64,000 nucleotides of DNA from a bacterium (lineage in GTDB: Bacteria; Spirochaetota; Spirochaetia; Treponematales; UBA12059), in NCBI GenBank assembly GCA_035530295.1, contig DATKVB010000003.1, positions 85,110 through 149,109 of the forward strand. The letters run 5' to 3'. A program made the position numbers and the translations under genes. The notes below the pieces were generated by a model, which was not told the DNA's origin, did no database searches, and worked only from the letters and a program-made list of their open reading frames with translations. Shown here in pieces: positions 1-64,000 of this stretch (positions within the stretch are counted from its first letter, which is position 1; every line of letters starts with the position of its first letter).

Positions 1-19
1 GCAAGTCAGCAAGACGGAG

Positions 20-1972
20 ATGCAAATGAGCAAAAAAACCATTATTGCCATGCTCGAGAATGCGGCGATCACCTATGCCAATGACCCGTATGCGCTCAGG
101 AAAGGCGATTCGGGATGGGAAACCCTGACGTACGCACAGGCAAGGCTTCGGTCCAGGGAATTTGCGTCCTGGCTTCTGGGGCGCGGGTTCAAGAAGGGGC
201 AGACCGCGGCCCTGCTCGCTGAAGGTTCACCGGAGTGGATCATATGCGAACTCGGACTCCTGTCGGCGGGGCTTATTTCGGTGCCACTCTCGATAAAGTT
301 GCTGTCTGAAGAGATACCGTTCCGTGTTGAACATTCCGGTGCAAGCCTCTTCATCACGACGAAACACCAGATCGACAAGGTGCTTGCCGCGCTGGCCGGC
401 ATAGCGAGCAAGCCGCTTGTCGTCTTCATCGATGATGAATCGGCCATTCTGGACAAGGCTTGTCAGACCGCGGGCTATCCCAGGGACAAGGCCATCCTGC
501 TTGGCGAGGCGTTGGCGGAAGGCGTTGCCGCACAGAAGGCGCCCGGCTCGAAGCGCGCCGCTGAGATCGATGCTGTCGCCGCATCGATATCGGAAGATGA
601 CGTCGCGACCATCAGCTACACGAGCGGCACGACAGGTGATCCCAAGGGCATCATGCTGACGCACCTGAATTACTTCTCGAATTGCCATGATGGCGTCGAA
701 CTCTTCGGTGATATATACCATTACAGCACACTGATAATCCTGCCACTCGATCATTCGTTTGCCCACACGGTGGGCATATATGCCGGCCTTGTCTGTGGAC
801 TGGCTCTGTACTTCGTCGATGCGCGCGGTGGCGGGATGGGCATCCTCCGTAACATACCGATCAACCTGGTTGAGGTTCAGCCCAGGTTCCTGCTTACCGT
901 GCCGGCGCTCTCCGGCAACTTCATGAAGAAGATCATTGCCGGCATAGAAGAGAAGGGTGGGTTCATAGAGCGGCTCTTCAAGGCCGGCATCAAGGCAGGC
1001 ATTGAGCTGAACGGCAATGGCTTCAACAAGCCTGGCATTGTCACGACGCTTCGGTATGCCCCGGTCCACGCCTTGGCCAAGGCGTTGATATTCAACAAGG
1101 TCAAGACCATGGTCTTTGGCAAGAACATCAGGTTCTGTGTAGGTGGCGGAGCGCTACTCGACGTGAAGCAGCAGGAGTTCTTTGCGGCATTCGGCGTGCC
1201 GATATTCCAGGGTTACGGGTTGACCGAGGCCGCGCCCATCATCAGCTCAAACTCACCGCTTTCATACAAGTTCGGTACATCGGGGCGGGTAGCCCGGTCG
1301 GTAGAGTGCACCATACGCAAGGCGGACGGCTCGCTGTGCGCGGGCGGGGAAACCGGCGAGATCGTCATACGCGGCGAGAATGTGATGAAGGGATACTTCC
1401 GCAATCCGCAAGCCTCGGCCAAGTCACTGCGCGATGGATGGCTGTGGACCGGCGATCTGGCATACATCGACCAGGACGGCTTCCTCGTCGTTGTAGGCAG
1501 GGAGAAGGCGCTATTGATAGCCGAGGATGGCGAGAAGTACAGCCCGGAGGAGATAGAAGAGGCAATCGGTTGCTCAACCGATGTCTTCAGCGCCATCATG
1601 GCCTGGAACGAGCAACGCAAGTATACCGTTGCCTTGGTCACCCTCGATGATGAGCGCGTCAAGCGACTCGCCATCGATCGTGGAGCCACGACAGCGGACT
1701 CGGTGCTGGCCCTGCTCAACGAGGAGTTCTACAGATTCAAGACCGACCGGAAGGCCAAGAAGGTGCAGCCATCCTGGGTACCGGCGACATTCATGATCGT
1801 GCCCGGTCAATTCTCTGACAAGGATGGCACCATCAACAGCACTATCAAGCTGGTCAGGCACCGCGTCGCAACGCTGTACCACGACCTGATCGAGTATGCG
1901 TACACGACAGAAGGCAGCAAGCCCGTCAACGCGCGGAACCGAGAGACGATACAGAAGTTCCTGGGTCTTTGA
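20..1972 (+). CDS. long-chain acyl-CoA synthetase (ANL / AMP-binding superfamily)
   Basis: 650-aa ORF with the AMP-binding signature YTSGTTGDPKGIMLTH, plus GYGLTEA and TGDLAYIDQDGFLVVVGREK motifs. Start is ATG at 20 or 26. Confidence 0.85.
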   Translation: MQMSKKTIIAMLENAAITYANDPYALRKGDSGWETLTYAQARLRSREFASWLLGRGFKKGQTAALLAEGSPEWIICELGLLSAGLISVPLSIKLLSEEIPFRVEHSGASLFITTKHQIDKVLAALAGIASKPLVVFIDDESAILDKACQTAGYPRDKAILLGEALAEGVAAQKAPGSKRAAEIDAVAASISEDDVATISYTSGTTGDPKGIMLTHLNYFSNCHDGVELFGDIYHYSTLIILPLDHSFAHTVGIYAGLVCGLALYFVDARGGGMGILRNIPINLVEVQPRFLLTVPALSGNFMKKIIAGIEEKGGFIERLFKAGIKAGIELNGNGFNKPGIVTTLRYAPVHALAKALIFNKVKTMVFGKNIRFCVGGGALLDVKQQEFFAAFGVPIFQGYGLTEAAPIISSNSPLSYKFGTSGRVARSVECTIRKADGSLCAGGETGEIVIRGENVMKGYFRNPQASAKSLRDGWLWTGDLAYIDQDGFLVVVGREKALLIAEDGEKYSPEEIEEAIGCSTDVFSAIMAWNEQRKYTVALVTLDDERVKRLAIDRGATTADSVLALLNEEFYRFKTDRKAKKVQPSWVPATFMIVPGQFSDKDGTINSTIKLVRHRVATLYHDLIEYAYTTEGSKPVNARNRETIQKFLGL

Positions 1973-1985
1973 TCCGGTCGGCCGA

Positions 1986-3086
1986 TCAGCCTTGCTGCCT
2001 GGCGACCACGTTGATCATCAACGCCTGCGATCCATCTGGCTGCGACTGCTGCCACGTGGCTATCCAGGCGCCATCGGTTGCCAGCACGTCGATGTAGCGC
2101 AGGCAGCCTGTGCCCGCGGGGCTGATGAACTCGGGGAAGATGTCGGAGATGCGCACAAACTGCCGTGGGTCATTGTCCGCGTAGTATCCGAGTCCTCCCA
2201 GCTCCTCGCACGAATAGCCGCGCGGGCGCTTCTTGGCCATCGCATGTTCGTCCAGATTCCGCAGGCATTCACCTCCATCATAGAATACGAGCCCGGTGCC
2301 CGCAGGGGCCATGTCCGCCGGCAGCGGCAGGATGCAGGTGCCTCGGGTGATGGCGACATCCCATGCCGGGCCGCGCGGAAAGCAGTCGAAGACTGGGCTT
2401 CCTCGCGGCTGGCTACGGCTGTCCAGGGCTAAGAAGCCAGTTCCGCTCGACGACCAGTTGAATGAGTGGTGGCAGAAGAATAGCAACGCTGAGCCATCCT
2501 GGCGCTCGGCAATAAAGGGATCCTTTATCTGGAGCGTGGCAGGATCCGTGCTCGAGACGATCGTCTGTGGACTGGCGTCACAGAGGGCTTCGATGGTCGG
2601 GGCGATTAGCCGTTCTATTGACCAGATGCCTGTGCCCGGTTTCTCGTATGCGGCGACACGATAGGGATAGGGCAGTTTCTTCTCCGATGAGACATAGAGC
2701 TCGACGCCGGCAGCGGTGAACCGGATCGCCGATCCCTCGATGGATAGTGCTTCCATGCCAGCGGGAGCCACCGCCTTCTTGTCGAATGCCAATACCTTGG
2801 TCCACGTGGCTGCTCCATCGTCGGAAGCGAATACGGCCAGCTCCTTGCCGCGATCACCCAGGTCCAAGCCGGTTCTTGAATCGCCTGAGTTGCGGTACCT
2901 TCCGGTCAGGTAGAGGCACTCGTCGCAAGCGACGCCGTCAGAACCGACGGCCATGTTCCCTCCGCCGAACCAATATCCCTTCTCGGCACGCTCGGGTGCT
3001 ATGGCTATATGGGCATGTGCCGGATCTACAAGCGTGTGGGCAAAGGCGCGGATCCGGGCCGCTGTCGAGTCGTCCAGAGTCTTCAT
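1986..3086 (-). CDS. hypothetical protein, possible BNR/Asp-box beta-propeller fold
   Basis: 366-aa ORF that exactly fills the gap between neighbours, with GC3-rich codon usage. One Asp-box-like motif (ASDDGAATWTKV). No family recognised with certainty. Confidence 0.5.
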   Translation of the reverse strand: MKTLDDSTAARIRAFAHTLVDPAHAHIAIAPERAEKGYWFGGGNMAVGSDGVACDECLYLTGRYRNSGDSRTGLDLGDRGKELAVFASDDGAATWTKVLAFDKKAVAPAGMEALSIEGSAIRFTAAGVELYVSSEKKLPYPYRVAAYEKPGTGIWSIERLIAPTIEALCDASPQTIVSSTDPATLQIKDPFIAERQDGSALLFFCHHSFNWSSSGTGFLALDSRSQPRGSPVFDCFPRGPAWDVAITRGTCILPLPADMAPAGTGLVFYDGGECLRNLDEHAMAKKRPRGYSCEELGGLGYYADNDPRQFVRISDIFPEFISPAGTGCLRYIDVLATDGAWIATWQQSQPDGSQALMINVVARQQG

Positions 3087-3117
3087 GGAATCTCCTTAGG
3101 TTATGCGGCTGATACGG

Positions 3118-3471
3118 TCAGAGCGATGGCATATCGGTCTGATCCTTGGGCTGGCTTGCCGAGGTATCATCGCGTTTCGAGTCTGGCGCAGATTCTTCCA
3201 TCTTCTTGTTCAGCCTGGTCTTCTCTTTCTCGAGTCTGGAGAACTTGCGCTTGAGGCCCGAGAACTGGAGTGATCGTTTGAACGCCGATGGTGCCATGAT
3301 AAGCACGCCAAGCAGTATGCCGATGGATAGCGTCAGAATCAGGACCAGCGAGAGCGATCCTGATGCTGACATTGAGAAGAACGAAATGACAATCTGGATG
3401 CTGTTCTGTAGCGCAAAGATCATTGCCAGGATTGCCACCGCCAGCACGATCAACAGATAGATGATACGCAT
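3118..3471 (-). CDS. small membrane protein with LapA-like (DUF1049) domain
   Basis: 117 aa. Two N-terminal TM helices (MRIIYLLIVLAVAILAMIF..., LSLVLILTLSIGILLGVLIM) followed by a charged coiled tail (KRKFSRLEKEKTRLNKKMEE), the typical LapA_dom layout. Confidence 0.6.
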   Translation of the reverse strand: MRIIYLLIVLAVAILAMIFALQNSIQIVISFFSMSASGSLSLVLILTLSIGILLGVLIMAPSAFKRSLQFSGLKRKFSRLEKEKTRLNKKMEESAPDSKRDDTSASQPKDQTDMPSL

Positions 3472-3502
3472 GATTCCCTACCTTCTCCGCTTCTGAAGCG
3501 GC

Positions 3503-4804
3503 CTATGAGTTCTGACCGGACAGCGCCTCGGCTTGCAGACCGAAGACCTTGAGCGTCCTGGTCTTGCCCTTGAGCCGAACCGAGCCCAGAGGCTTGAACA
3601 TGGCCTGATTCCGGGCACCCAGTTTTATGAATGTCTCGTTGGATATGACACAGGGCGTGCTCAATATTTTACACGCCGATTCAAGCCGCGAGGCGACATT
3701 GACGGTATCGCCGATGACGGTAAAATTCTTGCGCTCGTCGCTGCCAATGTCTCCCACGACCACTCTGCCAAAGTGAATGCCTACGCCGAATTCGGTGAGC
3801 GCCGGCAATCCGAGACCGGCGAGATTCTTCTGCAGTGCCGGCAGGGCGGCGCGCATGTCGGCCAGGCAGGCGACCGCGTCATCACACGGCGAACCGTCGT
3901 TGCGCAGTCCAAAGACAGCCATCACAGCGTCGCCGATGAATTTGTCGACGATTCCGCCGTGCAGCCTGATAGTACGCGCCCAGAGGCTGAAGTATTCGTT
4001 GAGCATGCCTGTGATCATCTGGGGGTCATGATTCTCGCTGATGCTGGTAAAATTTCTGATATCGGCGAACAGTATGCACAGCTCGGCGTTCTGCGATGCA
4101 GCCTCATCTCCGGCAACGATGCGGTCCCTGATGTCATCATCCACATACTGGCCAAAAAGCGTGTTGATCCGCTCCTTGAGTCGCAGAATATCAACCCTGC
4201 CAACTCCGAGGGACAAGGCAAGCAGCGCGCCTCCAGCCAGGATATAGATGTGCGTGGGGTCAGACAGGAATACCGGGAGCCAGGCGCCGATTGAACCAAT
4301 AGTCAGCTCGGCCTGGGGTGTCGGCAGGTTCTTGACTCCAGCACGAATCATGTCCTCGAGTGTCCTGACGGTATCGAAATAGAAATAGAGCAACAGGAAA
4401 CTGCCTACATTCGTGACCGTCAGCACGAATTCGAGGGCAAGCTTCGTCCGCTTGCTCTTGGTCACCAATATCAATGCCTGTATGCCGCCGGTTACTATGC
4501 TGAAGATCCAGAACCAGATGTGCGCCGCGTTGAGTACGAAATACCAGCCTTCGCGAATCTCGAGCGTGGAGTATATAAGTGGAGCAAGGAGTGACCCCAG
4601 AAATCTGACAACAGGATGATGCCCGAAGCGCACCAGTACCAGCGTCTGCACCAACAGAAAACCCAGCAGCGCGACGTGACCGGTGTTCGAGAAGAATGCC
4701 ATGCCATTCTGGCTTAGATTCATCAGAATATAGAAGAGTGCGAACTGGCCGGAAACCAGCAGCAATTCGCGTATCATCCTCTGGAAAGTCGAACCTCTCT
4801 CCAT
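3503..4804 (-). CDS. membrane-anchored class III adenylate/guanylate cyclase
   Basis: 433 aa. About 200 aa of polytopic N-terminus, then cyclase homology domain motifs: ILFADIRNFTSISE, KFIGDAVMAVFG, GDTVNVASRLE. Confidence 0.85.
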   Translation of the reverse strand: MERGSTFQRMIRELLLVSGQFALFYILMNLSQNGMAFFSNTGHVALLGFLLVQTLVLVRFGHHPVVRFLGSLLAPLIYSTLEIREGWYFVLNAAHIWFWIFSIVTGGIQALILVTKSKRTKLALEFVLTVTNVGSFLLLYFYFDTVRTLEDMIRAGVKNLPTPQAELTIGSIGAWLPVFLSDPTHIYILAGGALLALSLGVGRVDILRLKERINTLFGQYVDDDIRDRIVAGDEAASQNAELCILFADIRNFTSISENHDPQMITGMLNEYFSLWARTIRLHGGIVDKFIGDAVMAVFGLRNDGSPCDDAVACLADMRAALPALQKNLAGLGLPALTEFGVGIHFGRVVVGDIGSDERKNFTVIGDTVNVASRLESACKILSTPCVISNETFIKLGARNQAMFKPLGSVRLKGKTRTLKVFGLQAEALSGQNS

Positions 4805-4868
4805 CGTGCGCTCCTTACAATAAATAATTGTTCAGCAGTATACCACACCGGAATGCCAAACCTTGAAG

Positions 4869-7703
4869 ATGGATAAGCGATACGGTACACTTTATTCAAT
4901 GATAGCCGGAAAAATATTGCTGGTCGAGGATGAAGCGATAATCGCCTTGGCACAGGCCCAGGTGCTCAAGAAGCATGACTTTGAAGTGGTTCGTGCCCAG
5001 AATGGTGAGGAAGCCGTGTCGATGGCCGACACCGAGGCTGGCATATCAGTAGTATTGATGGACATCGATCTAGGCGGCGGTATCGATGGCACCGAGGCAG
5101 CACAGCGTATCCTGGCAAGTCATGATATTCCCATAATCTTCGTTACAAGTCACGCTGAAAAGTCATTCGTCGACAGGGTCAAGAAGATAACGAGCTATGG
5201 CTATGTCCTCAAGAATTCGGGCGAGTTTGTGCTCATAGAGGCCATCACGATGGCCACCACTCTGTTCAAGGCGCACACAGATTTGCTCTATCACCAGCGC
5301 GAACTGGAGATGACCATCGGTGAGCTTCGTCTGGCAAATGATCATCTTCTAGAATACGAAGAAGATCTGCAGAAGCGCGAGCGCAATTTGACGCGAAGCA
5401 ACCGGGCATTGCGGACGATTGGCGCATGCAACCAGGTGCTGGTCAAGGCGGAGAACGAGAAGCGCCTTATCGAGGATCTATGCCAGGCCATAGTGACGGA
5501 GGCGCGATTTTCCATGGCCTGGGTCGGCTATGTCGAGGGAACGATCTCCAGAATGGTGCCACCTATCGCTTATGCTGGATCTGAAGACGGGTACCTGCAG
5601 AACCTGCTCATAAAGGTCGACGAGGGACCAACCGCCTTGGGGCCAACTGCTTTGGCCGTCAAGACTGGCACCTCGGTTGTACGCAACAGGCTTTCAGAGG
5701 AAGCGGCCGGCTTGCCCTGGCGCGATGACGCGGTGCGGCGGGGCTTCCGGGCGATGGCCGCGCTGCCCCTGAAGGATGGCACAAAGGTCTTCGGTGTCAT
5801 GAGCATTTATTCGCCAGAGGAATTCAGCTTCGGCGATGAGGAAGAGAGCCTCCTCAGGGAACTGGCCGACGACCTGTCCTATGGGATACTGAACCTGCGG
5901 GCGCGTGCGGAATCCGATAAGCAGCGTGACCAGAATGAGACCAACCTGGAGAAATTGCGCATAACGCTCAACTCGATTGGCGACGCCGTGATAGCGACCG
6001 ACGTACATGGTCGAGTCGAGGCAATGAATCCAATGGCAGAGCACCTGACCGGCTGGAATGGCGAATCAGCCCACGGCGAACCACTGGAAAAGGTATTCAA
6101 CATCATCAACGCTCAATCCCGGGCCATTGTCAGCAATCCGGTTGGCAAGGTGCTGCAATCAGGAGATATCGTCGGACTTGCCAACCATACGGTGCTGATA
6201 TCGAAAGACGGACAGGAATTCCAGATTGCCGACAGCGCTGCCCCGATACGCGATGCCGGTGGCGCGATCAGGGGTGTCGTCCTGGTCTTCCGGGATGTGA
6301 CTGCGCAATATGAGCAGGATAGGCTCCTCAAAGAGAGCGAGGAGAAGTACCGCGAGCTGATAGAAAAGTCACCTGTTGGCATATTCCAGACCAATTCAAA
6401 AGGCGAGGCTCTGCATGTCAATCCGAAGATGGCTGAAATAGTCGGCGCAGAAAGCCCCGAACGGGCGATCGCGGAGTTCCACGATCTGGCCAGGGACCTG
6501 TATGTTGATCCAAATCGCCGCGCCGAGTTCCTGGAATTGCTTCGGAAGAACGGCAGGGTTGAGGACTTTGAATACGAAGGCATTACCCGCAAAGGTGAGC
6601 GGCGCTGGATCATCATGAACGCCATCATCAGCAAGGTTCAGCCTGATGGCACCTTCGTTATCGATGGCTTCGCTGATGATGTTACAGCCCGAAAAAGCGC
6701 ACAGTACACGGTAGCGGAACAGCGCCAGCAGGCACGATTGCTGTTCGACAAGGCACCGCTCGGGATGCTCCTCGTAGGCACGCACCATATGATACTGGAT
6801 GCCAATCCGGCAGCGGTCCAGCTCTTGGGCTTCTCCAGGGATGAATTGGTCGGCATGCATGCAAGCGACATAATCGACGCCTCTGTTGAACGATTCGTCA
6901 CACCGGATCAGACCCTGGTGCTGATGGAAGGCGGCCAATCGGTGACCATGGAGCGCCGGTACAGGACTCGCGATGGCTCCTTCATAGATGCGATGGTCAG
7001 CATGGGCAAGATACCCGGCTTCCTGGCCAAGGATGTATCCCATGTCGTAATGTTCGAGGACATGACGAACCAGAAGCGCATAGAGAGCGACCTCAGGAAG
7101 ACCTTGCAGGAGAAGGAATTCCTGATGAAGGAGATATACCATCGCACCAAGAACAACCTGATGATGGTCTCATCGCTCATTTCGCTCAAGGCTATGGCTC
7201 TCGGTGATGATGTTGATCTATCCGATCTAAAGAGTCAGATAGACGCGATAGAAGGCATCTACGAGAAATTGTCGCAATCGGAACACGTAGCGTATATCGA
7301 CTTTGGCGATTATGTAGCCGATATCCTCGCATCGGCATTTGCCACGCGAAGGGTCAAGGTCATCAGCGATGTCAGCATGCCAGAGATGCCCATGCGCATA
7401 GCGATGCTGCTAGGCCTCATCGTCAACGAGCTTGCCACCAATGCCATGAAGCACGGATTCTCCGATGAGGCTGACGCCCGCTTTACCATACGGATGCAGC
7501 CGCTGCCTTCTGAGTCTCGGTACGAGCTTGTACTGGCCAACACCGGGCGGCCATTCCCCGAGTCGACCAGTCTTGACAATCCTGACACGTTGGGGCTTCG
7601 GCTGGTTACTTCACTTGTCGACCAGCTCAAGGGCACGATTAAGCTTACCAGGACTCCTTCTGCGGAGTTCACGATAAGCTTCCCTGTTTCGGAAGCGCGA
7701 TAG
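4869..7703 (+). CDS. hybrid sensor: N-terminal receiver, GAF, multiple PAS, HWE/HisKA_2-type histidine kinase
   Basis: REC (KILLVEDEAIIA ... VLMDIDLGGGIDG). GAF-like region around residues 200-340. Three PAS-like blocks. H-box EIYHRTKNNLMMVSSLISL, typical of HisKA_2/HWE kinases. ATPase N-box NELATNAMKHGF. The ORF track starts at TTG 4863; ATG 4869 is preferred. Confidence 0.85.
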   Translation: MDKRYGTLYSMIAGKILLVEDEAIIALAQAQVLKKHDFEVVRAQNGEEAVSMADTEAGISVVLMDIDLGGGIDGTEAAQRILASHDIPIIFVTSHAEKSFVDRVKKITSYGYVLKNSGEFVLIEAITMATTLFKAHTDLLYHQRELEMTIGELRLANDHLLEYEEDLQKRERNLTRSNRALRTIGACNQVLVKAENEKRLIEDLCQAIVTEARFSMAWVGYVEGTISRMVPPIAYAGSEDGYLQNLLIKVDEGPTALGPTALAVKTGTSVVRNRLSEEAAGLPWRDDAVRRGFRAMAALPLKDGTKVFGVMSIYSPEEFSFGDEEESLLRELADDLSYGILNLRARAESDKQRDQNETNLEKLRITLNSIGDAVIATDVHGRVEAMNPMAEHLTGWNGESAHGEPLEKVFNIINAQSRAIVSNPVGKVLQSGDIVGLANHTVLISKDGQEFQIADSAAPIRDAGGAIRGVVLVFRDVTAQYEQDRLLKESEEKYRELIEKSPVGIFQTNSKGEALHVNPKMAEIVGAESPERAIAEFHDLARDLYVDPNRRAEFLELLRKNGRVEDFEYEGITRKGERRWIIMNAIISKVQPDGTFVIDGFADDVTARKSAQYTVAEQRQQARLLFDKAPLGMLLVGTHHMILDANPAAVQLLGFSRDELVGMHASDIIDASVERFVTPDQTLVLMEGGQSVTMERRYRTRDGSFIDAMVSMGKIPGFLAKDVSHVVMFEDMTNQKRIESDLRKTLQEKEFLMKEIYHRTKNNLMMVSSLISLKAMALGDDVDLSDLKSQIDAIEGIYEKLSQSEHVAYIDFGDYVADILASAFATRRVKVISDVSMPEMPMRIAMLLGLIVNELATNAMKHGFSDEADARFTIRMQPLPSESRYELVLANTGRPFPESTSLDNPDTLGLRLVTSLVDQLKGTIKLTRTPSAEFTISFPVSEAR

Positions 7704-7721
7704 GAATGGGACAGTATTTGG

Positions 7722-9323
7722 CTAGGCTGTCTCTGCCATCGATTCGGATGTAGTGTGGAACGTGATCTCCGGATTCTTCTGGATGATCCTGTCCATTTGC
7801 CACTCTGACTCAAACATCAGGATGTGACCACCCCGGATATCGATCAGAATACGGCGATGGTGTTCATCGATAAACGTCTTGAGGGCCTTGGCATTGCCTG
7901 AGGTAATCCACCGCGCTATGGAATAGTCGACCGGGTCGTACGCGCATGAAGCGCCGTATTCGTATTCCAGCCGCGATTGCAGCACCTCGATCTGCAACTG
8001 ACCTACTACGCCAAGCACGCGGGTGTTCGGATTGGTCATTTTGGACAGTATCTGTACGACACCTTCTTCGGCCAATTGATTGAGACCCTTGTGGAATTGC
8101 TTTTCCTTGAGCGGATCGGTGTTGCGTATAATCTTGAATATCTGGGGCGCAAAACTGGGTATGCCCTTGTAGTTGAGTATCTCGCCTTCGGTAATCGTAT
8201 CGCCTATGGCAAATGTGCCGGTATCGTGGATGCCTATGATGTCACCGGCAAAAGCCTCGTCTATGATCTCGCGATTCTGTGCCATGAAGGCGGTAGGGTT
8301 GGCGCTGCGGAAGCTTTTGCCGGTGCGTATGTGCATGTACATCTTGTTGCGCTCGAACCGACCGGAACATATTCTCATGAAGGCTATCCTGTCCCGATGG
8401 TTGGGGTTCAGGTTGGCGTGGATCTTGAAGACGAATCCTGTCAGCTTCTCCTCGTACGGTGATACTTCGCGCTCTATCGCCGGCTTGGGCGTAGGCGCAG
8501 GTGCGAATGACACCAGGCTATCGAGCAGCTCTCGCACACCGAAGTTGTTGATGGCGGAACCGAAAAACACCGGCGTCGCCGAACCGTCGAGGTACTCGGC
8601 GACATCGAACGGCGGGTAAATGCCGTTGATCAGGGCAACATCTTCCCGGAGTCTTGCGGCCAGGCTTGGCCCGACCAGACGGTCAAGCTCTGGATCAGCC
8701 AGATCATCGATACGCACAGAATTGGAGGGCAGCTGATTCTCGCCGGCGTTGAACAGGTACAGGCGTTTGTCTACAAGATTGTATACACCGCGGAATGACC
8801 TGCCTTGTCCGAGCGGCCAGGTCATCGGTCTGACATGGATGGCGAGTTCCTTCTCCACCTCATCGATCAGGCTCGTCGGATCCTTGCCCTCACGGTCCAT
8901 CTTGTTGATGAAGGTGGCAATAGGCGTATCGCGCATCCTGGAGACTTCGCAGAGCCTGCGGGTTCTTTCCTCCACGCCTTTGACCGAGTCGATGACGATG
9001 AGCGCGCTGTCCACCGCGGATAGACCGCGGTAGGTATCTTCCGAAAAGTCGGCGTGTCCGGGAGTGTCGAGGAGATTTATGTAGCGGCCGCCATAGTGGA
9101 AACCCATTACCGATGTGCTGATCGATATGCCGCGTTCCTTCTCCATTTGCATGAAGTCGGATGTGGTTTGCCTCGAAGTCTTGCCGCTCTTGACCGCGCC
9201 GGCTATGTGTATGGCTCCGCCAAACAGGAGTAGTTTCTCCGTAATTGTCGTCTTGCCGGCATCGGGGTGGGAAATTATGGCAAACGTAAGCCGCTTGCCA
9301 ATCTCTGTCTGCAGTTGATCCAT
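7722..9323 (-). CDS. prfC: peptide chain release factor 3 (GTPase)
   Basis: G1 motif LTFAIISHPDAGKTTITEKLL, plus DTPGHADF and NKMDR. The ORF-track N-terminal 70 aa is rejected. ATG at 9323 (MDQLQTEIGKR...) matches the canonical RF3 N-terminus. Confidence 0.9.
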   Translation of the reverse strand: MDQLQTEIGKRLTFAIISHPDAGKTTITEKLLLFGGAIHIAGAVKSGKTSRQTTSDFMQMEKERGISISTSVMGFHYGGRYINLLDTPGHADFSEDTYRGLSAVDSALIVIDSVKGVEERTRRLCEVSRMRDTPIATFINKMDREGKDPTSLIDEVEKELAIHVRPMTWPLGQGRSFRGVYNLVDKRLYLFNAGENQLPSNSVRIDDLADPELDRLVGPSLAARLREDVALINGIYPPFDVAEYLDGSATPVFFGSAINNFGVRELLDSLVSFAPAPTPKPAIEREVSPYEEKLTGFVFKIHANLNPNHRDRIAFMRICSGRFERNKMYMHIRTGKSFRSANPTAFMAQNREIIDEAFAGDIIGIHDTGTFAIGDTITEGEILNYKGIPSFAPQIFKIIRNTDPLKEKQFHKGLNQLAEEGVVQILSKMTNPNTRVLGVVGQLQIEVLQSRLEYEYGASCAYDPVDYSIARWITSGNAKALKTFIDEHHRRILIDIRGGHILMFESEWQMDRIIQKNPEITFHTTSESMAETA

Positions 9324-9423
9324 TGGATTGTCAAAATACCGGCCGGCATCCCCAGTGTCAAGTTGATCATTGACCAATGATGTATCCCGTCGTACGCTTC
9401 TAGACAATCCTGAGGTAGCAACG

Positions 9424-10542
9424 ATGAACGAACGATCGACTTGGGCCGAGGTTGATATCGAGGCCATTGAACGAAACATAGCCGGGGTCAAGGCCCGGCT
9501 TGGCGCCAATGTCGGGATATGTGCTGTGGTCAAGGCCGATGGCTATGGTCATGGCGCCGGCGCTGTCGCACGGGTGGCGCTTGAGTCAGGCGCGAGCATG
9601 CTGGCGGTCGCCATAGTCAACGAGGCACTGGAACTGCGCCGGGAAGGTTTTGTCTGCCCGATTCTGGTGATGGGTCCGGCAGAGCCACAGGACTCCGCGC
9701 GGATGGTCGAGGCGGGTCTCGATGCAACGGTCTATGATTTGAGCGCCGCCAGGGCTCTGTCAGTGTCGGCCAGTGAGCGCGGTCTCCTGGCCCGCATACA
9801 TCTCAAGGTCGATACCGGCATGCACCGCGTTGGTTGCGAGCCGGCCCGAGCCGCAGAGCTAGCGGCCGCCATCAGCCGGTTGCCATTGGTGCGGCTGGCC
9901 GGCGTCTTCTCGCACTTCGCCACCGCTGATTCGGAGGATACCGAATTTGCCCAGGAGCAATTGGTACGGTTCAGGACTGTGCTGTCGGAACTGGAGGCTC
10001 TTGGGATTGACCCGGGGATACGGCACATGGCCAACAGCGCGGCCGCCCTGATGATGCCGGAATCGCACTTCGATATGGTTCGACTCGGCATAGCGATGTA
10101 TGGCCTTGTGCCTTCTGTCGCACGATCATGGAATATTCCGCTGGAGCCGGCGATGTCACTCTGGACACGTGTGTCGATGGTCAAGGATATTGCTGAAGGC
10201 GAGACAGTCAGCTACGGGCGCCGCTTCCAGGCGATGCGTCCGACACGCATCGCGACGCTGCCGCTGGGCTACGCCGACGGCTGGCCTCGAGCGCTGTCGG
10301 GGCGGATATCGCTACCTGTCAATGGCCATCGCGCACCGCTTGTCGGAGCCGTCTGCATGGATCAATGCATGATTGACGTGACCGACGCGCCTGGATTAAA
10401 AACCGGGGACGAGATTCCGCTGTTCGGTGACACCGGGTTGAGTATCGATGGTATTGCTGGAGCGCTCGGCACCATCAACTACGAAGTCGTGTGCATGATA
10501 GGCAAGCGAGTTCCGCGCGTCTATCGACGAGGCGATAGGTAG
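9424..10542 (+). CDS. alr: alanine racemase
   Basis: PLP-lysine motif AVVKADGYGHG, and the canonical N-terminus MNERSTWAEVDIEAIERN at ATG 9424. C-terminal YEVVCMIGKRVPRVY. The 3' end overlaps the convergent gene by 22 nt. Confidence 0.9.
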   Translation: MNERSTWAEVDIEAIERNIAGVKARLGANVGICAVVKADGYGHGAGAVARVALESGASMLAVAIVNEALELRREGFVCPILVMGPAEPQDSARMVEAGLDATVYDLSAARALSVSASERGLLARIHLKVDTGMHRVGCEPARAAELAAAISRLPLVRLAGVFSHFATADSEDTEFAQEQLVRFRTVLSELEALGIDPGIRHMANSAAALMMPESHFDMVRLGIAMYGLVPSVARSWNIPLEPAMSLWTRVSMVKDIAEGETVSYGRRFQAMRPTRIATLPLGYADGWPRALSGRISLPVNGHRAPLVGAVCMDQCMIDVTDAPGLKTGDEIPLFGDTGLSIDGIAGALGTINYEVVCMIGKRVPRVYRRGDR

Positions 10543-11348
10543 ATTGGTCCGACGGAGTCTTCCTTAGGGCTGTTATCAGGGCCAGTCATTTCGACAAGCT
10601 CATCCCAGTAGCGCTTGGGCATGCGCGAAGCCTGCAACCGGGGGTTCCGCCGCGCTTCTATCGCTATTGATTGATGATAGGTGCGCCACAGGTCACTGAT
10701 ATGATGCTCTTCCTCCGACAGGGGCAAGCCATCGGCGCCAGTGCCCGAGTCAAGATCGAATTCGCTCATGATGCTCCAGCCCTGACCCGGTTCGTGCATA
10801 ATAGCGGATCCTCGTCCCAGATCGTGAATAGCGAAACGCATAGGTTCGAAGCGGGTCGCGAAGTGCTCGGCAACCAGAATCAGCACATCGCAGGCTGGCG
10901 AGATGGGGGCATACCAGGAGCTGTCGGCCAGTTCGGAAAACCGTATGAGTCCGCACATTCTATGCGCTTCCTCGCGTGCCCGCAGAGCCGCCTTTTCGGT
11001 TATAAGCATAGAAGCTTCAGACAAGTCGTGCAGGACAGAAGGCCCTTCGAGCCACAATCGCCGCATTACGGCAGCGACGGCGGAATCCGCTCCCGCAATA
11101 TCTGACAGGAATGCCTCGAGGAGCAACAACAGAATCGCCGGTCCGAAGCGTCTGCTCATGCGCTTCCACAGCCGCATCGCCCGGTCATCATCGCGCACAG
11201 TCGCGCATCTCGCCTCGAAAAGGCTTTCTGGCACATCGGCGCGCAATATCCTGGGAACCGGCTCGCGCGTATTGAGCATATCCGCGCATGCACACAGGAA
11301 TCCAGGAATACTTCCGTCGTGCGCTATTGTCGCTTCGCCATCAATCAT
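10521..11348 (-). CDS. DUF4130-type probable DNA metabolism protein (partner of the radical-SAM protein)
   Basis: About 275 aa. Its ATG at 11348 overlaps the stop of the upstream radical-SAM gene by 8 nt. The call rests mainly on the conserved radical-SAM/DUF4130 gene pairing remembered from TIGRFAM descriptions (TIGR03916/TIGR03915). No uracil-DNA-glycosylase domain is visible. Confidence 0.55.
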   Translation of the reverse strand: MIDGEATIAHDGSIPGFLCACADMLNTREPVPRILRADVPESLFEARCATVRDDDRAMRLWKRMSRRFGPAILLLLLEAFLSDIAGADSAVAAVMRRLWLEGPSVLHDLSEASMLITEKAALRAREEAHRMCGLIRFSELADSSWYAPISPACDVLILVAEHFATRFEPMRFAIHDLGRGSAIMHEPGQGWSIMSEFDLDSGTGADGLPLSEEEHHISDLWRTYHQSIAIEARRNPRLQASRMPKRYWDELVEMTGPDNSPKEDSVGPIYLSPRR

Positions 11349-12765
11349 GCTCAGCGTCCCAGTTGAATTCCAGTTGACGCGGCGCCAACAGAGTCGCGGC
11401 GCCGTCGATGAGCGCGGCGCGAGCCCATGACGCATCAGGCGCCGATGGCCTCGACCAGGCAGGCAGGCGTGGTGATATGCCAGAACATGTCACAAAGAAA
11501 GACGCGCGCTTCATCACTACCCCGAGTCGCCCCAGCGATTCTGCCGTGAGTCTGGCCTGCGTCCTTGCCCTGACTATGCGCGAAGCTGACCGTGGACCTA
11601 TGCCGGGAACCCGGAGCAGCTGGATATAATCTGCAGTATTGACCTCTATCGGAAACAGATCGAGATTCCTGAGCGCCCAAGAACTTTTTGGATCCAGGTC
11701 GGTGTCCAGGAATGGATGCGCTGCATCGAGAATTTCATCAGCACGGAATCCATAGAAACGGAACAGCCAGTCCGCCTGATACAGTCGATGTTCACGGATC
11801 AGCGGCGGTCCAGGTAGAGCCGGCACCCGAGGATCCTGGCCTGCCGGTACGAAGGCCGAGTAGTACACCCGCCGAACATCATAGGCCAGGTACAGGTTCT
11901 CGGCGAGAGTCAGTATGGTCGCATCGCTTTCTGGACTCGCCCCGACAACAAGTTGGGTCGTCTGCCCAGCTGGCAGGACGGCGGAGGAGGGGTTGCGGTA
12001 CCTGTCGGCGCGGGCAGCCATAACCGACGGACGGGCAATTTCGGCCTCGTTGCCGGACACCATCGGTCGTGATACTGGAGCTTCGGCACCGCGGGTCGCG
12101 GGCAGGGTCAAGGGGACTTGATCCGCTGGCGAACTCATTGTCGGGGCTATCGCCATTCGCCGCGGTTCAAAGCCGCTGGCTCTGGCCAGCGTGCGCATGA
12201 CTCCGAATATTGCGGCTGGCTTCTTGTCAGGCGCCACTCGTTCGAGACTGGCGGCCGTTGGCAACTCGATATTGACGGAGACACGGTCCGCCCAACGTGC
12301 TGCCTCGCATACCAGTTCTGATGAGGCACCGGGTATTGCCTTCAGGTGAAGGTAGCCATTCCATCGTTCGCGCGTTCGAAGTGTCTTGGCAACTCCTATC
12401 ATGCGTTCCATCGTGGCATCCGGGCAGCCGACGACGCCGGAGGACAGAAAGAGTCCTTCTATGTAATTGCGTTTATAAAAATCAATAACCAGTCGGACGA
12501 GCTCGTCGGGTTCGAAGCCGGTTCTTGCAATATCGTTGGATCGTCTATTGATGCAATAGGCGCAGTCGTAGGCGCACGCGTTGGAAAGCAGAACCTTGAG
12601 CAACGATACGCAGCGGCCGTCTGCTGCCCACGAATGGCATATTCCACCTACCGCCCCATTTCCGATGCCGCCAGCGATTGTGGGGCGTGCGCTTCCTGAG
12701 GACGAGCACGAGGCGTCGTATTTGGCGGCAGCAGACAGGATCCGAAGCTTATGAATCGCATCCAT
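11341..12765 (-). CDS. putative DNA modification/repair radical SAM protein
   Basis: N-terminal AKYDASCSSSG, radical-SAM cluster motif NACAYDCAYCINR (CX3CX2C), and a C-terminal helix-hairpin-helix LLRVPGIGPRSASRIVRAR. ATG 12765 is preceded by GGGAGGA. The ORF-track 50-aa extension is rejected. Confidence 0.75.
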   Translation of the reverse strand: MDAIHKLRILSAAAKYDASCSSSGSARPTIAGGIGNGAVGGICHSWAADGRCVSLLKVLLSNACAYDCAYCINRRSNDIARTGFEPDELVRLVIDFYKRNYIEGLFLSSGVVGCPDATMERMIGVAKTLRTRERWNGYLHLKAIPGASSELVCEAARWADRVSVNIELPTAASLERVAPDKKPAAIFGVMRTLARASGFEPRRMAIAPTMSSPADQVPLTLPATRGAEAPVSRPMVSGNEAEIARPSVMAARADRYRNPSSAVLPAGQTTQLVVGASPESDATILTLAENLYLAYDVRRVYYSAFVPAGQDPRVPALPGPPLIREHRLYQADWLFRFYGFRADEILDAAHPFLDTDLDPKSSWALRNLDLFPIEVNTADYIQLLRVPGIGPRSASRIVRARTQARLTAESLGRLGVVMKRASFFVTCSGISPRLPAWSRPSAPDASWARAALIDGAATLLAPRQLEFNWDAEHD

Positions 12766-13006
12766 GCCATCCTCCCGATTGGATATACTATACATCTGTA
12801 TAGTACGATAGATCAAGAAGTCGCCACGCTGATCATGCGTGAGGGTTGACGAGCCTCGAATATTTCTGTTACGATAAGAAGTAACAATTCTGATGGAGGA
12901 TAGCCATGCAATCATTATCGATCATGGATTCGCCGCAAGGTTCGTGTTGTAGTACCTGCGGCATACTGGATTCATCATCTTCAATCGTAGCCTTTTCAGT
13001 TTCTTC

Positions 13007-13027
13007 CCGCCTCCGCCTCCGCCTCCG
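13007..13027. repeat. hexanucleotide microsatellite (CCGCCT) x 3.5
   Basis: ccgcct ccgcct ccgcct ccg read directly in the long argG upstream region. Confidence 0.9.
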
Positions 13028-13250
13028 TCGTCGCTAAAAACCACTCACACTAAACCAGCCCTTCGATTTTGACGGCATCGGCAACGATTGCCTCAATTCA
13101 GCATCCCCATATTCGCAGACTCGCGTAATTGCACACTTGCGTATATGAACATCTGTACGGGATGCAGAGTTGTCACCAATTGAGGCACATTCAAGGGGCA
13201 CATGGATCTTGAAGGATTCCAATATGTCATTTTGTTATAAGGAGATTATC

Positions 13251-14522
13251 ATGAAGAAGAAGATAGCACTGGCGTACTCAGGCGGGCTCGATACAACGGT
13301 CATCATTCCCTGGCTCAAGGAAAATTACGATTGCGATGTGATCGCGGTCTGCGGCAATGTTGGCCAGGCAAGCGACTGGGCAGGCATGGAGAAGAAGGCG
13401 CTGGCTTCGGGTGCCTCGAAGCTGATCGTCTGCGATCTAAGGAAGCAGTTTGTCGAGGAGACGCTATGGGCCCTGGTAAAGGCCGGAGCGTTCTATGAAA
13501 ATCGCTACCTTCTGGGAACCGCCGCGGCGAGGCCGCTGATAGCCAAGTCCCTGACAGAGACAGCTCTTGCGGAAGGTTGCTCAGCCATAGCGCATGGATG
13601 CACCGGCAAGGGTAACGACCAGGTCCGCTTCGAGATGGGCATCAAGGCTTTTGGACCAGACCTGGAGATACTGGCTCCATGGCGGATATGGGACATGGCC
13701 AGCCGTGAGGATGAGATAGCCTACCTTGAGGCGCATGGGATTCCTGTTCCTTTCAAGTCGGGCGACTCGTACAGTCGCGATGACAATCTGTGGCATGTCA
13801 GCCATGAAGGCCTTGATCTTGAGGACCCGATGAACGAACCGAAGCTCGCCGGCATGTTGAAGATGTGTGTGCCACCTGAACAGGCACCTGATGAATCTCT
13901 ATACATCGAGCTTGCATTTGACAAAGGCGTTCCTGTCGCGCTCGATGGAGAGGTTCTTGATGGCGTAACGATGGTCAAAAGGCTGAATGAGATTGGCGGC
14001 GCGCGTGGCATTGGAATTCTCGATATGGTTGAAAACCGTGTTGTCGGAATGAAGAGCCGCGGCGTGTATGAGACACCGGCGGGCACAATAATCATGGAGG
14101 CGCACCAGAAACTGGAGCAACTGTGTCTTGATAGAAAGACTTTGTCATTCAAGTCGACAGTCGCCCAGCGCTTCGCGGAACTTCTCTATGAAGGTGAGTG
14201 GTATTCGCCGCTTATGGAAGCCCTCAACGCGTTCGTCGATTCTACTCAGGCTGTTGTGACAGGTACCGTCAAGCTCAAGCTCTGGAAGGGCAGCCTGACA
14301 TGCGCGGGCATGAACTCTCCGTATTCATTGTACGACAACTCGTTGGCGAGCTTCGCTACCGGGCCGCTCTTCGATCATCGCGACGCGACGGGTTTCATCA
14401 ACCTGTATTCGCTGCCGGTCAAGGCGAGGGGGCTTATGCAAGCCAGGCTTGCTTCATCGAAGCAGGCACATGGTTCCGGGGGTTCAGGGCTCTCTGTAGC
14501 CAAAATCGCGGCGGCGTATTAA
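13251..14522 (+). CDS. argG: argininosuccinate synthase
   Basis: MKKKIALAYSGGLDTTV N-type ATP-PPase motif. AAGGAG sits 7 nt upstream of ATG 13251. The ORF-track N-terminal extension is rejected. Confidence 0.95.
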   Translation: MKKKIALAYSGGLDTTVIIPWLKENYDCDVIAVCGNVGQASDWAGMEKKALASGASKLIVCDLRKQFVEETLWALVKAGAFYENRYLLGTAAARPLIAKSLTETALAEGCSAIAHGCTGKGNDQVRFEMGIKAFGPDLEILAPWRIWDMASREDEIAYLEAHGIPVPFKSGDSYSRDDNLWHVSHEGLDLEDPMNEPKLAGMLKMCVPPEQAPDESLYIELAFDKGVPVALDGEVLDGVTMVKRLNEIGGARGIGILDMVENRVVGMKSRGVYETPAGTIIMEAHQKLEQLCLDRKTLSFKSTVAQRFAELLYEGEWYSPLMEALNAFVDSTQAVVTGTVKLKLWKGSLTCAGMNSPYSLYDNSLASFATGPLFDHRDATGFINLYSLPVKARGLMQARLASSKQAHGSGGSGLSVAKIAAAY

Positions 14523-14523
14523 G

Positions 14524-15927
14524 ATGCCAGGCGTGTTAAAACTCTGGGAGACAACACCGTCAGGGCTCGATCCACGGGTGGATTCGTTCCTGTCATCAAA
14601 TGCCGTTGACTCGCGACTGCTCGAGGTGGACCTGCAGGGCTCTGCCGCCCACGCTGCTATGCTTGGCGAGCAAGGCATACTGTCACAATCGAAGTCGAAC
14701 GCATTGGCCCAGGCTCTGGCTGCCATGCTCGCTGAGGCGCAATCCGGGACGCTGAAGCCAAACCCCGAGGCTGAAGATGTGCACTCGTACATCGAACAGG
14801 AGCTTACACGCCGCCTCGGGGACGCGGGTAAGTCAGTTCATGCGGGCCGGAGTCGCAACGACCAGGTAGCGCTCGACATGAAGCTGTACTTACGCCAGGC
14901 ATTCCGGGAGGCGCAAGGCGGGATTCTCGACGCAATAGGCGCGCTCTGCGATCTGGCCGAGGCGCATGTAGAGACATACATGCCCGCGTATACACATATG
15001 CGGCGTGCCCAACCATCAACACTGGCATTCCATGTGCTGGCTTGGTGCGCCGCGCTAGAGCGCGACTATGGCCGGTTCGCGGATGCCGCCGAGCGAGCCG
15101 ACGAGTGTCCTCTCGGATCAGCGGCCGTCGCTGGGTCGGGCCTGCCGCTCGACAGGGAAGCGGTATCCGCTGCGCTTGGATTCTCCAGACCGACAAGAAA
15201 CGCCATGGATTCCACGGCGGATCGCGACGCATGCGTGGAATACGCCGCAGCCGCTTCAACACTGTCAATGCACCTGTCACGCTTTTGTGAAGAGATCATC
15301 CTGTGGTCGAGCGCCGAATTCGGTTTCATGGACATATCCAATGAATGCTCAACCGGTTCGAGTATCATGCCGCAGAAGCGCAACCCTGATGTCGCTGAAT
15401 TGATACGCGGCAAGACAGGCCGGGTATTCGGGTCGCTGGTATCACTGCTGACGATACAGAAGGGATTGCCGCTTGGCTATGACCGCGATCTGCAGGAGGA
15501 CAAGGCTGCGGTGTTTGATGTGCGGGATACCCTGGCAGGTGTGTTGCCTGCATTTGCTGCACTGATCGAGGCACTCAGGCCCAAGCCCGACGCCATGGCG
15601 GCTGCTCTGCAGACGGGATATGCCGAGGCGACCGATCTTGCCGAGTTGCTCGTTACCAAAGGGGTACCATTCAGGGATGCGTATGCCGCTACCAAGGCGG
15701 CGATTGCCATCGCAACTGAAAAGAACATGCCGCTCTTCGCTTTGACAGACGCCGATCTTGTTCGTGCGACCGATGCCTTTTCTCGGACAAGGATAAAGGC
15801 GGCGGACCTGCAGGATTATCTGAGGCCGGCCGCGTGCGTTGCCAGGCGTAATCTCGTCGGAGGACCCGCGCCTGAACGCGTGCATGAGGAACTCGCTCGT
15901 CTGCGGAATTTTGTTGATGCCAGGTAG
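14524..15927 (+). CDS. argH: argininosuccinate lyase
   Basis: Fumarate-lyase signature GSSIMPQKRNPD. Starts 1 nt after the argG stop. Confidence 0.95.
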   Translation: MPGVLKLWETTPSGLDPRVDSFLSSNAVDSRLLEVDLQGSAAHAAMLGEQGILSQSKSNALAQALAAMLAEAQSGTLKPNPEAEDVHSYIEQELTRRLGDAGKSVHAGRSRNDQVALDMKLYLRQAFREAQGGILDAIGALCDLAEAHVETYMPAYTHMRRAQPSTLAFHVLAWCAALERDYGRFADAAERADECPLGSAAVAGSGLPLDREAVSAALGFSRPTRNAMDSTADRDACVEYAAAASTLSMHLSRFCEEIILWSSAEFGFMDISNECSTGSSIMPQKRNPDVAELIRGKTGRVFGSLVSLLTIQKGLPLGYDRDLQEDKAAVFDVRDTLAGVLPAFAALIEALRPKPDAMAAALQTGYAEATDLAELLVTKGVPFRDAYAATKAAIAIATEKNMPLFALTDADLVRATDAFSRTRIKAADLQDYLRPAACVARRNLVGGPAPERVHEELARLRNFVDAR

Positions 15928-15943
15928 AGGGGAGCGGTAGTCC

Positions 15944-16858
15944 ATGCGCTTCCTGAAGCCACTCATGCATGCTACTGGATTTGTGCTGGTGATCATCGCG
16001 ATGGCGCTATGCCCGATTCTATTCGTTGTTAAAGATGGGCATGTGGTGATCAATGCAGCGATTGCGCTCGGTTTCGTTGCAGACTGGTTCTCAGGGTTGG
16101 CTGATGGAAGCTCATGGATCTTCTCAAGCGGATCCACAACATGGAATTTTGCAGACGTTGTGCCGAAATTTGCCTTCGTGACCCTGTCATACCTGGCGAT
16201 TCCCGGGATACTGGGGCTCGTCGGCGGATTTGCATTTGGTCTGACACGTGATCCGCTAAGGAGCCGGCACCGGCATCGGTTTACTGATACTGCACTGAAC
16301 GCGTTGTTCGCGCTGCCGGATTTTGTGCTCGCGGTATTGCTGCAATTGCTGGTCATAGTCGTACTAGATATCACCGGGCACAAGCTCTTCACTATTTCAT
16401 ACGATACGAGTCACGGAATCCTCTTGGCTCTGCCGCTTGTCGTCATGACGCTCTATCCGCTCATCTATTCGTACCGCATGGTGCTGCGTTCGGCCAGGCA
16501 CACCAGCGGGGCATCATTCATGGTCGATGCCGAGGCCCGTGGCGTTTCGAAGGCGAGCCTCAGATACAAACACATGGGTGTTGCCGTACTTGCGTCGATG
16601 AAGACGGAACTACCTTCAATCGTCGCCATCATGATGACTTCGATCTTCGTGGTCGAGTACTCATTCTCGTTGCCAGGCATGACTCGATGGCTATTTACGG
16701 TGGCATTCTCGGGCAGCAGGCGGGGATGGTACGATAACTATCAGTTTGCGCTCGCACTCAATATCCTCCTCTGCATGGCGGCGGCGTACTTTATAACGAT
16801 GCTGGTATTACGATTGACACTCGCATCGCTGAAGGCGGCTGTGGTTCATGCGCTATAA
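15944..16858 (+). CDS. divergent ABC transporter permease (DppB/OppB-like)
   Basis: 304 aa, polytopic. The region SFMVDAEARGVSKASLRYKHMGVAVLASMKTELPSIVAIMMTSIFVVEYSFSLPGMTRWLF parallels the conserved DppB loop (..ARAKGLS....KHALRN....FSWPGLGRL). Confidence 0.6.
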   Translation: MRFLKPLMHATGFVLVIIAMALCPILFVVKDGHVVINAAIALGFVADWFSGLADGSSWIFSSGSTTWNFADVVPKFAFVTLSYLAIPGILGLVGGFAFGLTRDPLRSRHRHRFTDTALNALFALPDFVLAVLLQLLVIVVLDITGHKLFTISYDTSHGILLALPLVVMTLYPLIYSYRMVLRSARHTSGASFMVDAEARGVSKASLRYKHMGVAVLASMKTELPSIVAIMMTSIFVVEYSFSLPGMTRWLFTVAFSGSRRGWYDNYQFALALNILLCMAAAYFITMLVLRLTLASLKAAVVHAL

Positions 16859-17750
16859 GTTGCTGATAGGTGGAGTGTGCCTCATTGCCCTTGGATTCAT
16901 AGCGGTGTTTCCGGGACTGTTCTCAAAATATCCCCGAGGTTACCAGGATATACTGCGATCTATAGAATCCAGCGATGGTACGGTTGCATGGCGATTTGCT
17001 CCGGAGGCTCCTTCTGATACATACCATTTTGGCAGCGACAACTATGGCTACGACATCCAGACACGAATACTCTGGGGGCTCCGCTGGACACTTGCATGCG
17101 TCATCATTGTCGCGCTGTCGCGGACACTGATTGGCGGTGCGGCCGGTGTCTTGCGTGTCCTTGTCTTTGGTGTCCACGGGTCCATCCGCACGGTCTCACC
17201 GATGGCAGTCATTCCCAGTTTTGTATTTGTCTTTTTTCTATTATACCCTATGACGATCAATTCACCGCTGGGAAGCCTGCGACTCCTTCTCTTTCAGTGT
17301 GCAGTCATGACTATCTTCGATTTGGGAGGCATCATATCGTCGATTTCTCTCAAGACCGAGGCGCTGATGAAGACATCGTTTTTCGAGGGCGCTGTCTCTT
17401 GCGGAGCGAACAGACTATGGCTTGCCAAGTACCATATTGTTCCATTCCTGGCCACCGACCTCATAGAGGCGTTCGCGACGCAGACTGTCGCTGTACTGCA
17501 ACTCGTTGGTCGGCTCGGAGTCTTCAGTCTCTTTGTTGGCGGGACCATCATGACGCTCGACCCGGTGATGCTGTCGTCAGCGAGCGGGGAGGTAGCCGGA
17601 CTCATAGGGCAGTACCGGGGCCGCCTTCAGGGCGCCCAATGGATGCTGCTCTATCCGCTTGGTACATATCTGGTAATTCTGGGTTCGCTACGGCTTTTTG
17701 TTTCCGGTCTGCATGATCAATTCAAGAAACTCGACCGCACATACTATTGA
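16848..17750 (+). CDS. divergent ABC transporter permease (DppC/OppC-like)
   Basis: 300 aa, overlapping the previous gene by 11 nt. HFGSDNYGYDIQTRILWGLRWTL resembles the DppC N-terminal H(L/F)GTDxLGRD motif. EGAVSCGANRLWLAKYHIVPFL resembles the EAAxxLGAS...I..HILPN loop. Confidence 0.6.
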   Translation: MRYKLLIGGVCLIALGFIAVFPGLFSKYPRGYQDILRSIESSDGTVAWRFAPEAPSDTYHFGSDNYGYDIQTRILWGLRWTLACVIIVALSRTLIGGAAGVLRVLVFGVHGSIRTVSPMAVIPSFVFVFFLLYPMTINSPLGSLRLLLFQCAVMTIFDLGGIISSISLKTEALMKTSFFEGAVSCGANRLWLAKYHIVPFLATDLIEAFATQTVAVLQLVGRLGVFSLFVGGTIMTLDPVMLSSASGEVAGLIGQYRGRLQGAQWMLLYPLGTYLVILGSLRLFVSGLHDQFKKLDRTYY

Positions 17751-17807
17751 AGAGTGCGGGCATCGGAATGGATGCGTCGCCGCATCAATGCATGCACGGT
17801 GCGATAG

Positions 17808-17850
17808 GTGCTGGGAGGGCCGACGTCGGCCTTCCCAGCACTCTTTTGCT
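17808..17850 (+). terminator. rho-independent terminator of the argGH-permease unit
   Basis: 16-bp GC-rich stem gtgctgggagggccga / tcggccttcccagcac (one G:U pair) followed by tcttttgctttg. Lies between convergent genes. Confidence 0.6.
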
Positions 17851-17871
17851 TTGATGCGGTCAAGTGAATTC

Positions 17872-19068
17872 TTACAGTATCTCTCGCTTGGTGGCGCGCT
17901 CGAGTAATGCCTTGAGTGCAGCACTCGGGTCCTTGCGCTTGCCCAGCAGAATCATCGCGGCGATGATGTACGGCTTGTAGCTGGCTTCGGCGTAGGTGTC
18001 ATCGCGGTAGCGGTCGAACACGCTGGCGGCGACTTCGCCGGCCTTGCACGACACATCGGTGATGTCGGCTGGCAGACAGTGCATGTACAGCGCCTTGCCC
18101 TTGCTGGTCACCTTCATCTTCTGCTCGGTGCACTCCCAATCCTTGAAGTTGGCGTTGTTTGCAAGGCAAGCCTTTTCCAGATCCTTGAGGCCGGACTGGT
18201 CGCCGCTGTGCAGGAGCGGCACGCGTTTCTGCATCACATCGTATGGCGCCCAGCTCTTGGGATAGACGATGTCGGCATCCTTGAAGGCCTCTTCCATCGA
18301 GTTGACATGCTTGAACGATCCGCCGGATTCCTTGGCCTGCTTCTTCGACAGCGCGACGACATCAGGAATAAGATCGTAGCCTTCGGGATGAGCCAGCGTC
18401 ACATCCATGCCAAAGCGGCTGGCCAGGCCGATGATGCCCTGGGGCACAGACAGCGGTTTGCCGTACGATGGCGAGTATGCCCAGGTCATGGCGATCTTCT
18501 TGCCCTTGAGTTTGTCCAGCCCGCCAAAGTGGTGCGCCAGGTGCAATATGTCGGCCATCGATTGGGTCGGATGGTCGATATCGCTCTGCAGGTTGACAAT
18601 GGTCGGCCTGTCTGGCAATACGCCTGCCTTGACGCCGTCATCGAGTGCCTGCGCCACTTCGCGCTGGTACTTATCGCCTTCGCCAAGGTACATGTCGTCA
18701 CGGATGCCGATGGCTTCGGACAGGAAGCTTATCATGTTTGCGGTTTCGCGGACCGTCTCGCCATGGGCAATCTGGCTCTTGCCTTCATCAAGGTCCTGCA
18801 CATACAGGCCCAGGAGGTCGGCCGCGCTGGCGTATGAGAAGCGCGTGCGGGTGGAGTTGTCCCTGAAGTTTGAAACGGCGATGCCGGAATCCCAGATACG
18901 GGGGCTGACATTGGACTTTCGCATCTCGCGCAGTATGTCTGCGACCAGGAATGTCGCTTCGAGTTCGTCACGGCTCTTCTCCCAGGTCAGGAGAAAGTCA
19001 TTATGAAACATGTTGATCTTCTTCTTGGACAGCTGATCGATCAGCGCCTTGATTTCGTTAACGCCCAT
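17872..19068 (-). CDS. ygeW: YgeW-type knotted carbamoyltransferase
   Basis: Near-collinear with the remembered E. coli YgeW: FRDNSTRTRFSYASA, GKSQIAHGETVRETANMISF, KIAMTWAYSPSYGKPLSVPQGIIGL, MHCLPAD. GGAGG lies 8 nt upstream of ATG 19068; the alternative ATG is 19083. Confidence 0.9.
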   Translation of the reverse strand: MGVNEIKALIDQLSKKKINMFHNDFLLTWEKSRDELEATFLVADILREMRKSNVSPRIWDSGIAVSNFRDNSTRTRFSYASAADLLGLYVQDLDEGKSQIAHGETVRETANMISFLSEAIGIRDDMYLGEGDKYQREVAQALDDGVKAGVLPDRPTIVNLQSDIDHPTQSMADILHLAHHFGGLDKLKGKKIAMTWAYSPSYGKPLSVPQGIIGLASRFGMDVTLAHPEGYDLIPDVVALSKKQAKESGGSFKHVNSMEEAFKDADIVYPKSWAPYDVMQKRVPLLHSGDQSGLKDLEKACLANNANFKDWECTEQKMKVTSKGKALYMHCLPADITDVSCKAGEVAASVFDRYRDDTYAEASYKPYIIAAMILLGKRKDPSAALKALLERATKREIL

Positions 19069-19139
19069 ATTCGTAACCTCCATGCAATTTCATCGCGGCC
19101 CTGACCGGGCCGTTTTGGCTCGTACCATATAGAAAGAAA

Positions 19140-22007
19140 CTATAACTTGCCCATCGCTCGCAATACGCGCTCGGCTGTAAATGGATAGACGCGGCACCAG
19201 GCACCGACTGCATCGTGTATCGCTATCGATATCGCCGGAGCGGCGCTGTTCAGCGATATCTCCGACACGCTCTTGCCACCAAACGGACCAATCTCGTCAG
19301 CCACAGGGACCAGCTCGACATGGAAATCGTCGGGCACCTCATAGATTGATGGAATCTTGTAATCCGTAAAGTTGAGGTTGAGCGGTCTGCCCTCATCATC
19401 GAACAGCAGCTCCTCATAGAGTGAGTGGCCGATGGCCTTCATGACGCCACCATAGATCTGGCCGATGGCCAGGCTTGGGTTGATCGGCGTTCCGCAGTCC
19501 TGGTATGCGTGGAACCGGCGGAGTTTTACCTCTCCGGTACGCACATTGACGGCAGCCTCCACGAAGTGGGCGCCATACGGGAATGCCGCGTGGTCGGTCT
19601 TGAAACTGCCAAAGCCAATCAGGTCGCCATGGCCTTCACCCTGTGTCGACATGTGGGCCAGCTTGGCCAGCGTTATCTCGCCCTTCTTGCCTCGAATGAT
19701 GCCCTTGTGAACGATCCGCAGATCGGACACCGGTTCTCCGAGCAGGGCAGCTGCGACAACGAAGCACTTGTCACGCAGGTCCTCGGCGGCCTTGACCGCG
19801 GCGTTGCCGGAGAAGTAGGTGCCTGAACTTGCGTATGCGCCTTTGTCGAACGGCGTGGTATCGGTGTCGCCGGAGACCACCGACACGTCGGTCATGTCGA
19901 GGCCCAGGATTTCAGCCGCCGCCTTCGCTGTCACCGTATCGAGGCCCGTGCCGAGGTCGGCTCCACCGGAAAGCATCAGCAGGCTGCCATCGGGCAGGAG
20001 CCTGAGCTCGGCGTTGGCGGCATCGAGTCCAGGCAAGCCCGAGCCCTGCTGTATGATCACCGCTCCGCGCCCAATTTTCCAGTCAGGGTCATCCGGCTGT
20101 GGTTTGGGCTTGTCCCACGCGAAGGCTTTGCGGCCGCGCGCTATCATCTCGCCAAGACCGCACTCACCCAGGGTCACCGCTGCGCCGGGGCGACCCTCTC
20201 CAAGGCTGCGGAGTATTTCTATGCGTGAACCGGACTGCACGCGGTTCTTCTCTATCAGCTCGAGCTGGTCCATGCCCAGCGCCTCGGCCAATTCCGCCAG
20301 CGCGGTCTGCAGCGCGAAGGATCCCTTCGGCGCGCCATACCCCTGGTAGGCGCCGGCGGGTGAGAGGTTCGTGTAGTAGGTCTTTACTTCGAAGCGGGCA
20401 TTGTCGCACAGGATCAGCGGAAGACTCTTGCTGACTGCGTTCATCGGGACGGTCAGGCAGTGCTGGCCATACGGGCCGGTGTCCGCATCAACACGCATTT
20501 CCATCGCGGTCAGCGTTCCATCCTTTTTGGCTCCCAGCTTCACCGTTATCTCCATGCCATGCCTGGTGCGGCTGGTCATGAACTCCATGGCGCGGTCGTA
20601 CCGGAAGAAGACAGGGCGACCCGTCTTCCAGGCCATGAACCCGGCAACATCTTCAAGAACGATGTCCTGTTTGGCGCCGAAACCGCCGCCGACGCGCTCC
20701 TTGATGACGCGCACCTTGTGCTCCGGAATTCCTACGGCGCGTGCGACGATGCGGCGCACATGCCAGGGCACCTGTGTTGACGCGTGCAGGACCAGGCGGT
20801 CAGAGTCAACCTTGGCATAGACAACGTGCGGCTCCATCGGTGTGCACTGCACACGGGTGCCCACATAGGTTCGTTCTATTACGACATCGGCCTGCTTGAA
20901 GCCCGCATCCATATCACCAATGCCATCGGCGACGCTCGCCGCCAGGTTGCGGTGCGGATCGGCGTGCAACGGGAACTGGTAGATGATTGGGTCATCGCGA
21001 TCGTCGCCCTTGACCGAAGTACCCGCGGGTGGATCTCCGGCGACATACGAAACGTTGCCATGATGGACTATCGGCGCTCCGGGCGCCTTGGCGTCCGCGA
21101 TGGTCAGCACCGGCTTGAGGACATCGTATTCGACGATTATCGCCTTGAGTGCCGCTTCGGCTTGCTCCGGCGTCTCGGCCAGTACGGCGGCTACTCGGTC
21201 GCCGACATGGCGCACCTTGCGCGGGAACATCCGCTGGTCGTAGGGGCTGGGTTCGGGATAGCCCTGACCGGCTGTCGTGTACACCTGGTCGGGGCAGTTC
21301 TCGTGCGTGACGATATCGATGACGCCAGGCATCTGCAACGCCTTGGAGACATCGATGCGCTTGATCCACGCATGGGCGTGTGGCGACATCAATAGCTTCA
21401 GGTGGCATGCGTCGGAGTCAAGTCTATCCTCGACGAAGGCCTTCTCGCCGCGAGCGAGCGCCGGAGCGTCCACCTTTTCCCTGTCCTTGCCAACGTGGCG
21501 AAGGTCGGGTCTGAACTCGGGACCATGGGGAGCGATGTATGACGGATCGGACAGCCTGCGCGAGGCAATCCTTGCCGCTTCATAGAATTGCTCGTATCCG
21601 GTACACCGGCACAGAGTGCCGGAAAGCGCATCGCGCAGTTCGTCGTCCTTGGGCACGGGACTTCTGTCCAGAAGATCATGCAGCGCGAGCACGACGGCTG
21701 GCGTGCAATAGCCGCACTGCACGCACGAGGCGTCTATGAGCGACTGTTGTACGATCGACAGCTTGCGATCCTTGGAGTAGTGCTCGACCGTAAGTATCCG
21801 GGAGCCTTCAACCTGGGGCGCCAGTATCTGGCATGAGTTGACGAGGCGGCCATCGAGCAGCACCGCGCACAGTCCGCACGATCCTTCTCCATCACAGCCG
21901 TCCCGTACCGAGATGATGCCCTTGCGCCTGAGCAGGGAGCGCAGGGTTTCTCCTGGCTCGCAGTCCCAGGCGACGAGGCGCTCGTTGAGTGTAAAAGTAA
22001 CCTTCAT
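19140..22007 (-). CDS. xdhD: XdhD-type molybdenum hydroxylase (fused N-terminal 2Fe-2S domains plus molybdopterin subunit)
   Basis: 955 aa (E. coli XdhD is about 956 aa). 2Fe-2S motifs CDGEGSCGLCAV and CGYCTP...CRCTGY, then Moco-domain blocks ERVGGGFGAKQD, GGADLGTGLDT and DCGTPINPSLAIGQIYGG. ATGA overlap with ygfM. Confidence 0.9.
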   Translation of the reverse strand: MKVTFTLNERLVAWDCEPGETLRSLLRRKGIISVRDGCDGEGSCGLCAVLLDGRLVNSCQILAPQVEGSRILTVEHYSKDRKLSIVQQSLIDASCVQCGYCTPAVVLALHDLLDRSPVPKDDELRDALSGTLCRCTGYEQFYEAARIASRRLSDPSYIAPHGPEFRPDLRHVGKDREKVDAPALARGEKAFVEDRLDSDACHLKLLMSPHAHAWIKRIDVSKALQMPGVIDIVTHENCPDQVYTTAGQGYPEPSPYDQRMFPRKVRHVGDRVAAVLAETPEQAEAALKAIIVEYDVLKPVLTIADAKAPGAPIVHHGNVSYVAGDPPAGTSVKGDDRDDPIIYQFPLHADPHRNLAASVADGIGDMDAGFKQADVVIERTYVGTRVQCTPMEPHVVYAKVDSDRLVLHASTQVPWHVRRIVARAVGIPEHKVRVIKERVGGGFGAKQDIVLEDVAGFMAWKTGRPVFFRYDRAMEFMTSRTRHGMEITVKLGAKKDGTLTAMEMRVDADTGPYGQHCLTVPMNAVSKSLPLILCDNARFEVKTYYTNLSPAGAYQGYGAPKGSFALQTALAELAEALGMDQLELIEKNRVQSGSRIEILRSLGEGRPGAAVTLGECGLGEMIARGRKAFAWDKPKPQPDDPDWKIGRGAVIIQQGSGLPGLDAANAELRLLPDGSLLMLSGGADLGTGLDTVTAKAAAEILGLDMTDVSVVSGDTDTTPFDKGAYASSGTYFSGNAAVKAAEDLRDKCFVVAAALLGEPVSDLRIVHKGIIRGKKGEITLAKLAHMSTQGEGHGDLIGFGSFKTDHAAFPYGAHFVEAAVNVRTGEVKLRRFHAYQDCGTPINPSLAIGQIYGGVMKAIGHSLYEELLFDDEGRPLNLNFTDYKIPSIYEVPDDFHVELVPVADEIGPFGGKSVSEISLNSAAPAISIAIHDAVGAWCRVYPFTAERVLRAMGKL

Positions 22008-22804
22008 GACATTTCCTCCGCGGCGTGCATCGCGTCGGCTACGAGCGCCGCGCCGCGCAATCGCTTGTAATCGGCACTGCCGCGCTGGTCGGCTATCGCC
22101 CCCAGGAGCGGATCAACAGCCTTGTCGATGGCCTCCTTGGGTGGCAGCGCCGAGCCCTCGAACTGCCTGTCTATATCGGGCCGGAGCTGGGCGTGCGCGG
22201 CGAATCCGCCAACAGCGATCCTGAGATCCCGCACCGCGCCGCCTTCGAGCCGGTACGCGCAGGCTGCCGTTGCGGTCGCTATGTCGCATGCGGTTCTGCT
22301 CGCCCTGAGGCTCGAGGCACGCAGGCCTTTGGCTATCCTGACGCGCACATTGAGGATGAGGCCACGTGGCGAATCAAGCCACTCGGCCAGCGGTGTAGTC
22401 GCGGCGGGTCTGCCGCGCTCCTGGTATTCAACCAAAGCACCGAGCACAAGGAAGATTGGCGCGAGGCTGGAGCACGACTTGTTGCCCGCGAGATTTCCCC
22501 CGACGGTCGCCCGGTTCCTGGTGTTGCGGTTAGCCATCGATCGCGCCGCCGCTGCGATGACGGCCGGCATCTGGCCGAACTCTATCAGTTCCTGGAAGGT
22601 GGCGCAGGCGCCGATGATCAGCTCGTCGCCGCGCCGCAGTATCGCCTTGGGCAACAGCTTGCCGATGTCGACAATGCGCTCGGGCTTGTCCCTGGCCTCG
22701 AATGCCAGCACCGCAGTGCCGCCGGCTATCGCGACCGTTCCTGCGACAGCCAGCAAGTCCAGGGCTTCTCCCATGCTCGTTGGTCTGTAATATTCTTTTA
22801 CCAT
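22004..22804 (-). CDS. ygfM: YgfM-type FAD-binding subunit of molybdenum hydroxylase
   Basis: 266 aa. The N-terminus EYYRPTSMGEALDLL...IAGGT is FAD_binding_5-like. Also NRATVGGNLA and a C-terminal GSADYKRLRGAALVADA. Confidence 0.85.
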   Translation of the reverse strand: MVKEYYRPTSMGEALDLLAVAGTVAIAGGTAVLAFEARDKPERIVDIGKLLPKAILRRGDELIIGACATFQELIEFGQMPAVIAAAARSMANRNTRNRATVGGNLAGNKSCSSLAPIFLVLGALVEYQERGRPAATTPLAEWLDSPRGLILNVRVRIAKGLRASSLRASRTACDIATATAACAYRLEGGAVRDLRIAVGGFAAHAQLRPDIDRQFEGSALPPKEAIDKAVDPLLGAIADQRGSADYKRLRGAALVADAMHAAEEMS

Positions 22805-24198
22805 AATGCTGTTACCCCAGCTTTCGTAAGGAGGCGCTTGGCGCAGCGATTGGCTTCGTCGCGTATGCGGTCCTCGTCGGCTCCGGTCAGACGCCCGTCC
22901 TTGACGACAACGTGACCATTGACGATGAGGTGATCGACGCCATGGTTGTAGCCGGAAAACAGCAGGGCCGCTGCCGGATCTGACAGGGCGCCGGCGTATT
23001 CCAGCTTCATGACGTCGAACATAGCGATGTCGGCGAGCGCTCCTGGCTCCATCGAGCCGGCATCGTCGTAACCGAGTATCCGCGCGCCGCCAATCGTAGC
23101 GACGCCCAGAACCTCGCGGGCGTTGATGCCGCCCGAGCCATAGCGCACGCGTTGCAGCAACAGCGCCTGCCTTGCCTCGCCGAGCATGTCGGAGGCATCG
23201 TTGGAGGCCGAGCCATCGACGGCCAGTCCAACGTTGACGCCGCGGTCGAGCATGTCGCGGACACGGCAGATGCCTGAGCCGAGCCTCATGTTTGATGACG
23301 GGCAGTGCGCCACGCCGGTGCCCGTACTGGCCAGGAGGTCGAGCTCCTCATCGTTGAAGTGAATGCCGTGCGCGTACCAGACATCCTTGCCTACAAAGCC
23401 ATTGTCCTCCATCACCCTGAGCGGCCGGCGGCCAAGTGTCTGCATGCAGAAATCGGTTTCGTCGGCCGTCTCCGCCAGGTGCGTGTGGAGCCTGGCGCCG
23501 TACTTGCGCGCCAGATCCGCCGCGTCGCGCATCGACTTTTCGGAAACAGAGAATGGCGAGCATGGAGCCAGCGCGACGCGCCGCATCGAGTCGGGCGACC
23601 GGTCGTGATACTTCTGTAGCGCGTCTTCGCTCTGCGCCAGTATCTCGTCCTCGTCCTGGACAACGCTGTCGGGCGGCAGCCCGCCGTCTTTTTTTGACAG
23701 CGACATCGATCCCCGTGTGGGCGCGAAGCGCAAGCCAATCTCCGAGGCTGCCTTGAACTGGATGCCAGGCAGATCGCCGGTAAAGGTGCGCGGGTACAGG
23801 TAGTGGTGGTCGGTGGACAGCGTACAGCCGGTCTTGGCCAGTTCGGCCATCGCGAGCATGCTTGACCAGTACACGGCTTCTTCGTCGATACCTTTCCAGA
23901 CCTCGTAGAGGTAGACAAGCCAATCGAACAGCTTGGCATCCTGCACTGCCGGCACGTTGCGTGTCAGCGTCTGGTAAAAGTGGTGGTGTGTATTGACCAG
24001 TCCTGGCAAGACGACATGGCGGCTGGCATCGATGACGACGCATCCCTGTGGCACCGGAATTGCCTTGCCTATCGTCTTGATGCGCTTGCCTTCTATAAGA
24101 ATATCGACGCCAGAAAGGTCATCCCCGGAGGAGCCGGCTTGAGAACCGGCCCCATACCGGGGGCGGACCACCCTGAAGCAGTCCTTGAGCAGAATCAC
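22798..24198 (-). CDS. COG0402 amidohydrolase (8-oxoguanine/guanine deaminase or chlorohydrolase-like)
   Basis: 466 aa. Metal-binding PGLVNTHHHFYQT, plus HTHLAET, VAHCPSSNMRLGSG and VDGSASND. GTG start at 24198 overlaps the upstream stop (GTGA). Confidence 0.8.
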   Translation of the reverse strand: MILLKDCFRVVRPRYGAGSQAGSSGDDLSGVDILIEGKRIKTIGKAIPVPQGCVVIDASRHVVLPGLVNTHHHFYQTLTRNVPAVQDAKLFDWLVYLYEVWKGIDEEAVYWSSMLAMAELAKTGCTLSTDHHYLYPRTFTGDLPGIQFKAASEIGLRFAPTRGSMSLSKKDGGLPPDSVVQDEDEILAQSEDALQKYHDRSPDSMRRVALAPCSPFSVSEKSMRDAADLARKYGARLHTHLAETADETDFCMQTLGRRPLRVMEDNGFVGKDVWYAHGIHFNDEELDLLASTGTGVAHCPSSNMRLGSGICRVRDMLDRGVNVGLAVDGSASNDASDMLGEARQALLLQRVRYGSGGINAREVLGVATIGGARILGYDDAGSMEPGALADIAMFDVMKLEYAGALSDPAAALLFSGYNHGVDHLIVNGHVVVKDGRLTGADEDRIRDEANRCAKRLLTKAGVTALW

Positions 24199-25652
24199 CT
24201 GAGAACCTCCGCGTTGAATTCCTTTATCATCGTGTCGATGAGCGGCGCTTGTGCATGAATATTTCCCCAGTACGCGCGATAGTCATCCCACTGCGCGTTC
24301 AGCTCCTCGAGCTGCTTTCCGAGCTGTTCTATCCAGGTATAATACTTGAGTTGGTGGACACGCCTGCGGTCGACGTGGGTCATGTCGAGCACGTAGTCGA
24401 CCGACAGGTTTTTCAGCATGTCGAGGTCACGGTCGGCCTGGCGCTGGTCGTAGGGGCCGCGCTCCGCGGCAAGCTCGAGCAGCCTGGAACCATAGAGCGC
24501 GAGCGAGTCGGTGAAGACGGTCAGCGCTATGTCGTCGGCTCCGAGTTCGTAGTACTTGGCGGCCTTGATCGTGGCGACCAGGTTGCCGATGCCGGAGATG
24601 CCCATCAGGTCGAGCTTGGCGAGCACGTCGGCGGAGACGCCAGCCTCGGCCAGGACCTTCTTGCCAGCCGGCTCGTTGAAGAGGCGGAGGAGGCGGATCG
24701 TTATCTCGTCGTCGACGCCGACGGCGACATCGGTGTCACGGAGATTGTGGATCCATGGAATGTGCTTGTCGCCTATGCCTTCGATGCGGTGGCCGCCGAA
24801 GCCGTTTTCAAGAATGGTCGGGCACTGCAGCGCCTCGCCGACGCCGACACGCGTGCCTGGATGGTGTTCCTTGAGGTAGGTGCCGGAACCGAGCGTGCCG
24901 GCCGAGCCAGAAGAGTACATGGTCAGCGCCAGGTGATCGCCGGCTTTGGCCATCAGCTTGAAGACATCGTCCATGGCCGGACCGGTGACGGAGTAGTGCC
25001 ACAGGTGGTTTGGCAGCTGGTCAAACTGGTTGAATATGACGGCGTCTGGCCTGGTCTTTTCGATCTCGATGCACTTGTCGAAAATTTCCTTGACGTTGGA
25101 TTCACAACCCGGGGTTGCTATCACTTCGTCAGCCATCGTCTTGAGCCAGGTAAAGCGCTCCTTTGACATTTCGGCTGGCAGGATGGCGACCGACGGGCAG
25201 GAGAGCAGCTTGGAAATGTAGGCGCCACCACGGCAGTAGTTGCCGGTCGATGGCCAGACGGCCTTCTTGGTGGTCGGGTCGAAGCGACCGGTAACCAGTT
25301 CAGGCACCAGACATGAATATGCGGCACCAACCTTGTGGGCTCCGGTGGGGAACCACTTGCCGACGATGCCGGCGATGCGGGCCTTGGTGCCCGTTATCTC
25401 GCGGGGTAGCTCGAAGTAGTTGACATTGCCGAACTGGCCGCCCTTTTCCTTTGGCTCGTTCTTCCATGTCACGCGGAAGAGGTTGCGGCTGTGGGTGTCC
25501 CACAGGCCGATGTTCTTGAGTTCGTCCTTGTACTGCTGCGGCACCTTGGACGGGTCGCGCATCTGCTCGTAGGTCGGCAGGACAATGCCCTTTTCTTTGC
25601 AGCGCTGGATGTTCTTCTTGCGTGCCTTCTCGTCAATCCGTAAATCGATCAT
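24195..25652 (-). CDS. fold-type II (TrpB/cysteine-synthase-like) PLP-dependent enzyme, unusually long (485 aa)
   Basis: TrpB-like PLP-lysine motif FPTGAHKVGAAYS. Gly-rich phosphate loop SSGSAGTLGSG. AAGGAG lies upstream of ATG 25652. Not a YgeX (diaminopropionate ammonia-lyase) orthologue by length or motifs. Confidence 0.7.
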   Translation of the reverse strand: MIDLRIDEKARKKNIQRCKEKGIVLPTYEQMRDPSKVPQQYKDELKNIGLWDTHSRNLFRVTWKNEPKEKGGQFGNVNYFELPREITGTKARIAGIVGKWFPTGAHKVGAAYSCLVPELVTGRFDPTTKKAVWPSTGNYCRGGAYISKLLSCPSVAILPAEMSKERFTWLKTMADEVIATPGCESNVKEIFDKCIEIEKTRPDAVIFNQFDQLPNHLWHYSVTGPAMDDVFKLMAKAGDHLALTMYSSGSAGTLGSGTYLKEHHPGTRVGVGEALQCPTILENGFGGHRIEGIGDKHIPWIHNLRDTDVAVGVDDEITIRLLRLFNEPAGKKVLAEAGVSADVLAKLDLMGISGIGNLVATIKAAKYYELGADDIALTVFTDSLALYGSRLLELAAERGPYDQRQADRDLDMLKNLSVDYVLDMTHVDRRRVHQLKYYTWIEQLGKQLEELNAQWDDYRAYWGNIHAQAPLIDTMIKEFNAEVLR

Positions 25653-25723
25653 GTCGTTCTCCTTTGTGTCTCATGTGTACAGGTCAATGCTTGTCGATCA
25701 GATATGTGTCGTACAATACTCGT

Positions 25724-26926
25724 TCACAGACCAAGGCCCTTCATGGCGCCGCCGATGTCCTTGAGGCCGGAGCCGGTCAGCATCACGACAATAGTCTCAT
25801 CGGGGCGCAGGCTCGACTTGGCCTTCTGGAAGCCTGCCCAGGCCGCGCTCGAGCTGGGTTCGGCAAAGAGCCCCGCCTGAGCGGCCAGCTCCTTCTGCGC
25901 ATCAAGGATTTCGGCATCGGTGACGACGACAGCCTTGCCGCCATATTTCTTGAGCTTCGCAAGCGCGTAGGCTCCGTTGCGCGGGACATCGACCGATATC
26001 GAATCGGCTATCGTGTCGCTTGGAATCGGCTTGCCAAAGCTACCCGATGCCAGAGCCCTGGCTATCGCGCTGGAGCCCTCGGCTTGGCACGCCCAGATTG
26101 TCGGCATCTTCTGGATGCGCCCCAGCCTGACCAGATCCTCGAAGCCCTTGTAGACGCCGGCAATGATGACGCCATCGCCGACCGGCACGAAGACATGGTC
26201 GGGGGCGATGTAGTCCTTTTTGGCCAATTCGGCGAGGTGGCCGGCGCGTCGTGCCTCGTGCTCCCGGGCATGCGCCAGGTCGCGAACCATCTCGAAGCTG
26301 ACTGTCTTCTTGCCTTCTATGGTCAGCGGATTGTAGGCGGTATTCCGCGAAAGCACGCCGGTAGCCTTGCTGTACGCCAGCGACTGGTCGAAGGCGACAT
26401 CGTAGGTGCCATCGACCTCCTTGAGGTCCGCTCCATATTGCAGAACCTGGACCCGCTTGGCGACCGGCGCCTTCCTGGGCAGGAACACCGTTATCTTGAG
26501 CCCTGCCGCGGCGCCGACGCCGGACATGCTGGAGGCCGCGTTGCCGGTGCTTGCCAGCGCAATCTCGGTAATGCCGTGTTCCCGCGCGAAGCCCGCGACC
26601 AGGTAGGACGCTCGATCCTTGAATGAACCGGTCGGCTCGCAGGTGTCATCCTTCAGGAAGAGGCGCGGAAAGCCGCTCTCCTGCCTGAGCCGGATGGGCT
26701 CCCACAGCGGCGTGTTGCCTACCGGCAATGGAGGCAGATATTCCTTTGCCACCGGCAGTGGTATATCGTCCGGACCGCCATCATACCGGCCTTCCCACGC
26801 GCATTCGAGCACGCCGGCCAGCGGCTGGTCGACCTGTTGCTTGGCGGCGCAGGCATCGCACAGGTAGCGTTCCGGCTTTATATCATACTCCGCCCCGCAC
26901 TCGGGGCACTTGTAGAACCACCGCAT
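25724..26926 (-). CDS. threonine-synthase-family PLP enzyme with N-terminal Cys4 zinc-ribbon
   Basis: MRWFYKCPECGAEYDIKPERYLCDAC (CxxC..CxxC), then the PLP-lysine motif PTGSFKDRAS and ASTGNAA. ATG 26926 lies 1 nt after the ygeY stop. The ORF-track extension is rejected. Confidence 0.75.
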   Translation of the reverse strand: MRWFYKCPECGAEYDIKPERYLCDACAAKQQVDQPLAGVLECAWEGRYDGGPDDIPLPVAKEYLPPLPVGNTPLWEPIRLRQESGFPRLFLKDDTCEPTGSFKDRASYLVAGFAREHGITEIALASTGNAASSMSGVGAAAGLKITVFLPRKAPVAKRVQVLQYGADLKEVDGTYDVAFDQSLAYSKATGVLSRNTAYNPLTIEGKKTVSFEMVRDLAHAREHEARRAGHLAELAKKDYIAPDHVFVPVGDGVIIAGVYKGFEDLVRLGRIQKMPTIWACQAEGSSAIARALASGSFGKPIPSDTIADSISVDVPRNGAYALAKLKKYGGKAVVVTDAEILDAQKELAAQAGLFAEPSSSAAWAGFQKAKSSLRPDETIVVMLTGSGLKDIGGAMKGLGL

Positions 26927-26927
26927 A

Positions 26928-28148
26928 TTACAGCTTGGCCGACTCGAGGGCGTAGGGGAGGGCGGCGTAGAAGGCAGCGGCCTTCCAGAGGTCGTCAACC
27001 CGTGTTATCTCGTTCGGAGCGTGGGCCTGGCTCTCGTCGCCGGGGCCGAAGCCGATGCTCGGAATGCCGTGCCTGCCGGCCACCGCCACCGCGTTGGTGG
27101 AGAATGTCCACTTGTCGACGACAGGGGCGTTGCCGAAGACTGCCTCATGGGCAGCCACACCTGCCTTGACGAAGGGATGGTCGGCCGGGAATTTCCAGGT
27201 GGGGAAATACAGTTCCTGGCGGTAGTCCTTGCCTGTCCAGCTCGGTATGGCATATTCAGGCATCTTGACCTCGACGGCATCGACACCGGCCGCAAGGATG
27301 GCGTCCTTGACCTGCTTCATGGCCAGATCGGCCGTCTCGCCCCAGGTCAGACGGCGATCCAGGTACAGCATAGCCTCATCGGGAACGGCGCACTGTGACG
27401 GACCATGGACATTGATCTGCGAAACGACGACGGTGCCCTTGCCAAGGAAGCCATCCTCGTCCGGCTTCAATGAGTCATTGAGCTTCTCCATCGCCAGGGC
27501 AGCGCGCGCGGCCTTGTATGCCGCTGAGACGCCACGTTCCGGGGCCGAACCATGGCATGATACGCCCTTCATGTGCACTTCCATCTCCATGCGGCCGCGG
27601 TGTCCGCGGTACAGGCGAAGGGTGGTCGGCTCGGTGGACACGAAGAAGTCCGGTACGAACTTCTCTTCCTCTATCAGGTACTTCCAGCACAGACCATCGC
27701 AGTCTTCTTCTATTATAGAGAACACAAACCAGACGCTGTAGTCGCCCGAATACTTGAGTTCCTTGAGGATGCGGCCGGCGGTTATCATCGCGGCAGCTCC
27801 GCCGGTCTGATCGCTCGTGCCGCGTCCATGGACCAGGCCATTCTCGATGTCGCCGGAGAAGGGGTCCTTCTTCCACTGCGAGCGATCGCCTATGCCAACG
27901 GTGTCGATGTGCGCGTCGATGACGAGCTTCTTGGGGCCGTTGCCGACCCTGGCCAGCAGGTTGCCAAGACCGTCGATGCGCACTTCATCGAATCCAGCCT
28001 TCTCGCACATGTCCTTGAGGAGCATGATGCGTTCCTTTTCCTTGTTGCTCATCGCTGGAACCTTGATGATGGTCGAGAGGTTCTTCGCGGTCCAGTCCTT
28101 GTACGACTCGGCCTTGGCCTTGATTTCCTTACCGTTCTGCATGCTCAT
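26928..28148 (-). CDS. ygeY: YgeY-type M20 family peptidase/deacylase
   Basis: Near-collinear with the remembered E. coli YgeY: DAHIDTVGIG, GRGTSDQTGG, EEDCDGLCWKYLIEE, VSCHGSAPERG, DRRLTWGET, APVVDKWTFSTN. GGAGG lies 7 nt upstream of ATG 28148. ATGA overlap with the ssnA stop. Confidence 0.9.
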   Translation of the reverse strand: MSMQNGKEIKAKAESYKDWTAKNLSTIIKVPAMSNKEKERIMLLKDMCEKAGFDEVRIDGLGNLLARVGNGPKKLVIDAHIDTVGIGDRSQWKKDPFSGDIENGLVHGRGTSDQTGGAAAMITAGRILKELKYSGDYSVWFVFSIIEEDCDGLCWKYLIEEEKFVPDFFVSTEPTTLRLYRGHRGRMEMEVHMKGVSCHGSAPERGVSAAYKAARAALAMEKLNDSLKPDEDGFLGKGTVVVSQINVHGPSQCAVPDEAMLYLDRRLTWGETADLAMKQVKDAILAAGVDAVEVKMPEYAIPSWTGKDYRQELYFPTWKFPADHPFVKAGVAAHEAVFGNAPVVDKWTFSTNAVAVAGRHGIPSIGFGPGDESQAHAPNEITRVDDLWKAAAFYAALPYALESAKL

Positions 28149-29467
28149 TTCCTTTCCTCCATTCGCTGCCACAATCTGCGCGTTTCCGATCTTCCGCGGG
28201 CCGCGATTGCAGCGGCGTCGAAGAGCGGCTTTCTGTCCTTGACTATGAATCTGCCCGCGACCATGGTCGAAGCGACCATGCGCGAGCCCATGCCAAATGC
28301 AACATGACCGGCCACATTACCGCTTTCAAGCGGAGTGGGCGGGTCGTAATCCCAGAAGGTGAGGTCGGCTTCGTATCCAGCCTCGACCCTGCCAAAGTGC
28401 TTGCCCGGGAAGTACCGTTCGAGCAGCCTGTTGCCATTCTGGAGCATCCCCAGGAAGGCGTCCATCCACATCGTGCCGCCGGCATCGTGATGCTTGAAGA
28501 ATGCAAAATTCGCTTCCTCGATCATGTCCGAACCGATGCCATCGGTGCCCAGTACCGCGTTCCTGTACAGACCAATCTTGTCATTATAGCCGACGGCGTT
28601 GTTCATGTTCGACCGCGCGTTGTGGGCTATGAACGAGTCGCGCTCGTTGACCAGCTCCACTTCACTGGGCGACAGGAAGAGGCCGTGGCCCAGTATCGTC
28701 TTGGGGCCAAGGAGGCCGGCATCATCCAGCCGGACGCAAATGTCCTTGTCAAAGCGATACCGCGAATCGACAGCGTCGAACTTGTCCTCGGCCACATGGA
28801 TGTGCAGGCCTCGTCCCGTGCTGGAACAGGCATCCGACAGGTCAGAGAGCGTCGCGTCTCCGATAGTGAAAGGCGCGTGGGCGCCAATAGCCGATTCGAC
28901 GAGGGGGTCGAGTCCGCGGGCACGCTCGGCATCCAGGCTCTTGGCAAAGCGGACATTCTCGCGCACGCCTGCCTTGGCGCCGTCCATGCCGTTGCGATCG
29001 GTGGTCTCGTAGCACAGAACGCCGCGGATGCCTACCGTGTCGAAGCCCTCGCGCAGAACGTCCAGTGAGCCATCGATGTATTCGGGACTCGCATGGTGGT
29101 CGACTACCGCGGTGACTCCGAGCATAGCCGCGTCGGCGGAGCCGGCAAGGCCGCTGGCTCTGACAATGCCTTCATCTATCGCACGGTCCAGAAGCCACCA
29201 CATGTTCTTCAGCTGCTGCGCAAAGTCCTTGCTGGGGGCAATAGCGACGGCCAGGCCGCGCGCGAGTGCCGAGTAGAAGTGGTTGTGCGAGCACACCAGT
29301 CCTGGGCTTACATATCCGCCGGGAGACATGCGCTCCGCCCGCGGATACTTGGCGGCCAGGCTCGAGCCTACCTCGATGATCTTCGAGCTCTCAATCGCGA
29401 CATCCATCGGTTCCGATACTGAACCAGGGTAGAAATGCAGAATCCGCACATGCTCAAGAATGATCAT
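28145..29467 (-). CDS. ssnA: SsnA-type aminohydrolase
   Basis: 440 aa, collinear with the remembered E. coli SsnA: SHNHFYSALARG, VVDHHASPEYIDGSL, GRGLHIHVAED, AHNARSNMNNAVGY, LGTDGIGSDMIEE, FFKHHDAGG. Confidence 0.9.
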   Translation of the reverse strand: MIILEHVRILHFYPGSVSEPMDVAIESSKIIEVGSSLAAKYPRAERMSPGGYVSPGLVCSHNHFYSALARGLAVAIAPSKDFAQQLKNMWWLLDRAIDEGIVRASGLAGSADAAMLGVTAVVDHHASPEYIDGSLDVLREGFDTVGIRGVLCYETTDRNGMDGAKAGVRENVRFAKSLDAERARGLDPLVESAIGAHAPFTIGDATLSDLSDACSSTGRGLHIHVAEDKFDAVDSRYRFDKDICVRLDDAGLLGPKTILGHGLFLSPSEVELVNERDSFIAHNARSNMNNAVGYNDKIGLYRNAVLGTDGIGSDMIEEANFAFFKHHDAGGTMWMDAFLGMLQNGNRLLERYFPGKHFGRVEAGYEADLTFWDYDPPTPLESGNVAGHVAFGMGSRMVASTMVAGRFIVKDRKPLFDAAAIAARGRSETRRLWQRMEERK

Positions 29468-32400
29468 GCCTTGCCTCCGGCTACCATGTACCGATGCGAA
29501 TCATGAATTGTCCGCGCTATGGCGAGCATCGCCGAGTCGCGCGCCGACGCGGTCCAGTCTGACCAGGCCAGCGTGCTGACCGCGGCGTCTTTGCCCTGGT
29601 CGGACCGTACCACGATGGTGGGGCGGTCTGTATGGCCGACGAACGCGAAGCCGGCGTTGCCGCTGGCCCTGAGTGATGCCTCGTCGCGGAACAGCGTTGG
29701 CTTGCCTGAGTACGGTTCGCCATCGTAGGGGCAGAAGAAACCGCAGTTGCCGCACTCGTTGCAGAGGTCGTCGACATGAACTATCTGGATGGCCTGCGCG
29801 ATCGGGCCACCGGGAGCCACCGGCAAGGCGACATTGGCGCGATTGGGGCACACTTCGACGCAGCGAAGGCAGGCCGAACCGCATGACAGGCAACGCTCCG
29901 CTTCCCTCGCCACGAAACCGGGATGATCGACTGGCAGGCTTGGCAGGACATCGCCGCGATGTGACAACACCTCGTAATCGGGTGCCTGGGGAGCAAGCTG
30001 CTCCACCGTCGGTTCGATGCCTGCTGCTTGCAGAATGGCATACGCCGCAACTCGGCCATCGGCTTCCCCCGCGATGATGCTGGCTGGTCCGCGGCGCGCA
30101 TCACCGGCCGCGTAGAGTCCCGCCACTGTCGTAGCCATGGTCTTCTGATCGACCACGGGCCGCCCGTCCCTGGCGACTTCTGCGCCGAGGCTCTGGAACA
30201 GGCCGCGGTCGGGGCTCTCGCCGACTGCCGCGACCACGAGGTCGCATTGCATGTCGCGGACGCGCGTCGAGGCGACTGGAGCCCTTCGACCCGAGGCATC
30301 CGGTTGTCCGAGTTCCATCTCGCGCACGCGCAACACGGGAGTAGAGCCCCCGATGCCCGGAGTCATGCGCTCCGGCAAAGATAGTTCCGAGTAGACGACC
30401 CGGTCCGCGAGCGCGGCTTCGAACTCTTCCCGGTCGGCGGGCATCTCCGCCAAGGTCCGGCGATAGAGGATGCTGACCTTGGGCTTGCCGGGCAACCGCG
30501 CGGCCACCCGGGCCGCGTCCATCGCGGTGTTGCCGCCGCCGGCGACAACGATGGCCTTGTAGCCGTCGAACTCGCCCTTGCCCTCATGCGCTGCTCCCAG
30601 GAACTCCAGCGCGTCGATGACGCGTATGCCGGTGCCTTCGATGGGCAGTTCCCTGGGCACCGGGGCACCGGTCGCTATCACAATCGACGTGAACCCGTCG
30701 CGCTTGAGCGCCTGTGAGTCTATGGCACCGGAATGATTGAACACGAATCGCGCGCCAAGGTCCTCGATCCTCTTGATGTCAGCCACAATGTCGTCGCGGG
30801 AAATGCGGAAGCCCGGAATCACGTTGGCGGGAACGCCGCCCGCCGCGGGTGCCTCGTCAAAGACGGTAACAGGGTAGCCCTCGAGGGCCAGATAGTGGGC
30901 GCATGCGAGTCCGGCTGGGCCGGCGCCGAAGACCGCTGTCTTGCCCTTGCCGGAGAGCACTGGTTTCTTGACAACAGGTACCGCGGCGGACCTGGCGCAC
31001 GCCAGTTTCATCGCCCTGATTTCCACCGGGCCCTCGTAATCGACTCGAGAGCAGGCCGTCATGCACTGGTGGTCACAGAGGACGCCTGTGATGTGCGGCA
31101 GCGGATTGTCAGCCAGCACGATTGACAGGGCCTTCTTCGCGTCGCCCGCGGCGAGTGCCTTCATGTAGGCGGGCGGCTTCTGGCTGGCCGGGCAGGCTTC
31201 GACACATGGCGCGGCAAAGCAATCGGTCAGGGGCAGAGTCTTTTTGATTCTGGCCTCGCCTTTCTTGTAGTCGCCATGGAAGGCCTTGTCCTTCAGGGCG
31301 GCATCGGCGAGATCGGCAAGACGCGCGGCATCCGGCCGTGCCGGTATCCCTGCCTTGAGGGCACGGACGGCCTCGCTGGCCATCGGTTCCAGTCTCAGGT
31401 ATCCGCCCGGCTTCAGGATATCGGTCGCGACAGTCAGGGGGCCAAGCCCCGCGGCTATGCAGTCATAGGCGTTGTGGGCGCTTGCGCCTCCGCAGTACGA
31501 GAATGCCGGCGGCTCCGGCATGGCGGCCGATATCTTCGCGGCCAGGGCCGTGGTTATGGGGAACAGCGCCCTGCCTGACATGTACCGTTCGGCGCCGGGC
31601 ATACGGCCGCCATCATTGACGTTGGCCAGCGTATTTGACAGCTTGATCCCGAAGCGCTGCCCCTTGGCTTTGGCCTTGCCGCGCAAGGACGCCACGAGCT
31701 TGAGAGCGGCGTCGAACTGCAGGTCATGCTCGAATGTCGGGCGCTTGACCACGATGCGCTGCCATCCTGTGGTATCAAGAATATCCCGCACCATGTCATA
31801 CCCGAGCAGCGTGGGATTGAGCTTCACGTACGCGTCGAAGCCTTTATCTTCTATTAGATAGGCGCCGATCCGTTCGATCTCATCGGGAGGGCACCCATGC
31901 ATCGTGGATAGCGTAACCGAGTGCACAGGCGCCGATGGCATTGCACGGACTATGTCTCTGGCGCGGGCTGCGCCGGCGGCGCCAAAGGCCGCGGCGAATG
32001 ACGGGGACTGGACAGCCGCCGCCGCCTCACTCAGGGCGGTAGCCCAGACCGGCGTGCCTGTCGGCGACCGCATGCCTTCTATGAACGCGTCCATGCGCGG
32101 GCCCTTGATTCCATCGAGGGTGTACCCGACTGACATATTGAACATCAGGGCACCTGGCTTGTCCGACAGTGCCGCGCGCAGCACATGGATCGCTATCCAT
32201 GCGCGGAGGTACTCGGCACGGGCCTCGTCGAGCGTCAGCTCGGTCGACCACTCGACGTTGTGGCCCTCATCGAGGGCATCGATGCATGGCTTGTCTATAT
32301 CGAGCCTGTCGTTCTCCTGCACCGTCTTGAGCTCGAACACCCGCGATCCGGCCAGCCAGGCCGCGATGAGGTTCGGAGCAATTTGCGTGTGCGGACCCGC

Positions 32401-32574
32401 GGCCGGGCCGACGGGCAAGCCGATCCTGAGACCGTTTACCTCAAAGCCGGGAGACCTGGCCTCGAGTTCCAGAACGCGGCGCGTCAGCGCGGCGGGTATG
32501 TCGTAGACGCTGTCACGCGCCTTCCATTCGCCAACGATTCGAGCCATAAGCTCGCTCATCGGCAGGGACTTCAT
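29464..32574 (-). CDS. ygfK: YgfK-type multidomain Fe-S/flavin oxidoreductase (annotated elsewhere as putative selenate reductase subunit)
   Basis: About 1036 aa from ATG 32574 (MKSLPMSELMARIV aligns with the E. coli MRPIPFEELLTRIF). Blocks VGPAAGPHTQ, VTLSTMHGCPP, YMSGRALFP, VFGAGPAGLA, NTAMDAARVA, and C-terminal ferredoxin motifs CLSCGSACLRCVEVCPNRAN and CNECGNCGFFCPYDG. Confidence 0.9.
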   Translation of the reverse strand: MKSLPMSELMARIVGEWKARDSVYDIPAALTRRVLELEARSPGFEVNGLRIGLPVGPAAGPHTQIAPNLIAAWLAGSRVFELKTVQENDRLDIDKPCIDALDEGHNVEWSTELTLDEARAEYLRAWIAIHVLRAALSDKPGALMFNMSVGYTLDGIKGPRMDAFIEGMRSPTGTPVWATALSEAAAAVQSPSFAAAFGAAGAARARDIVRAMPSAPVHSVTLSTMHGCPPDEIERIGAYLIEDKGFDAYVKLNPTLLGYDMVRDILDTTGWQRIVVKRPTFEHDLQFDAALKLVASLRGKAKAKGQRFGIKLSNTLANVNDGGRMPGAERYMSGRALFPITTALAAKISAAMPEPPAFSYCGGASAHNAYDCIAAGLGPLTVATDILKPGGYLRLEPMASEAVRALKAGIPARPDAARLADLADAALKDKAFHGDYKKGEARIKKTLPLTDCFAAPCVEACPASQKPPAYMKALAAGDAKKALSIVLADNPLPHITGVLCDHQCMTACSRVDYEGPVEIRAMKLACARSAAVPVVKKPVLSGKGKTAVFGAGPAGLACAHYLALEGYPVTVFDEAPAAGGVPANVIPGFRISRDDIVADIKRIEDLGARFVFNHSGAIDSQALKRDGFTSIVIATGAPVPRELPIEGTGIRVIDALEFLGAAHEGKGEFDGYKAIVVAGGGNTAMDAARVAARLPGKPKVSILYRRTLAEMPADREEFEAALADRVVYSELSLPERMTPGIGGSTPVLRVREMELGQPDASGRRAPVASTRVRDMQCDLVVAAVGESPDRGLFQSLGAEVARDGRPVVDQKTMATTVAGLYAAGDARRGPASIIAGEADGRVAAYAILQAAGIEPTVEQLAPQAPDYEVLSHRGDVLPSLPVDHPGFVAREAERCLSCGSACLRCVEVCPNRANVALPVAPGGPIAQAIQIVHVDDLCNECGNCGFFCPYDGEPYSGKPTLFRDEASLRASGNAGFAFVGHTDRPTIVVRSDQGKDAAVSTLAWSDWTASARDSAMLAIARTIHDSHRYMVAGGKA

Positions 32575-32582
32575 GATCTTGC

Positions 32583-33977
32583 TCACCGGTACCCCCATCG
32601 TAAAAATTTTCCGTAGCCTGCATCGACGGTTATTCCGACCGCCGCATCGGCGGCTGCCCCGGCTCGTTTTCCATCCCAAATTACGCGGCCGCGCAACCAT
32701 GTCGCGACAATCGAACCGTCAAGGCGCATGCCTTCGAACGGCGTCAATGTTCCCTTGCTCAACAGCCGCGATCCTTTGACATCGTAGCTGCCTTTTGGAT
32801 CGACCATGATGATGTCCGCGTCCATGCCGACGGCAAGCGCGCCCTTGCGGGCCGAGAGCCCGAAACGGGCCGCCGCTCCGGCACTCGTGGCTCGCAGCAG
32901 TTCGGACAGAGACAGCCGCCCCGCCCGATACCCTTCCGAATACAGGTAGGGGAACAGGGTGCCAGTTCCGGGAATGCCGCCATAGTCGGTCCAGATCGAA
33001 CCGGTATGCTTCTCCGATTCCGGAGCTGGCGCGTGGTCGCTCGTCACGTATGATATTGCTCCCGACGCCAGGAGCCGCCAGAGCCGCTCCGCCTGCCCGC
33101 GCGACTTTACCGGTGGGGCCGTCTTCAGCGACGAGCCATGATCCGCAAAATCGTCGCTACAGAAGGCGAGGTAGTGCGGGCAGGTCTCGCAGCTGGCGCC
33201 TGTAGCCGCAATGGCCTCGGCCGCCTCCGCGGTGCCGACATGCACGATGTGCAGGCTGGTCTCGTGCCCGTGTGCCAGCGCGAGCGCGGAGGCGACTGCG
33301 ACGGTTTCAGCCGTCTCTGGCCGCGAGTCCACATAGTCCTGCCAACGGGGTCGGCGATGTTCCGCCATGGCCCTGGCCTTCGCGGCATCGGTCGAGGGCA
33401 GCACGACTCCGGGATCCTCCGCGTGCAACAGCACGGGCCTGCCGAGTCCGGCTGCCTTGGCAACCACCCGCCCGAAGCCGTAGTGATCTACAGCGGTAAA
33501 GGTGTCCATCCCGGAAATAAAGTAGCACTTGAAGCCGACTACATCGGGGGCGAGCGCCTCCATGTCTGACTCCAGCGATGACTCGATAGTATGTCCAGAG
33601 ATGCCGCCATAGAGCGCGTAATCGACGACGCTGTGGGCACCCATCGCCACGAGCTTCTGCCCGAGGTTGGCCTGGGTCGTAACCGGCGGCAGGCTCGTGC
33701 ATGGCATGTCTATCACCGTGGTTACGCCACCACGCGCTGCGGCCATCGATCCGTGGTGGAAATCCTCGCGGTGGGTAAAGCCAGGCTCGTCGAAGTGCAC
33801 ATGCGGATCTATAGCCCCGGGGAACAGCTCGAGCCCGGACGCATCGAACAGCTCTTCTCCGTCGTGCGGGCTTATCGTTTCCGCAATTTCAACGATACGC
33901 TCCGCGGTGATTCGTATGTCGCGCCTGACCAGGGTCTTCGCACCGGGCAATGCGCATAGCCCGTTCTTGAGTATCAT
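32583..33977 (-). CDS. cyclic amidohydrolase (allantoinase/dihydroorotase/hydantoinase family)
   Basis: 464 aa from ATG 33977 (MILKNGLCALPG), in ATGA overlap with the upstream gene. GAIDPHVHFDEPG metal site, VVGFKCY (the carbamylated-Lys position), LLHAED, TSDHAP and GMDADI. Occupies the slot held by hyuA in E. coli. The 107-aa ORF-track extension is rejected. Confidence 0.8.
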   Translation of the reverse strand: MILKNGLCALPGAKTLVRRDIRITAERIVEIAETISPHDGEELFDASGLELFPGAIDPHVHFDEPGFTHREDFHHGSMAAARGGVTTVIDMPCTSLPPVTTQANLGQKLVAMGAHSVVDYALYGGISGHTIESSLESDMEALAPDVVGFKCYFISGMDTFTAVDHYGFGRVVAKAAGLGRPVLLHAEDPGVVLPSTDAAKARAMAEHRRPRWQDYVDSRPETAETVAVASALALAHGHETSLHIVHVGTAEAAEAIAATGASCETCPHYLAFCSDDFADHGSSLKTAPPVKSRGQAERLWRLLASGAISYVTSDHAPAPESEKHTGSIWTDYGGIPGTGTLFPYLYSEGYRAGRLSLSELLRATSAGAAARFGLSARKGALAVGMDADIIMVDPKGSYDVKGSRLLSKGTLTPFEGMRLDGSIVATWLRGRVIWDGKRAGAAADAAVGITVDAGYGKFLRWGYR

Positions 33978-36262
33978 CGTGGGCCTCCCGCGGTTTTGGC
34001 GCCGCCAACGATGAAGTTCATGGCCTTCTCGGGCGTCATGGGCAGGTCGTAGAATGACGGGGCATCCGGGTGCACCGCGCGGAGCGCATCCATCACCGCA
34101 AAGTAGCCGGCTATGCCGTACATCAGGGGCGGTTCTCCCACGGCCTTGGAGTTGGCCACGACCATCGGGTTGGGCCTGGTATAGAACTCCACATCGAGCC
34201 TGGGCATGAAGTGTGCGTCGGGAAGCTTGTATGTTGATAGCGTATCGGCCAGCAGCCTGCCCGTCTCGTCGAACTTGAGTTCCTCGAGCGCCGCCCATCC
34301 CAGGCCCTGTGCGAAGGCGCCCTCGATCTGCCCCAGGTCGACCAACTGGTCGATAGACTCGGCTATGTCGTGGACTATGATAGCGTCATCGAACTGATAC
34401 CTGCCCCTGACCACGTCGAGCGTAGCCGTGACTATGCAACAGCCGTACACGTGATAGAGGAATGGTGTGCCGTGCTCGGCCTTCATGTCGTAATGCAGGC
34501 CCGGCGTCGCGTAGAAGCCATGGGCGGACAGGTCGATGCGCCGCTCGTACGCCATGCCGGCCAGCGCGGCAAAGGTCAGATCTGTTTCTCGCGTGCCCGT
34601 CGGGCCCTTCACGCTGACGCGGCCGTCGGCAATCATGATTGCATCGACCGGCACGCCGAGCCGTTCGGACGCCAACGTGGCGAGGCGCTTGCGTATCTCG
34701 ATGCTGGCCACCTGCGCGGCCATCGCGTTGATGTCGGAGCCAGTACTCGCGGCTGTTGCGACCGTATTGGCAACCGTGGTCGTCCTCGTGCTCTCGACCC
34801 TCACGAGCGGCAGCGGAGCCCCGAGCGCGCGAGCCGTGACTATTGCTATTTTGCGGCCAACGCCTTGCCCCATCTCGATGGCGCCGGTGCTTACCGATAC
34901 CGAGCCATCGTTGTATACATGCACCAATGAACCACCCTGGTTCAGCATTATCTTGGTAAAGCTTATGCCAAAACACTGGGGAAACGCCGCCGCCCCGCGC
35001 TTGTACGCCTTGTTCGTTGCGTTGAAGGTCGCGATGTCGGCCCGCAACCTGGGCCAGCCCGCCTTGTCCATGCAGCGGTCAAAGGTAGCCTTGGCCCGCA
35101 CATCGACCATCTGCATGCCGTAGTGCGACACATCGCCCTCGGACAGCAGGTTCCTGCGCTGAATCTCGGTACGGTCGATGCCCAGAACCCTGGAGGCCGC
35201 ATCGATGGCGCTCTCTATGACAAAGAGCCCCTGCGGTCCGCCGAAGCCACGGAATGCCGTGAATGGCACCAAGTTGGTCCGGCACATAGTGCCGGTGGCC
35301 CTCACGTTGGGGATGTGGTACGCGCCGGCCGCGTGGAACAGCGTGCGGGGCAATATGGCCGGCGACAGATCGGTCGCGGCTCCAGCGTTCTGGTAGTAGT
35401 CGGCCTCGAATGCGATGATGGTGCCGTCTTTTTTAAGGCCAATCTTGAAATCTGACGAGTATGGGTGGCGCTTGCCCGTGCTTGTCATGTCGTCGCGTCG
35501 GTTCAGGTACAGCTTGACCGGCTTTCCGGTTTTCACCGCGCCAAGTGCGGCGAGAGCCGCCCATCCGGAGGCCTGGTCCTCCTTGCCGCCAAAGGCGCCG
35601 CCCAGCCGGCGCGTCTCCACCTCGACCAGGTTCATCGGCACGCCCAGAATCCTGGCGACGATCGCCTGCACGCCGGAGGGGCTCTGTGTGCCCGAAAGCA
35701 ACCGTACGCCGCCTGAATCCTCTGGCCAGGCTATCGCGCCCTGGGTCTCCAGGTACACATGCTCCTGGCCGTCCGACTCGACACGGCCCGACAGGACCAC
35801 GTCGCATTCTTTGTAGGCCGCCTCGGGGTCGCCTGAGCGCTGGGTCCTGCTCGTCATGATGATGTCGCCACGCTCGAAGGCGACCCGAGGATCGACAACC
35901 ACCGGCAGGTCTTGTCGTCCCTCGATCCTGACCAGGGCGGCGGCCCTGCGGGCTATCGACCGCGATGGAGCCAGCACCAGCGCCAGCACCTCTCCGCGGT
36001 AGTGCCACTCGCCCGTCGCGAGCATCGGCTCATCGGGAATCGAGGTGGACAGCTCATTCTGGCCGGGCACGTCGGAGGCGACAAGCACGCGCACCCCCGG
36101 CGCGTAGGCCAGAGCGGCCGACGCATCGAGTCCACTGTAGCGGCCGTGCGCCGAAGGGGATGTGACGATGGCCGCGTGCAGCATGTCAGAAGTCTCCGGA
36201 ACATCGTCGATATAGGTGGTCTTGCCCATCACATTGAGTATTGAATCGGGATTGCGCTTCAT
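33974..36262 (-). CDS. xdhB: xanthine dehydrogenase, molybdopterin-binding large subunit (two-subunit Rhodobacter-type architecture)
   Basis: 762 aa from ATG 36262. Blocks RRLGGAFGGKED, FRGFGGPQG and GQGLGWAALEE. Symbol follows Rhodobacter nomenclature. ATGA overlap with the small subunit. Confidence 0.88.
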   Translation of the reverse strand: MKRNPDSILNVMGKTTYIDDVPETSDMLHAAIVTSPSAHGRYSGLDASAALAYAPGVRVLVASDVPGQNELSTSIPDEPMLATGEWHYRGEVLALVLAPSRSIARRAAALVRIEGRQDLPVVVDPRVAFERGDIIMTSRTQRSGDPEAAYKECDVVLSGRVESDGQEHVYLETQGAIAWPEDSGGVRLLSGTQSPSGVQAIVARILGVPMNLVEVETRRLGGAFGGKEDQASGWAALAALGAVKTGKPVKLYLNRRDDMTSTGKRHPYSSDFKIGLKKDGTIIAFEADYYQNAGAATDLSPAILPRTLFHAAGAYHIPNVRATGTMCRTNLVPFTAFRGFGGPQGLFVIESAIDAASRVLGIDRTEIQRRNLLSEGDVSHYGMQMVDVRAKATFDRCMDKAGWPRLRADIATFNATNKAYKRGAAAFPQCFGISFTKIMLNQGGSLVHVYNDGSVSVSTGAIEMGQGVGRKIAIVTARALGAPLPLVRVESTRTTTVANTVATAASTGSDINAMAAQVASIEIRKRLATLASERLGVPVDAIMIADGRVSVKGPTGTRETDLTFAALAGMAYERRIDLSAHGFYATPGLHYDMKAEHGTPFLYHVYGCCIVTATLDVVRGRYQFDDAIIVHDIAESIDQLVDLGQIEGAFAQGLGWAALEELKFDETGRLLADTLSTYKLPDAHFMPRLDVEFYTRPNPMVVANSKAVGEPPLMYGIAGYFAVMDALRAVHPDAPSFYDLPMTPEKAMNFIVGGAKTAGGPR

Positions 36263-37689
36263 GAAAGGAGTTCCTCCTCGAGCTTGAGGGCGGGCCACAG
36301 CCTGATGAAGGCGGCCCAGGCCAGCCGCTCCAACAGGTTCTTGCGGTAGGTCGACGAACCGCGCACATCGCTCATAGGGCTGCCGGCGGCGCTAGCCAGC
36401 GTGCCAACCTGCCGTGCCAGAGCTGCCGATGGCTTCTGGCCACGCATCGCGGCCTCCACGTCGCGGAGCCGGAGCGGGGTAGCAGCCACGCCGCCAGCCG
36501 AATACCGTACATCCACGATCGTGCCATCCGCGGTCATCATCACGGCGCAGGCGCAGTTGACGGTGGCAATGTCCAGCCGTTCCCGCTTGCTGGCCTTCTC
36601 GAAGTCAAACGCGGACCAGCCGCCGCGGAACTCTATGCTCTGAATGGCCTCAGACGGCTTCATGTCAATCTTCTTGTAACCGGTAAAGAACTGGTCCAGC
36701 CTGACGCGCCTCTCGCCATCGGGGCCGGACAGTACCAGCTCCGCATCGAGAGCTATCAGCATCGCCGTCATGTCGGCTATGGGCGAGGCGTTGGCTATGT
36801 TGCCCGCGAGCGTCGCCCGATTGCGTATCGGCGGCGAGGCCACATCGTGTTCGAAGCGCTCTATGCCAGGCACTGCCTGCCTGACCGCGGCCGAGCCGAA
36901 GAAATCCGTGGCGTTCACGCCCGCGCCCATCACTATGCAGTCATGCCCGTTTCGTTTTGCCTCGGTTATGGCCCTGGCCGACGGTCCCCTGTCGATGAAG
37001 GCTGGTGCCAGATCGGACTCGGGGTCAGGGTTGCGGACGAAGTAGTCGGTGCCTCCACCCAGCACCGGGCTTCCGGCAACCGGCGTCGATGGACCGGCGG
37101 CGGCTACTGGTGGCATTGTCATCAGCGCGGCCAGCCTTCTGGGTATCACATGACGATCAGCCAGCATTGCCAGCCTCGGACCCAGCTCCGCAGGCAGATC
37201 CTTGTATTCGTCGGCGAGCCTGGACGCGGCCCTGCGAATCGACCCATAGCCTGTGCAACGGCAGAGATTGCCCTCCACGGCGACCATCGCTTCCACCGGG
37301 TCTATCCTGGAGCCGGATACCAGATAGCCTGTCAGCGCCAGTATGAAGCCAGGAGAGCAGAAGCCGCATTGGCTGGCGCCCTCATCGAGCATCGCATCCA
37401 TGACCGGCGTCAGGCCGCCTGACGCGAGGCCTTCCACCGTAATCACATGGCGACCGTCGAGTTCACCCATCGCCAGTGTGCAGGAAGTGACCGACCGCCA
37501 CTCTGTCGAACCATCAGGAGCGCGTCCGCCCATCAGCACGAGGCACGCGCCGCAGTCTCCCTCGCGGCAGCCCTCTTTGGTCCCCTTGAGGCCAGCCTCA
37601 TTGCGTATCCAGTCGAGGGCCAGAGCCTCCTCCCGGACCGCTATGTCGTAGTCGGTTTCATTCAGTCTGAACTTGATGTTTCGTGTCAT
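36259..37689 (-). CDS. xdhA: xanthine dehydrogenase small subunit (2x[2Fe-2S] plus FAD domain)
   Basis: 476 aa. CREGDCGACLV and CGFCSPG...CRCTGY Fe-S motifs, followed by an FAD-binding domain (LGGGTDYF, NRATLAGNIANASP). Symbol follows Rhodobacter nomenclature. Confidence 0.85.
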   Translation of the reverse strand: MTRNIKFRLNETDYDIAVREEALALDWIRNEAGLKGTKEGCREGDCGACLVLMGGRAPDGSTEWRSVTSCTLAMGELDGRHVITVEGLASGGLTPVMDAMLDEGASQCGFCSPGFILALTGYLVSGSRIDPVEAMVAVEGNLCRCTGYGSIRRAASRLADEYKDLPAELGPRLAMLADRHVIPRRLAALMTMPPVAAAGPSTPVAGSPVLGGGTDYFVRNPDPESDLAPAFIDRGPSARAITEAKRNGHDCIVMGAGVNATDFFGSAAVRQAVPGIERFEHDVASPPIRNRATLAGNIANASPIADMTAMLIALDAELVLSGPDGERRVRLDQFFTGYKKIDMKPSEAIQSIEFRGGWSAFDFEKASKRERLDIATVNCACAVMMTADGTIVDVRYSAGGVAATPLRLRDVEAAMRGQKPSAALARQVGTLASAAGSPMSDVRGSSTYRKNLLERLAWAAFIRLWPALKLEEELLS

Positions 37690-37784
37690 GGGCTATCCTT
37701 GTCTGCGGCTGTGATGATGACCAAACGCGGAACGCCACAGGCGTGCCGTCGCGTATCGTGCCGCGTACTATGCTGTATGCAAAA

Positions 37785-37813
37785 AGCGTAGCGCGAATCG
37801 GAGGCGGTTGCAA
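37785..37813 (-). promoter_or_regulatory. candidate sigma70-type promoter for the xdh operon
   Basis: On the minus strand, TTGCAA-17 nt-TACGCT about 95 nt upstream of the xdh small-subunit ATG, within the 193-bp gap after ade. By eye only. Confidence 0.25.
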
Positions 37814-37882
37814 TGAGGAATGATTTGACTGTCTTGCACGGGGTGGAGTACCGGGGGCGCCGCCGGATTCGGCCAGAACGGA

Positions 37883-39619
37883 TCAAGATCCTTTGAACAA
37901 TGGTACCATCTTGAACAAATCCACATCGACGAGTCCCTTGTCGGTAATCTTCAGGGCAGGAATTACCGGAAGGGCCATGAAAGAGAGCGTCATCAGGGGC
38001 GAATCGCCCGGAATGCCCTCGCTGGCAAAGAAATCCTCAAAAGCTGACAGTCGTTCTATTACAATGGCCGCGGGTTCGTCACTCATCAGGCCGGCGACTG
38101 GCAGGGCGAGTTCGGCTAGAACCTCGTCGCCGTCCGTGACCACATAGCCGCCCTTCATAGCGTTGAGACGCCTCGCGGCCTTGAATATCGAGCTGTCATC
38201 GACACCCGCGATTATCATGTTGTGCGAGTCGTGGCTGACCGTAGAACCGATGGCGCCGCGCTTGAGCTTGAGCCCGCGTATGAAGCCCTTGCCTATCGAG
38301 CCTGAGCCGGTATGGCGTTCTATGACGAATATTTTGACTATATCGCGGTCGAGATCGGAAACGCACAGGCCATCAACCACCTTTGGCCGCGCAAAGGAGG
38401 CCGTTGTTATGATGGAGCCAGGCGTCGACTCGATGACGCGGGCCAGTCCGCCTTCGTCGGGAATGCGGAAGTCCTTCTCTTCGAGCCACTTGATGTTGAC
38501 GGAGTCACGGAGCGGCGGCGCGACGATTGAGCCGCCAAGTGCGTCGTATCCCGCGGTGCGGACGCCGTTCTCCGCTATCGCGATGCCTGCCTTGAAGACA
38601 AGCTCAGCATTGAAGGCGAGCGGGTCGGAGAACACGACCAGGTCGGCCTTGTAGCCTGGAGCTATCGCTCCCGTGCGCCTGAGACCGTAGTACAGGGCCG
38701 GATTGTGGCTGGCCATCCGCAGCACATCCATGAAGGGCACGCCGCCGGAAACCAGCGACCGCACCGCCGCGTCGATATGGCCCTCTGTGGCTATGTCGTT
38801 GGGGTGGCGGTCATCGGTGCAGAGCATCATGCGGCGGATTGTCTCATGATTCATCGCCGGAATCAGGTGCTCGAGGTCCCTGGCGCTTGAACCCATACGC
38901 GCCATGATCCACATGCCCTTGCCGAGTTTGCTCAAGGCCTCTTCAGGCGTAGTCGCCTCATGGTCGCTGCGTATGCCAGAGAGCGCATACGCGGACAGAT
39001 CGCGGCCCGAGAGTCCAGGAGCGTGACCATCTATGGCCTTGCCAGCTTCCCAGAACAGCGAGATCTTGTCCAAGACCCGGGGGTCTGCCGACAACACTCC
39101 AGGATAGTTCATCACCTCGCCCAGGCCAAGGACACGCTCCTCGCGGGCGAAGCGCGCAAGATCAGATGCGAACAGCGCTGCTCCGGCGGTATCAAACCCC
39201 GTTGCCGGAACGCATGAAGGCACCATCATGTACACGTCGAGCGGTATGCCGTCCGACGCGCGGAGCATCCAGTTTATGCCATCGTGACCAAGGACATTGG
39301 CTATCTCGTGCGGGTCGGCAATTATCGCCGTGGTGCCACGGGGACATACCATCCGGGAGAACTCGACCGGCGTCAGCAGGCTTGATTCTATATGCACATG
39401 CGCATCGATAAGCCCGGGGCAGACATAGCGGCCACCGAGGCTCCTGGTCGCTCTGGCTTCGAGCCCATCATTGATGCCGACTATATAGCCCCGGTATATG
39501 GAGACCGTGACCGCATCGAGTATGGTGCCGCGGAAGAAGTCCACGACCCTACAGTCGGTGAGATTGAGGTCCGCGGGAGTGCGTCCCCGGGCAACGTCGA
39601 TATAGTCGGTTTTAAGCAT
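37883..39619 (-). CDS. ade: adenine deaminase
   Basis: 578 aa. PGLIDAHVHIESSLLTP, ADPHEIANV, VSHDSHNMII, and C-terminal FMALPVIPALKITDKGL, matching the remembered E. coli Ade layout. Confidence 0.9.
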   Translation of the reverse strand: MLKTDYIDVARGRTPADLNLTDCRVVDFFRGTILDAVTVSIYRGYIVGINDGLEARATRSLGGRYVCPGLIDAHVHIESSLLTPVEFSRMVCPRGTTAIIADPHEIANVLGHDGINWMLRASDGIPLDVYMMVPSCVPATGFDTAGAALFASDLARFAREERVLGLGEVMNYPGVLSADPRVLDKISLFWEAGKAIDGHAPGLSGRDLSAYALSGIRSDHEATTPEEALSKLGKGMWIMARMGSSARDLEHLIPAMNHETIRRMMLCTDDRHPNDIATEGHIDAAVRSLVSGGVPFMDVLRMASHNPALYYGLRRTGAIAPGYKADLVVFSDPLAFNAELVFKAGIAIAENGVRTAGYDALGGSIVAPPLRDSVNIKWLEEKDFRIPDEGGLARVIESTPGSIITTASFARPKVVDGLCVSDLDRDIVKIFVIERHTGSGSIGKGFIRGLKLKRGAIGSTVSHDSHNMIIAGVDDSSIFKAARRLNAMKGGYVVTDGDEVLAELALPVAGLMSDEPAAIVIERLSAFEDFFASEGIPGDSPLMTLSFMALPVIPALKITDKGLVDVDLFKMVPLFKGS

Positions 39620-39858
39620 TGCTGGTCACATCGAGCCCGAGGGTTCGGGCAGCCGCTATTGTTACCGGCTTTTTGAATCTTGTCAAACCGATTCTTCTGG
39701 AACGGAACCATGACAGGATCACGTGCCAAATATTGAAGAAAAAGAAATTTGTTGCCAAAAATGATATCGCGGCGTAGTCTCTTGGCGATTGTACGCCTCG
39801 TATTTTTATGGAAATCGCATCCGGGAGGCGGAACAAAATCACACAAGGAGGCTGAAAA

Positions 39859-41145
39859 GTGGAACAGCTTTTCAAACTGAAGGCTCATGGCACTACGGTA
39901 AGGACCGAGATCATGGCCGGCATAACTACGTTCATGACCATGGCGTATATCCTGGCGGTCAACCCGGGAATCCTGAGCGCGACCGGCATGCCTGCCGGCG
40001 GCATCTTCACGGCAACCGCGTTGGCTTCGCTGATAGCGACCGTGATGATGGCCCTGCTCGCCAACCTGCCAATAGCGCTTGCCCCAGGCATGGGACTCAA
40101 CGCGTTCTTCGCGTTCACGGTCGTGCTGGGTATGGGCTACCCCTGGCAGCTCGCGCTGACCGCGGTCTTTGTTGAAGGCATCATCTTCATCCTGATGTCG
40201 TTCTTCAACATACGCGAGGCCATCGTCAAGTCGATACCCAAGAACATCAAAAACGCCGTATCAGTCGGTATCGGCCTGTTCATCGCGTTCATCGGCCTGC
40301 AGAACGCCGGCATAATCGCCAACAATGACGCGACGCTCGTAAGCCTTGGCAACATCACCAAGGGCCCCGCGCTGGTCGCTATCATTGGCCTCGTGCTTAC
40401 TGGCGTGCTGCTGGCCTTCAGGGTCAAGGGCGCGCTGCTCATCGGTATCATCGCCACCACGATCGTCGGCATACCGTTCGGCGTTACCACGGTACCGAAG
40501 GGCTGGAATCCTGTCAGCATGCCCGCCGCGCCCCTGTTGTTCCAATTCCAGTTTGACAAGATATTTACGCTCGACTTCGTTGTCGTGATGTTCACGTTCC
40601 TGTTTGTCGACATATTCGACACGATAGGCACACTGGTCGGCGTCACGACGCAGGCTGGCATCATCGGCAAGAACGGCGATATTCCAAAGGTCAAGCAGGC
40701 ATTGCTGTCCGACGCGGTCGGCACTGTCGTCGGAGCCTGCCTTGGTACCTCAACGGTTACCTCGTATGTCGAGAGCGCCGCCGGCGTCGCCGAGGGCGGC
40801 CGCACTGGCCTGACGTCGCTGACCACCGGACTCCTCTTCGGAGTGGCCCTGTTCCTGTCGCCACTCTTCCTGCTGGTCCCTGGCGCCGCTACGGCACCTG
40901 CCTTGATACTGGTCGGATTGTTCATGTTGAGCCCGGTCAAGGAACTGGACCTGACTGACTTCACCGAGGCGATTCCCGCGTTCCTCACCATCGTCATGAT
41001 GCCGCTGTCGTACAGCATCGCCGAGGGCCTGGTCTTTGGTATCCTGTCATACATCTTCCTCAAGGCCATCACCGGCAAGTTCAAGGACATCACGGTGACA
41101 ACCTGGATAGTGGGCTTCTTCTTCATACTGAAGCACATCCTGTAA
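39859..41145 (+). CDS. NCS2/AzgA-family purine (adenine/hypoxanthine/guanine) permease
   Basis: 428 aa. N-terminus FKLKAHGTTVRTEIMAGITTFMTMAYILAVNPGIL is diagnostic of AzgA/PurP-type permeases. GTG start is preceded by AAGGAGG. Confidence 0.9.
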   Translation: MEQLFKLKAHGTTVRTEIMAGITTFMTMAYILAVNPGILSATGMPAGGIFTATALASLIATVMMALLANLPIALAPGMGLNAFFAFTVVLGMGYPWQLALTAVFVEGIIFILMSFFNIREAIVKSIPKNIKNAVSVGIGLFIAFIGLQNAGIIANNDATLVSLGNITKGPALVAIIGLVLTGVLLAFRVKGALLIGIIATTIVGIPFGVTTVPKGWNPVSMPAAPLLFQFQFDKIFTLDFVVVMFTFLFVDIFDTIGTLVGVTTQAGIIGKNGDIPKVKQALLSDAVGTVVGACLGTSTVTSYVESAAGVAEGGRTGLTSLTTGLLFGVALFLSPLFLLVPGAATAPALILVGLFMLSPVKELDLTDFTEAIPAFLTIVMMPLSYSIAEGLVFGILSYIFLKAITGKFKDITVTTWIVGFFFILKHIL

Positions 41146-41234
41146 GGCACATGTAGCGTGAGCAAGCAACAGGGTCGCCCGGGCACCGCGTGGTGTCCAG
41201 ACGACCCTGTCTCGCATCCGTTATGACGGCGGGT

Positions 41235-42320
41235 TCAGTCCTGGATCTTGTTCTTGACGTCGTGGTATGAGCCCATCATGATTGACGCTGGCTCAAGCCC
41301 GGGCACGTTTTCGCATACTATCTTGACAATCACCGTCATGGGTACCGCCAGCACGAGCCCCCCGAAGCCCCACAGCCATCCCCATGCTGACAGCGATACG
41401 AGTATCACGAACGGCGACAGTCCGAGATTCTGGCCCTGCACGCGCGGCTCGACGATATTGCCCAGTATCATGTTGACGGAGAGCATCGTCGCGGCGACTC
41501 CGATGATAGGCGCTGGATGTGGCCAGAACTGAACCATAGCAAAGATTGTGGCCAGGGCTCCGCTGAATATGGAGCCAATGTTCGGGATGAAGTTCAGTAT
41601 GAAGGCTATGACGCCCCAGATGATGGGAAAATCGAGGCCGATGATGGCCAGAATCCCGCCTACCAGCAAACCGGTCGCCAGGCTTATGAAGAACTTGACG
41701 CTCAGGTAGCGAGCAACCTGCTTGATGACGTCGGCCGTGATGCGCTGGATCCTGGTGGACATGATGCCATGGAAGGCCAGTTCAATACGGTCCCTGAAGT
41801 GACCGATCTCCAAGAGCAAGAATACGACAAACAGGATCACCATAACCGTGTTCGTGAGAAAGCTCAGGAACGATTCCGATGTCGATAACATCATCGATTG
41901 CACGCGGGTCCGTACGCCGAGCTGACCCCACAGGTTCTGGAACAGGCTGCGATGTTCGTCGTATGGCAGGTTGAAGGCCTTGGCAACCAGCTGGTACAGT
42001 TCTGTAAATCGTGCTTCGTACTTGGGATACAGGGTCAGAATCGTCTTGATGCTCTGGAACAGTATGAATCCGACGACGTAGACCCCCGCTGCCACCAGAG
42101 CCACGACTATCACCGCGCCTATGGCCCGAGGAATCTTGATTTTTTCCAGCAGGATTATTACCGGCTCAAGGACGAATGTGAGCAGCACCGAAATGACGAA
42201 AGGCAGAAGCACCGTCGAGGTCAGCTTCATCACGGCACCGGCAAGAACCAGCGCTATGAAGCCGAACAGGAACAGGTTGACGCGCGCGAAGCTCGCGCTG
42301 CGATATCGATCTTCTGCCAT
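41235..42320 (-). CDS. AI-2E family transporter (PerM/UPF0118)
   Basis: 361 aa, about 8 TM helices. Family-typical ILNFIPNIGS and VEPRVQGQNLGLSPFVILVSL...LAVPMT. Confidence 0.8.
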   Translation of the reverse strand: MAEDRYRSASFARVNLFLFGFIALVLAGAVMKLTSTVLLPFVISVLLTFVLEPVIILLEKIKIPRAIGAVIVVALVAAGVYVVGFILFQSIKTILTLYPKYEARFTELYQLVAKAFNLPYDEHRSLFQNLWGQLGVRTRVQSMMLSTSESFLSFLTNTVMVILFVVFLLLEIGHFRDRIELAFHGIMSTRIQRITADVIKQVARYLSVKFFISLATGLLVGGILAIIGLDFPIIWGVIAFILNFIPNIGSIFSGALATIFAMVQFWPHPAPIIGVAATMLSVNMILGNIVEPRVQGQNLGLSPFVILVSLSAWGWLWGFGGLVLAVPMTVIVKIVCENVPGLEPASIMMGSYHDVKNKIQD

Positions 42321-42332
42321 GAATACACCCCG

Positions 42333-43070
42333 CTAGCTTGAACGCTGGACGATCTGCTTGGAGACATACGCCTCACCGCAGCCCGCCAGAACCTTGATCT
42401 TGCCAAGCCAACCCTTGGCTTCCGTCTCCGACAGGTATGGACCAATGCGCACCCGGTACCAAGTAGTACCATCTATGTCCTTGAGCGTTATCAGAGTCGA
42501 CAACCCTTTGGCCGCCAGATCACGCTGCAGGTCGTCAGCCCGCGATCTGCTCGTGAACGCGGCCGCCTGTATCCAGTATTCACTGACCGTCCTCGGCGCC
42601 GTCGGCTTCGCCGCTGGCTGAGCTGTCGCCGGCTTGGCCACGGCCTTGGTGGTCTGGACCGCGGCCGGTTTCGTCGGTGATGACGCTGCCGGAGTATACG
42701 GCTTCTGGATCGCTTGGGTAAGTCCCGCGGCGGGCACTGGCGTGGCTGAGCCATCCGCGGAGCCGGGCAAGGTCGAGGCCGCGGGCTTGTCGCCATAGAC
42801 TATGATGATGTCGGAACCGGTCGCAGGCGCTGGCGTCGGCACAGGTGCCGGCTCGACAGTCTGTACGTAAGCCTCGGGTGATGGACTGCGTGGTGGCGCG
42901 ACCGCCGCGACCGAGGCAGGGGCCCCGGCGGATGAGCCGCGCGGGTAGGCAAGCGCCAGGGCTATTCCCATGGCAACGACGAGTACAATCACGACGGACA
43001 GTACCGTCCATAGAACTTTTCTGGTTTCTACCGGCATAAGGGCCTCCCCACAGACAGCGCTCGATGGCAC
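42333..43070 (-). CDS. SPOR-domain membrane protein with Pro/Ala-rich linker
   Basis: One N-terminal TM helix, a PA-rich spacer, and a C-terminal SPOR fold YWIQAAAFTSRSRADDLQRDLAAKGL...WYRVRIGPYLSETEAKG. Start is ATG 43070 or 43037. Confidence 0.75.
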   Translation of the reverse strand: MPSSAVCGEALMPVETRKVLWTVLSVVIVLVVAMGIALALAYPRGSSAGAPASVAAVAPPRSPSPEAYVQTVEPAPVPTPAPATGSDIIIVYGDKPAASTLPGSADGSATPVPAAGLTQAIQKPYTPAASSPTKPAAVQTTKAVAKPATAQPAAKPTAPRTVSEYWIQAAAFTSRSRADDLQRDLAAKGLSTLITLKDIDGTTWYRVRIGPYLSETEAKGWLGKIKVLAGCGEAYVSKQIVQRSS

Positions 43071-43076
43071 TCTGCT

Positions 43077-43694
43077 TCAAGTATCGGTAGAAGCGAACGG
43101 CCGGTTGAGCGCGGGTATGGCATCGATTCTGGCCAGAGCCTCGTTGATGCGCCCGTCGAGCAGCCAAGGCGAGCCACGGTTCAGAAGGAATACCGTCTTG
43201 TCGGACCAGCGCTTTCCGGCGGCCCCGAGCGGCCGCTGTGACCGCATCCTGCGAAGTATTGCGCATAGACCGAGTCCATCGCGCCTCCTGCCACGACTGA
43301 TCCTCGCGATCAGCGGCGAGCGCACCTCGATGATGCCATCGCAGATCGCCGCGGCTGGCAGGCGGTACAGTATAGCCGCGTCGATGCATACGCGGCTTCC
43401 GGAATCTTCGATCGCCTCCGTGACGAGTCGATTCATGACCGGGTGCACGATGGCCTCGTACCGGGCAAGGAGGGCAGAATCCCCGAAGACCCGCGCGCCT
43501 ATCGCCCGTCTGTCGGGACCGCCATCGCGTGCGCGTATGGCCGGACCCAGCAGAAGCTCCACCGAGTCGAGTGATCGCTCGAGGGCACGGTGTCCCAGCG
43601 CATCGACATCGATGATTGTCCATCCCTGGTCGCGGAGCCTGGCCGCCACCGTGCTCTTGCCAGAGCAGTATCCTCCGGTCAGGCCCAGTATCAA
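43077..43694 (-). CDS. coaE: dephospho-CoA kinase
   Basis: MILGLTGGYCSGKST P-loop at the N-terminus, about 205 aa. 4-nt overlap with the polA stop. Confidence 0.85.
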   Translation of the reverse strand: MILGLTGGYCSGKSTVAARLRDQGWTIIDVDALGHRALERSLDSVELLLGPAIRARDGGPDRRAIGARVFGDSALLARYEAIVHPVMNRLVTEAIEDSGSRVCIDAAILYRLPAAAICDGIIEVRSPLIARISRGRRRDGLGLCAILRRMRSQRPLGAAGKRWSDKTVFLLNRGSPWLLDGRINEALARIDAIPALNRPFASTDT

Positions 43695-46438
43695 TGCATG
43701 TCTCCCCAGGTGTGCGCGACCTCGATCCCGACCCTGAGTGGCACCGAGAGCTCGATGGCGCCTGCCATTGCCTGTTCAATAGCGCGGGCCACCTCGCTGG
43801 CCTGCGCCGCGGGGGACTCCAGTATCAGCTCGTCATGGACCTGAAGCAATATTCTGGATTCGGGGAAGCGCTGTCGCAGCATCGCATCAACCTTGAGCAT
43901 GGCCAGCTTGACGACGTCCGCCGCCGAACCCTGGATCGGCGTATTGACGGCGACGCGCTCGGCGGCCTGTCGCTCGTTGGCGTTTCTGCTGTCTATTGCC
44001 CGTATTGGTCGGCGGCGGCCCAGAATTGTGGAGACATAGCCGTCGCGCCGGGCATGGTCGACGGTCTCGCGGATGAATGTGGCCACGCCGCTATACCTGC
44101 TGAAGTAGGCGTCTATGAATTTCTGCGCCTCGGCGCGCGGTATGCCCAGCTCCTGAGCGAGCCGGAACGCTCCCATGCCGTAGATGATGCCAAAGTTTAT
44201 GGTCTTGGCCGCGCGACGCTCTGATGGCGTTACGTCCGGCTCGGGCTTGCCCAGGATCAGCGCCGCGGTCCTGCGATGAACATCCGCCCCATCGGCGAAG
44301 GCTTTTCTGAGTTCTGTATCGCCCGAAAGGTGGGCAAAGACGACCAGCTCGATCTGGGCATAGTCGGCCGATATCAGAGCCATGCCAGGAGCCGCGATAA
44401 AGGCCTTGCGTATGCGCCGTCCTTCTTCCTCCCGCACCGGGATGTTCTGCAGGTTTGGATCCCGGCTGGACAGGCGACCGGTCGCCGTGCCGGTCTGCAC
44501 GAAGTGTGTCCTGATGCGCGGATCGGTCGCCGATAGCTCGAGGAGCGCGTCGACATAGGTGCTCTTCAGCTTCTGCAGGGTGCGGTGCCTGAGGATGCGC
44601 TCAGGCACCGGATCCTCGCGTGCCAGCTCCTCGAGCACCGATATGTCCGTGCTGAAGCCGGTCTTGGTTTTCTTGCCGGTGCTGAGCTTGCGCTCGACAA
44701 AGAGTATGTCCTGCAGCTGTTTTGGCGAGTTCATGTTGAACTCGTGCCCGACCAAAGCCCAGGTCTGGGCCTGGACGCTGGCCAGCTCGGTGTCCAGTTC
44801 GGCACCGAATGCCGTCAGGGAGTGGCGGTCAACCAGTATGCCTTCGCGCTCCATGCGGGCCAGCAACGACAGCACCGGCATCTCCACGCTGGCGAACAGC
44901 TCGGACAGGCCCTTGGCGGCCATTTCCTGCTCAAGCACGACTTTGAGCCTCAGCACCATGTACGCGTCTTCCGCTCCGTATGGCGCGGCCTTTCCTATGG
45001 GCACCTCGGAGAAGACGGTTCCCTTGGGCGCGACATCGGTGTATGGCGTGCCTCCAAAGCCCAGGTATGCCTCGCCCAGGTTCTCGAGCTTCAGCGAGTC
45101 GCGCTCAGGGTCTACAAGCCAGGCGGCCAGCATCGTATCCCATGGAGTGCAACGGATTGGCGCTCCCCAGTTCTCCATGATGTGCATATCGAACTTGATA
45201 TTCTGCCCGACAATGACGATGTCCGCCCTGCCGAGCAGCGGGGCGACCAGGCGCCTTGCCTCCGCCTCGGGCATGCACGACGCATCCGGCGATACAAGCG
45301 GCACATAACAGGCCGCGCCTGCGTCGACGGCGATGGAGAAGCCAACCGGCGTGGCATGCATCTCGTCGAGCGAATCGGTCTCACAGTCGAACGCGAATAT
45401 GCCGGCTCGTTGCGCCACCTCCACCCAGCGGGAGAGCGCCGCCTCATCGAGCACGATCTCGCAGGTCCCCGCCTCCGAGAACGCGGCAGGGACCATGGGC
45501 CTGCCTGACGCTGCCTCCGGTTCGAAGAGTTCTGGCGGCGCGCTTGGCCGTCTCGCCTGACTGGCGCCTTCCTTGCCGACCCTGGCCGTGGCCAGACTCT
45601 TCATGCCTTCGCGCAGGAAGACATCATTGGCCGCGTCACGCTTCAATGACGAAACCTGCAATTCATCGAGCGATGCCACGCCGATCGGCGCGTCATAGGC
45701 CAAGGTAATAAGGCTTCGTGACAGCATGGCGCTGTCACGGCCCGCTTCCAGTTTCTTTTTAAGGCTCTCGGGCCGCACTTCGGCAAGGTGTTCCCATATC
45801 GAGTCGAACGACCCGAACTCGGCGAGCAGCTTGAGCGCCGTCTTGTCGCCGACGCCTGGAACGCCGGGAACATTGTCCGACGCATCTCCTGTCAGCGACA
45901 GGTAGTCCAGTATCCGGTCCGGTGATACGCCCCATTCTGCCTCGACCTCCGATGGCCCCACGATGACGAAGCCCTGGTCGCGGTCCGGCCTGAGAGCCCG
46001 CACCGTGCCTCCGACGAGCTGCAGGAGGTCCTTGTCAGACGAGACTATGTAGCATTGCCTGCCTTCGGCGCGGCAGCGTGCCGCTATGGTCGCGATGATG
46101 TCGTCGGCCTCGTACCGGTCGGCGCGCAGCAGCGGCACGCCGAGCAGGCCCAATATTTCTTCTACAAGTGGAATCTGGGCGTGCAGGTCTTCGGGGGTCT
46201 TCTGTCTCGTCGCCTTGTAGGCATCGAACATCTCGTGCCTGAATGTCGGCACCATTGAATCGAAGACAGCGACAAGTGCGGCTGGTTTGAACTGCTCCCA
46301 GAGCTGAAACAGGCTTCGGTAGAAGCCAAACACGGCGGAGACGTTGTCGCCACGGGGGTTGCGGAGTGGTTTGGATATGAACGCGAAGTATGAACGGTAG
46401 ATGATGCCATAGGCATCGAGAAGGAAGAGGGGTTCCAT
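43691..46438 (-). CDS. polA: DNA polymerase I
   Basis: 915 aa. N-terminal 5'-3' exonuclease domain, then polymerase motifs A (SADYAQIELVVFAHLS), B (RRAAKTINFGIIYG) and C (QVHDELILE). Confidence 0.95.
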   Translation of the reverse strand: MEPLFLLDAYGIIYRSYFAFISKPLRNPRGDNVSAVFGFYRSLFQLWEQFKPAALVAVFDSMVPTFRHEMFDAYKATRQKTPEDLHAQIPLVEEILGLLGVPLLRADRYEADDIIATIAARCRAEGRQCYIVSSDKDLLQLVGGTVRALRPDRDQGFVIVGPSEVEAEWGVSPDRILDYLSLTGDASDNVPGVPGVGDKTALKLLAEFGSFDSIWEHLAEVRPESLKKKLEAGRDSAMLSRSLITLAYDAPIGVASLDELQVSSLKRDAANDVFLREGMKSLATARVGKEGASQARRPSAPPELFEPEAASGRPMVPAAFSEAGTCEIVLDEAALSRWVEVAQRAGIFAFDCETDSLDEMHATPVGFSIAVDAGAACYVPLVSPDASCMPEAEARRLVAPLLGRADIVIVGQNIKFDMHIMENWGAPIRCTPWDTMLAAWLVDPERDSLKLENLGEAYLGFGGTPYTDVAPKGTVFSEVPIGKAAPYGAEDAYMVLRLKVVLEQEMAAKGLSELFASVEMPVLSLLARMEREGILVDRHSLTAFGAELDTELASVQAQTWALVGHEFNMNSPKQLQDILFVERKLSTGKKTKTGFSTDISVLEELAREDPVPERILRHRTLQKLKSTYVDALLELSATDPRIRTHFVQTGTATGRLSSRDPNLQNIPVREEEGRRIRKAFIAAPGMALISADYAQIELVVFAHLSGDTELRKAFADGADVHRRTAALILGKPEPDVTPSERRAAKTINFGIIYGMGAFRLAQELGIPRAEAQKFIDAYFSRYSGVATFIRETVDHARRDGYVSTILGRRRPIRAIDSRNANERQAAERVAVNTPIQGSAADVVKLAMLKVDAMLRQRFPESRILLQVHDELILESPAAQASEVARAIEQAMAGAIELSVPLRVGIEVAHTWGDMH

Positions 46439-46485
46439 GCCAGTAGCATACGCCCAAGCGCCGCTCCAGGCAAGCGAGGTAGTGC

Positions 46486-46962
46486 TCAGCCCTTGATGTC
46501 CAGTGCGCTTGGCTCGGCGGCAGACGAGTAGACGCTGCGCCGCTTGGTATACGGGTTGCTGACGGTCATGATCTCGTGGCGCAACATGTCCATACGCTGC
46601 TTGAGGAGAGCCCGATTCTCGGCATTGCGGGTGACCACCTCGTCCTTCAGCGTCGACAGCGTTGACTTGAGTTCGGCGACTCCTTCCGGCTCCGAGCCGG
46701 AGTACGCCGCGCGGTACATGTCTTCCAGCGGCTCCAGTACCTTCTGGACGGAGAAAATTTCAGAGACGATTCCTTGTTCAACTTCGACGTGTGTGACCAA
46801 CGCATCGACATCGCCCTTTTCTATGTCGGAGCGTTGCCGTTCGAGCAGTGCCATGTAGTCATTGAACTTGTCACGCTGCCGTACGAGGAGCTCGCGAAAA
46901 CGCCTGAGGACGGCGACCCGTTGGTCCAGTTCTTCTCTTGACAGGTGACCGTCTGCTGGCAT
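46486..46962 (-). CDS. hypothetical coiled-coil protein, possibly FlgN-like flagellar chaperone
   Basis: About 158 aa from ATG 46962, 9 nt after the fliS stop. Helical heptad-rich sequence. The functional guess rests on position downstream of fliS only. Confidence 0.35.
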   Translation of the reverse strand: MPADGHLSREELDQRVAVLRRFRELLVRQRDKFNDYMALLERQRSDIEKGDVDALVTHVEVEQGIVSEIFSVQKVLEPLEDMYRAAYSGSEPEGVAELKSTLSTLKDEVVTRNAENRALLKQRMDMLRHEIMTVSNPYTKRRSVYSSAAEPSALDIKG

Positions 46963-46970
46963 GATGGCGC

Positions 46971-47405
46971 CTAACCGGCTATGTTGACGCCAGAACGTCG
47001 TTCGTCGCCCGAACCCTGAGCCTTGGTTGCCGCGACGGCCCACGCGGAGGATAGCTCCGAGAGCATGCCGCGCACCGATTTGACCCTGCCGATGTCCTTG
47101 ACTATGTTGGCCTCGGTAAGCTCGCGGTTGAAGAAGACGTACAGCGAGAAGAGATCGCGCGCTATGTCGCCGCCGGCCTCGAAGTCGAGGCTCGCCATCA
47201 GCTCGGTAACGATGTCGTGTACCTTGCCCAAAGCCTGGTTTATCTTCTCTATGTTGGCCGGTTTCTTCTTCAAGTCAGTGTCGAGGAACTCGATGGCGCG
47301 ATCACACTGTTTGACCGCTTCCTCGTAAAGCATGACGATAAGCTGGCCTGGACCAGCCGTTCGTACGCGCGTTTCCCTGTATGCTGCAAGCGGATTATGG
47401 GTCAT
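46971..47405 (-). CDS. fliS: flagellar export chaperone FliS
   Basis: 144 aa from ATG 47405, with GAGGAGGGG upstream. AYRETRVRTAGPGQLIVMLYEEAVK... and DIARDLFSLYVFFNRELTEANI match the FliS four-helix pattern. Confidence 0.8.
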   Translation of the reverse strand: MTHNPLAAYRETRVRTAGPGQLIVMLYEEAVKQCDRAIEFLDTDLKKKPANIEKINQALGKVHDIVTELMASLDFEAGGDIARDLFSLYVFFNRELTEANIVKDIGRVKSVRGMLSELSSAWAVAATKAQGSGDERRSGVNIAG

Positions 47406-47496
47406 CTCGATGTTCCCCTCCTCTGATCTTCTTTTACGATTATCGGAATGGGGATGCCGGGCTTGAGTGTCTGATATGGAAATTCGGTCATTGTGT

Positions 47497-48006
47497 TCAT
47501 TCGTCTCCGAGGGTGCCGGTCTCGTGCCATGTTTCGACGACCCTGAAGGCATCGTTGATGCGGGCGCTTGTCTCCGTCGCGTTCCTGAGCGCGTCGGGCG
47601 TCGAGCCGTGGCGGTCCGGGTGGTGTTCCTTGAGCAGCCGCTTGTATGTTGCCTTGGCCTGGGCGAATGTCGCGCCGTAGGAAAGGCCTAGAACCCGGTA
47701 TGCCGCCAGCAGCTTCTGTGGAGGCCCTTGCGGCGTGTCGACGGGCCTTGCGCGGGAGGACCGGGCCTGCTCTTCGGCTCGAGCCCTGGCATCACGCTCG
47801 CGCCGGATTCGCTCCTGGGCCTCGCGGTCATCATCCAGGTACGCGTCGAGCTCCTCCATCGCCTCGTCGAGGAACGGGTCGGCGGAGCGGACATGGGGGT
47901 TGCCTTGGGTGGCGTCACGAACCGGTCCGGAATCCGGGCCATCGGACGCTATCCACGATCGCAGGAGATCGCCAAAACGGTCAAACAGTTGATCGACGCT
48001 CGACAT
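47497..48006 (-). CDS. J-domain (DnaJ-like) protein
   Basis: C-terminal J domain LLAAYRVLGLSYGATFAQAKATYKRLLKEHHPDRHG with the HPD tripeptide. The N-terminal start is uncertain (ATG 48006 preferred over 48090). Confidence 0.65.
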   Translation of the reverse strand: MSSVDQLFDRFGDLLRSWIASDGPDSGPVRDATQGNPHVRSADPFLDEAMEELDAYLDDDREAQERIRRERDARARAEEQARSSRARPVDTPQGPPQKLLAAYRVLGLSYGATFAQAKATYKRLLKEHHPDRHGSTPDALRNATETSARINDAFRVVETWHETGTLGDE

Positions 48007-48007
48007 A

Positions 48008-49033
48008 GTGACTATACTGTACTCCAACACCGCCGGAGAGGCAATACAACCACGTTGTGCGAGGACATCATTGAACAGGTACAAACCCACGGTTGCCGTC
48101 TACGGAGGCGCCAATGTCGACATACAGGCACGGTGCGCCGAGCGGTATCGTCCCGCAGACTCGAATCCTGGCACCGCGTCGATGAGCCTGGGTGGGGTAG
48201 GCCGCAATATTGCCGAAAACCTGGCAAGACTGGGCGTCGCCACCGAACTGGTGACGGTCTTTGGCGGAGATGAGAACGCGGCGGTGCTGGCCGATGGGTG
48301 CCGGGCACTTGGTATCGAGGTGGGACGGTCGCTCATACTGCCCGACGAGGCCACATCGCGCTATGTGTGCATCCTCGATGCCGATGGGTCGCTGGTGGGT
48401 GCCGTCGCCGCGATGCGGGCGATCGACCGATTTGGCCCATCGGAACTTGCCACGCGCTTCGAACCTGGCGACGATGCCGACCTGGTCGTTATCGATGCCA
48501 ACCTGCCCGCCGATACGATCGCGATGGCGGCCGAGCGCTGGCGCGACAAGCCCATGCTCCTCGATACCGTGTCAGCCATCAAGGCGAGCCGGGCGTCCAC
48601 AGTCTTTGGCCGATTCTCGATGCTCAAGCCCAACGTGCATGAGGCGCGCGCCTTGCTCGGACTTGAACCCCAGGACGAGGTCGATCGATCGACCGGCGCA
48701 GTCCGCTCGCTCGGTGGTCGCCTGCTCGAATGTGGCGTCCGTGAGGCGTTCATATCGCTTGGCTCCAGGGGACTGTTCTGGATGGCGGGCGGTGATTCCG
48801 GCATAGCGTCCCCGCTGTCCCTGCCCATAGTCAACGTATCCGGCGCCGGAGACGCCGCGGCCGCAGTTCTGGTCTGGGCTACGGTCAATAAGGCGACCAC
48901 GCGAGAAAAGGCGTGCTTCGCCGTCGCGGCCGCATCGTTGTGCGCTTCGTCGGCGGATGCGGTCTCCAAGTCGATGAACGGCCAGCATATACAGGAATTG
49001 GCACGAGGAGTATCAAGTGAACCACTATCTTGA
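48008..49033 (+). CDS. psuK: PfkB-family carbohydrate kinase, probable pseudouridine kinase
   Basis: VAVYGGANVDI N-terminal motif and PfkB signature NVSGAGDAAAAVL. Directly coupled to psuG with a 17-nt overlap. The true start may be TTG 48071. Confidence 0.7.
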   Translation: MTILYSNTAGEAIQPRCARTSLNRYKPTVAVYGGANVDIQARCAERYRPADSNPGTASMSLGGVGRNIAENLARLGVATELVTVFGGDENAAVLADGCRALGIEVGRSLILPDEATSRYVCILDADGSLVGAVAAMRAIDRFGPSELATRFEPGDDADLVVIDANLPADTIAMAAERWRDKPMLLDTVSAIKASRASTVFGRFSMLKPNVHEARALLGLEPQDEVDRSTGAVRSLGGRLLECGVREAFISLGSRGLFWMAGGDSGIASPLSLPIVNVSGAGDAAAAVLVWATVNKATTREKACFAVAAASLCASSADAVSKSMNGQHIQELARGVSSEPLS

Positions 49034-49934
49034 CCTGAACGATGAGGTGAAGGACGCGCTCGAGCGCAAGGCGCCTGTCGTCGCGCTTGAATCGACAATC
49101 ATATCGCACGGCATGCCGTATCCCCGCAACGCCGAGACCGCCTTGGCGGTGGAAGCCGCCGTACGCCAGGCAGGCGCCGTACCAGCGACCATAGCGATCA
49201 TAGGCGGGCGACTCAAGGCCGGCCTGGCAGCCGACCAGATCAGGCTGCTTGGAGAGCGCGGGCATGCCGTGGCCAAGGTCAGCCGCCGCGACGTGGGACG
49301 CATCGTCGCCCTGGGCCAGGACGGAGCGACAACGGTTGCCGCGACGATGATCATCGCCGCCATGGCAGGCATACGCGTATTCGCGACGGGTGGCATAGGC
49401 GGAGTGCATCGCGGAGCCGAGTCAAGCATGGACGTGTCAGCCGACCTCGAAGAGCTTGGCCGCACCGACGTTGCCGTCGTCTGTGCCGGAGCCAAGAGCA
49501 TCCTGGATATACCCAAGACGCTGGAATACCTGGAGACCAAGGGCGTGCCCGTTGTCGTGTACCGGGGCGACGAGTTCCCCGCCTTCTATACCAGCCGCTC
49601 GGGGTTGCGCGCGGAGCTACGCATGGATTCAGTAGCGGACGTCGCGGCCATGCTCAAGGCCAAGTGGAGTCTTGGCCTCTCCGGCGGCGCGGTGATAGCC
49701 AACCCGATTCCAGCGGAATATGAAATGCCCCCGGCCGTGATCAACGCCGCCATAGAACAGGCCCTGTCCGACGCATCCTCGGCCGGCGTCTGCGGCAAGG
49801 ATGTTACGCCGTTCCTCCTGGCCAGGGTCAAGGACCTGACCGGTGGCGACAGCCTTGAGTCGAACATAGCACTCGTCATGAACAACGCCCGTCTTGCCGC
49901 GGAGCTGGCACTGGCATACAGCAAGCTTAACTAG
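49017..49934 (+). CDS. psuG: pseudouridine-5'-phosphate glycosidase
   Basis: Collinear with the remembered E. coli PsuG/YeiN: PVVALESTIISHGMPYP, GAVPATIAIIGG, FATGGIGGVHRGAE, VVCAGAKSILD, TPFLLARVKDLTGGDSLESNI. GTG start. Confidence 0.9.
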   Translation: MNHYLDLNDEVKDALERKAPVVALESTIISHGMPYPRNAETALAVEAAVRQAGAVPATIAIIGGRLKAGLAADQIRLLGERGHAVAKVSRRDVGRIVALGQDGATTVAATMIIAAMAGIRVFATGGIGGVHRGAESSMDVSADLEELGRTDVAVVCAGAKSILDIPKTLEYLETKGVPVVVYRGDEFPAFYTSRSGLRAELRMDSVADVAAMLKAKWSLGLSGGAVIANPIPAEYEMPPAVINAAIEQALSDASSAGVCGKDVTPFLLARVKDLTGGDSLESNIALVMNNARLAAELALAYSKLN

Positions 49935-49981
49935 GATGGAGCAACTTCAATCGTCCGCCTTCTTCGTGCTATAGTGTGCCC

Positions 49982-51796
49982 ATGGCATCGAAATCATCTG
50001 CCTCTTCGTACGACGAATCAAAGATAAAGACGCTCTCATCGCTTGAGCACATACGCCTGCGGACCGGCATGTATATCGGCCGCCTGGGCAGCGGCAACAA
50101 CCCCGACGACGGCATCTATGTGCTGCTCAAGGAAGTTGTGGACAACTCCGTTGACGAGTTCATCATGGGCAGCGGTGATCGCATAACGGTAACGGTCCAC
50201 GAAGGCACCGTATCGGTCCGGGACCGCGGGCGCGGCATACCGCTTGGCAAGGTCATCGACTGCGTATCTATCATCAACACCGGAGCCAAGTACTCTGACG
50301 ATGTGTTCCAGTTCTCCGTGGGCCTCAACGGCGTTGGCACCAAGGCGGTCAACGCCCTGTCATCGGACTTCCGCGTCGTCTCGTACCGCGAAGGCAAGTA
50401 CCTGGAGGCGGTGTTTCAGCGCGGCGTCCTCAAGAGCAAGCGTGAGGGCAACGCGTCGCGTGAGCCCAACGGCACGCTGGTCGAATTTACTCCCGACGAG
50501 CAGATGTTCGGCGAGTATGCCTACAACATGGAGTTCGTCGAGAAGCGGATGCGCCACTATGCGTATCTGAACTCGGGCCTGACACTCGAGCTGAACGGCC
50601 AGGAATTCGCCAGCCAGAACGGCATCCTCGATTTGCTCAAGGACGAGACGGGCGAAGACGTACTCTACGATGCCGGTTACTGGCGCGGCGACCGCATCGA
50701 GTTTTCATTCACGCACACGAACAACTACGGCGAGGAATACTTCAGTTTCGTCAATGGCCAGTACACGTCCGACGGCGGCACCCACCTGTCGGCCTTTCGC
50801 GAGGGGTTTCTCAAGGCGGTCAATGAGTTCTTCCAGGCGTCATACAAGGGTGAGGACATCCGGGAAGGCCTTGCCGCCGCCGTCGCCATCAAGCTCAAGA
50901 ACCCCATGTTCGAAAGCCAGACCAAGAACAAGCTTGGCAACGGCGACATCAAACCCTGGATAATCCAGGAAGTGGTCCGCGGTGTCGATGACTACCTGCG
51001 GCGCAATCCCGTCGCGGCCAAGAGGCTGCAGGAGAAGATCGCTTCAAACGAGAAGCTCCGCACCGAACTCAATGTCGTCAAGAAGGAAGCCCGCGAGGCC
51101 GCCAAGAAGATAGAGCTCAAGATTCCCAAGCTCAAGGACTGCAAGCTGCATCTTGGCGATGGCCCCGATGCCGATCGCTCCACCATATTCCTGACGGAAG
51201 GGCAGTCCGCCACCGGCTCCATGGTCAGCTCCCGCGATGTGATGACGCAGGCCATATTCAGCCTGCGCGGCAAGCCCGAGAACATGCACGCGCGCAAGCG
51301 CACCGCGATATACAAGAATGAAGAGCTCTACAACATGATGATGGCTCTTGGCATCGAGAATGACATCTCCGGACTGCGGTACGCCAGAATTGTACTTGCC
51401 ACCGATGCCGACTATGATGGCTTTCATATCAGGAACCTCCTTCTGACATTTTTCCTGACATTCTTTGAGGAACTGGTCACCCAGGGACGCGTTTTCATAC
51501 TGGAGACCCCGATATTCCGGGCCCGTACCAAGAAGGAGACGCGCTACTGCTACAGCGCCAGGGAGCGCGACGAGGCGGTCAAGGAACTCGGCGCCAGCAC
51601 GGAGGTCACCAGGTTCAAGGGCCTGGGAGAGATAAGCCCAAACGAATTCGGCCAGTTCATCGGTGATGACATCCGCCTCGTGTCGGTCGACGTACAGACG
51701 CTCAAGGCCGTGCCCGAGGTGCTGTCATTCTACATGGGCAAGAATACTCCTGAGCGCCGCGACTACATCATGAAGAACCTCATAAACGACCTATAG
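49982..51796 (+). CDS. parE: type IIA topoisomerase ATPase subunit, short ParE-like form
   Basis: GHKL motifs EVVDNSVDE and GLNGVGTKAVNALS, plus Toprim FLTEGQSATGS and ATDADYDGFHI. About 604 aa with no GyrB-type insertion. ATG 49982 (ORF track: GTG 49976). The topo IV versus gyrase assignment is inferential. Confidence 0.8.
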   Translation: MASKSSASSYDESKIKTLSSLEHIRLRTGMYIGRLGSGNNPDDGIYVLLKEVVDNSVDEFIMGSGDRITVTVHEGTVSVRDRGRGIPLGKVIDCVSIINTGAKYSDDVFQFSVGLNGVGTKAVNALSSDFRVVSYREGKYLEAVFQRGVLKSKREGNASREPNGTLVEFTPDEQMFGEYAYNMEFVEKRMRHYAYLNSGLTLELNGQEFASQNGILDLLKDETGEDVLYDAGYWRGDRIEFSFTHTNNYGEEYFSFVNGQYTSDGGTHLSAFREGFLKAVNEFFQASYKGEDIREGLAAAVAIKLKNPMFESQTKNKLGNGDIKPWIIQEVVRGVDDYLRRNPVAAKRLQEKIASNEKLRTELNVVKKEAREAAKKIELKIPKLKDCKLHLGDGPDADRSTIFLTEGQSATGSMVSSRDVMTQAIFSLRGKPENMHARKRTAIYKNEELYNMMMALGIENDISGLRYARIVLATDADYDGFHIRNLLLTFFLTFFEELVTQGRVFILETPIFRARTKKETRYCYSARERDEAVKELGASTEVTRFKGLGEISPNEFGQFIGDDIRLVSVDVQTLKAVPEVLSFYMGKNTPERRDYIMKNLINDL

Positions 51797-51804
51797 GAAT
51801 ACGC

Positions 51805-53952
51805 ATGGCATACGTGAAGAAGCTCTTCAACGAAAACTTTCTCTACTACGCGAGCTATGTGATCAAGGACCGGGCCATACCGGAACTTGAAGATGGCCTG
51901 AAGCCGGTACAACGCCGCATCATGCACACCCTGTTCGAGGCCGACGACGGCAAATTCCACAAGGTCGCCAACATCGTCGGCTCGTGCATGAAGTACCACC
52001 CGCACGGTGACGCTTCGATTTACTCGGCCGTGGTCGTGCTTGCCAACAAGGACCTGTTCATAGACAAGCAGGGCAATTTCGGCAACGTGCTGACAGGCGA
52101 CGAGGCTTCCGCGGCCCGCTACATAGAGTGCCGCGCATCGGCGTTTGCCAAAGAGGTGTTCTACAATCCAAAGATAACGGAGTACGAGGAGAGCTACGAC
52201 GGCCGCAACAAGGAGCCTGTCGTGTTCCCGGCCAAGATCCCGGTCGTCATCATAACCGGGGCCGAAGGCATAGCTGTTGGCATGAGCACCAAGATTCTGC
52301 CACATAACCCTGTCGAGGTGCTGGAGGCGGAGATAGACTGCCTGCGCGGCAAGGCCTTCAAGGTCTACCCGGACTTTCCGACCGGCGGCGTCGTCGACGC
52401 GGCCGAGTACGCAGACGGGCAGGGCCGCGTCAGGGTCCGTTCGACGCTCGACACCTCGGAGCCCAAGCGCATCGTCATACGTGACCTGCCATTCGGTGTT
52501 ACAACGGAGAGCCTCATCGAGAGCGTCGAGGCCGCTGCGAAGTCGGGCCGGCTCAAGATAGCGTCTATCAGCGACTACACCACGGACAAGGTCGAGATCG
52601 AGGTGAAGCTGGCCCGCGGCGTCTATGCGCAGGAGACTATCGACGCGCTGTACGCGTTTACCCAATGCGAGCAGTCGATATCGTGCAACCTGCTTGTCAT
52701 CAAGGACGGCCAGCCAACCCTGATGACCGTCAGCGAGGTCATCAGGCACCATGCTAAACGCTTGCTCGCCATCCTGAAATCCGAGCTGGAACTGGACATA
52801 CGAGAGCTGCTCGACGAACAGCATGCCAGGACCCTGGAGCGCATTTTTATAGAGGAACGAGTCTACAAGGCCATAGAAACCAGGAAGACGCAGGCCGCCG
52901 TAGATAAGGCCGTAATCGATGGACTGGCCCCTTTTGCTTCAGAGATCAAGCGCGAGGTCACCGCAGAGGATGTCGAGCGTCTGCTCAGGATCCCGATCAG
53001 GCGCATTTCTCTGTATGACATAGAAAGGGCCAGAGCCGAGATGGAGCGCATAAAGGCTGCGCTCAAGGAGAAGCGTTATAGCCTTGCTCACCTCACCGAC
53101 TATGGCGTTGGCTTCCTGCAGGGGCTGGTCAAGAAGCTGGCTCCACAGTGGAAGCGCAAGACCCGCATAGCATCGTTCGACAGAGTCGATGCCCGGGAAG
53201 TTGCCAAGCGCGACATAGCACTGCGGTACGACACGCAGACGGGCTACCTGGGCACATCGGTTTCGGGCGGGGAGCTCAGGCTCAATGTCTCGCCCTTTGA
53301 CAAGGTTCTTATCATACGCCGAAGCGGGTTGTACTCGGTAGTTCCGGTGCCCGAAAGGCTCTTTGTAGACAAGGGCCTGCTGTACTGTGGCCTGGCAGAG
53401 AAGGAAGCCTTGGCTGATATCGTATTCAGCCTCGTGTACCTGGATCCAAAGAATGGATCTGCCTACATCAAGCGCTGCTCCATCGATGCCTGGATCATGA
53501 ACAAGGACTACCAGCTGGCTCCCGAGGGTTCACAGGTCCTGTTCTTTACGGCCGAGACCAAGAAGGCCTTCATAGTCAAATATGCACCAAAATCGCGCTT
53601 CAAGATCGATACCGAGCGCTTCAAGGTGGAGTCATTCCTGGTCAAGGGAATCAAGGCCCAAGGTGTGAGGATATCGACGAGGCAGGCCCTGGCGGCATGC
53701 GCCGAAGGAGACCAGGGATTGTTCGACGAACCTGGCGCCATGGCCGAGCAGAAACCGGCCGCCGTCAAGTCCGCCCCTGCCAAATCGAAGACTGCCATAA
53801 AGAAGCCTGTGAAGAAGGCGGTAGCGAAGCCGAAGGCCGTGGCCAGGAAGCCAGCACAGAAAACGGCTGCACCTCCAAAATCGCCCAGTGCTGCGCCCAA
53901 GGGGGGGCTGCTCGACAAGGCTTCCGCCAAGAAGAAGCCGCCGAAGAGATGA
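51805..53952 (+). CDS. parC: type IIA topoisomerase DNA-cleavage subunit, ParC-like, with Lys/Ala/Pro-rich C-terminal tail
   Basis: DGLKPVQRRIMH, KYHPHGDASIY, and the active-site Tyr context AARYIECRA. The last 68 aa (53746-53949) are AKP-rich: KSAPAKSKTAIKKPVKKAVAKPKAVARKPAQKTAAPPK. Confidence 0.8.
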   Translation: MAYVKKLFNENFLYYASYVIKDRAIPELEDGLKPVQRRIMHTLFEADDGKFHKVANIVGSCMKYHPHGDASIYSAVVVLANKDLFIDKQGNFGNVLTGDEASAARYIECRASAFAKEVFYNPKITEYEESYDGRNKEPVVFPAKIPVVIITGAEGIAVGMSTKILPHNPVEVLEAEIDCLRGKAFKVYPDFPTGGVVDAAEYADGQGRVRVRSTLDTSEPKRIVIRDLPFGVTTESLIESVEAAAKSGRLKIASISDYTTDKVEIEVKLARGVYAQETIDALYAFTQCEQSISCNLLVIKDGQPTLMTVSEVIRHHAKRLLAILKSELELDIRELLDEQHARTLERIFIEERVYKAIETRKTQAAVDKAVIDGLAPFASEIKREVTAEDVERLLRIPIRRISLYDIERARAEMERIKAALKEKRYSLAHLTDYGVGFLQGLVKKLAPQWKRKTRIASFDRVDAREVAKRDIALRYDTQTGYLGTSVSGGELRLNVSPFDKVLIIRRSGLYSVVPVPERLFVDKGLLYCGLAEKEALADIVFSLVYLDPKNGSAYIKRCSIDAWIMNKDYQLAPEGSQVLFFTAETKKAFIVKYAPKSRFKIDTERFKVESFLVKGIKAQGVRISTRQALAACAEGDQGLFDEPGAMAEQKPAAVKSAPAKSKTAIKKPVKKAVAKPKAVARKPAQKTAAPPKSPSAAPKGGLLDKASAKKKPPKR

Positions 53953-54005
53953 TACGAACGCGCCCTGGTTATCAGTATGCCAACGAGGAGGGATGAGGAG
54001 GGATC

Positions 54006-54986
54006 ATGCAGTACGAACAGGAGTACCGTGAACGCTGCTCTGCGAGGGGACTCGATTCTCAAGCCATCGGCGTTGCCGTACAGGCGGTCAGAAGCCTGGA
54101 AGAACACGCGCGGGGCAAGGGCTTCTCCATGCCCGGCCTGCCGCTAGCACTGGTGGAAGATTACCTGGCGGGACTCCTCCGAGCTGGCGGTGTTGTCGAT
54201 GACACCCTTGTCGCACTGGCCAGGTACTTCACCGTTGCTAGAGCCGACGCGATTGCCATTCGGCTGCTTGCCTACCTGCTACCGATCGGCGTGCTGGATT
54301 CTATGTCGGAGCGTCTGGGATCGCTTGCAGGTGCGGAAGCCAGAGAGAGGGTCATGCGCCATGTTGACATACCGCCCCGCGGTGCACCGCCGGATTCGTA
54401 TCCCGACGCGACGAAGGCCTTTGTCGAGGCTCTCGTCGCCGAGCTTGGCGATCAACGGGCCAGGCGCGTCCTTGCGTGGAACGTACACGGCATACCACCC
54501 GAATCGTTCGCCGCAGAGCGTGCCCACTATCTGGAACTCGGTTCTGTCGACGCATGGCTTGCCGAATGGCATGACCGCCAGGTGGCGATCCTCCAGAAGC
54601 ACGCGGACGACGGCACCCTGTGGTTCGAGCAGAAGATTTCCCAGCCTGTCGTCGATTTTGTCAGGAACAATCCGGAAATCCAGGGTGGCGTCCGCGTCGG
54701 TGACACCATCTTCGTTACCAAGATACCCTACAATCCTGACCGGTTCCTCGTGTCGACCGATCCCCTGGAGAAGCGTCAGCTTGCCTGCCACTGCCCTTTG
54801 GCATCCGGAGCCATCACCCAGGATGGCTCCGGAGTGCCTCCGACCTGGTGTGCCTGTTCCGCTGGCTTCACAAAATTTCCCTTTGATGTTGTATTCGGGG
54901 TTGATACCGAGGCAACTGTCATCAAGTCGGTACTTGCAGGCGATGACCTGTGCCGGTTCGCGATACACATTCCGGCCCTGTCTTGA
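54006..54986 (+). CDS. hypothetical Cys-rich protein
   Basis: 326 aa, with GAGGAGGG upstream of the ATG. C-terminal Cys cluster ACHCPLASG...WCACSAGF...LCRF. No family recognised. Confidence 0.55.
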   Translation: MQYEQEYRERCSARGLDSQAIGVAVQAVRSLEEHARGKGFSMPGLPLALVEDYLAGLLRAGGVVDDTLVALARYFTVARADAIAIRLLAYLLPIGVLDSMSERLGSLAGAEARERVMRHVDIPPRGAPPDSYPDATKAFVEALVAELGDQRARRVLAWNVHGIPPESFAAERAHYLELGSVDAWLAEWHDRQVAILQKHADDGTLWFEQKISQPVVDFVRNNPEIQGGVRVGDTIFVTKIPYNPDRFLVSTDPLEKRQLACHCPLASGAITQDGSGVPPTWCACSAGFTKFPFDVVFGVDTEATVIKSVLAGDDLCRFAIHIPALS

Positions 54987-55035
54987 CTTTTTTTGCGCTT
55001 TCAAGTAATTTTGCCTCGCTTCGGCAACGAGACAT

Positions 55036-55108
55036 TCCCCTGTAGCTCAGCTGGCAGAGCAAGTGGCTGTTAACCACTGGGTCCGTGGTTCAAATCCGCG
55101 CGGGGGAG
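55036..55108 (+). tRNA. tRNA-Asn: tRNA-Asn (anticodon GTT)
   Basis: Hand-folded. Acceptor tcccctg/cggggga (7 bp), anticodon loop ct-GTT-aa, T arm cgtgg-ttcaaat-ccgcg, discriminator G. CCA is not encoded. Confidence 0.9.
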
Positions 55109-55109
55109 C
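55091..55109 (+). repeat. direct repeat copy 1 (tRNA-Asn 3' end, att-like core)
   Basis: caaatccgcgcgggggagc is identical to 55276-55294. Confidence 0.9.
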
Positions 55110-55148
55110 AAAAGAAAAGACCGTCCTTCTGGACGGTCTTTTCTTTTG
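55109..55148 (+). terminator. strong, probably bidirectional, rho-independent terminator
   Basis: 18-bp stem caaaagaaaagaccgtcc / ggacggtcttttcttttg with loop ttct. The A-tract and T-tract are contained in the stem. Confidence 0.8.
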
Positions 55149-55152
55149 CAAT

Positions 55153-55174
55153 AACCCCCACGCGGATTTGAACC
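55153..55174 (-). repeat. inverted partial copy of the tRNA T-arm/acceptor segment
   Basis: The minus strand reads ggttcaaatccgcgtgggggtt, against ggttcaaatccgcgcggggga in the tRNA. Together with the terminator it forms an ~88-bp imperfect palindrome at 55087-55174. Confidence 0.85.
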
Positions 55175-55275
55175 GAGCGAGCGCGCCGCGAATGCGGCGA
55201 AGAGCGGCCATGGAAGGCCGCGACAGCGAGCGAGGCGGGCTGGAAGGGCGAGGCACGATTTCGAGCCCTGGAAGC

Positions 55276-55294
55276 CAAATCCGCGCGGGGGAGC
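55276..55294 (+). repeat. direct repeat copy 2 (displaced tRNA-Asn 3' end, att-like)
   Basis: caaatccgcgcgggggagc is a 19/19 match to the tRNA 3' end 185 bp upstream. The upstream context is not tRNA-like. Confidence 0.9.
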
Positions 55295-55711
55295 TAGTTA
55301 AGTCTTTACCTGATAATGAAAAGATCCCTGGTTAACCCGGGGCTCTTTCGTATTCTGAGGCTGATTGGACGCGAATTGGACGCAGCCAATCAAGCTGCGA
55401 CTCGCCCGTCTGGTCAGGTCAGTAGTACAATGGCGGTGCCTACCACAAAGAAGAAATGGGGCAGGATGGCAGCAAAGAAGCAGCAGCAGCTATGATGAGC
55501 CTTTCTGTCAACTCATATTTGTTCGGGTAATACGGTGGGTGAACAGTAACATTAAATGTCCGCCAGAACCGCTTGATGTAGATATTGTCGAGGACGCGAT
55601 TCGGTCCGGCCGTGGATGCAAGGGCCCTCGTTTCCGCATTGGTAGAGGAATGTCGTTACAGGGAGCAGGGCAGGAGGACATGGTTTTCTCGGTTAGCGCC
55701 GGCGGTTTCTG

Positions 55712-56038
55712 CTATCGCGACGAGGCCAAATCGAGCCGCTTACGGCGGTGTGCGAGTATCGTGGTCTCGGCACAGGAAGCCAGTTCAAGGACGCAAGGCG
55801 CCACGAGGTGGTACTCGACCAGGGTGCTGCGTTTCTCGTCGTCGATCAGACCGGCGGCCTTGAGTTGCGACAAGTGCTTCGATGCTACCGATTTATCGAT
55901 GCCGACCTCGGCTGCCAATTCGCAGACGCACCATGGCCGTACCTTCAGCTTGTCAAGCATGGCTATCCGCATCGGATGGGCTAAGGCCTTGAACATCTCC
56001 GCCTTGAGTTCATAGCGGCGTATTGCACGACTATCCAT
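55712..56038 (-). CDS. ArsR/SmtB-family metal(loid)-responsive repressor
   Basis: 108 aa. FKALAHPMRIAMLDKL, and a CVC motif in the helix preceding the HTH (WCVCELAAEVGIDKSVASKHLSQLKAAGLI). No obvious SD. Confidence 0.85.
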   Translation of the reverse strand: MDSRAIRRYELKAEMFKALAHPMRIAMLDKLKVRPWCVCELAAEVGIDKSVASKHLSQLKAAGLIDDEKRSTLVEYHLVAPCVLELASCAETTILAHRRKRLDLASSR

Positions 56039-56046
56039 GCGCTAAG

Positions 56047-56064
56047 GTTGCAATGTTTGGCAAC
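56047..56064. promoter_or_regulatory. putative ArsR operator 1 (imperfect palindrome)
   Basis: GTTGC-aatgtttg-GCAAC, 9 nt from the arsR ATG. Shares the GTTGCAA half-site with operator 2. Confidence 0.45.
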
Positions 56065-56090
56065 AAAAGTCAAGGAGCCTCTTGACTTTT
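56065..56090. promoter_or_regulatory. perfect 10-6-10 palindrome carrying two divergent TTGACT -35-like hexamers
   Basis: aaaagtcaag-gagcct-cttgactttt, read directly. Confidence 0.5.
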
Positions 56091-56110
56091 CTGTGCAAAG
56101 TTGCAATAAT
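56082..56110 (+). promoter_or_regulatory. candidate sigma70 promoter of the permease/thiol-redox operon
   Basis: TTGACT-17 nt-AATAAT. The -10 lies in the centre of operator 2. Confidence 0.45.
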
Positions 56111-56117
56111 TTGCAAC
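56100..56117. promoter_or_regulatory. putative ArsR operator 2 (perfect 7-4-7 palindrome)
   Basis: GTTGCAA-taat-TTGCAAC, 12 nt upstream of ATG 56129. Confidence 0.55.
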
Positions 56118-56128
56118 AAGAGGTTTCA

Positions 56129-56611
56129 ATGGATACTATAGCACTCTACCTGGTTGCTTTGACGGCACTGGCTGTATCACTGGTCAAGGATAGATCCAGA
56201 ACCGCGATGGCTTTGAAAAAAGCCATGAAAGCCCTTGAAAACATTTTACCGCAGTTTATGGTCGTGCTGATCCTGGTCGCGGTTACCTTGGCCGTACTGA
56301 ATACAGAGACCATTTCACGCTTTGTCGGTTCTGGTTCCGGCGTCTGGGGCGTACTCGGCGCGTTGCTCGTCGGTGCGATAACGCTGATTCCCGGCTTTGT
56401 TGCCTTTCCGGCAGCCGCAGCCCTGTTGGCTGGAGGCGCGGGAGCAACGCAGATAGCAGCCTTCGTCTCAAGCCTCATGATGGTGGGTGTCGTTACCCTG
56501 CCCATGGAGATTAAATTCTTCGGCAAGCAGGCAGCGATATCGCGCAACTCGCTGGCGTTCCTGTTCTCGATCGTCGCGGCAGTGTTTGTCGGATGGGTGG
56601 TGTCGCTATGA
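56129..56611 (+). CDS. DUF318/ArsP-type permease, N-terminal half (split gene)
   Basis: 160 aa from ATG 56129, about 4 TM helices. Gly-rich GSGSGVWGVLGALLVGAITLIPGFVAFPAAAALL. ATGA overlap with the next half. Confidence 0.6.
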   Translation: MDTIALYLVALTALAVSLVKDRSRTAMALKKAMKALENILPQFMVVLILVAVTLAVLNTETISRFVGSGSGVWGVLGALLVGAITLIPGFVAFPAAAALLAGGAGATQIAAFVSSLMMVGVVTLPMEIKFFGKQAAISRNSLAFLFSIVAAVFVGWVVSL

Positions 56612-57144
56612 ACAAGACCCTGAAACGCTACTCAGGCGTCTTCCTCGCCGTCGTCGCCTTCATTGCCTTTATTCTGTTATTTCCGGCATGGCGAGACAAG
56701 GCTCTAGCGTCCATCGTCTTCCAGAGCAGTACCATGCTCCTCGTGATTCCACCGATCTTCATCCTGCTCGGACTCCTCGATGTTTGGGTGCCAAGGCAGC
56801 AGATGATCAAATACATGGGCGCGGGCTCCGGAGCCAAAGGACCAGTACTCGCTTTCCTGCTCGGTTCCTTTGCGGCCGGCCCGTTGTATGGCGCTTTCCC
56901 GTTTGCCGCCATCCTCATGAAGAAGGGCGCTAGTTTCATGAACATCCTGATTTTCATCGGTGCATGGTCTACGACCAAGATTCCGATGCTCCTGTTCGAG
57001 ATTTCGGCCCTTGGCGCCCGCTTTGCACTGTCGCGCCTTGCCATCGACATCGTTGGAATCATCATCATCGCCTTTGCCATCAAGGCGACGCTGCCAAAAA
57101 AGGAAGTAGAGCGACTCTATGCCGAGGCGGCATTGATCGACTGA
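56608..57144 (+). CDS. DUF318/ArsP-type permease, C-terminal half (split gene)
   Basis: 178 aa, about 4-5 TM helices. GAGSGAKGPVLAFLLGSFAAGPLYGAFPFAA. Translationally coupled to the preceding half. Confidence 0.6.
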   Translation: MNKTLKRYSGVFLAVVAFIAFILLFPAWRDKALASIVFQSSTMLLVIPPIFILLGLLDVWVPRQQMIKYMGAGSGAKGPVLAFLLGSFAAGPLYGAFPFAAILMKKGASFMNILIFIGAWSTTKIPMLLFEISALGARFALSRLAIDIVGIIIIAFAIKATLPKKEVERLYAEAALID

Positions 57145-57202
57145 GAGCCCTTTTCGATGCACTATTAGATACGTGAATATATTTGAACCTAGGAGATTCT
57201 TT

Positions 57203-57454
57203 ATGAAGGTACAGATTCTGGGAACAGGTTGCCCCAAGTGCAAGCTCCTCGAGCAGCACGCCCGCGAGGCAGTAGCCGAGCTCGGCATACAGGTCGACAT
57301 CGAAAAGGTAACGGACGTCGAAGCGATCATGGAGATGGGCGTGATGATGACGCCAGCCCTCGCGATTGACGATGTCGTGAAGAGTGTCGGCAAGGTGCTG
57401 ACTAAAGACCAAGTAAAGTCCTATCTGGACGGAGGTAAATTCCATGCCGTGTAA
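57203..57454 (+). CDS. small thioredoxin-fold protein (redox-active disulfide protein 2 / TM0996-like)
   Basis: 83 aa. MKVQILGTGCPKCKLLEQ has the CPKC redox motif at the canonical N-terminal position. AGGAG lies upstream of ATG 57203. Confidence 0.8.
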   Translation: MKVQILGTGCPKCKLLEQHAREAVAELGIQVDIEKVTDVEAIMEMGVMMTPALAIDDVVKSVGKVLTKDQVKSYLDGGKFHAV

Positions 57455-57812
57455 TTGTGGAAGCAACAACGAAACCAATCTGATTTATGCATGTTCAGGT
57501 GCAGCCAATACCGGACTCCTGGCCGACCAGGTGATGCGTACCCTGAACCGGGACAAGATCGGCGACAGCACCTGCCTCGCGGCGATGGGAGCCGACCTTT
57601 CTGGCTTCCTCCAGTCCGCGAGAAATGCGACGAGGAATATAGTGCTCGACGGGTGCAAGGTATCCTGTGGAAAGAAGATATTCGAGAAGAACGGCATCCC
57701 GTACCAGCACTACATCATGACCGACTATGAAGTCGAGAAGGGCAAGACGCCTATCACCGGAGACCTTATCGAGGCCGTCGCGGAACGGATAGCCGACCAG
57801 GTGAAGTCATGA
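57444..57812 (+). CDS. DGC-domain putative zinc-binding protein
   Basis: 122 aa, Cys-rich (MPCNCG..., YACSGAANTG, VLDGCKVSCGKK containing the DGC tripeptide). GGAGGT SD. 11-nt overlap with the upstream gene. Confidence 0.65.
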   Translation: MPCNCGSNNETNLIYACSGAANTGLLADQVMRTLNRDKIGDSTCLAAMGADLSGFLQSARNATRNIVLDGCKVSCGKKIFEKNGIPYQHYIMTDYEVEKGKTPITGDLIEAVAERIADQVKS

Positions 57813-58993
57813 GCGCGAAAGAATTGTCCCCGAACAAGAAGCTTCTCATTGTCTTCGGCGTCTTCCTCGCGGCCTACTTCATTCCCTGGGGCGCATCACG
57901 CGTGCTCGGCGCGACGAACGAGGCATTCCTCATGCTCGGCGAGTACGCCCGGCAGCATGTGCTCCTCTGCCTTGTGCCGGCCATGTTCATCGCCGGAGCG
58001 ATCACGGTATTCCTGAACCAGCAGGCGGTCATGCGCTACCTCGGGCCAGACGCCAACCGCCTCACCGCCTATGGGGTCGCCTCGGTCTCGGGCGCCATCC
58101 TCGCGGTCTGCTCCTGCACGGTCCTGCCGATCTTCAAGGGCATCTACAAGAAGGGCGCGGGCATTGGCCCCGCCGTTGCTTTCTTGTACTCGGGGCCGGC
58201 CATCAATATCCTCGCCATCGTGCTGTCGGCCAAGGTTTTCGGCTGGAAGCTCGGTCTGGCCAGGACGGTGGGCGCCATCCTCTTCTCAATTGTCATCGGT
58301 CTCCTTATGGCCCTCATCTACCGCAAGGAGGACAAGCAGCGCGCTGCCGACGCGCGGATGTTCGCCAAGCCGGATGAGAAGCCCGCGCGGAGCCTCGGGC
58401 AGATGGTCGTCTATATGGCGAGCATGATCGGCATCCTCGTGTTCGTGAACTGGGCCAATTCCAAGGGCGGCAGCTCGGTCTGGGATGCGATCTATACCGC
58501 GAAGTACTGGATCACCGGCGCCTTCGCGTTGGTCCTGGTTTACACCCTCGCCAAGTGGTTCACGAAGGATGATCGCCTGGAGTGGGTGGTCGCGACTCGT
58601 GACTTCTCCCTGCAAATCCTGCCGCTCCTCTTCGGGGGTGTGCTTGTCTCCGGTTTCCTGCTGGGGCGCCCGGGGCATGACGCCCTCATCCCGAGCGCCT
58701 GGATCGGGAGCCTTCTCGGCGGCAATTCCTTCTTCGCCAACTTCGTGGCCTCATTGGCCGGCGCCCTGATGTACTTTGCAACGCTGACCGAGATTCCAAT
58801 CGTCCAGGGCCTCCTCGGCGCGGGTATGGGACAGGGGCCGGCGTTGGCACTCCTTCTCGCGGGACCGAGTCTCTCACTGCCTTCGATACTTGTCATCGCG
58901 GGCGAGCTCGGCTGGAAGAAGACATTGACCTACACGGGCTTGGTGGTAGCCCTTTCGACCCTCGCAGGACTCGCCTTTGGTACCATTGTCTGA
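57809..58993 (+). CDS. full-length DUF318/ArsP/YraQ-type permease
   Basis: 394 aa, about 9-10 TM helices. CxC motif in a TM helix (AILAVCSCTVLPIFKG) followed by GIGPAVAFLYSGPAINI. ATGA overlap with the DGC gene. Confidence 0.75.
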   Translation: MSAKELSPNKKLLIVFGVFLAAYFIPWGASRVLGATNEAFLMLGEYARQHVLLCLVPAMFIAGAITVFLNQQAVMRYLGPDANRLTAYGVASVSGAILAVCSCTVLPIFKGIYKKGAGIGPAVAFLYSGPAINILAIVLSAKVFGWKLGLARTVGAILFSIVIGLLMALIYRKEDKQRAADARMFAKPDEKPARSLGQMVVYMASMIGILVFVNWANSKGGSSVWDAIYTAKYWITGAFALVLVYTLAKWFTKDDRLEWVVATRDFSLQILPLLFGGVLVSGFLLGRPGHDALIPSAWIGSLLGGNSFFANFVASLAGALMYFATLTEIPIVQGLLGAGMGQGPALALLLAGPSLSLPSILVIAGELGWKKTLTYTGLVVALSTLAGLAFGTIV

Positions 58994-59047
58994 TGTTTTT
59001 TTCCCGTGGCAAGTGCTAAGCGCGCCGCGGCTTAGGAAGGAGCTACC

Positions 59048-59410
59048 ATGACCATTATAGAACGATTCGAAGCCATGAAGAAGTCCGGCGCCGAGGTCCA
59101 GCGCCCTCTCGAGCTCTTTGGGGAGCTCGACCCGAAAAACACGATCGCCCATCTCGAAGCCAAGACCGCGACATTCTCCGACGGAGCTGTCCCGATAAAA
59201 TACAAGGCTCTCGCGGCGATATCGGCAGCCGTCGCCCTTGATTCGCCCTCGTGCATCATGAACAACGTGAAGCTGGCCACGATGAATGGAGCGAGCAAGG
59301 CGGAGATCATGGAAGTGATCGCTGTCGCCAGGTTCGCGAAGGCCGCGACAGTCATCTCGTCATCGGCGCCTGCGCTCGAATGGCTCGCGGCGCGGGAGAA
59401 GCAAGAATGA
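59048..59410 (+). CDS. carboxymuconolactone decarboxylase (AhpD-like) family protein
   Basis: 120 aa. PIKYKALAAISAAVALDSPSCIMNNVKLATMNGASKAEIMEVIAV fits the CMD/AhpD helical core, but only a single Cys sits at the usual CxxC position. AGGAAGGAG SD. Confidence 0.65.
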   Translation: MTIIERFEAMKKSGAEVQRPLELFGELDPKNTIAHLEAKTATFSDGAVPIKYKALAAISAAVALDSPSCIMNNVKLATMNGASKAEIMEVIAVARFAKAATVISSSAPALEWLAAREKQE

Positions 59411-59826
59411 GACCTCGATGGACCGCGATCGCCTTAGTTTCCCTTGCCCTTGTGGCAGTAAGTTGCTCGAAGGCGTCCGCGGATCCCGGCGCCGGGTCGC
59501 CCGGGGGAACACCAACCATCCCGGTTGCGGTAACGAAGGCGCGGATGGTCACCTTCATCGAGCTTGGCTCGGTGAAGTGCATCCCGTGCAAGGCCATGCA
59601 GCCGGTGATGGAATCCGTCCGCACAAAATACTCCGATGAGGTCAGCGTGCTCTTCTACGATGTCTGGACCAGTGAAGGCCAGCCCTACGGACAGAAGTTC
59701 CGAATCAGGGTCATCCCAACCCAGGTGTTCCTCGATAAGGACGGCAAGGAGTATTACCGCCACGAGGGCTTTTTCCCGGAGGAGGAGCTCCTGAAGATCC
59801 TCGCGAAGGGCGGCGTCAAGCTGTGA
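59407..59826 (+). CDS. exported lipoprotein with thioredoxin fold (CIPC active site)
   Basis: Signal peptide plus lipobox (LALVAVSC). VTFIELGSVKCIPCKAMQPVM redox motif. ATGA overlap upstream. Confidence 0.75.
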   Translation: MRPRWTAIALVSLALVAVSCSKASADPGAGSPGGTPTIPVAVTKARMVTFIELGSVKCIPCKAMQPVMESVRTKYSDEVSVLFYDVWTSEGQPYGQKFRIRVIPTQVFLDKDGKEYYRHEGFFPEEELLKILAKGGVKL

Positions 59827-60524
59827 TCGAATCCATAGTCGCCTCGATCAGCGCGGCTTTCGACACTCCCTCGGCGATCGCCTTCGGAGCGGCGGCATTG
59901 TGGGGGCTCCTGAGCGTTCTCCTGAGCCCCTGCCATCTCGGAGCCATTCCGCTCATCGTGGCCTACATCAACAATGGCACCCGTCCGGGCAGGCGACGAG
60001 CCTTCTGCTATTCCTTCCTGTTCGCCATGGGCCTCCTTGTCATGCTCGCCATAATCGGCGTTGTGACGAGTCTGGCTGGAAGGCTCTTGGGTGATGTCGG
60101 CCCCGTGGCCAGGATAATCGTGGCGGTCTTCCTGATCCTCTGCGGGCTTTGGCTCATGGACGTCCCGCCTTTCTCCCGCCTGACGCCTTCCTTTTCGGTG
60201 AAGCAGGGCGGTCGGCGAGGTCCGCTTGGCGCCTTAGCCCTTGGTCTCGTCTACGGGGTGATCCTCGGTCCCTGCTCCTTCGCCTTCCTCGCGCCGATGC
60301 TCGGCTTCGTATTCTCCGCAGGACGGGCGGAGATCGCCTATGGCGCCAGTCTTATGGCTTTCTACGCGCTCGGCCACACCGTGGCTATTGTCGCGGCGGG
60401 GACCTTCGGGGACTACGTCGGTCGCCTGCTTCGAAAGAAAGGCGCGGGTATGGCCGCGACCTGGTTCAAGAGAATCCTCGGCGCCATCGTCATGATCGCT
60501 GGCTTATTGCAGATTATCGGTTGA
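59823..60524 (+). CDS. ccdA: CcdA/DsbD-family transmembrane thiol:disulfide electron transporter
   Basis: 233 aa, 6 TM helices, with two membrane-embedded Cys (LLSPCHLGAIPL and ILGPCSFAFLAP). GTGA overlap upstream. Confidence 0.8.
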   Translation: MIESIVASISAAFDTPSAIAFGAAALWGLLSVLLSPCHLGAIPLIVAYINNGTRPGRRRAFCYSFLFAMGLLVMLAIIGVVTSLAGRLLGDVGPVARIIVAVFLILCGLWLMDVPPFSRLTPSFSVKQGGRRGPLGALALGLVYGVILGPCSFAFLAPMLGFVFSAGRAEIAYGASLMAFYALGHTVAIVAAGTFGDYVGRLLRKKGAGMAATWFKRILGAIVMIAGLLQIIG

Positions 60525-60548
60525 ATCAACACCGTGAAAGGAAGATCA

Positions 60549-61526
60549 ATGGAACGCAACGCTGAAGACGGACATACCGGACATCATCACCATCATGCCG
60601 ATGGGCACATCCATGGCGCGAAAGCCATCTCTGGTGGAGGTTCGGGCCGCAAGCTCCTCCTGTCGCTGGTCATCACAGGAGCCACGCTCGTGGCAGAGCT
60701 GGTCGGAGGACTCCTCACGGGAAGCCTGGCCCTGCTTTCCGATGCGGCGCACGTCTTTCTGGACATCTTCGCCCTGGCTCTGAGTTACGGCGCGATCAGG
60801 CTCGCGGCCCGCGCCCCGAGCGGAAAGCACAGCTACGGTTTCGCCAGGATGAAGGTGCTGGCCGCCTTCATCAACGGCGCGACGTTGCTCCTCATCTCGG
60901 TTGAGATCTTCCGCGAGTCTGTCGCGCGATTCGCCAATCCCCACTCCGTCCTCGCCCTGCCCATGCTTGTCGTCGCCGGGATCGGTCTCGTCGCCAACCT
61001 CCTTGTCGCTCTGGTTCTCGGCGGGCACGACCATGAGGACCTCAACGCGCGCTCCGCCTTCCTCCATGTGGTCGGGGACGCGCTCTCTTCGGTAGGTGTC
61101 ATCCTAGCTGGAATCATCATGCTACTCACCGGCTGGACCTGGGTTGACCCGGTCGCGAGCATGCTGATCGGCATCATCATCCTGTCTGGCTCGTTCCGGG
61201 TGCTTAAGGAGGCGATCCACCTGCTCAACGAGGGTGCCCCCGAGGATGCCGAGGGCGATGAGGTGACGGCCGCGCTCGCGGCCCTACCTGGCGTGAAGAG
61301 CGTGCATGACACCCATGTGTGGGCCCTCGACCCCTCGTTCCGCGTCTTGAGCGCGCATATCGTGCTCGAGGATCAACCTTTGAGTCGAACCGCCGGGCTC
61401 ATGTCGGACGTGAAGCGTCTGCTACGCGAGCGGTACAAGGTTGAACATACGACCATACAGTTCGAATGCGCCGATTGCGAGCAGTGCTCAGGTTCTGCGG
61501 ATTGTGAAGAAGGAGTTACCCTATGA
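60549..61526 (+). CDS. cation diffusion facilitator (CzcD/ZitB-like) metal efflux protein
   Basis: His-rich N-terminus GHTGHHHHHADGHIHG. TM2 LSDAAHVFLD and TM5 LHVVGDALSS HxxxD metal sites. Cys-rich C-terminus CADCEQCSGSADCEEG. Confidence 0.9.
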   Translation: MERNAEDGHTGHHHHHADGHIHGAKAISGGGSGRKLLLSLVITGATLVAELVGGLLTGSLALLSDAAHVFLDIFALALSYGAIRLAARAPSGKHSYGFARMKVLAAFINGATLLLISVEIFRESVARFANPHSVLALPMLVVAGIGLVANLLVALVLGGHDHEDLNARSAFLHVVGDALSSVGVILAGIIMLLTGWTWVDPVASMLIGIIILSGSFRVLKEAIHLLNEGAPEDAEGDEVTAALAALPGVKSVHDTHVWALDPSFRVLSAHIVLEDQPLSRTAGLMSDVKRLLRERYKVEHTTIQFECADCEQCSGSADCEEGVTL

Positions 61527-62302
61527 TCACTGTTGCCCTTCTGCTCAAGGGCCTTGCCGCCGCCATCATCGTCGGCTTTGTGACCGCGTCAATCAAGTCA
61601 TGGGTTGACCGTGTCTTCCTCGTCATCATGCTGGTCGGCCTCGTTGGCCTTCCAATCTCGGACGCTATCATCGTCAACCTGGCCGTTGTAGCGCTTGCGG
61701 CCCTTCTCATGGTCGTGCGTCAACGGAAAATGCTCTCCTCCGCCATCCCCACAGGGAAGGCCGAGTGGCTCCTTATTATCATCCCGGCGCTTCTGGGCGG
61801 TATCGGTGGTCGACTGGCCGGCTCGGCGCTCGGTTCGGGCGTCTTGCTGTTTATACTGGGCGTCTACGCCATCTTGGTCGGCATCCGGATCCTGTTGATT
61901 AAGCCTTTGCCCGAGCGGGAGACGAAAACCCGCATGGCCTGGATTGGCCCCGTTAGTCTTGCCTCGGGCGTTCTCGCGGGACTCATCTCTGCCGGCGGCA
62001 AGCCGTTTACCGTTCCAGCCTACAACAACGCGATGGGACATCATCCGCAACGGGCCTATGCTTTCGCCTCCCTTGGAGTTGCGGTGGCAAGCTGGGCCGC
62101 GATGGCGACGCAGCTTGCTGTTATCTCCATGCCTTCACTTTCCGAAATACTCCTCGCCCTCTACGAGTTTGTCCTCATCACTGCGGTAGCCCTTGTCGTG
62201 AACAGGTTCTGGTCCCAGAAGCTCAACAAGATCGTAAATCTGGTCATAGCTCCGGTTCTGGTTCTGGTCGGTATTCGCTTTATATTGCTGGCTCTGTCCT
62301 GA
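61523..62302 (+). CDS. TauE/SafE (TSUP) family membrane transporter
   Basis: 259 aa, about 8 TM helices, with Gly-rich repeats typical of TSUP proteins. ATGA overlap with the CDF gene and a GAAGGAG SD. The family call is moderately supported. Confidence 0.6.
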   Translation: MITVALLLKGLAAAIIVGFVTASIKSWVDRVFLVIMLVGLVGLPISDAIIVNLAVVALAALLMVVRQRKMLSSAIPTGKAEWLLIIIPALLGGIGGRLAGSALGSGVLLFILGVYAILVGIRILLIKPLPERETKTRMAWIGPVSLASGVLAGLISAGGKPFTVPAYNNAMGHHPQRAYAFASLGVAVASWAAMATQLAVISMPSLSEILLALYEFVLITAVALVVNRFWSQKLNKIVNLVIAPVLVLVGIRFILLALS

Positions 62303-62375
62303 GGAGTGCGAGCGGGGCCGGGTGGTATCGCCGAGCCCTCGTTCCACCAAGGGACCATGGCAATACGTTTTTCGG

Positions 62376-62404
62376 TTGACAGTCAATCGGAGTAGTTATA
62401 GTAT
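62376..62404 (+). promoter_or_regulatory. candidate sigma70 promoter of the second arsR module, probably giving a leaderless or near-leaderless mRNA
   Basis: TTGACA-17 nt-TAGTAT ends 7 nt before ATG 62412. The -35 is embedded in the palindrome TTGAC-A-GTCAA. No SD precedes the ATG. Confidence 0.5.
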
Positions 62405-62411
62405 ATCGTCG

Positions 62412-62786
62412 ATGAACGATAAGTCAATGTTGCCAGGCGCTTCCTCTTCCGAGGGGACCCCTGACCATGCGGGTGCGGCTGACGAAGAGCTCTCATCGCT
62501 TGCCAAGGCGCTTGCCCATCCGGTGCGAGTTCAGATCCTCAGGATCCTGGCCGGGAGGACGAGTTGCGTCTGCGGCGATATCGTCAGCCAGCTGCCCCTG
62601 GCCCAATCCACCGTTTCCGAACATTTACGGATTCTGAAAGCCTCTGGTTTGATTCTCGGTGAAGTAGACGGACCGCGCGTCTGTTACTGCATCGATGTTA
62701 CGGTTCTCGATCGGTTCAGGTCCCTTGTTCAAGAGTTACCCCGGCCCGTCGACCTGTCGAAGCAATCAAATTTCGAGGTGAACTAG
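62412..62786 (+). CDS. ArsR/SmtB-family metal(loid)-responsive repressor (second copy)
   Basis: 124 aa from ATG 62412. LAKALAHPVRVQILRIL, and a CVC motif plus HTH (SCVCGDIVSQLPLAQSTVSEHLRILKASGLI). Confidence 0.85.
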   Translation: MNDKSMLPGASSSEGTPDHAGAADEELSSLAKALAHPVRVQILRILAGRTSCVCGDIVSQLPLAQSTVSEHLRILKASGLILGEVDGPRVCYCIDVTVLDRFRSLVQELPRPVDLSKQSNFEVN

Positions 62787-63671
62787 GTGAATACCCTGCT
62801 TGAGTCGCTGAAGTTCTTCTTCTCGATCTTTCTGGAGCTCACGGCCCTCTTCCTGGGCATCAGCACCCTCATAGGGCTTATCTTCCGCTTCATCTCGCAG
62901 GAGGCATTGGGCAAGGCGCTTTCGAAGAAAGGCCTGCTTGGCAATTTCCTGGGAGCCGCGCTCGGCGCGGTCACGCCTTTCTGCTCCTGCTCCACGATTC
63001 CCATGACGGTGGGCCTGCTCCGTGCCGGGGTTCCCTTCGGCGCGACTATGTCCTTCGTCCTCGCCTCTCCCCTGCTCAACCCGATCATTCTGACCATGTT
63101 TTTCGCCTTGCTGGGCTGGAAGGCCACCCTCATCTATGGGGGTGTCACCTTCCTTGCGGCCATGTTCAGCGGCGCGGTCCTTGAGGTATTGGGGCTGCAG
63201 AAAGATGTCAAGAAGGTCAGGATCAGCGGAGGGCGCCAGGAGAGCGACAGGTCGTTGCCTTTCGCGATGAAGTTGCGCGAAGCCTCCCAGGACGCATGGC
63301 ATGATTTCACCGGCATCCTCGTCTATCTGGTCCTGGGTGTCGCTGTCGGCGCGGCGATCTACGGCTACCTGCCCATGGATTTCGTGACGAGGCTCGCTGG
63401 TTCCGGCAACCCCTTCGCGATTCCCGTGGCGGCGATCATCGGTATCCCTCTCTATGTGCGCGCCGAGACCGTGATCCCCATCGCCGTCGCCCTCACCCAG
63501 AAGGGCATGAGCATGGGCGCGGTGCTGGCCCTTGTTATCGGCGGCGCGGGTATGAGCATTCCGGAGATGAGCATGCTTGCGGGGATCTTCAAGCGGCGAC
63601 TCGTGGTCGTATTCGTTGGAGTAGTATTCCTGACCGCGGTGATCGCGGGCTTCAGTTTCAACGTTCTTTAG
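62787..63671 (+). CDS. ArsP-like (DUF318) permease
   Basis: 294 aa. The GTG start abuts the arsR stop. VTPFCSCSTIPMTVGLLRAGVPFGATMSFVLASPLLNPI carries the TPFCSC-type motif remembered for organoarsenical permease ArsP relatives. Confidence 0.75.
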   Translation: MNTLLESLKFFFSIFLELTALFLGISTLIGLIFRFISQEALGKALSKKGLLGNFLGAALGAVTPFCSCSTIPMTVGLLRAGVPFGATMSFVLASPLLNPIILTMFFALLGWKATLIYGGVTFLAAMFSGAVLEVLGLQKDVKKVRISGGRQESDRSLPFAMKLREASQDAWHDFTGILVYLVLGVAVGAAIYGYLPMDFVTRLAGSGNPFAIPVAAIIGIPLYVRAETVIPIAVALTQKGMSMGAVLALVIGGAGMSIPEMSMLAGIFKRRLVVVFVGVVFLTAVIAGFSFNVL

Positions 63672-63684
63672 GTAGGAGTAAGCC

Positions 63685-64000
63685 ATGGCCGACGAGAAGA
63701 AGAAGCCCTCCTGGTTTGGGAAATTGCAGCCCAAAAAGTCTTCGTGCTGCAACGTGGTGATCGAGGAGATCGGCGAAGAAGGCGACCAGCCTTCATGCTG
63801 CGGTGGCTCGACCAAGAAGCAGGACGTGGAGGATGACGAGACCCAGCCGCATCCAGGGACGGTCGCCCATTCGCGCTTGACCATCGAGCTACTGGTGATC
63901 GACCTGGAGACCTGCGCGCGCTGCGTACCGACGAGTGCGCAGCTTAAGGATGCCATCAAGCTGCTGACTCCCGTTGCCAACGCGCTCGATATCGAGCTTG
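63685..64000 (+). CDS. Cys-rich protein, possibly DUF2703-like (5' partial; runs off the window)
   Basis: Own translation from ATG 63685, with a GGTAGGAG SD: MADEKKKPSWFGKLQPKKSSCCNVVIEEIGEEGDQPSCCGGSTKKQ...LTIELLVIDLETCARCVPTSAQLKDAIKLL. Two CC pairs plus CxxC. Not in the ORF track because no stop lies within the window. Confidence 0.5.
   Translation, partial: MADEKKKPSWFGKLQPKKSSCCNVVIEEIGEEGDQPSCCGGSTKKQDVEDDETQPHPGTVAHSRLTIELLVIDLETCARCVPTSAQLKDAIKLLTPVANALDIEL

Follow-up and report, generated by a model that had tools for sequence, protein, structure and literature searches.

The locus holds ten same-strand genes (g1–g10) and a divergent gene for an ArsR-type repressor, ArsR1, which together occupy positions 55712–62302 of the window, the 64,000-nucleotide stretch of DNA that was analysed. 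ArsR1 (55712–56038, − strand) carries a CVC motif (WCVCE), as reported in the first-pass annotation, and g1 to g10 lie on the + strand. Open reading frames and junctions were read directly. Five junctions, one more than had been counted, are 4-nt overlaps (ATGA at g1/g2, g4/g5, g6/g7 and g9/g10; GTGA at g7/g8), g3 and g4 overlap by 11 nt as described before, and the gaps, earlier put at no more than 60 bp, are 58, 54 and 24 nt, the last shrinking to 9 nt with an alternative start for g9. Terminator-like sites in the region were not above shuffled expectation, and none was predicted within the intergenic gaps of g1–g10. The Pfam scan recovered all the families that had been predicted for the string, every reported match lying above the gathering score, and the redox and metal residues of the proteins are invariant across homologues.

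ArsR1 is an ArsR/SmtB repressor (Pfam HTH_5; NCBIfam HTH_metalloreg, 76.3 bits with a cut-off of 55). Its CVC aligns with Cys32/Cys34, the As(III) site of R773 ArsR; all of 54 homologues have C37, C82 and C89, and 98% of them have C39. CVC is also found in the Cd/Zn-sensing CadC, an observation that counts against an arsenic assignment. An operator-like palindrome with one mismatch, GTTGCAATGTTTGGCAAC (56047–56064), adjoins the arsR1 start. A predicted sigma-70-like promoter for the ten-gene string (TTGACT-17-AATAAT with an extended TG, 56082–56110, +) follows, and its −10 box is covered by the perfect 18-bp palindrome GTTGCAATAATTTGCAAC (56100–56117), which is the presumed ArsR1 operator. Of 70 related loci, 40 have the 18-bp motif immediately 5′ of their first gene, independently of which cassettes they carry, against a background of one match in 955 kb.

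Three genes of the string encode permeases or parts of permeases. g1 (56129–56611, +) is a cysteine-free membrane protein of 160 residues with about five transmembrane segments by hydropathy; it has no Pfam match and corresponds to one repeat unit of an ArsP_1-type permease. g2 (56608–57144, +), also cysteine-free, is a half-size permease of 178 residues that matches Pfam ArsP_1 (38.9 bits) at profile positions 15–145, the N-terminal half only. The two are paralogous (hhalign probability 96.8%, E 2e-10), and 22 of 63 loci, as well as the distant locus L125, keep them as a pair; what had been read as a split permease is not one broken gene but a pair of half-size subunits. g5 (57809–58993, +) is a 394-residue ArsP_1 permease of the "400-aa type" (248.5 bits) with an internal repeat, a conserved CSC (C101, C103) and a conserved C54, and its relatives form more than 120 clusters at 85–100% identity. 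Among the NCBIfam models, those of the SO_0444 Cu/Zn efflux family and of SaoE come closest to g5 and to a third permease further downstream, although g5 lies far below both equivalog cut-offs (112 bits with a cut-off of 300, and 96 bits with a cut-off of 325). As SO_0444 and SaoE are ArsP_1 relatives that have the CSC motif in common (10.1101/2022.07.06.499078), the permease family alone does not fix the substrate.

The string also encodes two thioredoxin-fold proteins, a DGC-domain protein and a CcdA-type carrier. g3 (57203–57454, +) is an 83-residue cytoplasmic thioredoxin-fold protein of the MTH895/ArsE family (Pfam Thioredoxin_3, 91.3 bits; TIGR00412, 99.3 bits with a cut-off of 62); its CPKC is invariant, it matches PDB 1ILO at E 1e-19, and 71 of 73 loci have it 5′ of g5. 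g4 (57444–57812, +) is a DGC-domain protein (94.9 bits), a family labelled "putative zinc-binding protein" by Pfam and NCBI. Six cysteines of g4 (C3, C5, C17, C44, C71 and C75) are invariant in the alignment. Its fold, with no significant match in the PDB, is predicted to be Rossmann-like beta-alpha-beta with a disordered N-terminal CxC arm (AlphaFold2, pLDDT 82.9). g7 (59407–59826, +; Pfam Thioredoxin_2 and Thioredoxin) is an exported thioredoxin and probable lipoprotein, with a signal peptide ending in cysteine and an invariant CIPC. g8 (59823–60524, +) is a CcdA-type membrane thiol-disulfide electron carrier (Pfam DsbD_TM, 53.3 bits) in which two cysteines, C37 and C151, are conserved.

The remaining genes are of three different kinds. 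g6 (59048–59410, +) is a cytoplasmic AhpD/CMD-like protein (Pfam CMD, 39.4 bits), so the earlier family assignment stands; its single conserved cysteine sits in an SPSC motif and not in CxxC, and weak NCBIfam matches point to ArsM/AhpD and arsenosugar-associated families. g9 (60549–61526, or from a GTG at 60534; +) is a CDF cation exporter (Pfam Cation_efflux and ZT_dimer; TIGR01297, 258.8 bits) whose N-terminus is rich in His and whose C-terminus is rich in Cys; it is ZitB-like yet below the equivalog level (240 bits with a cut-off of 408). As a divalent-cation exporter that is encoded directly after g5 in 8 of 69 loci, the isolate Rectinema subterraneum SURF-ANA1 with its ArsR1–g3–g5–CDF among them, it too counts against an arsenic assignment. 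g10 (61523–62302, +) is a TauE/TSUP-family permease (Pfam TauE, 51.9 bits) with a conserved HH at 173–174, and its relatives are located in ars-type clusters.

The string does not stand alone. Three ArsR units, of which it comes first, share a segment of 14,077 bp, and this segment lies between direct repeats of 231 bp whose start falls within a tRNA-Asn (GTT) gene (55036–55109, +; ARAGORN). The left copy (55066–55296; blastn self-comparison of L007, alignment) begins at nucleotide 31 of the tRNA and holds its 3′ half, together with another 20-nt copy of the tRNA 3′ end; the right copy, 98.3% identical, lies 14,077 bp downstream, beyond the window. The second unit, ArsR2–ArsP–DUF2703, which the first-pass annotation had missed, is on the same strand and has its own promoter (TTGACA-17-TAGTAT, 62376–62419, +), separate from that of the string, with a palindrome, TATCGT-N6-ACGATA, that differs from that of ArsR1. 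ArsR2 (62427–62786, +; profile match and alignment) is a second CVC ArsR, followed by the third ArsP_1 permease (62787–63671, +; 294 residues, motif TPFCSCS, profile match) and a DUF2703 gene that starts at about 63685 and runs off the window. Just past the window end is the third unit, ArsR3–Acr3–rhodanese–ArsC, in which Acr3 matches TIGR00832 at 396.6 bits (cut-off 282.8) and ArsC is of the LMWP type.

Recurrence was surveyed in 80 species genomes, mostly Spirochaetota, with denominators that vary by feature (63, 69, 70, 73 or 80). A core of ArsR, small thioredoxin, optional DGC and the 394-residue permease is conserved, and the ArsR is divergent in 52 of 63 loci. The slot 3′ of g5 varies by genome. 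It holds a bona fide Acr3 in the same string, mostly followed by ArsC, in 14 of 69 loci (gaps of −23 to 77 nt in the cases measured), Trx/CcdA in 12 and CDF in the eight mentioned above; elsewhere there is DUF2798 or nothing. The frequency of Acr3 directly after the same permease, and the presence of Acr3 or ArsC somewhere in 52 of 80 loci, point to arsenic, which sharpens the original reading of a thiophilic metalloid detoxification unit. Observations on the other side are the 35 of 69 loci with none of the listed cassettes after g5, the 28 of 80 in which neither Acr3 nor ArsC was found within the locus DNA examined, and a CMD–TauE pair in L122 with no visible ars gene.

When TauE and CMD served as search seeds, both families turned up in ars-type clusters of other lineages, and CMD–TauE is a tight two-gene module elsewhere. 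In L124 this module lies divergent from an ArsR1 orthologue of 75% identity, an operator-like site is present there, and DsrE adjoins; L123 has CMD with ArsR–ArsD–ArsA. L125 reads ArsR–ArsP–Trx_3–TehA–g1–g2–CMD, then ArsR–ArsC–Acr3. The combination is no chance juxtaposition: a second strain (L132) keeps g3–g9 in unchanged order, L097 has ArsP–CMD–Trx–CcdA–CDF–TauE–ArsR on one contig, and L095 brings eight string families together (Acr3 end–ArsP–Trx_3–Fdx–DUF6951–DGC–Trx–CcdA–MFS–CMD–CDF–TauE, with ArsA opposite). Partial orders thus recur, whereas the full ten-gene order was found in one population only and no other locus had all ten genes. The single "machine" of the first-pass annotation is better described as a lineage-specific stacking of cassettes that occur elsewhere in many other combinations.

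Much of the string has precedents. In P. mercurii ND132, expression of a homologous ArsR5–ArsP–ArsE(PF13192)–DGC operon rises in response to As(III) and As(V) (bioRxiv 10.1101/2022.10.17.512643). CcdA/thioredoxin in ars operons is already published. An association with arsenic operons appears to be new for CMD, TauE, CDF and the half-permease pair.

As the full order was found in one population only, and GC content and nucleotide-identity blocks vary along the string, co-location could reflect island assembly and not joint function. The string would then be a by-product that places independent determinants (ArsP/ArsE/DGC, a periplasmic reductant module, CMD, a Zn/Cd pump and an anion permease) under one promoter, without substrate hand-over or redox coupling. 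The blocks of identity to close relatives have different histories, GC3 rises from 63% in g1 and about 70% in g2–g4 to 83% in g5, and related loci lie in mobile settings (RecT/PDDEXK, integrase, tRNA-flanking repeats), all of which, with the variable slot after g5, would fit. However, distant lineages bring these families together again, at 30–78% identity and in partly different orders (L095, L097, L120, L125), which is hard to obtain without selection for co-occurrence; translationally coupled 4-nt overlaps join different cassettes (g4/g5, g6/g7, g9/g10); and CMD–TauE in L124 is predicted to be directly controlled by the ArsR1 orthologue. We consider full independence unlikely.

Resistance to thiophilic divalent metals (Zn/Cd/Cu) is a more doubtful proposition. 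Here ArsR1 would sense cations in the manner of CadC/CzrA, the ArsP_1 permeases would resemble the SO_0444 family in exporting cations, DGC would buffer zinc, CDF would be the main pump, and arsenic genes would be near because islands collect determinants. The good CDF match, the position of CDF after g5, the CSC-bearing SO_0444 and SaoE models and the name of the DGC family agree with it. The low scores to those models do not, nor does ArsR1, which lacks both the CadC N-terminal cysteine pair and the SmtB/CzrA-type alpha-5 His/Asp site; Acr3 is also commoner than CDF after g5, arsenic genes prevail across the loci, and the P. mercurii operon is induced by arsenic. A reactive-sulfur (sulfide, persulfide, sulfite) stress operon of the BigR/CstR kind, with a thiol-switch repressor over the thioredoxins, AhpD-like protein, CcdA and a TauE sulfite exporter, is very improbable: BigR operons with TauE-like permeases are well known, export of sulfite and sulfonate is what the TauE family is known for (Pfam name), four of the encoded proteins are thiol-redox proteins, and rhodanese and DsrE occur nearby in the island and in L124, but the weak matches of the ArsRs to the BigR equivalog reach just 27–40 bits with a cut-off of 155, neither persulfide dioxygenase nor sulfide:quinone reductase is present, and the ArsP-type permeases, CDF and Acr3/ArsC/ArsA/ArsD neighbours are left unexplained.

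Our sequence data favour, with a probability of roughly 0.6, an ArsR-repressed resistance operon of the arsenic type (trivalent arsenicals), stacked from cassettes that recur in ars clusters of many anaerobes. An ArsR1 dimer on the 18-bp palindrome would repress the string, and binding of a trivalent arsenical at C37/C39, possibly also C82/C89, would release it. The CSC-bearing g5 and a cysteine-free g1/g2 heterodimer would export trivalent, probably organo- or thio-arsenicals. g3 and g4 may be their cytoplasmic thiol partners, and could maintain permease thiols or substrate in the reduced state, or else bind As(III) and pass it on. On the model of established CcdA systems, g8 would pass reducing equivalents to g7, and the pair would keep envelope thiols reduced as trivalent arsenicals pass through the periplasm of a diderm cell. 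CMD and TauE would act on an anion that contains sulfur or arsenic and export it, and g9 would pump out Zn/Cd that accompanies arsenic or that arsenic displaces from thiolate sites. The ten-gene string is real, and it is probably an unusually complete version of an ArsR-controlled operon of the arsenic type made of recurring gene cassettes. The 14-kb ars island, of whose three ArsR-headed units the string is the largest, was probably acquired horizontally by a Spirochaetota-like anaerobe.

The ArsR1 gene (55712–56038, minus strand) is divergent from ten plus-strand genes, g1 to g10 (56129–62302). The ORF listing, a reading of the sequence and a check of the junctions all bear out this arrangement, which the first-pass annotation had described. 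Five 4-nt overlaps join adjacent genes, one more than the four ATGA/GTGA overlaps counted earlier; the single 11-nt overlap and remaining junctions of at most 60 bp are as noted then, the gaps measuring 58, 54 and 24 nt, each with a ribosome-binding site. Terminator-like sites are no more frequent than in shuffled sequence, and none is located in a gap between genes of the string. The string is headed by a sigma-70-like promoter (TTGACT-17-AATAAT, 56082–56110), and a perfect 18-bp palindrome, GTTGCAATAATTTGCAAC (56100–56117), overlies the −10 box; a copy with one mismatch lies at 56047–56064. The palindrome has just two matches across the 64 kb, compared with 0.17 expected by chance. Among 70 related loci, 40 carry it (up to two mismatches) immediately before the string's first gene, against a single background match in 955 kb, and its position is independent of whether the string starts with g1 or g3. 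ArsR2 (62427–62786) has its own promoter and a palindrome different from that of ArsR1, so the ten-gene unit is taken to end at g10; some read-through from g10 into the ArsR2 unit may occur.

ArsR1 has the winged-helix fold of its family (PF01022, E 2e-11; NF033788, 76.3 bits against a cut-off of 55). The CVC pair in the DNA-binding region aligns with Cys32 and Cys34 of R773 ArsR. C37, C82 and C89 are invariant in 54 homologues and C39 is kept in 98%; the third cysteine of R773 (Cys37) is absent from ArsR1, with C82 and C89 invariant instead. The ArsP_1 permeases, candidate arsenical exporters, lie under the ArsR1 promoter and operator-like palindrome.

In a Pfam scan, g2 to g10 score above the gathering thresholds of the families that had been proposed from the sequence, namely ArsP_1 (g2 and g5), Thioredoxin_3 (g3), DGC (g4), CMD (g6), Thioredoxin (g7), DsbD_TM (g8), Cation_efflux with ZT_dimer (g9) and TauE (g10); g1 has no Pfam match. 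Protein locations are taken from a simple hydropathy scan. It gives g1, g2, g5, g8, g9 and g10 as likely polytopic membrane proteins; g3, g4 and g6 contain no hydrophobic segment and are therefore probably cytoplasmic. The single N-terminal hydrophobic segment of g7 ends in a cysteine, consistent with a predicted exported lipoprotein.

Two of the permeases belong to the ArsP family: g5 (PF03773, 248.5 bits), with an invariant CSC, and the third permease, of 294 residues, located in the ArsR2 unit at 62787–63671 (196.9 bits), with the motif TPFCSCS. The internal repeat of g5 is as expected, residues 83–170 matching residues 306–393. g1 and g2 each correspond to one such repeat unit and are paralogous to each other (hhalign 96.8%, E 2e-10); g2 matches positions 15–145 only of the ArsP_1 profile. 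Neither contains any cysteine, and so the Cys-X-Cys of ArsP is missing. The pair had been read as a split permease. We rejected a split or frameshifted gene, since g1 and g2 are mutual paralogues, the ATGA junction is kept, and they are paired in 22 of 63 loci as well as in a distant ars-type locus, L125; they form a conserved half-size pair. Relatives of g5 number in the thousands. The best 120 clusters are 85–100% identical and, where named by taxon, are mostly Spirochaetia or Rectinemataceae MAGs. At 394 residues and 85–96% identity across more than 120 protein clusters from many spirochaete MAGs, g5 is distinctly better conserved than the neighbouring ArsR1 (44–88%) and DGC (51–87%); Acr3 in many g5-bearing loci is likewise about 80–95% identical. 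This pattern points to recent horizontal spread or to a very strong constraint. A PDB search with g5 gave no match, and a search of a plasmid collection gave one weak, partial and uninformative match.

The CPKC protein g3 is a member of the MTH895/ArsE family (TIGR00412 of NCBIfam, 99.3 bits against a cut-off of 62) and matches PDB entry 1ILO (E 1e-19); C10 and C13 of its CxxC are invariant across 81 sequences. The equation of ArsE with PF13192 rests on the name of the NCBIfam model and on the Pseudodesulfovibrio mercurii preprint cited below. In g4 (PF08859, 94.9 bits against 27), D69-G70-C71 and six cysteines are invariant. Its AlphaFold2 model (pLDDT 82.9) has a small Rossmann-like fold in which C17, C44 and C71/C75 follow strands 1–3 and the N-terminal CxC arm is disordered; no significant match was found among solved structures. 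g8 is a CcdA (PF02683, 53.3 bits against 27.1) with conserved C37 and C151, and its gene is joined by a GTGA overlap to that of g7, a secreted-type thioredoxin with CIPC. g6 has a CMD domain (PF02627, 39.4 bits against 23) and carries SPSC, with a single conserved cysteine, in place of the catalytic CxxC of AhpD, as does its counterpart in L097, an ars-type locus of another lineage; its weak NCBIfam matches are to ArsM/AhpD fusions and one arsenosugar-associated family. g9 belongs to the CDF superfamily (TIGR01297, 258.8 bits against 82.35) and comes close to ZitB, with a score below that equivalog's cut-off (240 bits against 408). g10 is a TauE/SafE protein (PF01925, 51.9 bits against 32.6) with no NCBIfam equivalog match.

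The gene string was surveyed in 80 species-representative genomes with g5 as the seed, all island proteins being mapped by tblastn. Its parts recur widely; the complete set of ten genes is found in no locus surveyed. g3 is directly upstream of g5 in 71 of 73 loci, with DGC between them in 36. The g1–g2 pair is upstream on the same strand in 16 of 63 loci, and a divergent ArsR is present in 52 of 63. What directly follows g5 varies: Acr3, mostly then ArsC, in 14 of 69 loci (gaps −23 to 77 nt where measured), Trx/CcdA in 12, CDF in 8 and none of these in 35. A cultured carrier, Rectinema subterraneum SURF-ANA1, shows the order ArsR1-g3-g5-CDF. A bona fide Acr3 is in the same string in the 14 relatives; in the island, it is in a separate unit. 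Acr3 or ArsC is found anywhere in the locus in 52 of 80. The close relatives L090 and L093 show a cassette mosaic directly. L093 has ArsR1-g1-g2-g3-g4-g5-Trx-CcdA followed by the ArsR2 and ArsR3 units, an SNF2 helicase and, near this related island, an integrase. L090 is arranged alike, except that DUF2798 replaces CMD, CDF is present and TauE is absent. There, g5 and the exported thioredoxin flank the DUF2798 protein (74 residues, L090 11203–11427), and ResB/CcsA/C_GCAxxG_C_C genes are located between CDF and ArsR2. The g6 region is missing from both relatives, and nucleotide identity to close relatives falls into blocks of differing values. GC3 is 63% in g1, about 70% in g2–g4 and 83% in g5.

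CMD and TauE are nearly absent from the g5-seeded loci (CMD 0/69, TauE 1/54). Their dismissal as incidental captures was overturned by a second round of searches seeded with TauE (metagenome scan) and CMD, in which both are typically found within ars-type clusters of other lineages. L097 has the order of the window: an ArsP-type permease (31% identical to the third permease), CMD (78%), Trx (60%), CcdA (60%), CDF (69%), TauE (73%) and ArsR. L095 (1–11192), from another lineage, has twelve genes on one strand (the end of Acr3, ArsP, Trx_3, ferredoxin, DUF6951, DGC, Trx, CcdA, MFS, CMD, CDF and TauE) and ArsA on the opposite strand; its additions to the families of the window are the 4Fe-4S ferredoxin, the DUF6951 protein and the 467-residue MFS transporter. 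L132, from an unrelated study, contains g3-g4-g5-CMD-Trx-CcdA-CDF at 83–95% identity, L120 contains g1-g2-g3-g5-CMD-CDF and L123 contains MFS-CMD-ArsR-ArsD-ArsA. In L124, CMD-TauE is divergent from an orthologue of ArsR1 (75% identity) that has an operator-like site. The distant L125 reads ArsR-ArsP-Trx_3-TehA-like-g1-g2-CMD, then ArsR-ArsC-Acr3; its SLAC1/TehA-family transporter (L125 4895–5989) separates the ArsE-like thioredoxin from the pair resembling g1/g2. The sole exception is L122, which has CMD-TauE and no ars gene in view. From the recurrence of these clusters, it follows that the families form a recurrent neighbourhood network, with one of its most complete instances in the window.

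The window belongs to a metagenome contig of 572 kb, and at least six assemblies, all of a single population, contain identical copies of the locus. g10 is followed by ArsR2-ArsP(TPFCSCS)-DUF2703 and then by the divergent ArsR3 with Acr3, rhodanese and an LMWP-type ArsC; both units occupy window 62427–64000 and, in contig DNA extending past the window end (L007), 9641–14196. The island Acr3 scores 396.6 bits with TIGR00832 (cut-off 282.8). The DUF2703 protein has CC pairs near both ends and could be a metallochaperone. A HipA/HipB toxin–antitoxin pair at the right end (L007 14180–15780) may stabilise the island. Direct repeats of 231 bp, 98.3% identical, bracket a segment of 14,077 bp, within which lie HipBA and the three ArsR units. 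The left repeat (55066–55296) begins at nucleotide 31 of tRNA-Asn, as expected of a tRNA-integrated island; the right repeat is located outside the window (L007 16357–16587, equivalent to window 69143–69373). Inside each repeat, the 3′ end of the tRNA recurs as a second copy of 20 nt, suggesting that integration events followed one another. The genes called between the tRNA and a point 4 kb past the right repeat include no integrase. An imperfect palindrome of about 88 nt (55087–55174, 85% complementary) lies within the left repeat and starts in the tRNA 3′ end. Just outside the island, between topoisomerase IV and tRNA-Asn, a gene at 54006–54986 encodes a 326-residue protein with a weak DUF6144 match and a cysteine-rich C-terminus (CHCPLASG...WCACSAGF).

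In another sample, the island segment assembles as a circle (L003, ena:ERZ27256847:k141_2750573, 14,218 nt). Its terminal overlap of 141 nt lies inside TauE, leaving 14,077 nt, and the circle closes through a hybrid right/left repeat. A chromosomal contig of the same sample (L128) ends inside the repeat, as do chromosomal contigs of other samples. The circle could be an excised form, a tandem duplication or an assembly effect. A pure k-mer artefact seems unlikely to us: at 96 nt, the longest stretch identical in both repeats is shorter than k (141), and the junction is a hybrid of the right and left repeats.

Campylobacter jejuni ArsP (TCDB ArsP family) is an efflux permease for methylarsenite and roxarsone(III). 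The window permeases share PF03773 with it, and g5 and the third permease share its membrane Cys-X-Cys; g5 is about 100 residues longer and g1/g2 are free of cysteine. Identity between g5 and the ArsP-type permeases found in L095 and L097 is only 26–33%. Among curated NCBIfam models, SO_0444 and SaoE come nearest; the CSC motif is common to the SO_0444 Cu/Zn efflux family and SaoE (Haft 2022, bioRxiv 10.1101/2022.07.06.499078), so the permease family alone does not fix the substrate. The window permeases score far under the equivalog cut-offs of these two, and their context is ars rather than the SAO locus or copper/zinc genes. A published comparative-genomics survey reported the three redox families inside ars operons in 8 cases from 7 organisms and, from comparative genomics alone, proposed that the redox genes feed ArsC. 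Its ArsP types of about 300 and 400 residues correspond to the third permease and g5, respectively; DGC, CMD, CDF, TauE and half-size permeases are not mentioned in it. Our literature search, of incomplete coverage, found no paper tying CMD, TauE, CDF or half-size permeases to ars operons. Operon C of P. mercurii ND132 (ArsR5-ArsP-ArsE-DGC) is up-regulated by As(III) and As(V) in RNA-seq (bioRxiv 10.1101/2022.10.17.512643). As in the window string, ArsR, a PF03773 permease, a small PF13192 thioredoxin-like protein and a DGC protein (PF08859) share one unit; unlike the window string, operon C has the permease first and lacks the half-size pair, CcdA/Trx, CMD, CDF and TauE. The induction of operon C bears indirectly on a possible derepression of ArsR1 by As(III) or Sb(III). 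The ten-gene string, unlike a classical ars operon, contains no Acr3, ArsB or ArsC. The island has its own classical unit (ArsR3-Acr3-rhodanese-ArsC), and ArsR-Acr3-ArsC is fused into the ArsR1-headed g3–g5 string in at least 10 relatives.

Our data suggest, with a probability of about 0.6, that the locus is an arsenic-type, ArsR1-controlled operon built of recurrent cassettes on a mobile island. The initial observation is confirmed. The interpretation then attached to it is supported in part: a thiophilic metal(loid) detoxification unit under ArsR remains the general reading, and the unit is better described as a cassette assembly than as one fixed machine. The mosaic of L090 and L093 is also what merely co-located cassettes with no functional coupling would give, an explanation with some support, set beside the recurrence of the same families in other lineages. 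A Zn/Cd/Cu operon, to which the CDF and the CSC shared with SO_0444 could belong, and a reactive-sulfur operon, for which TauE could speak, each have some support. Both are weaker, given that relatives carry Acr3 and ArsC in linkage with this string, that one operator motif accompanies ArsR1 orthologues in front of strings of varying cassette content, and that arsenic induces the homologous operon of P. mercurii. A BigR-type or CadC/CzrA-type reading is improbable; the BigR equivalog model gives 31.9, 27.2 and 40.4 bits, its cut-off being 155.

Within the arsenic-type operon, a more ambitious proposal, which we regard as unlikely, is a single integrated pathway by which diderm anaerobes would detoxify arsenicals across the envelope, with several undescribed ars determinants. 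DGC, with three cysteines at the C-terminal ends of β1 to β3 and a mobile N-terminal CxC arm in the model, would team with the ArsE-like thioredoxin dedicated to it to reduce or chaperone pentavalent, organo- or thio-arsenicals in the cytoplasm, and could be the bacterial methylarsenate-type reductase that is still being sought. The cysteine-free g1/g2 pair would be a second exporter, an ArsP-like heterodimer; TauE and the AhpD-like protein with its single cysteine would serve to export an anion containing sulfur or arsenic; and CcdA with the exported thioredoxin would protect the periplasm.

ArsE-like thioredoxins, DGC and CcdA/Trx were first noticed in ars operons more than a decade ago. The locus and its relatives provide a compact map of their co-travellers: the conserved presumed ArsR1 operator, the half-size permease pair, a recurrent CDF and a CMD-TauE module that can stand directly under an ArsR1 orthologue. 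The main interest lies in these recurrent undescribed partners and in what the ArsE-like and DGC proteins do. If the links are not functional, the locus is a clear case of resistance islands stacking cassettes behind one promoter. If they are, the arsenic resistome of anoxic sediments and groundwater would gain several gene families, and the metagenomes used in predicting arsenic mobility would be better annotated.
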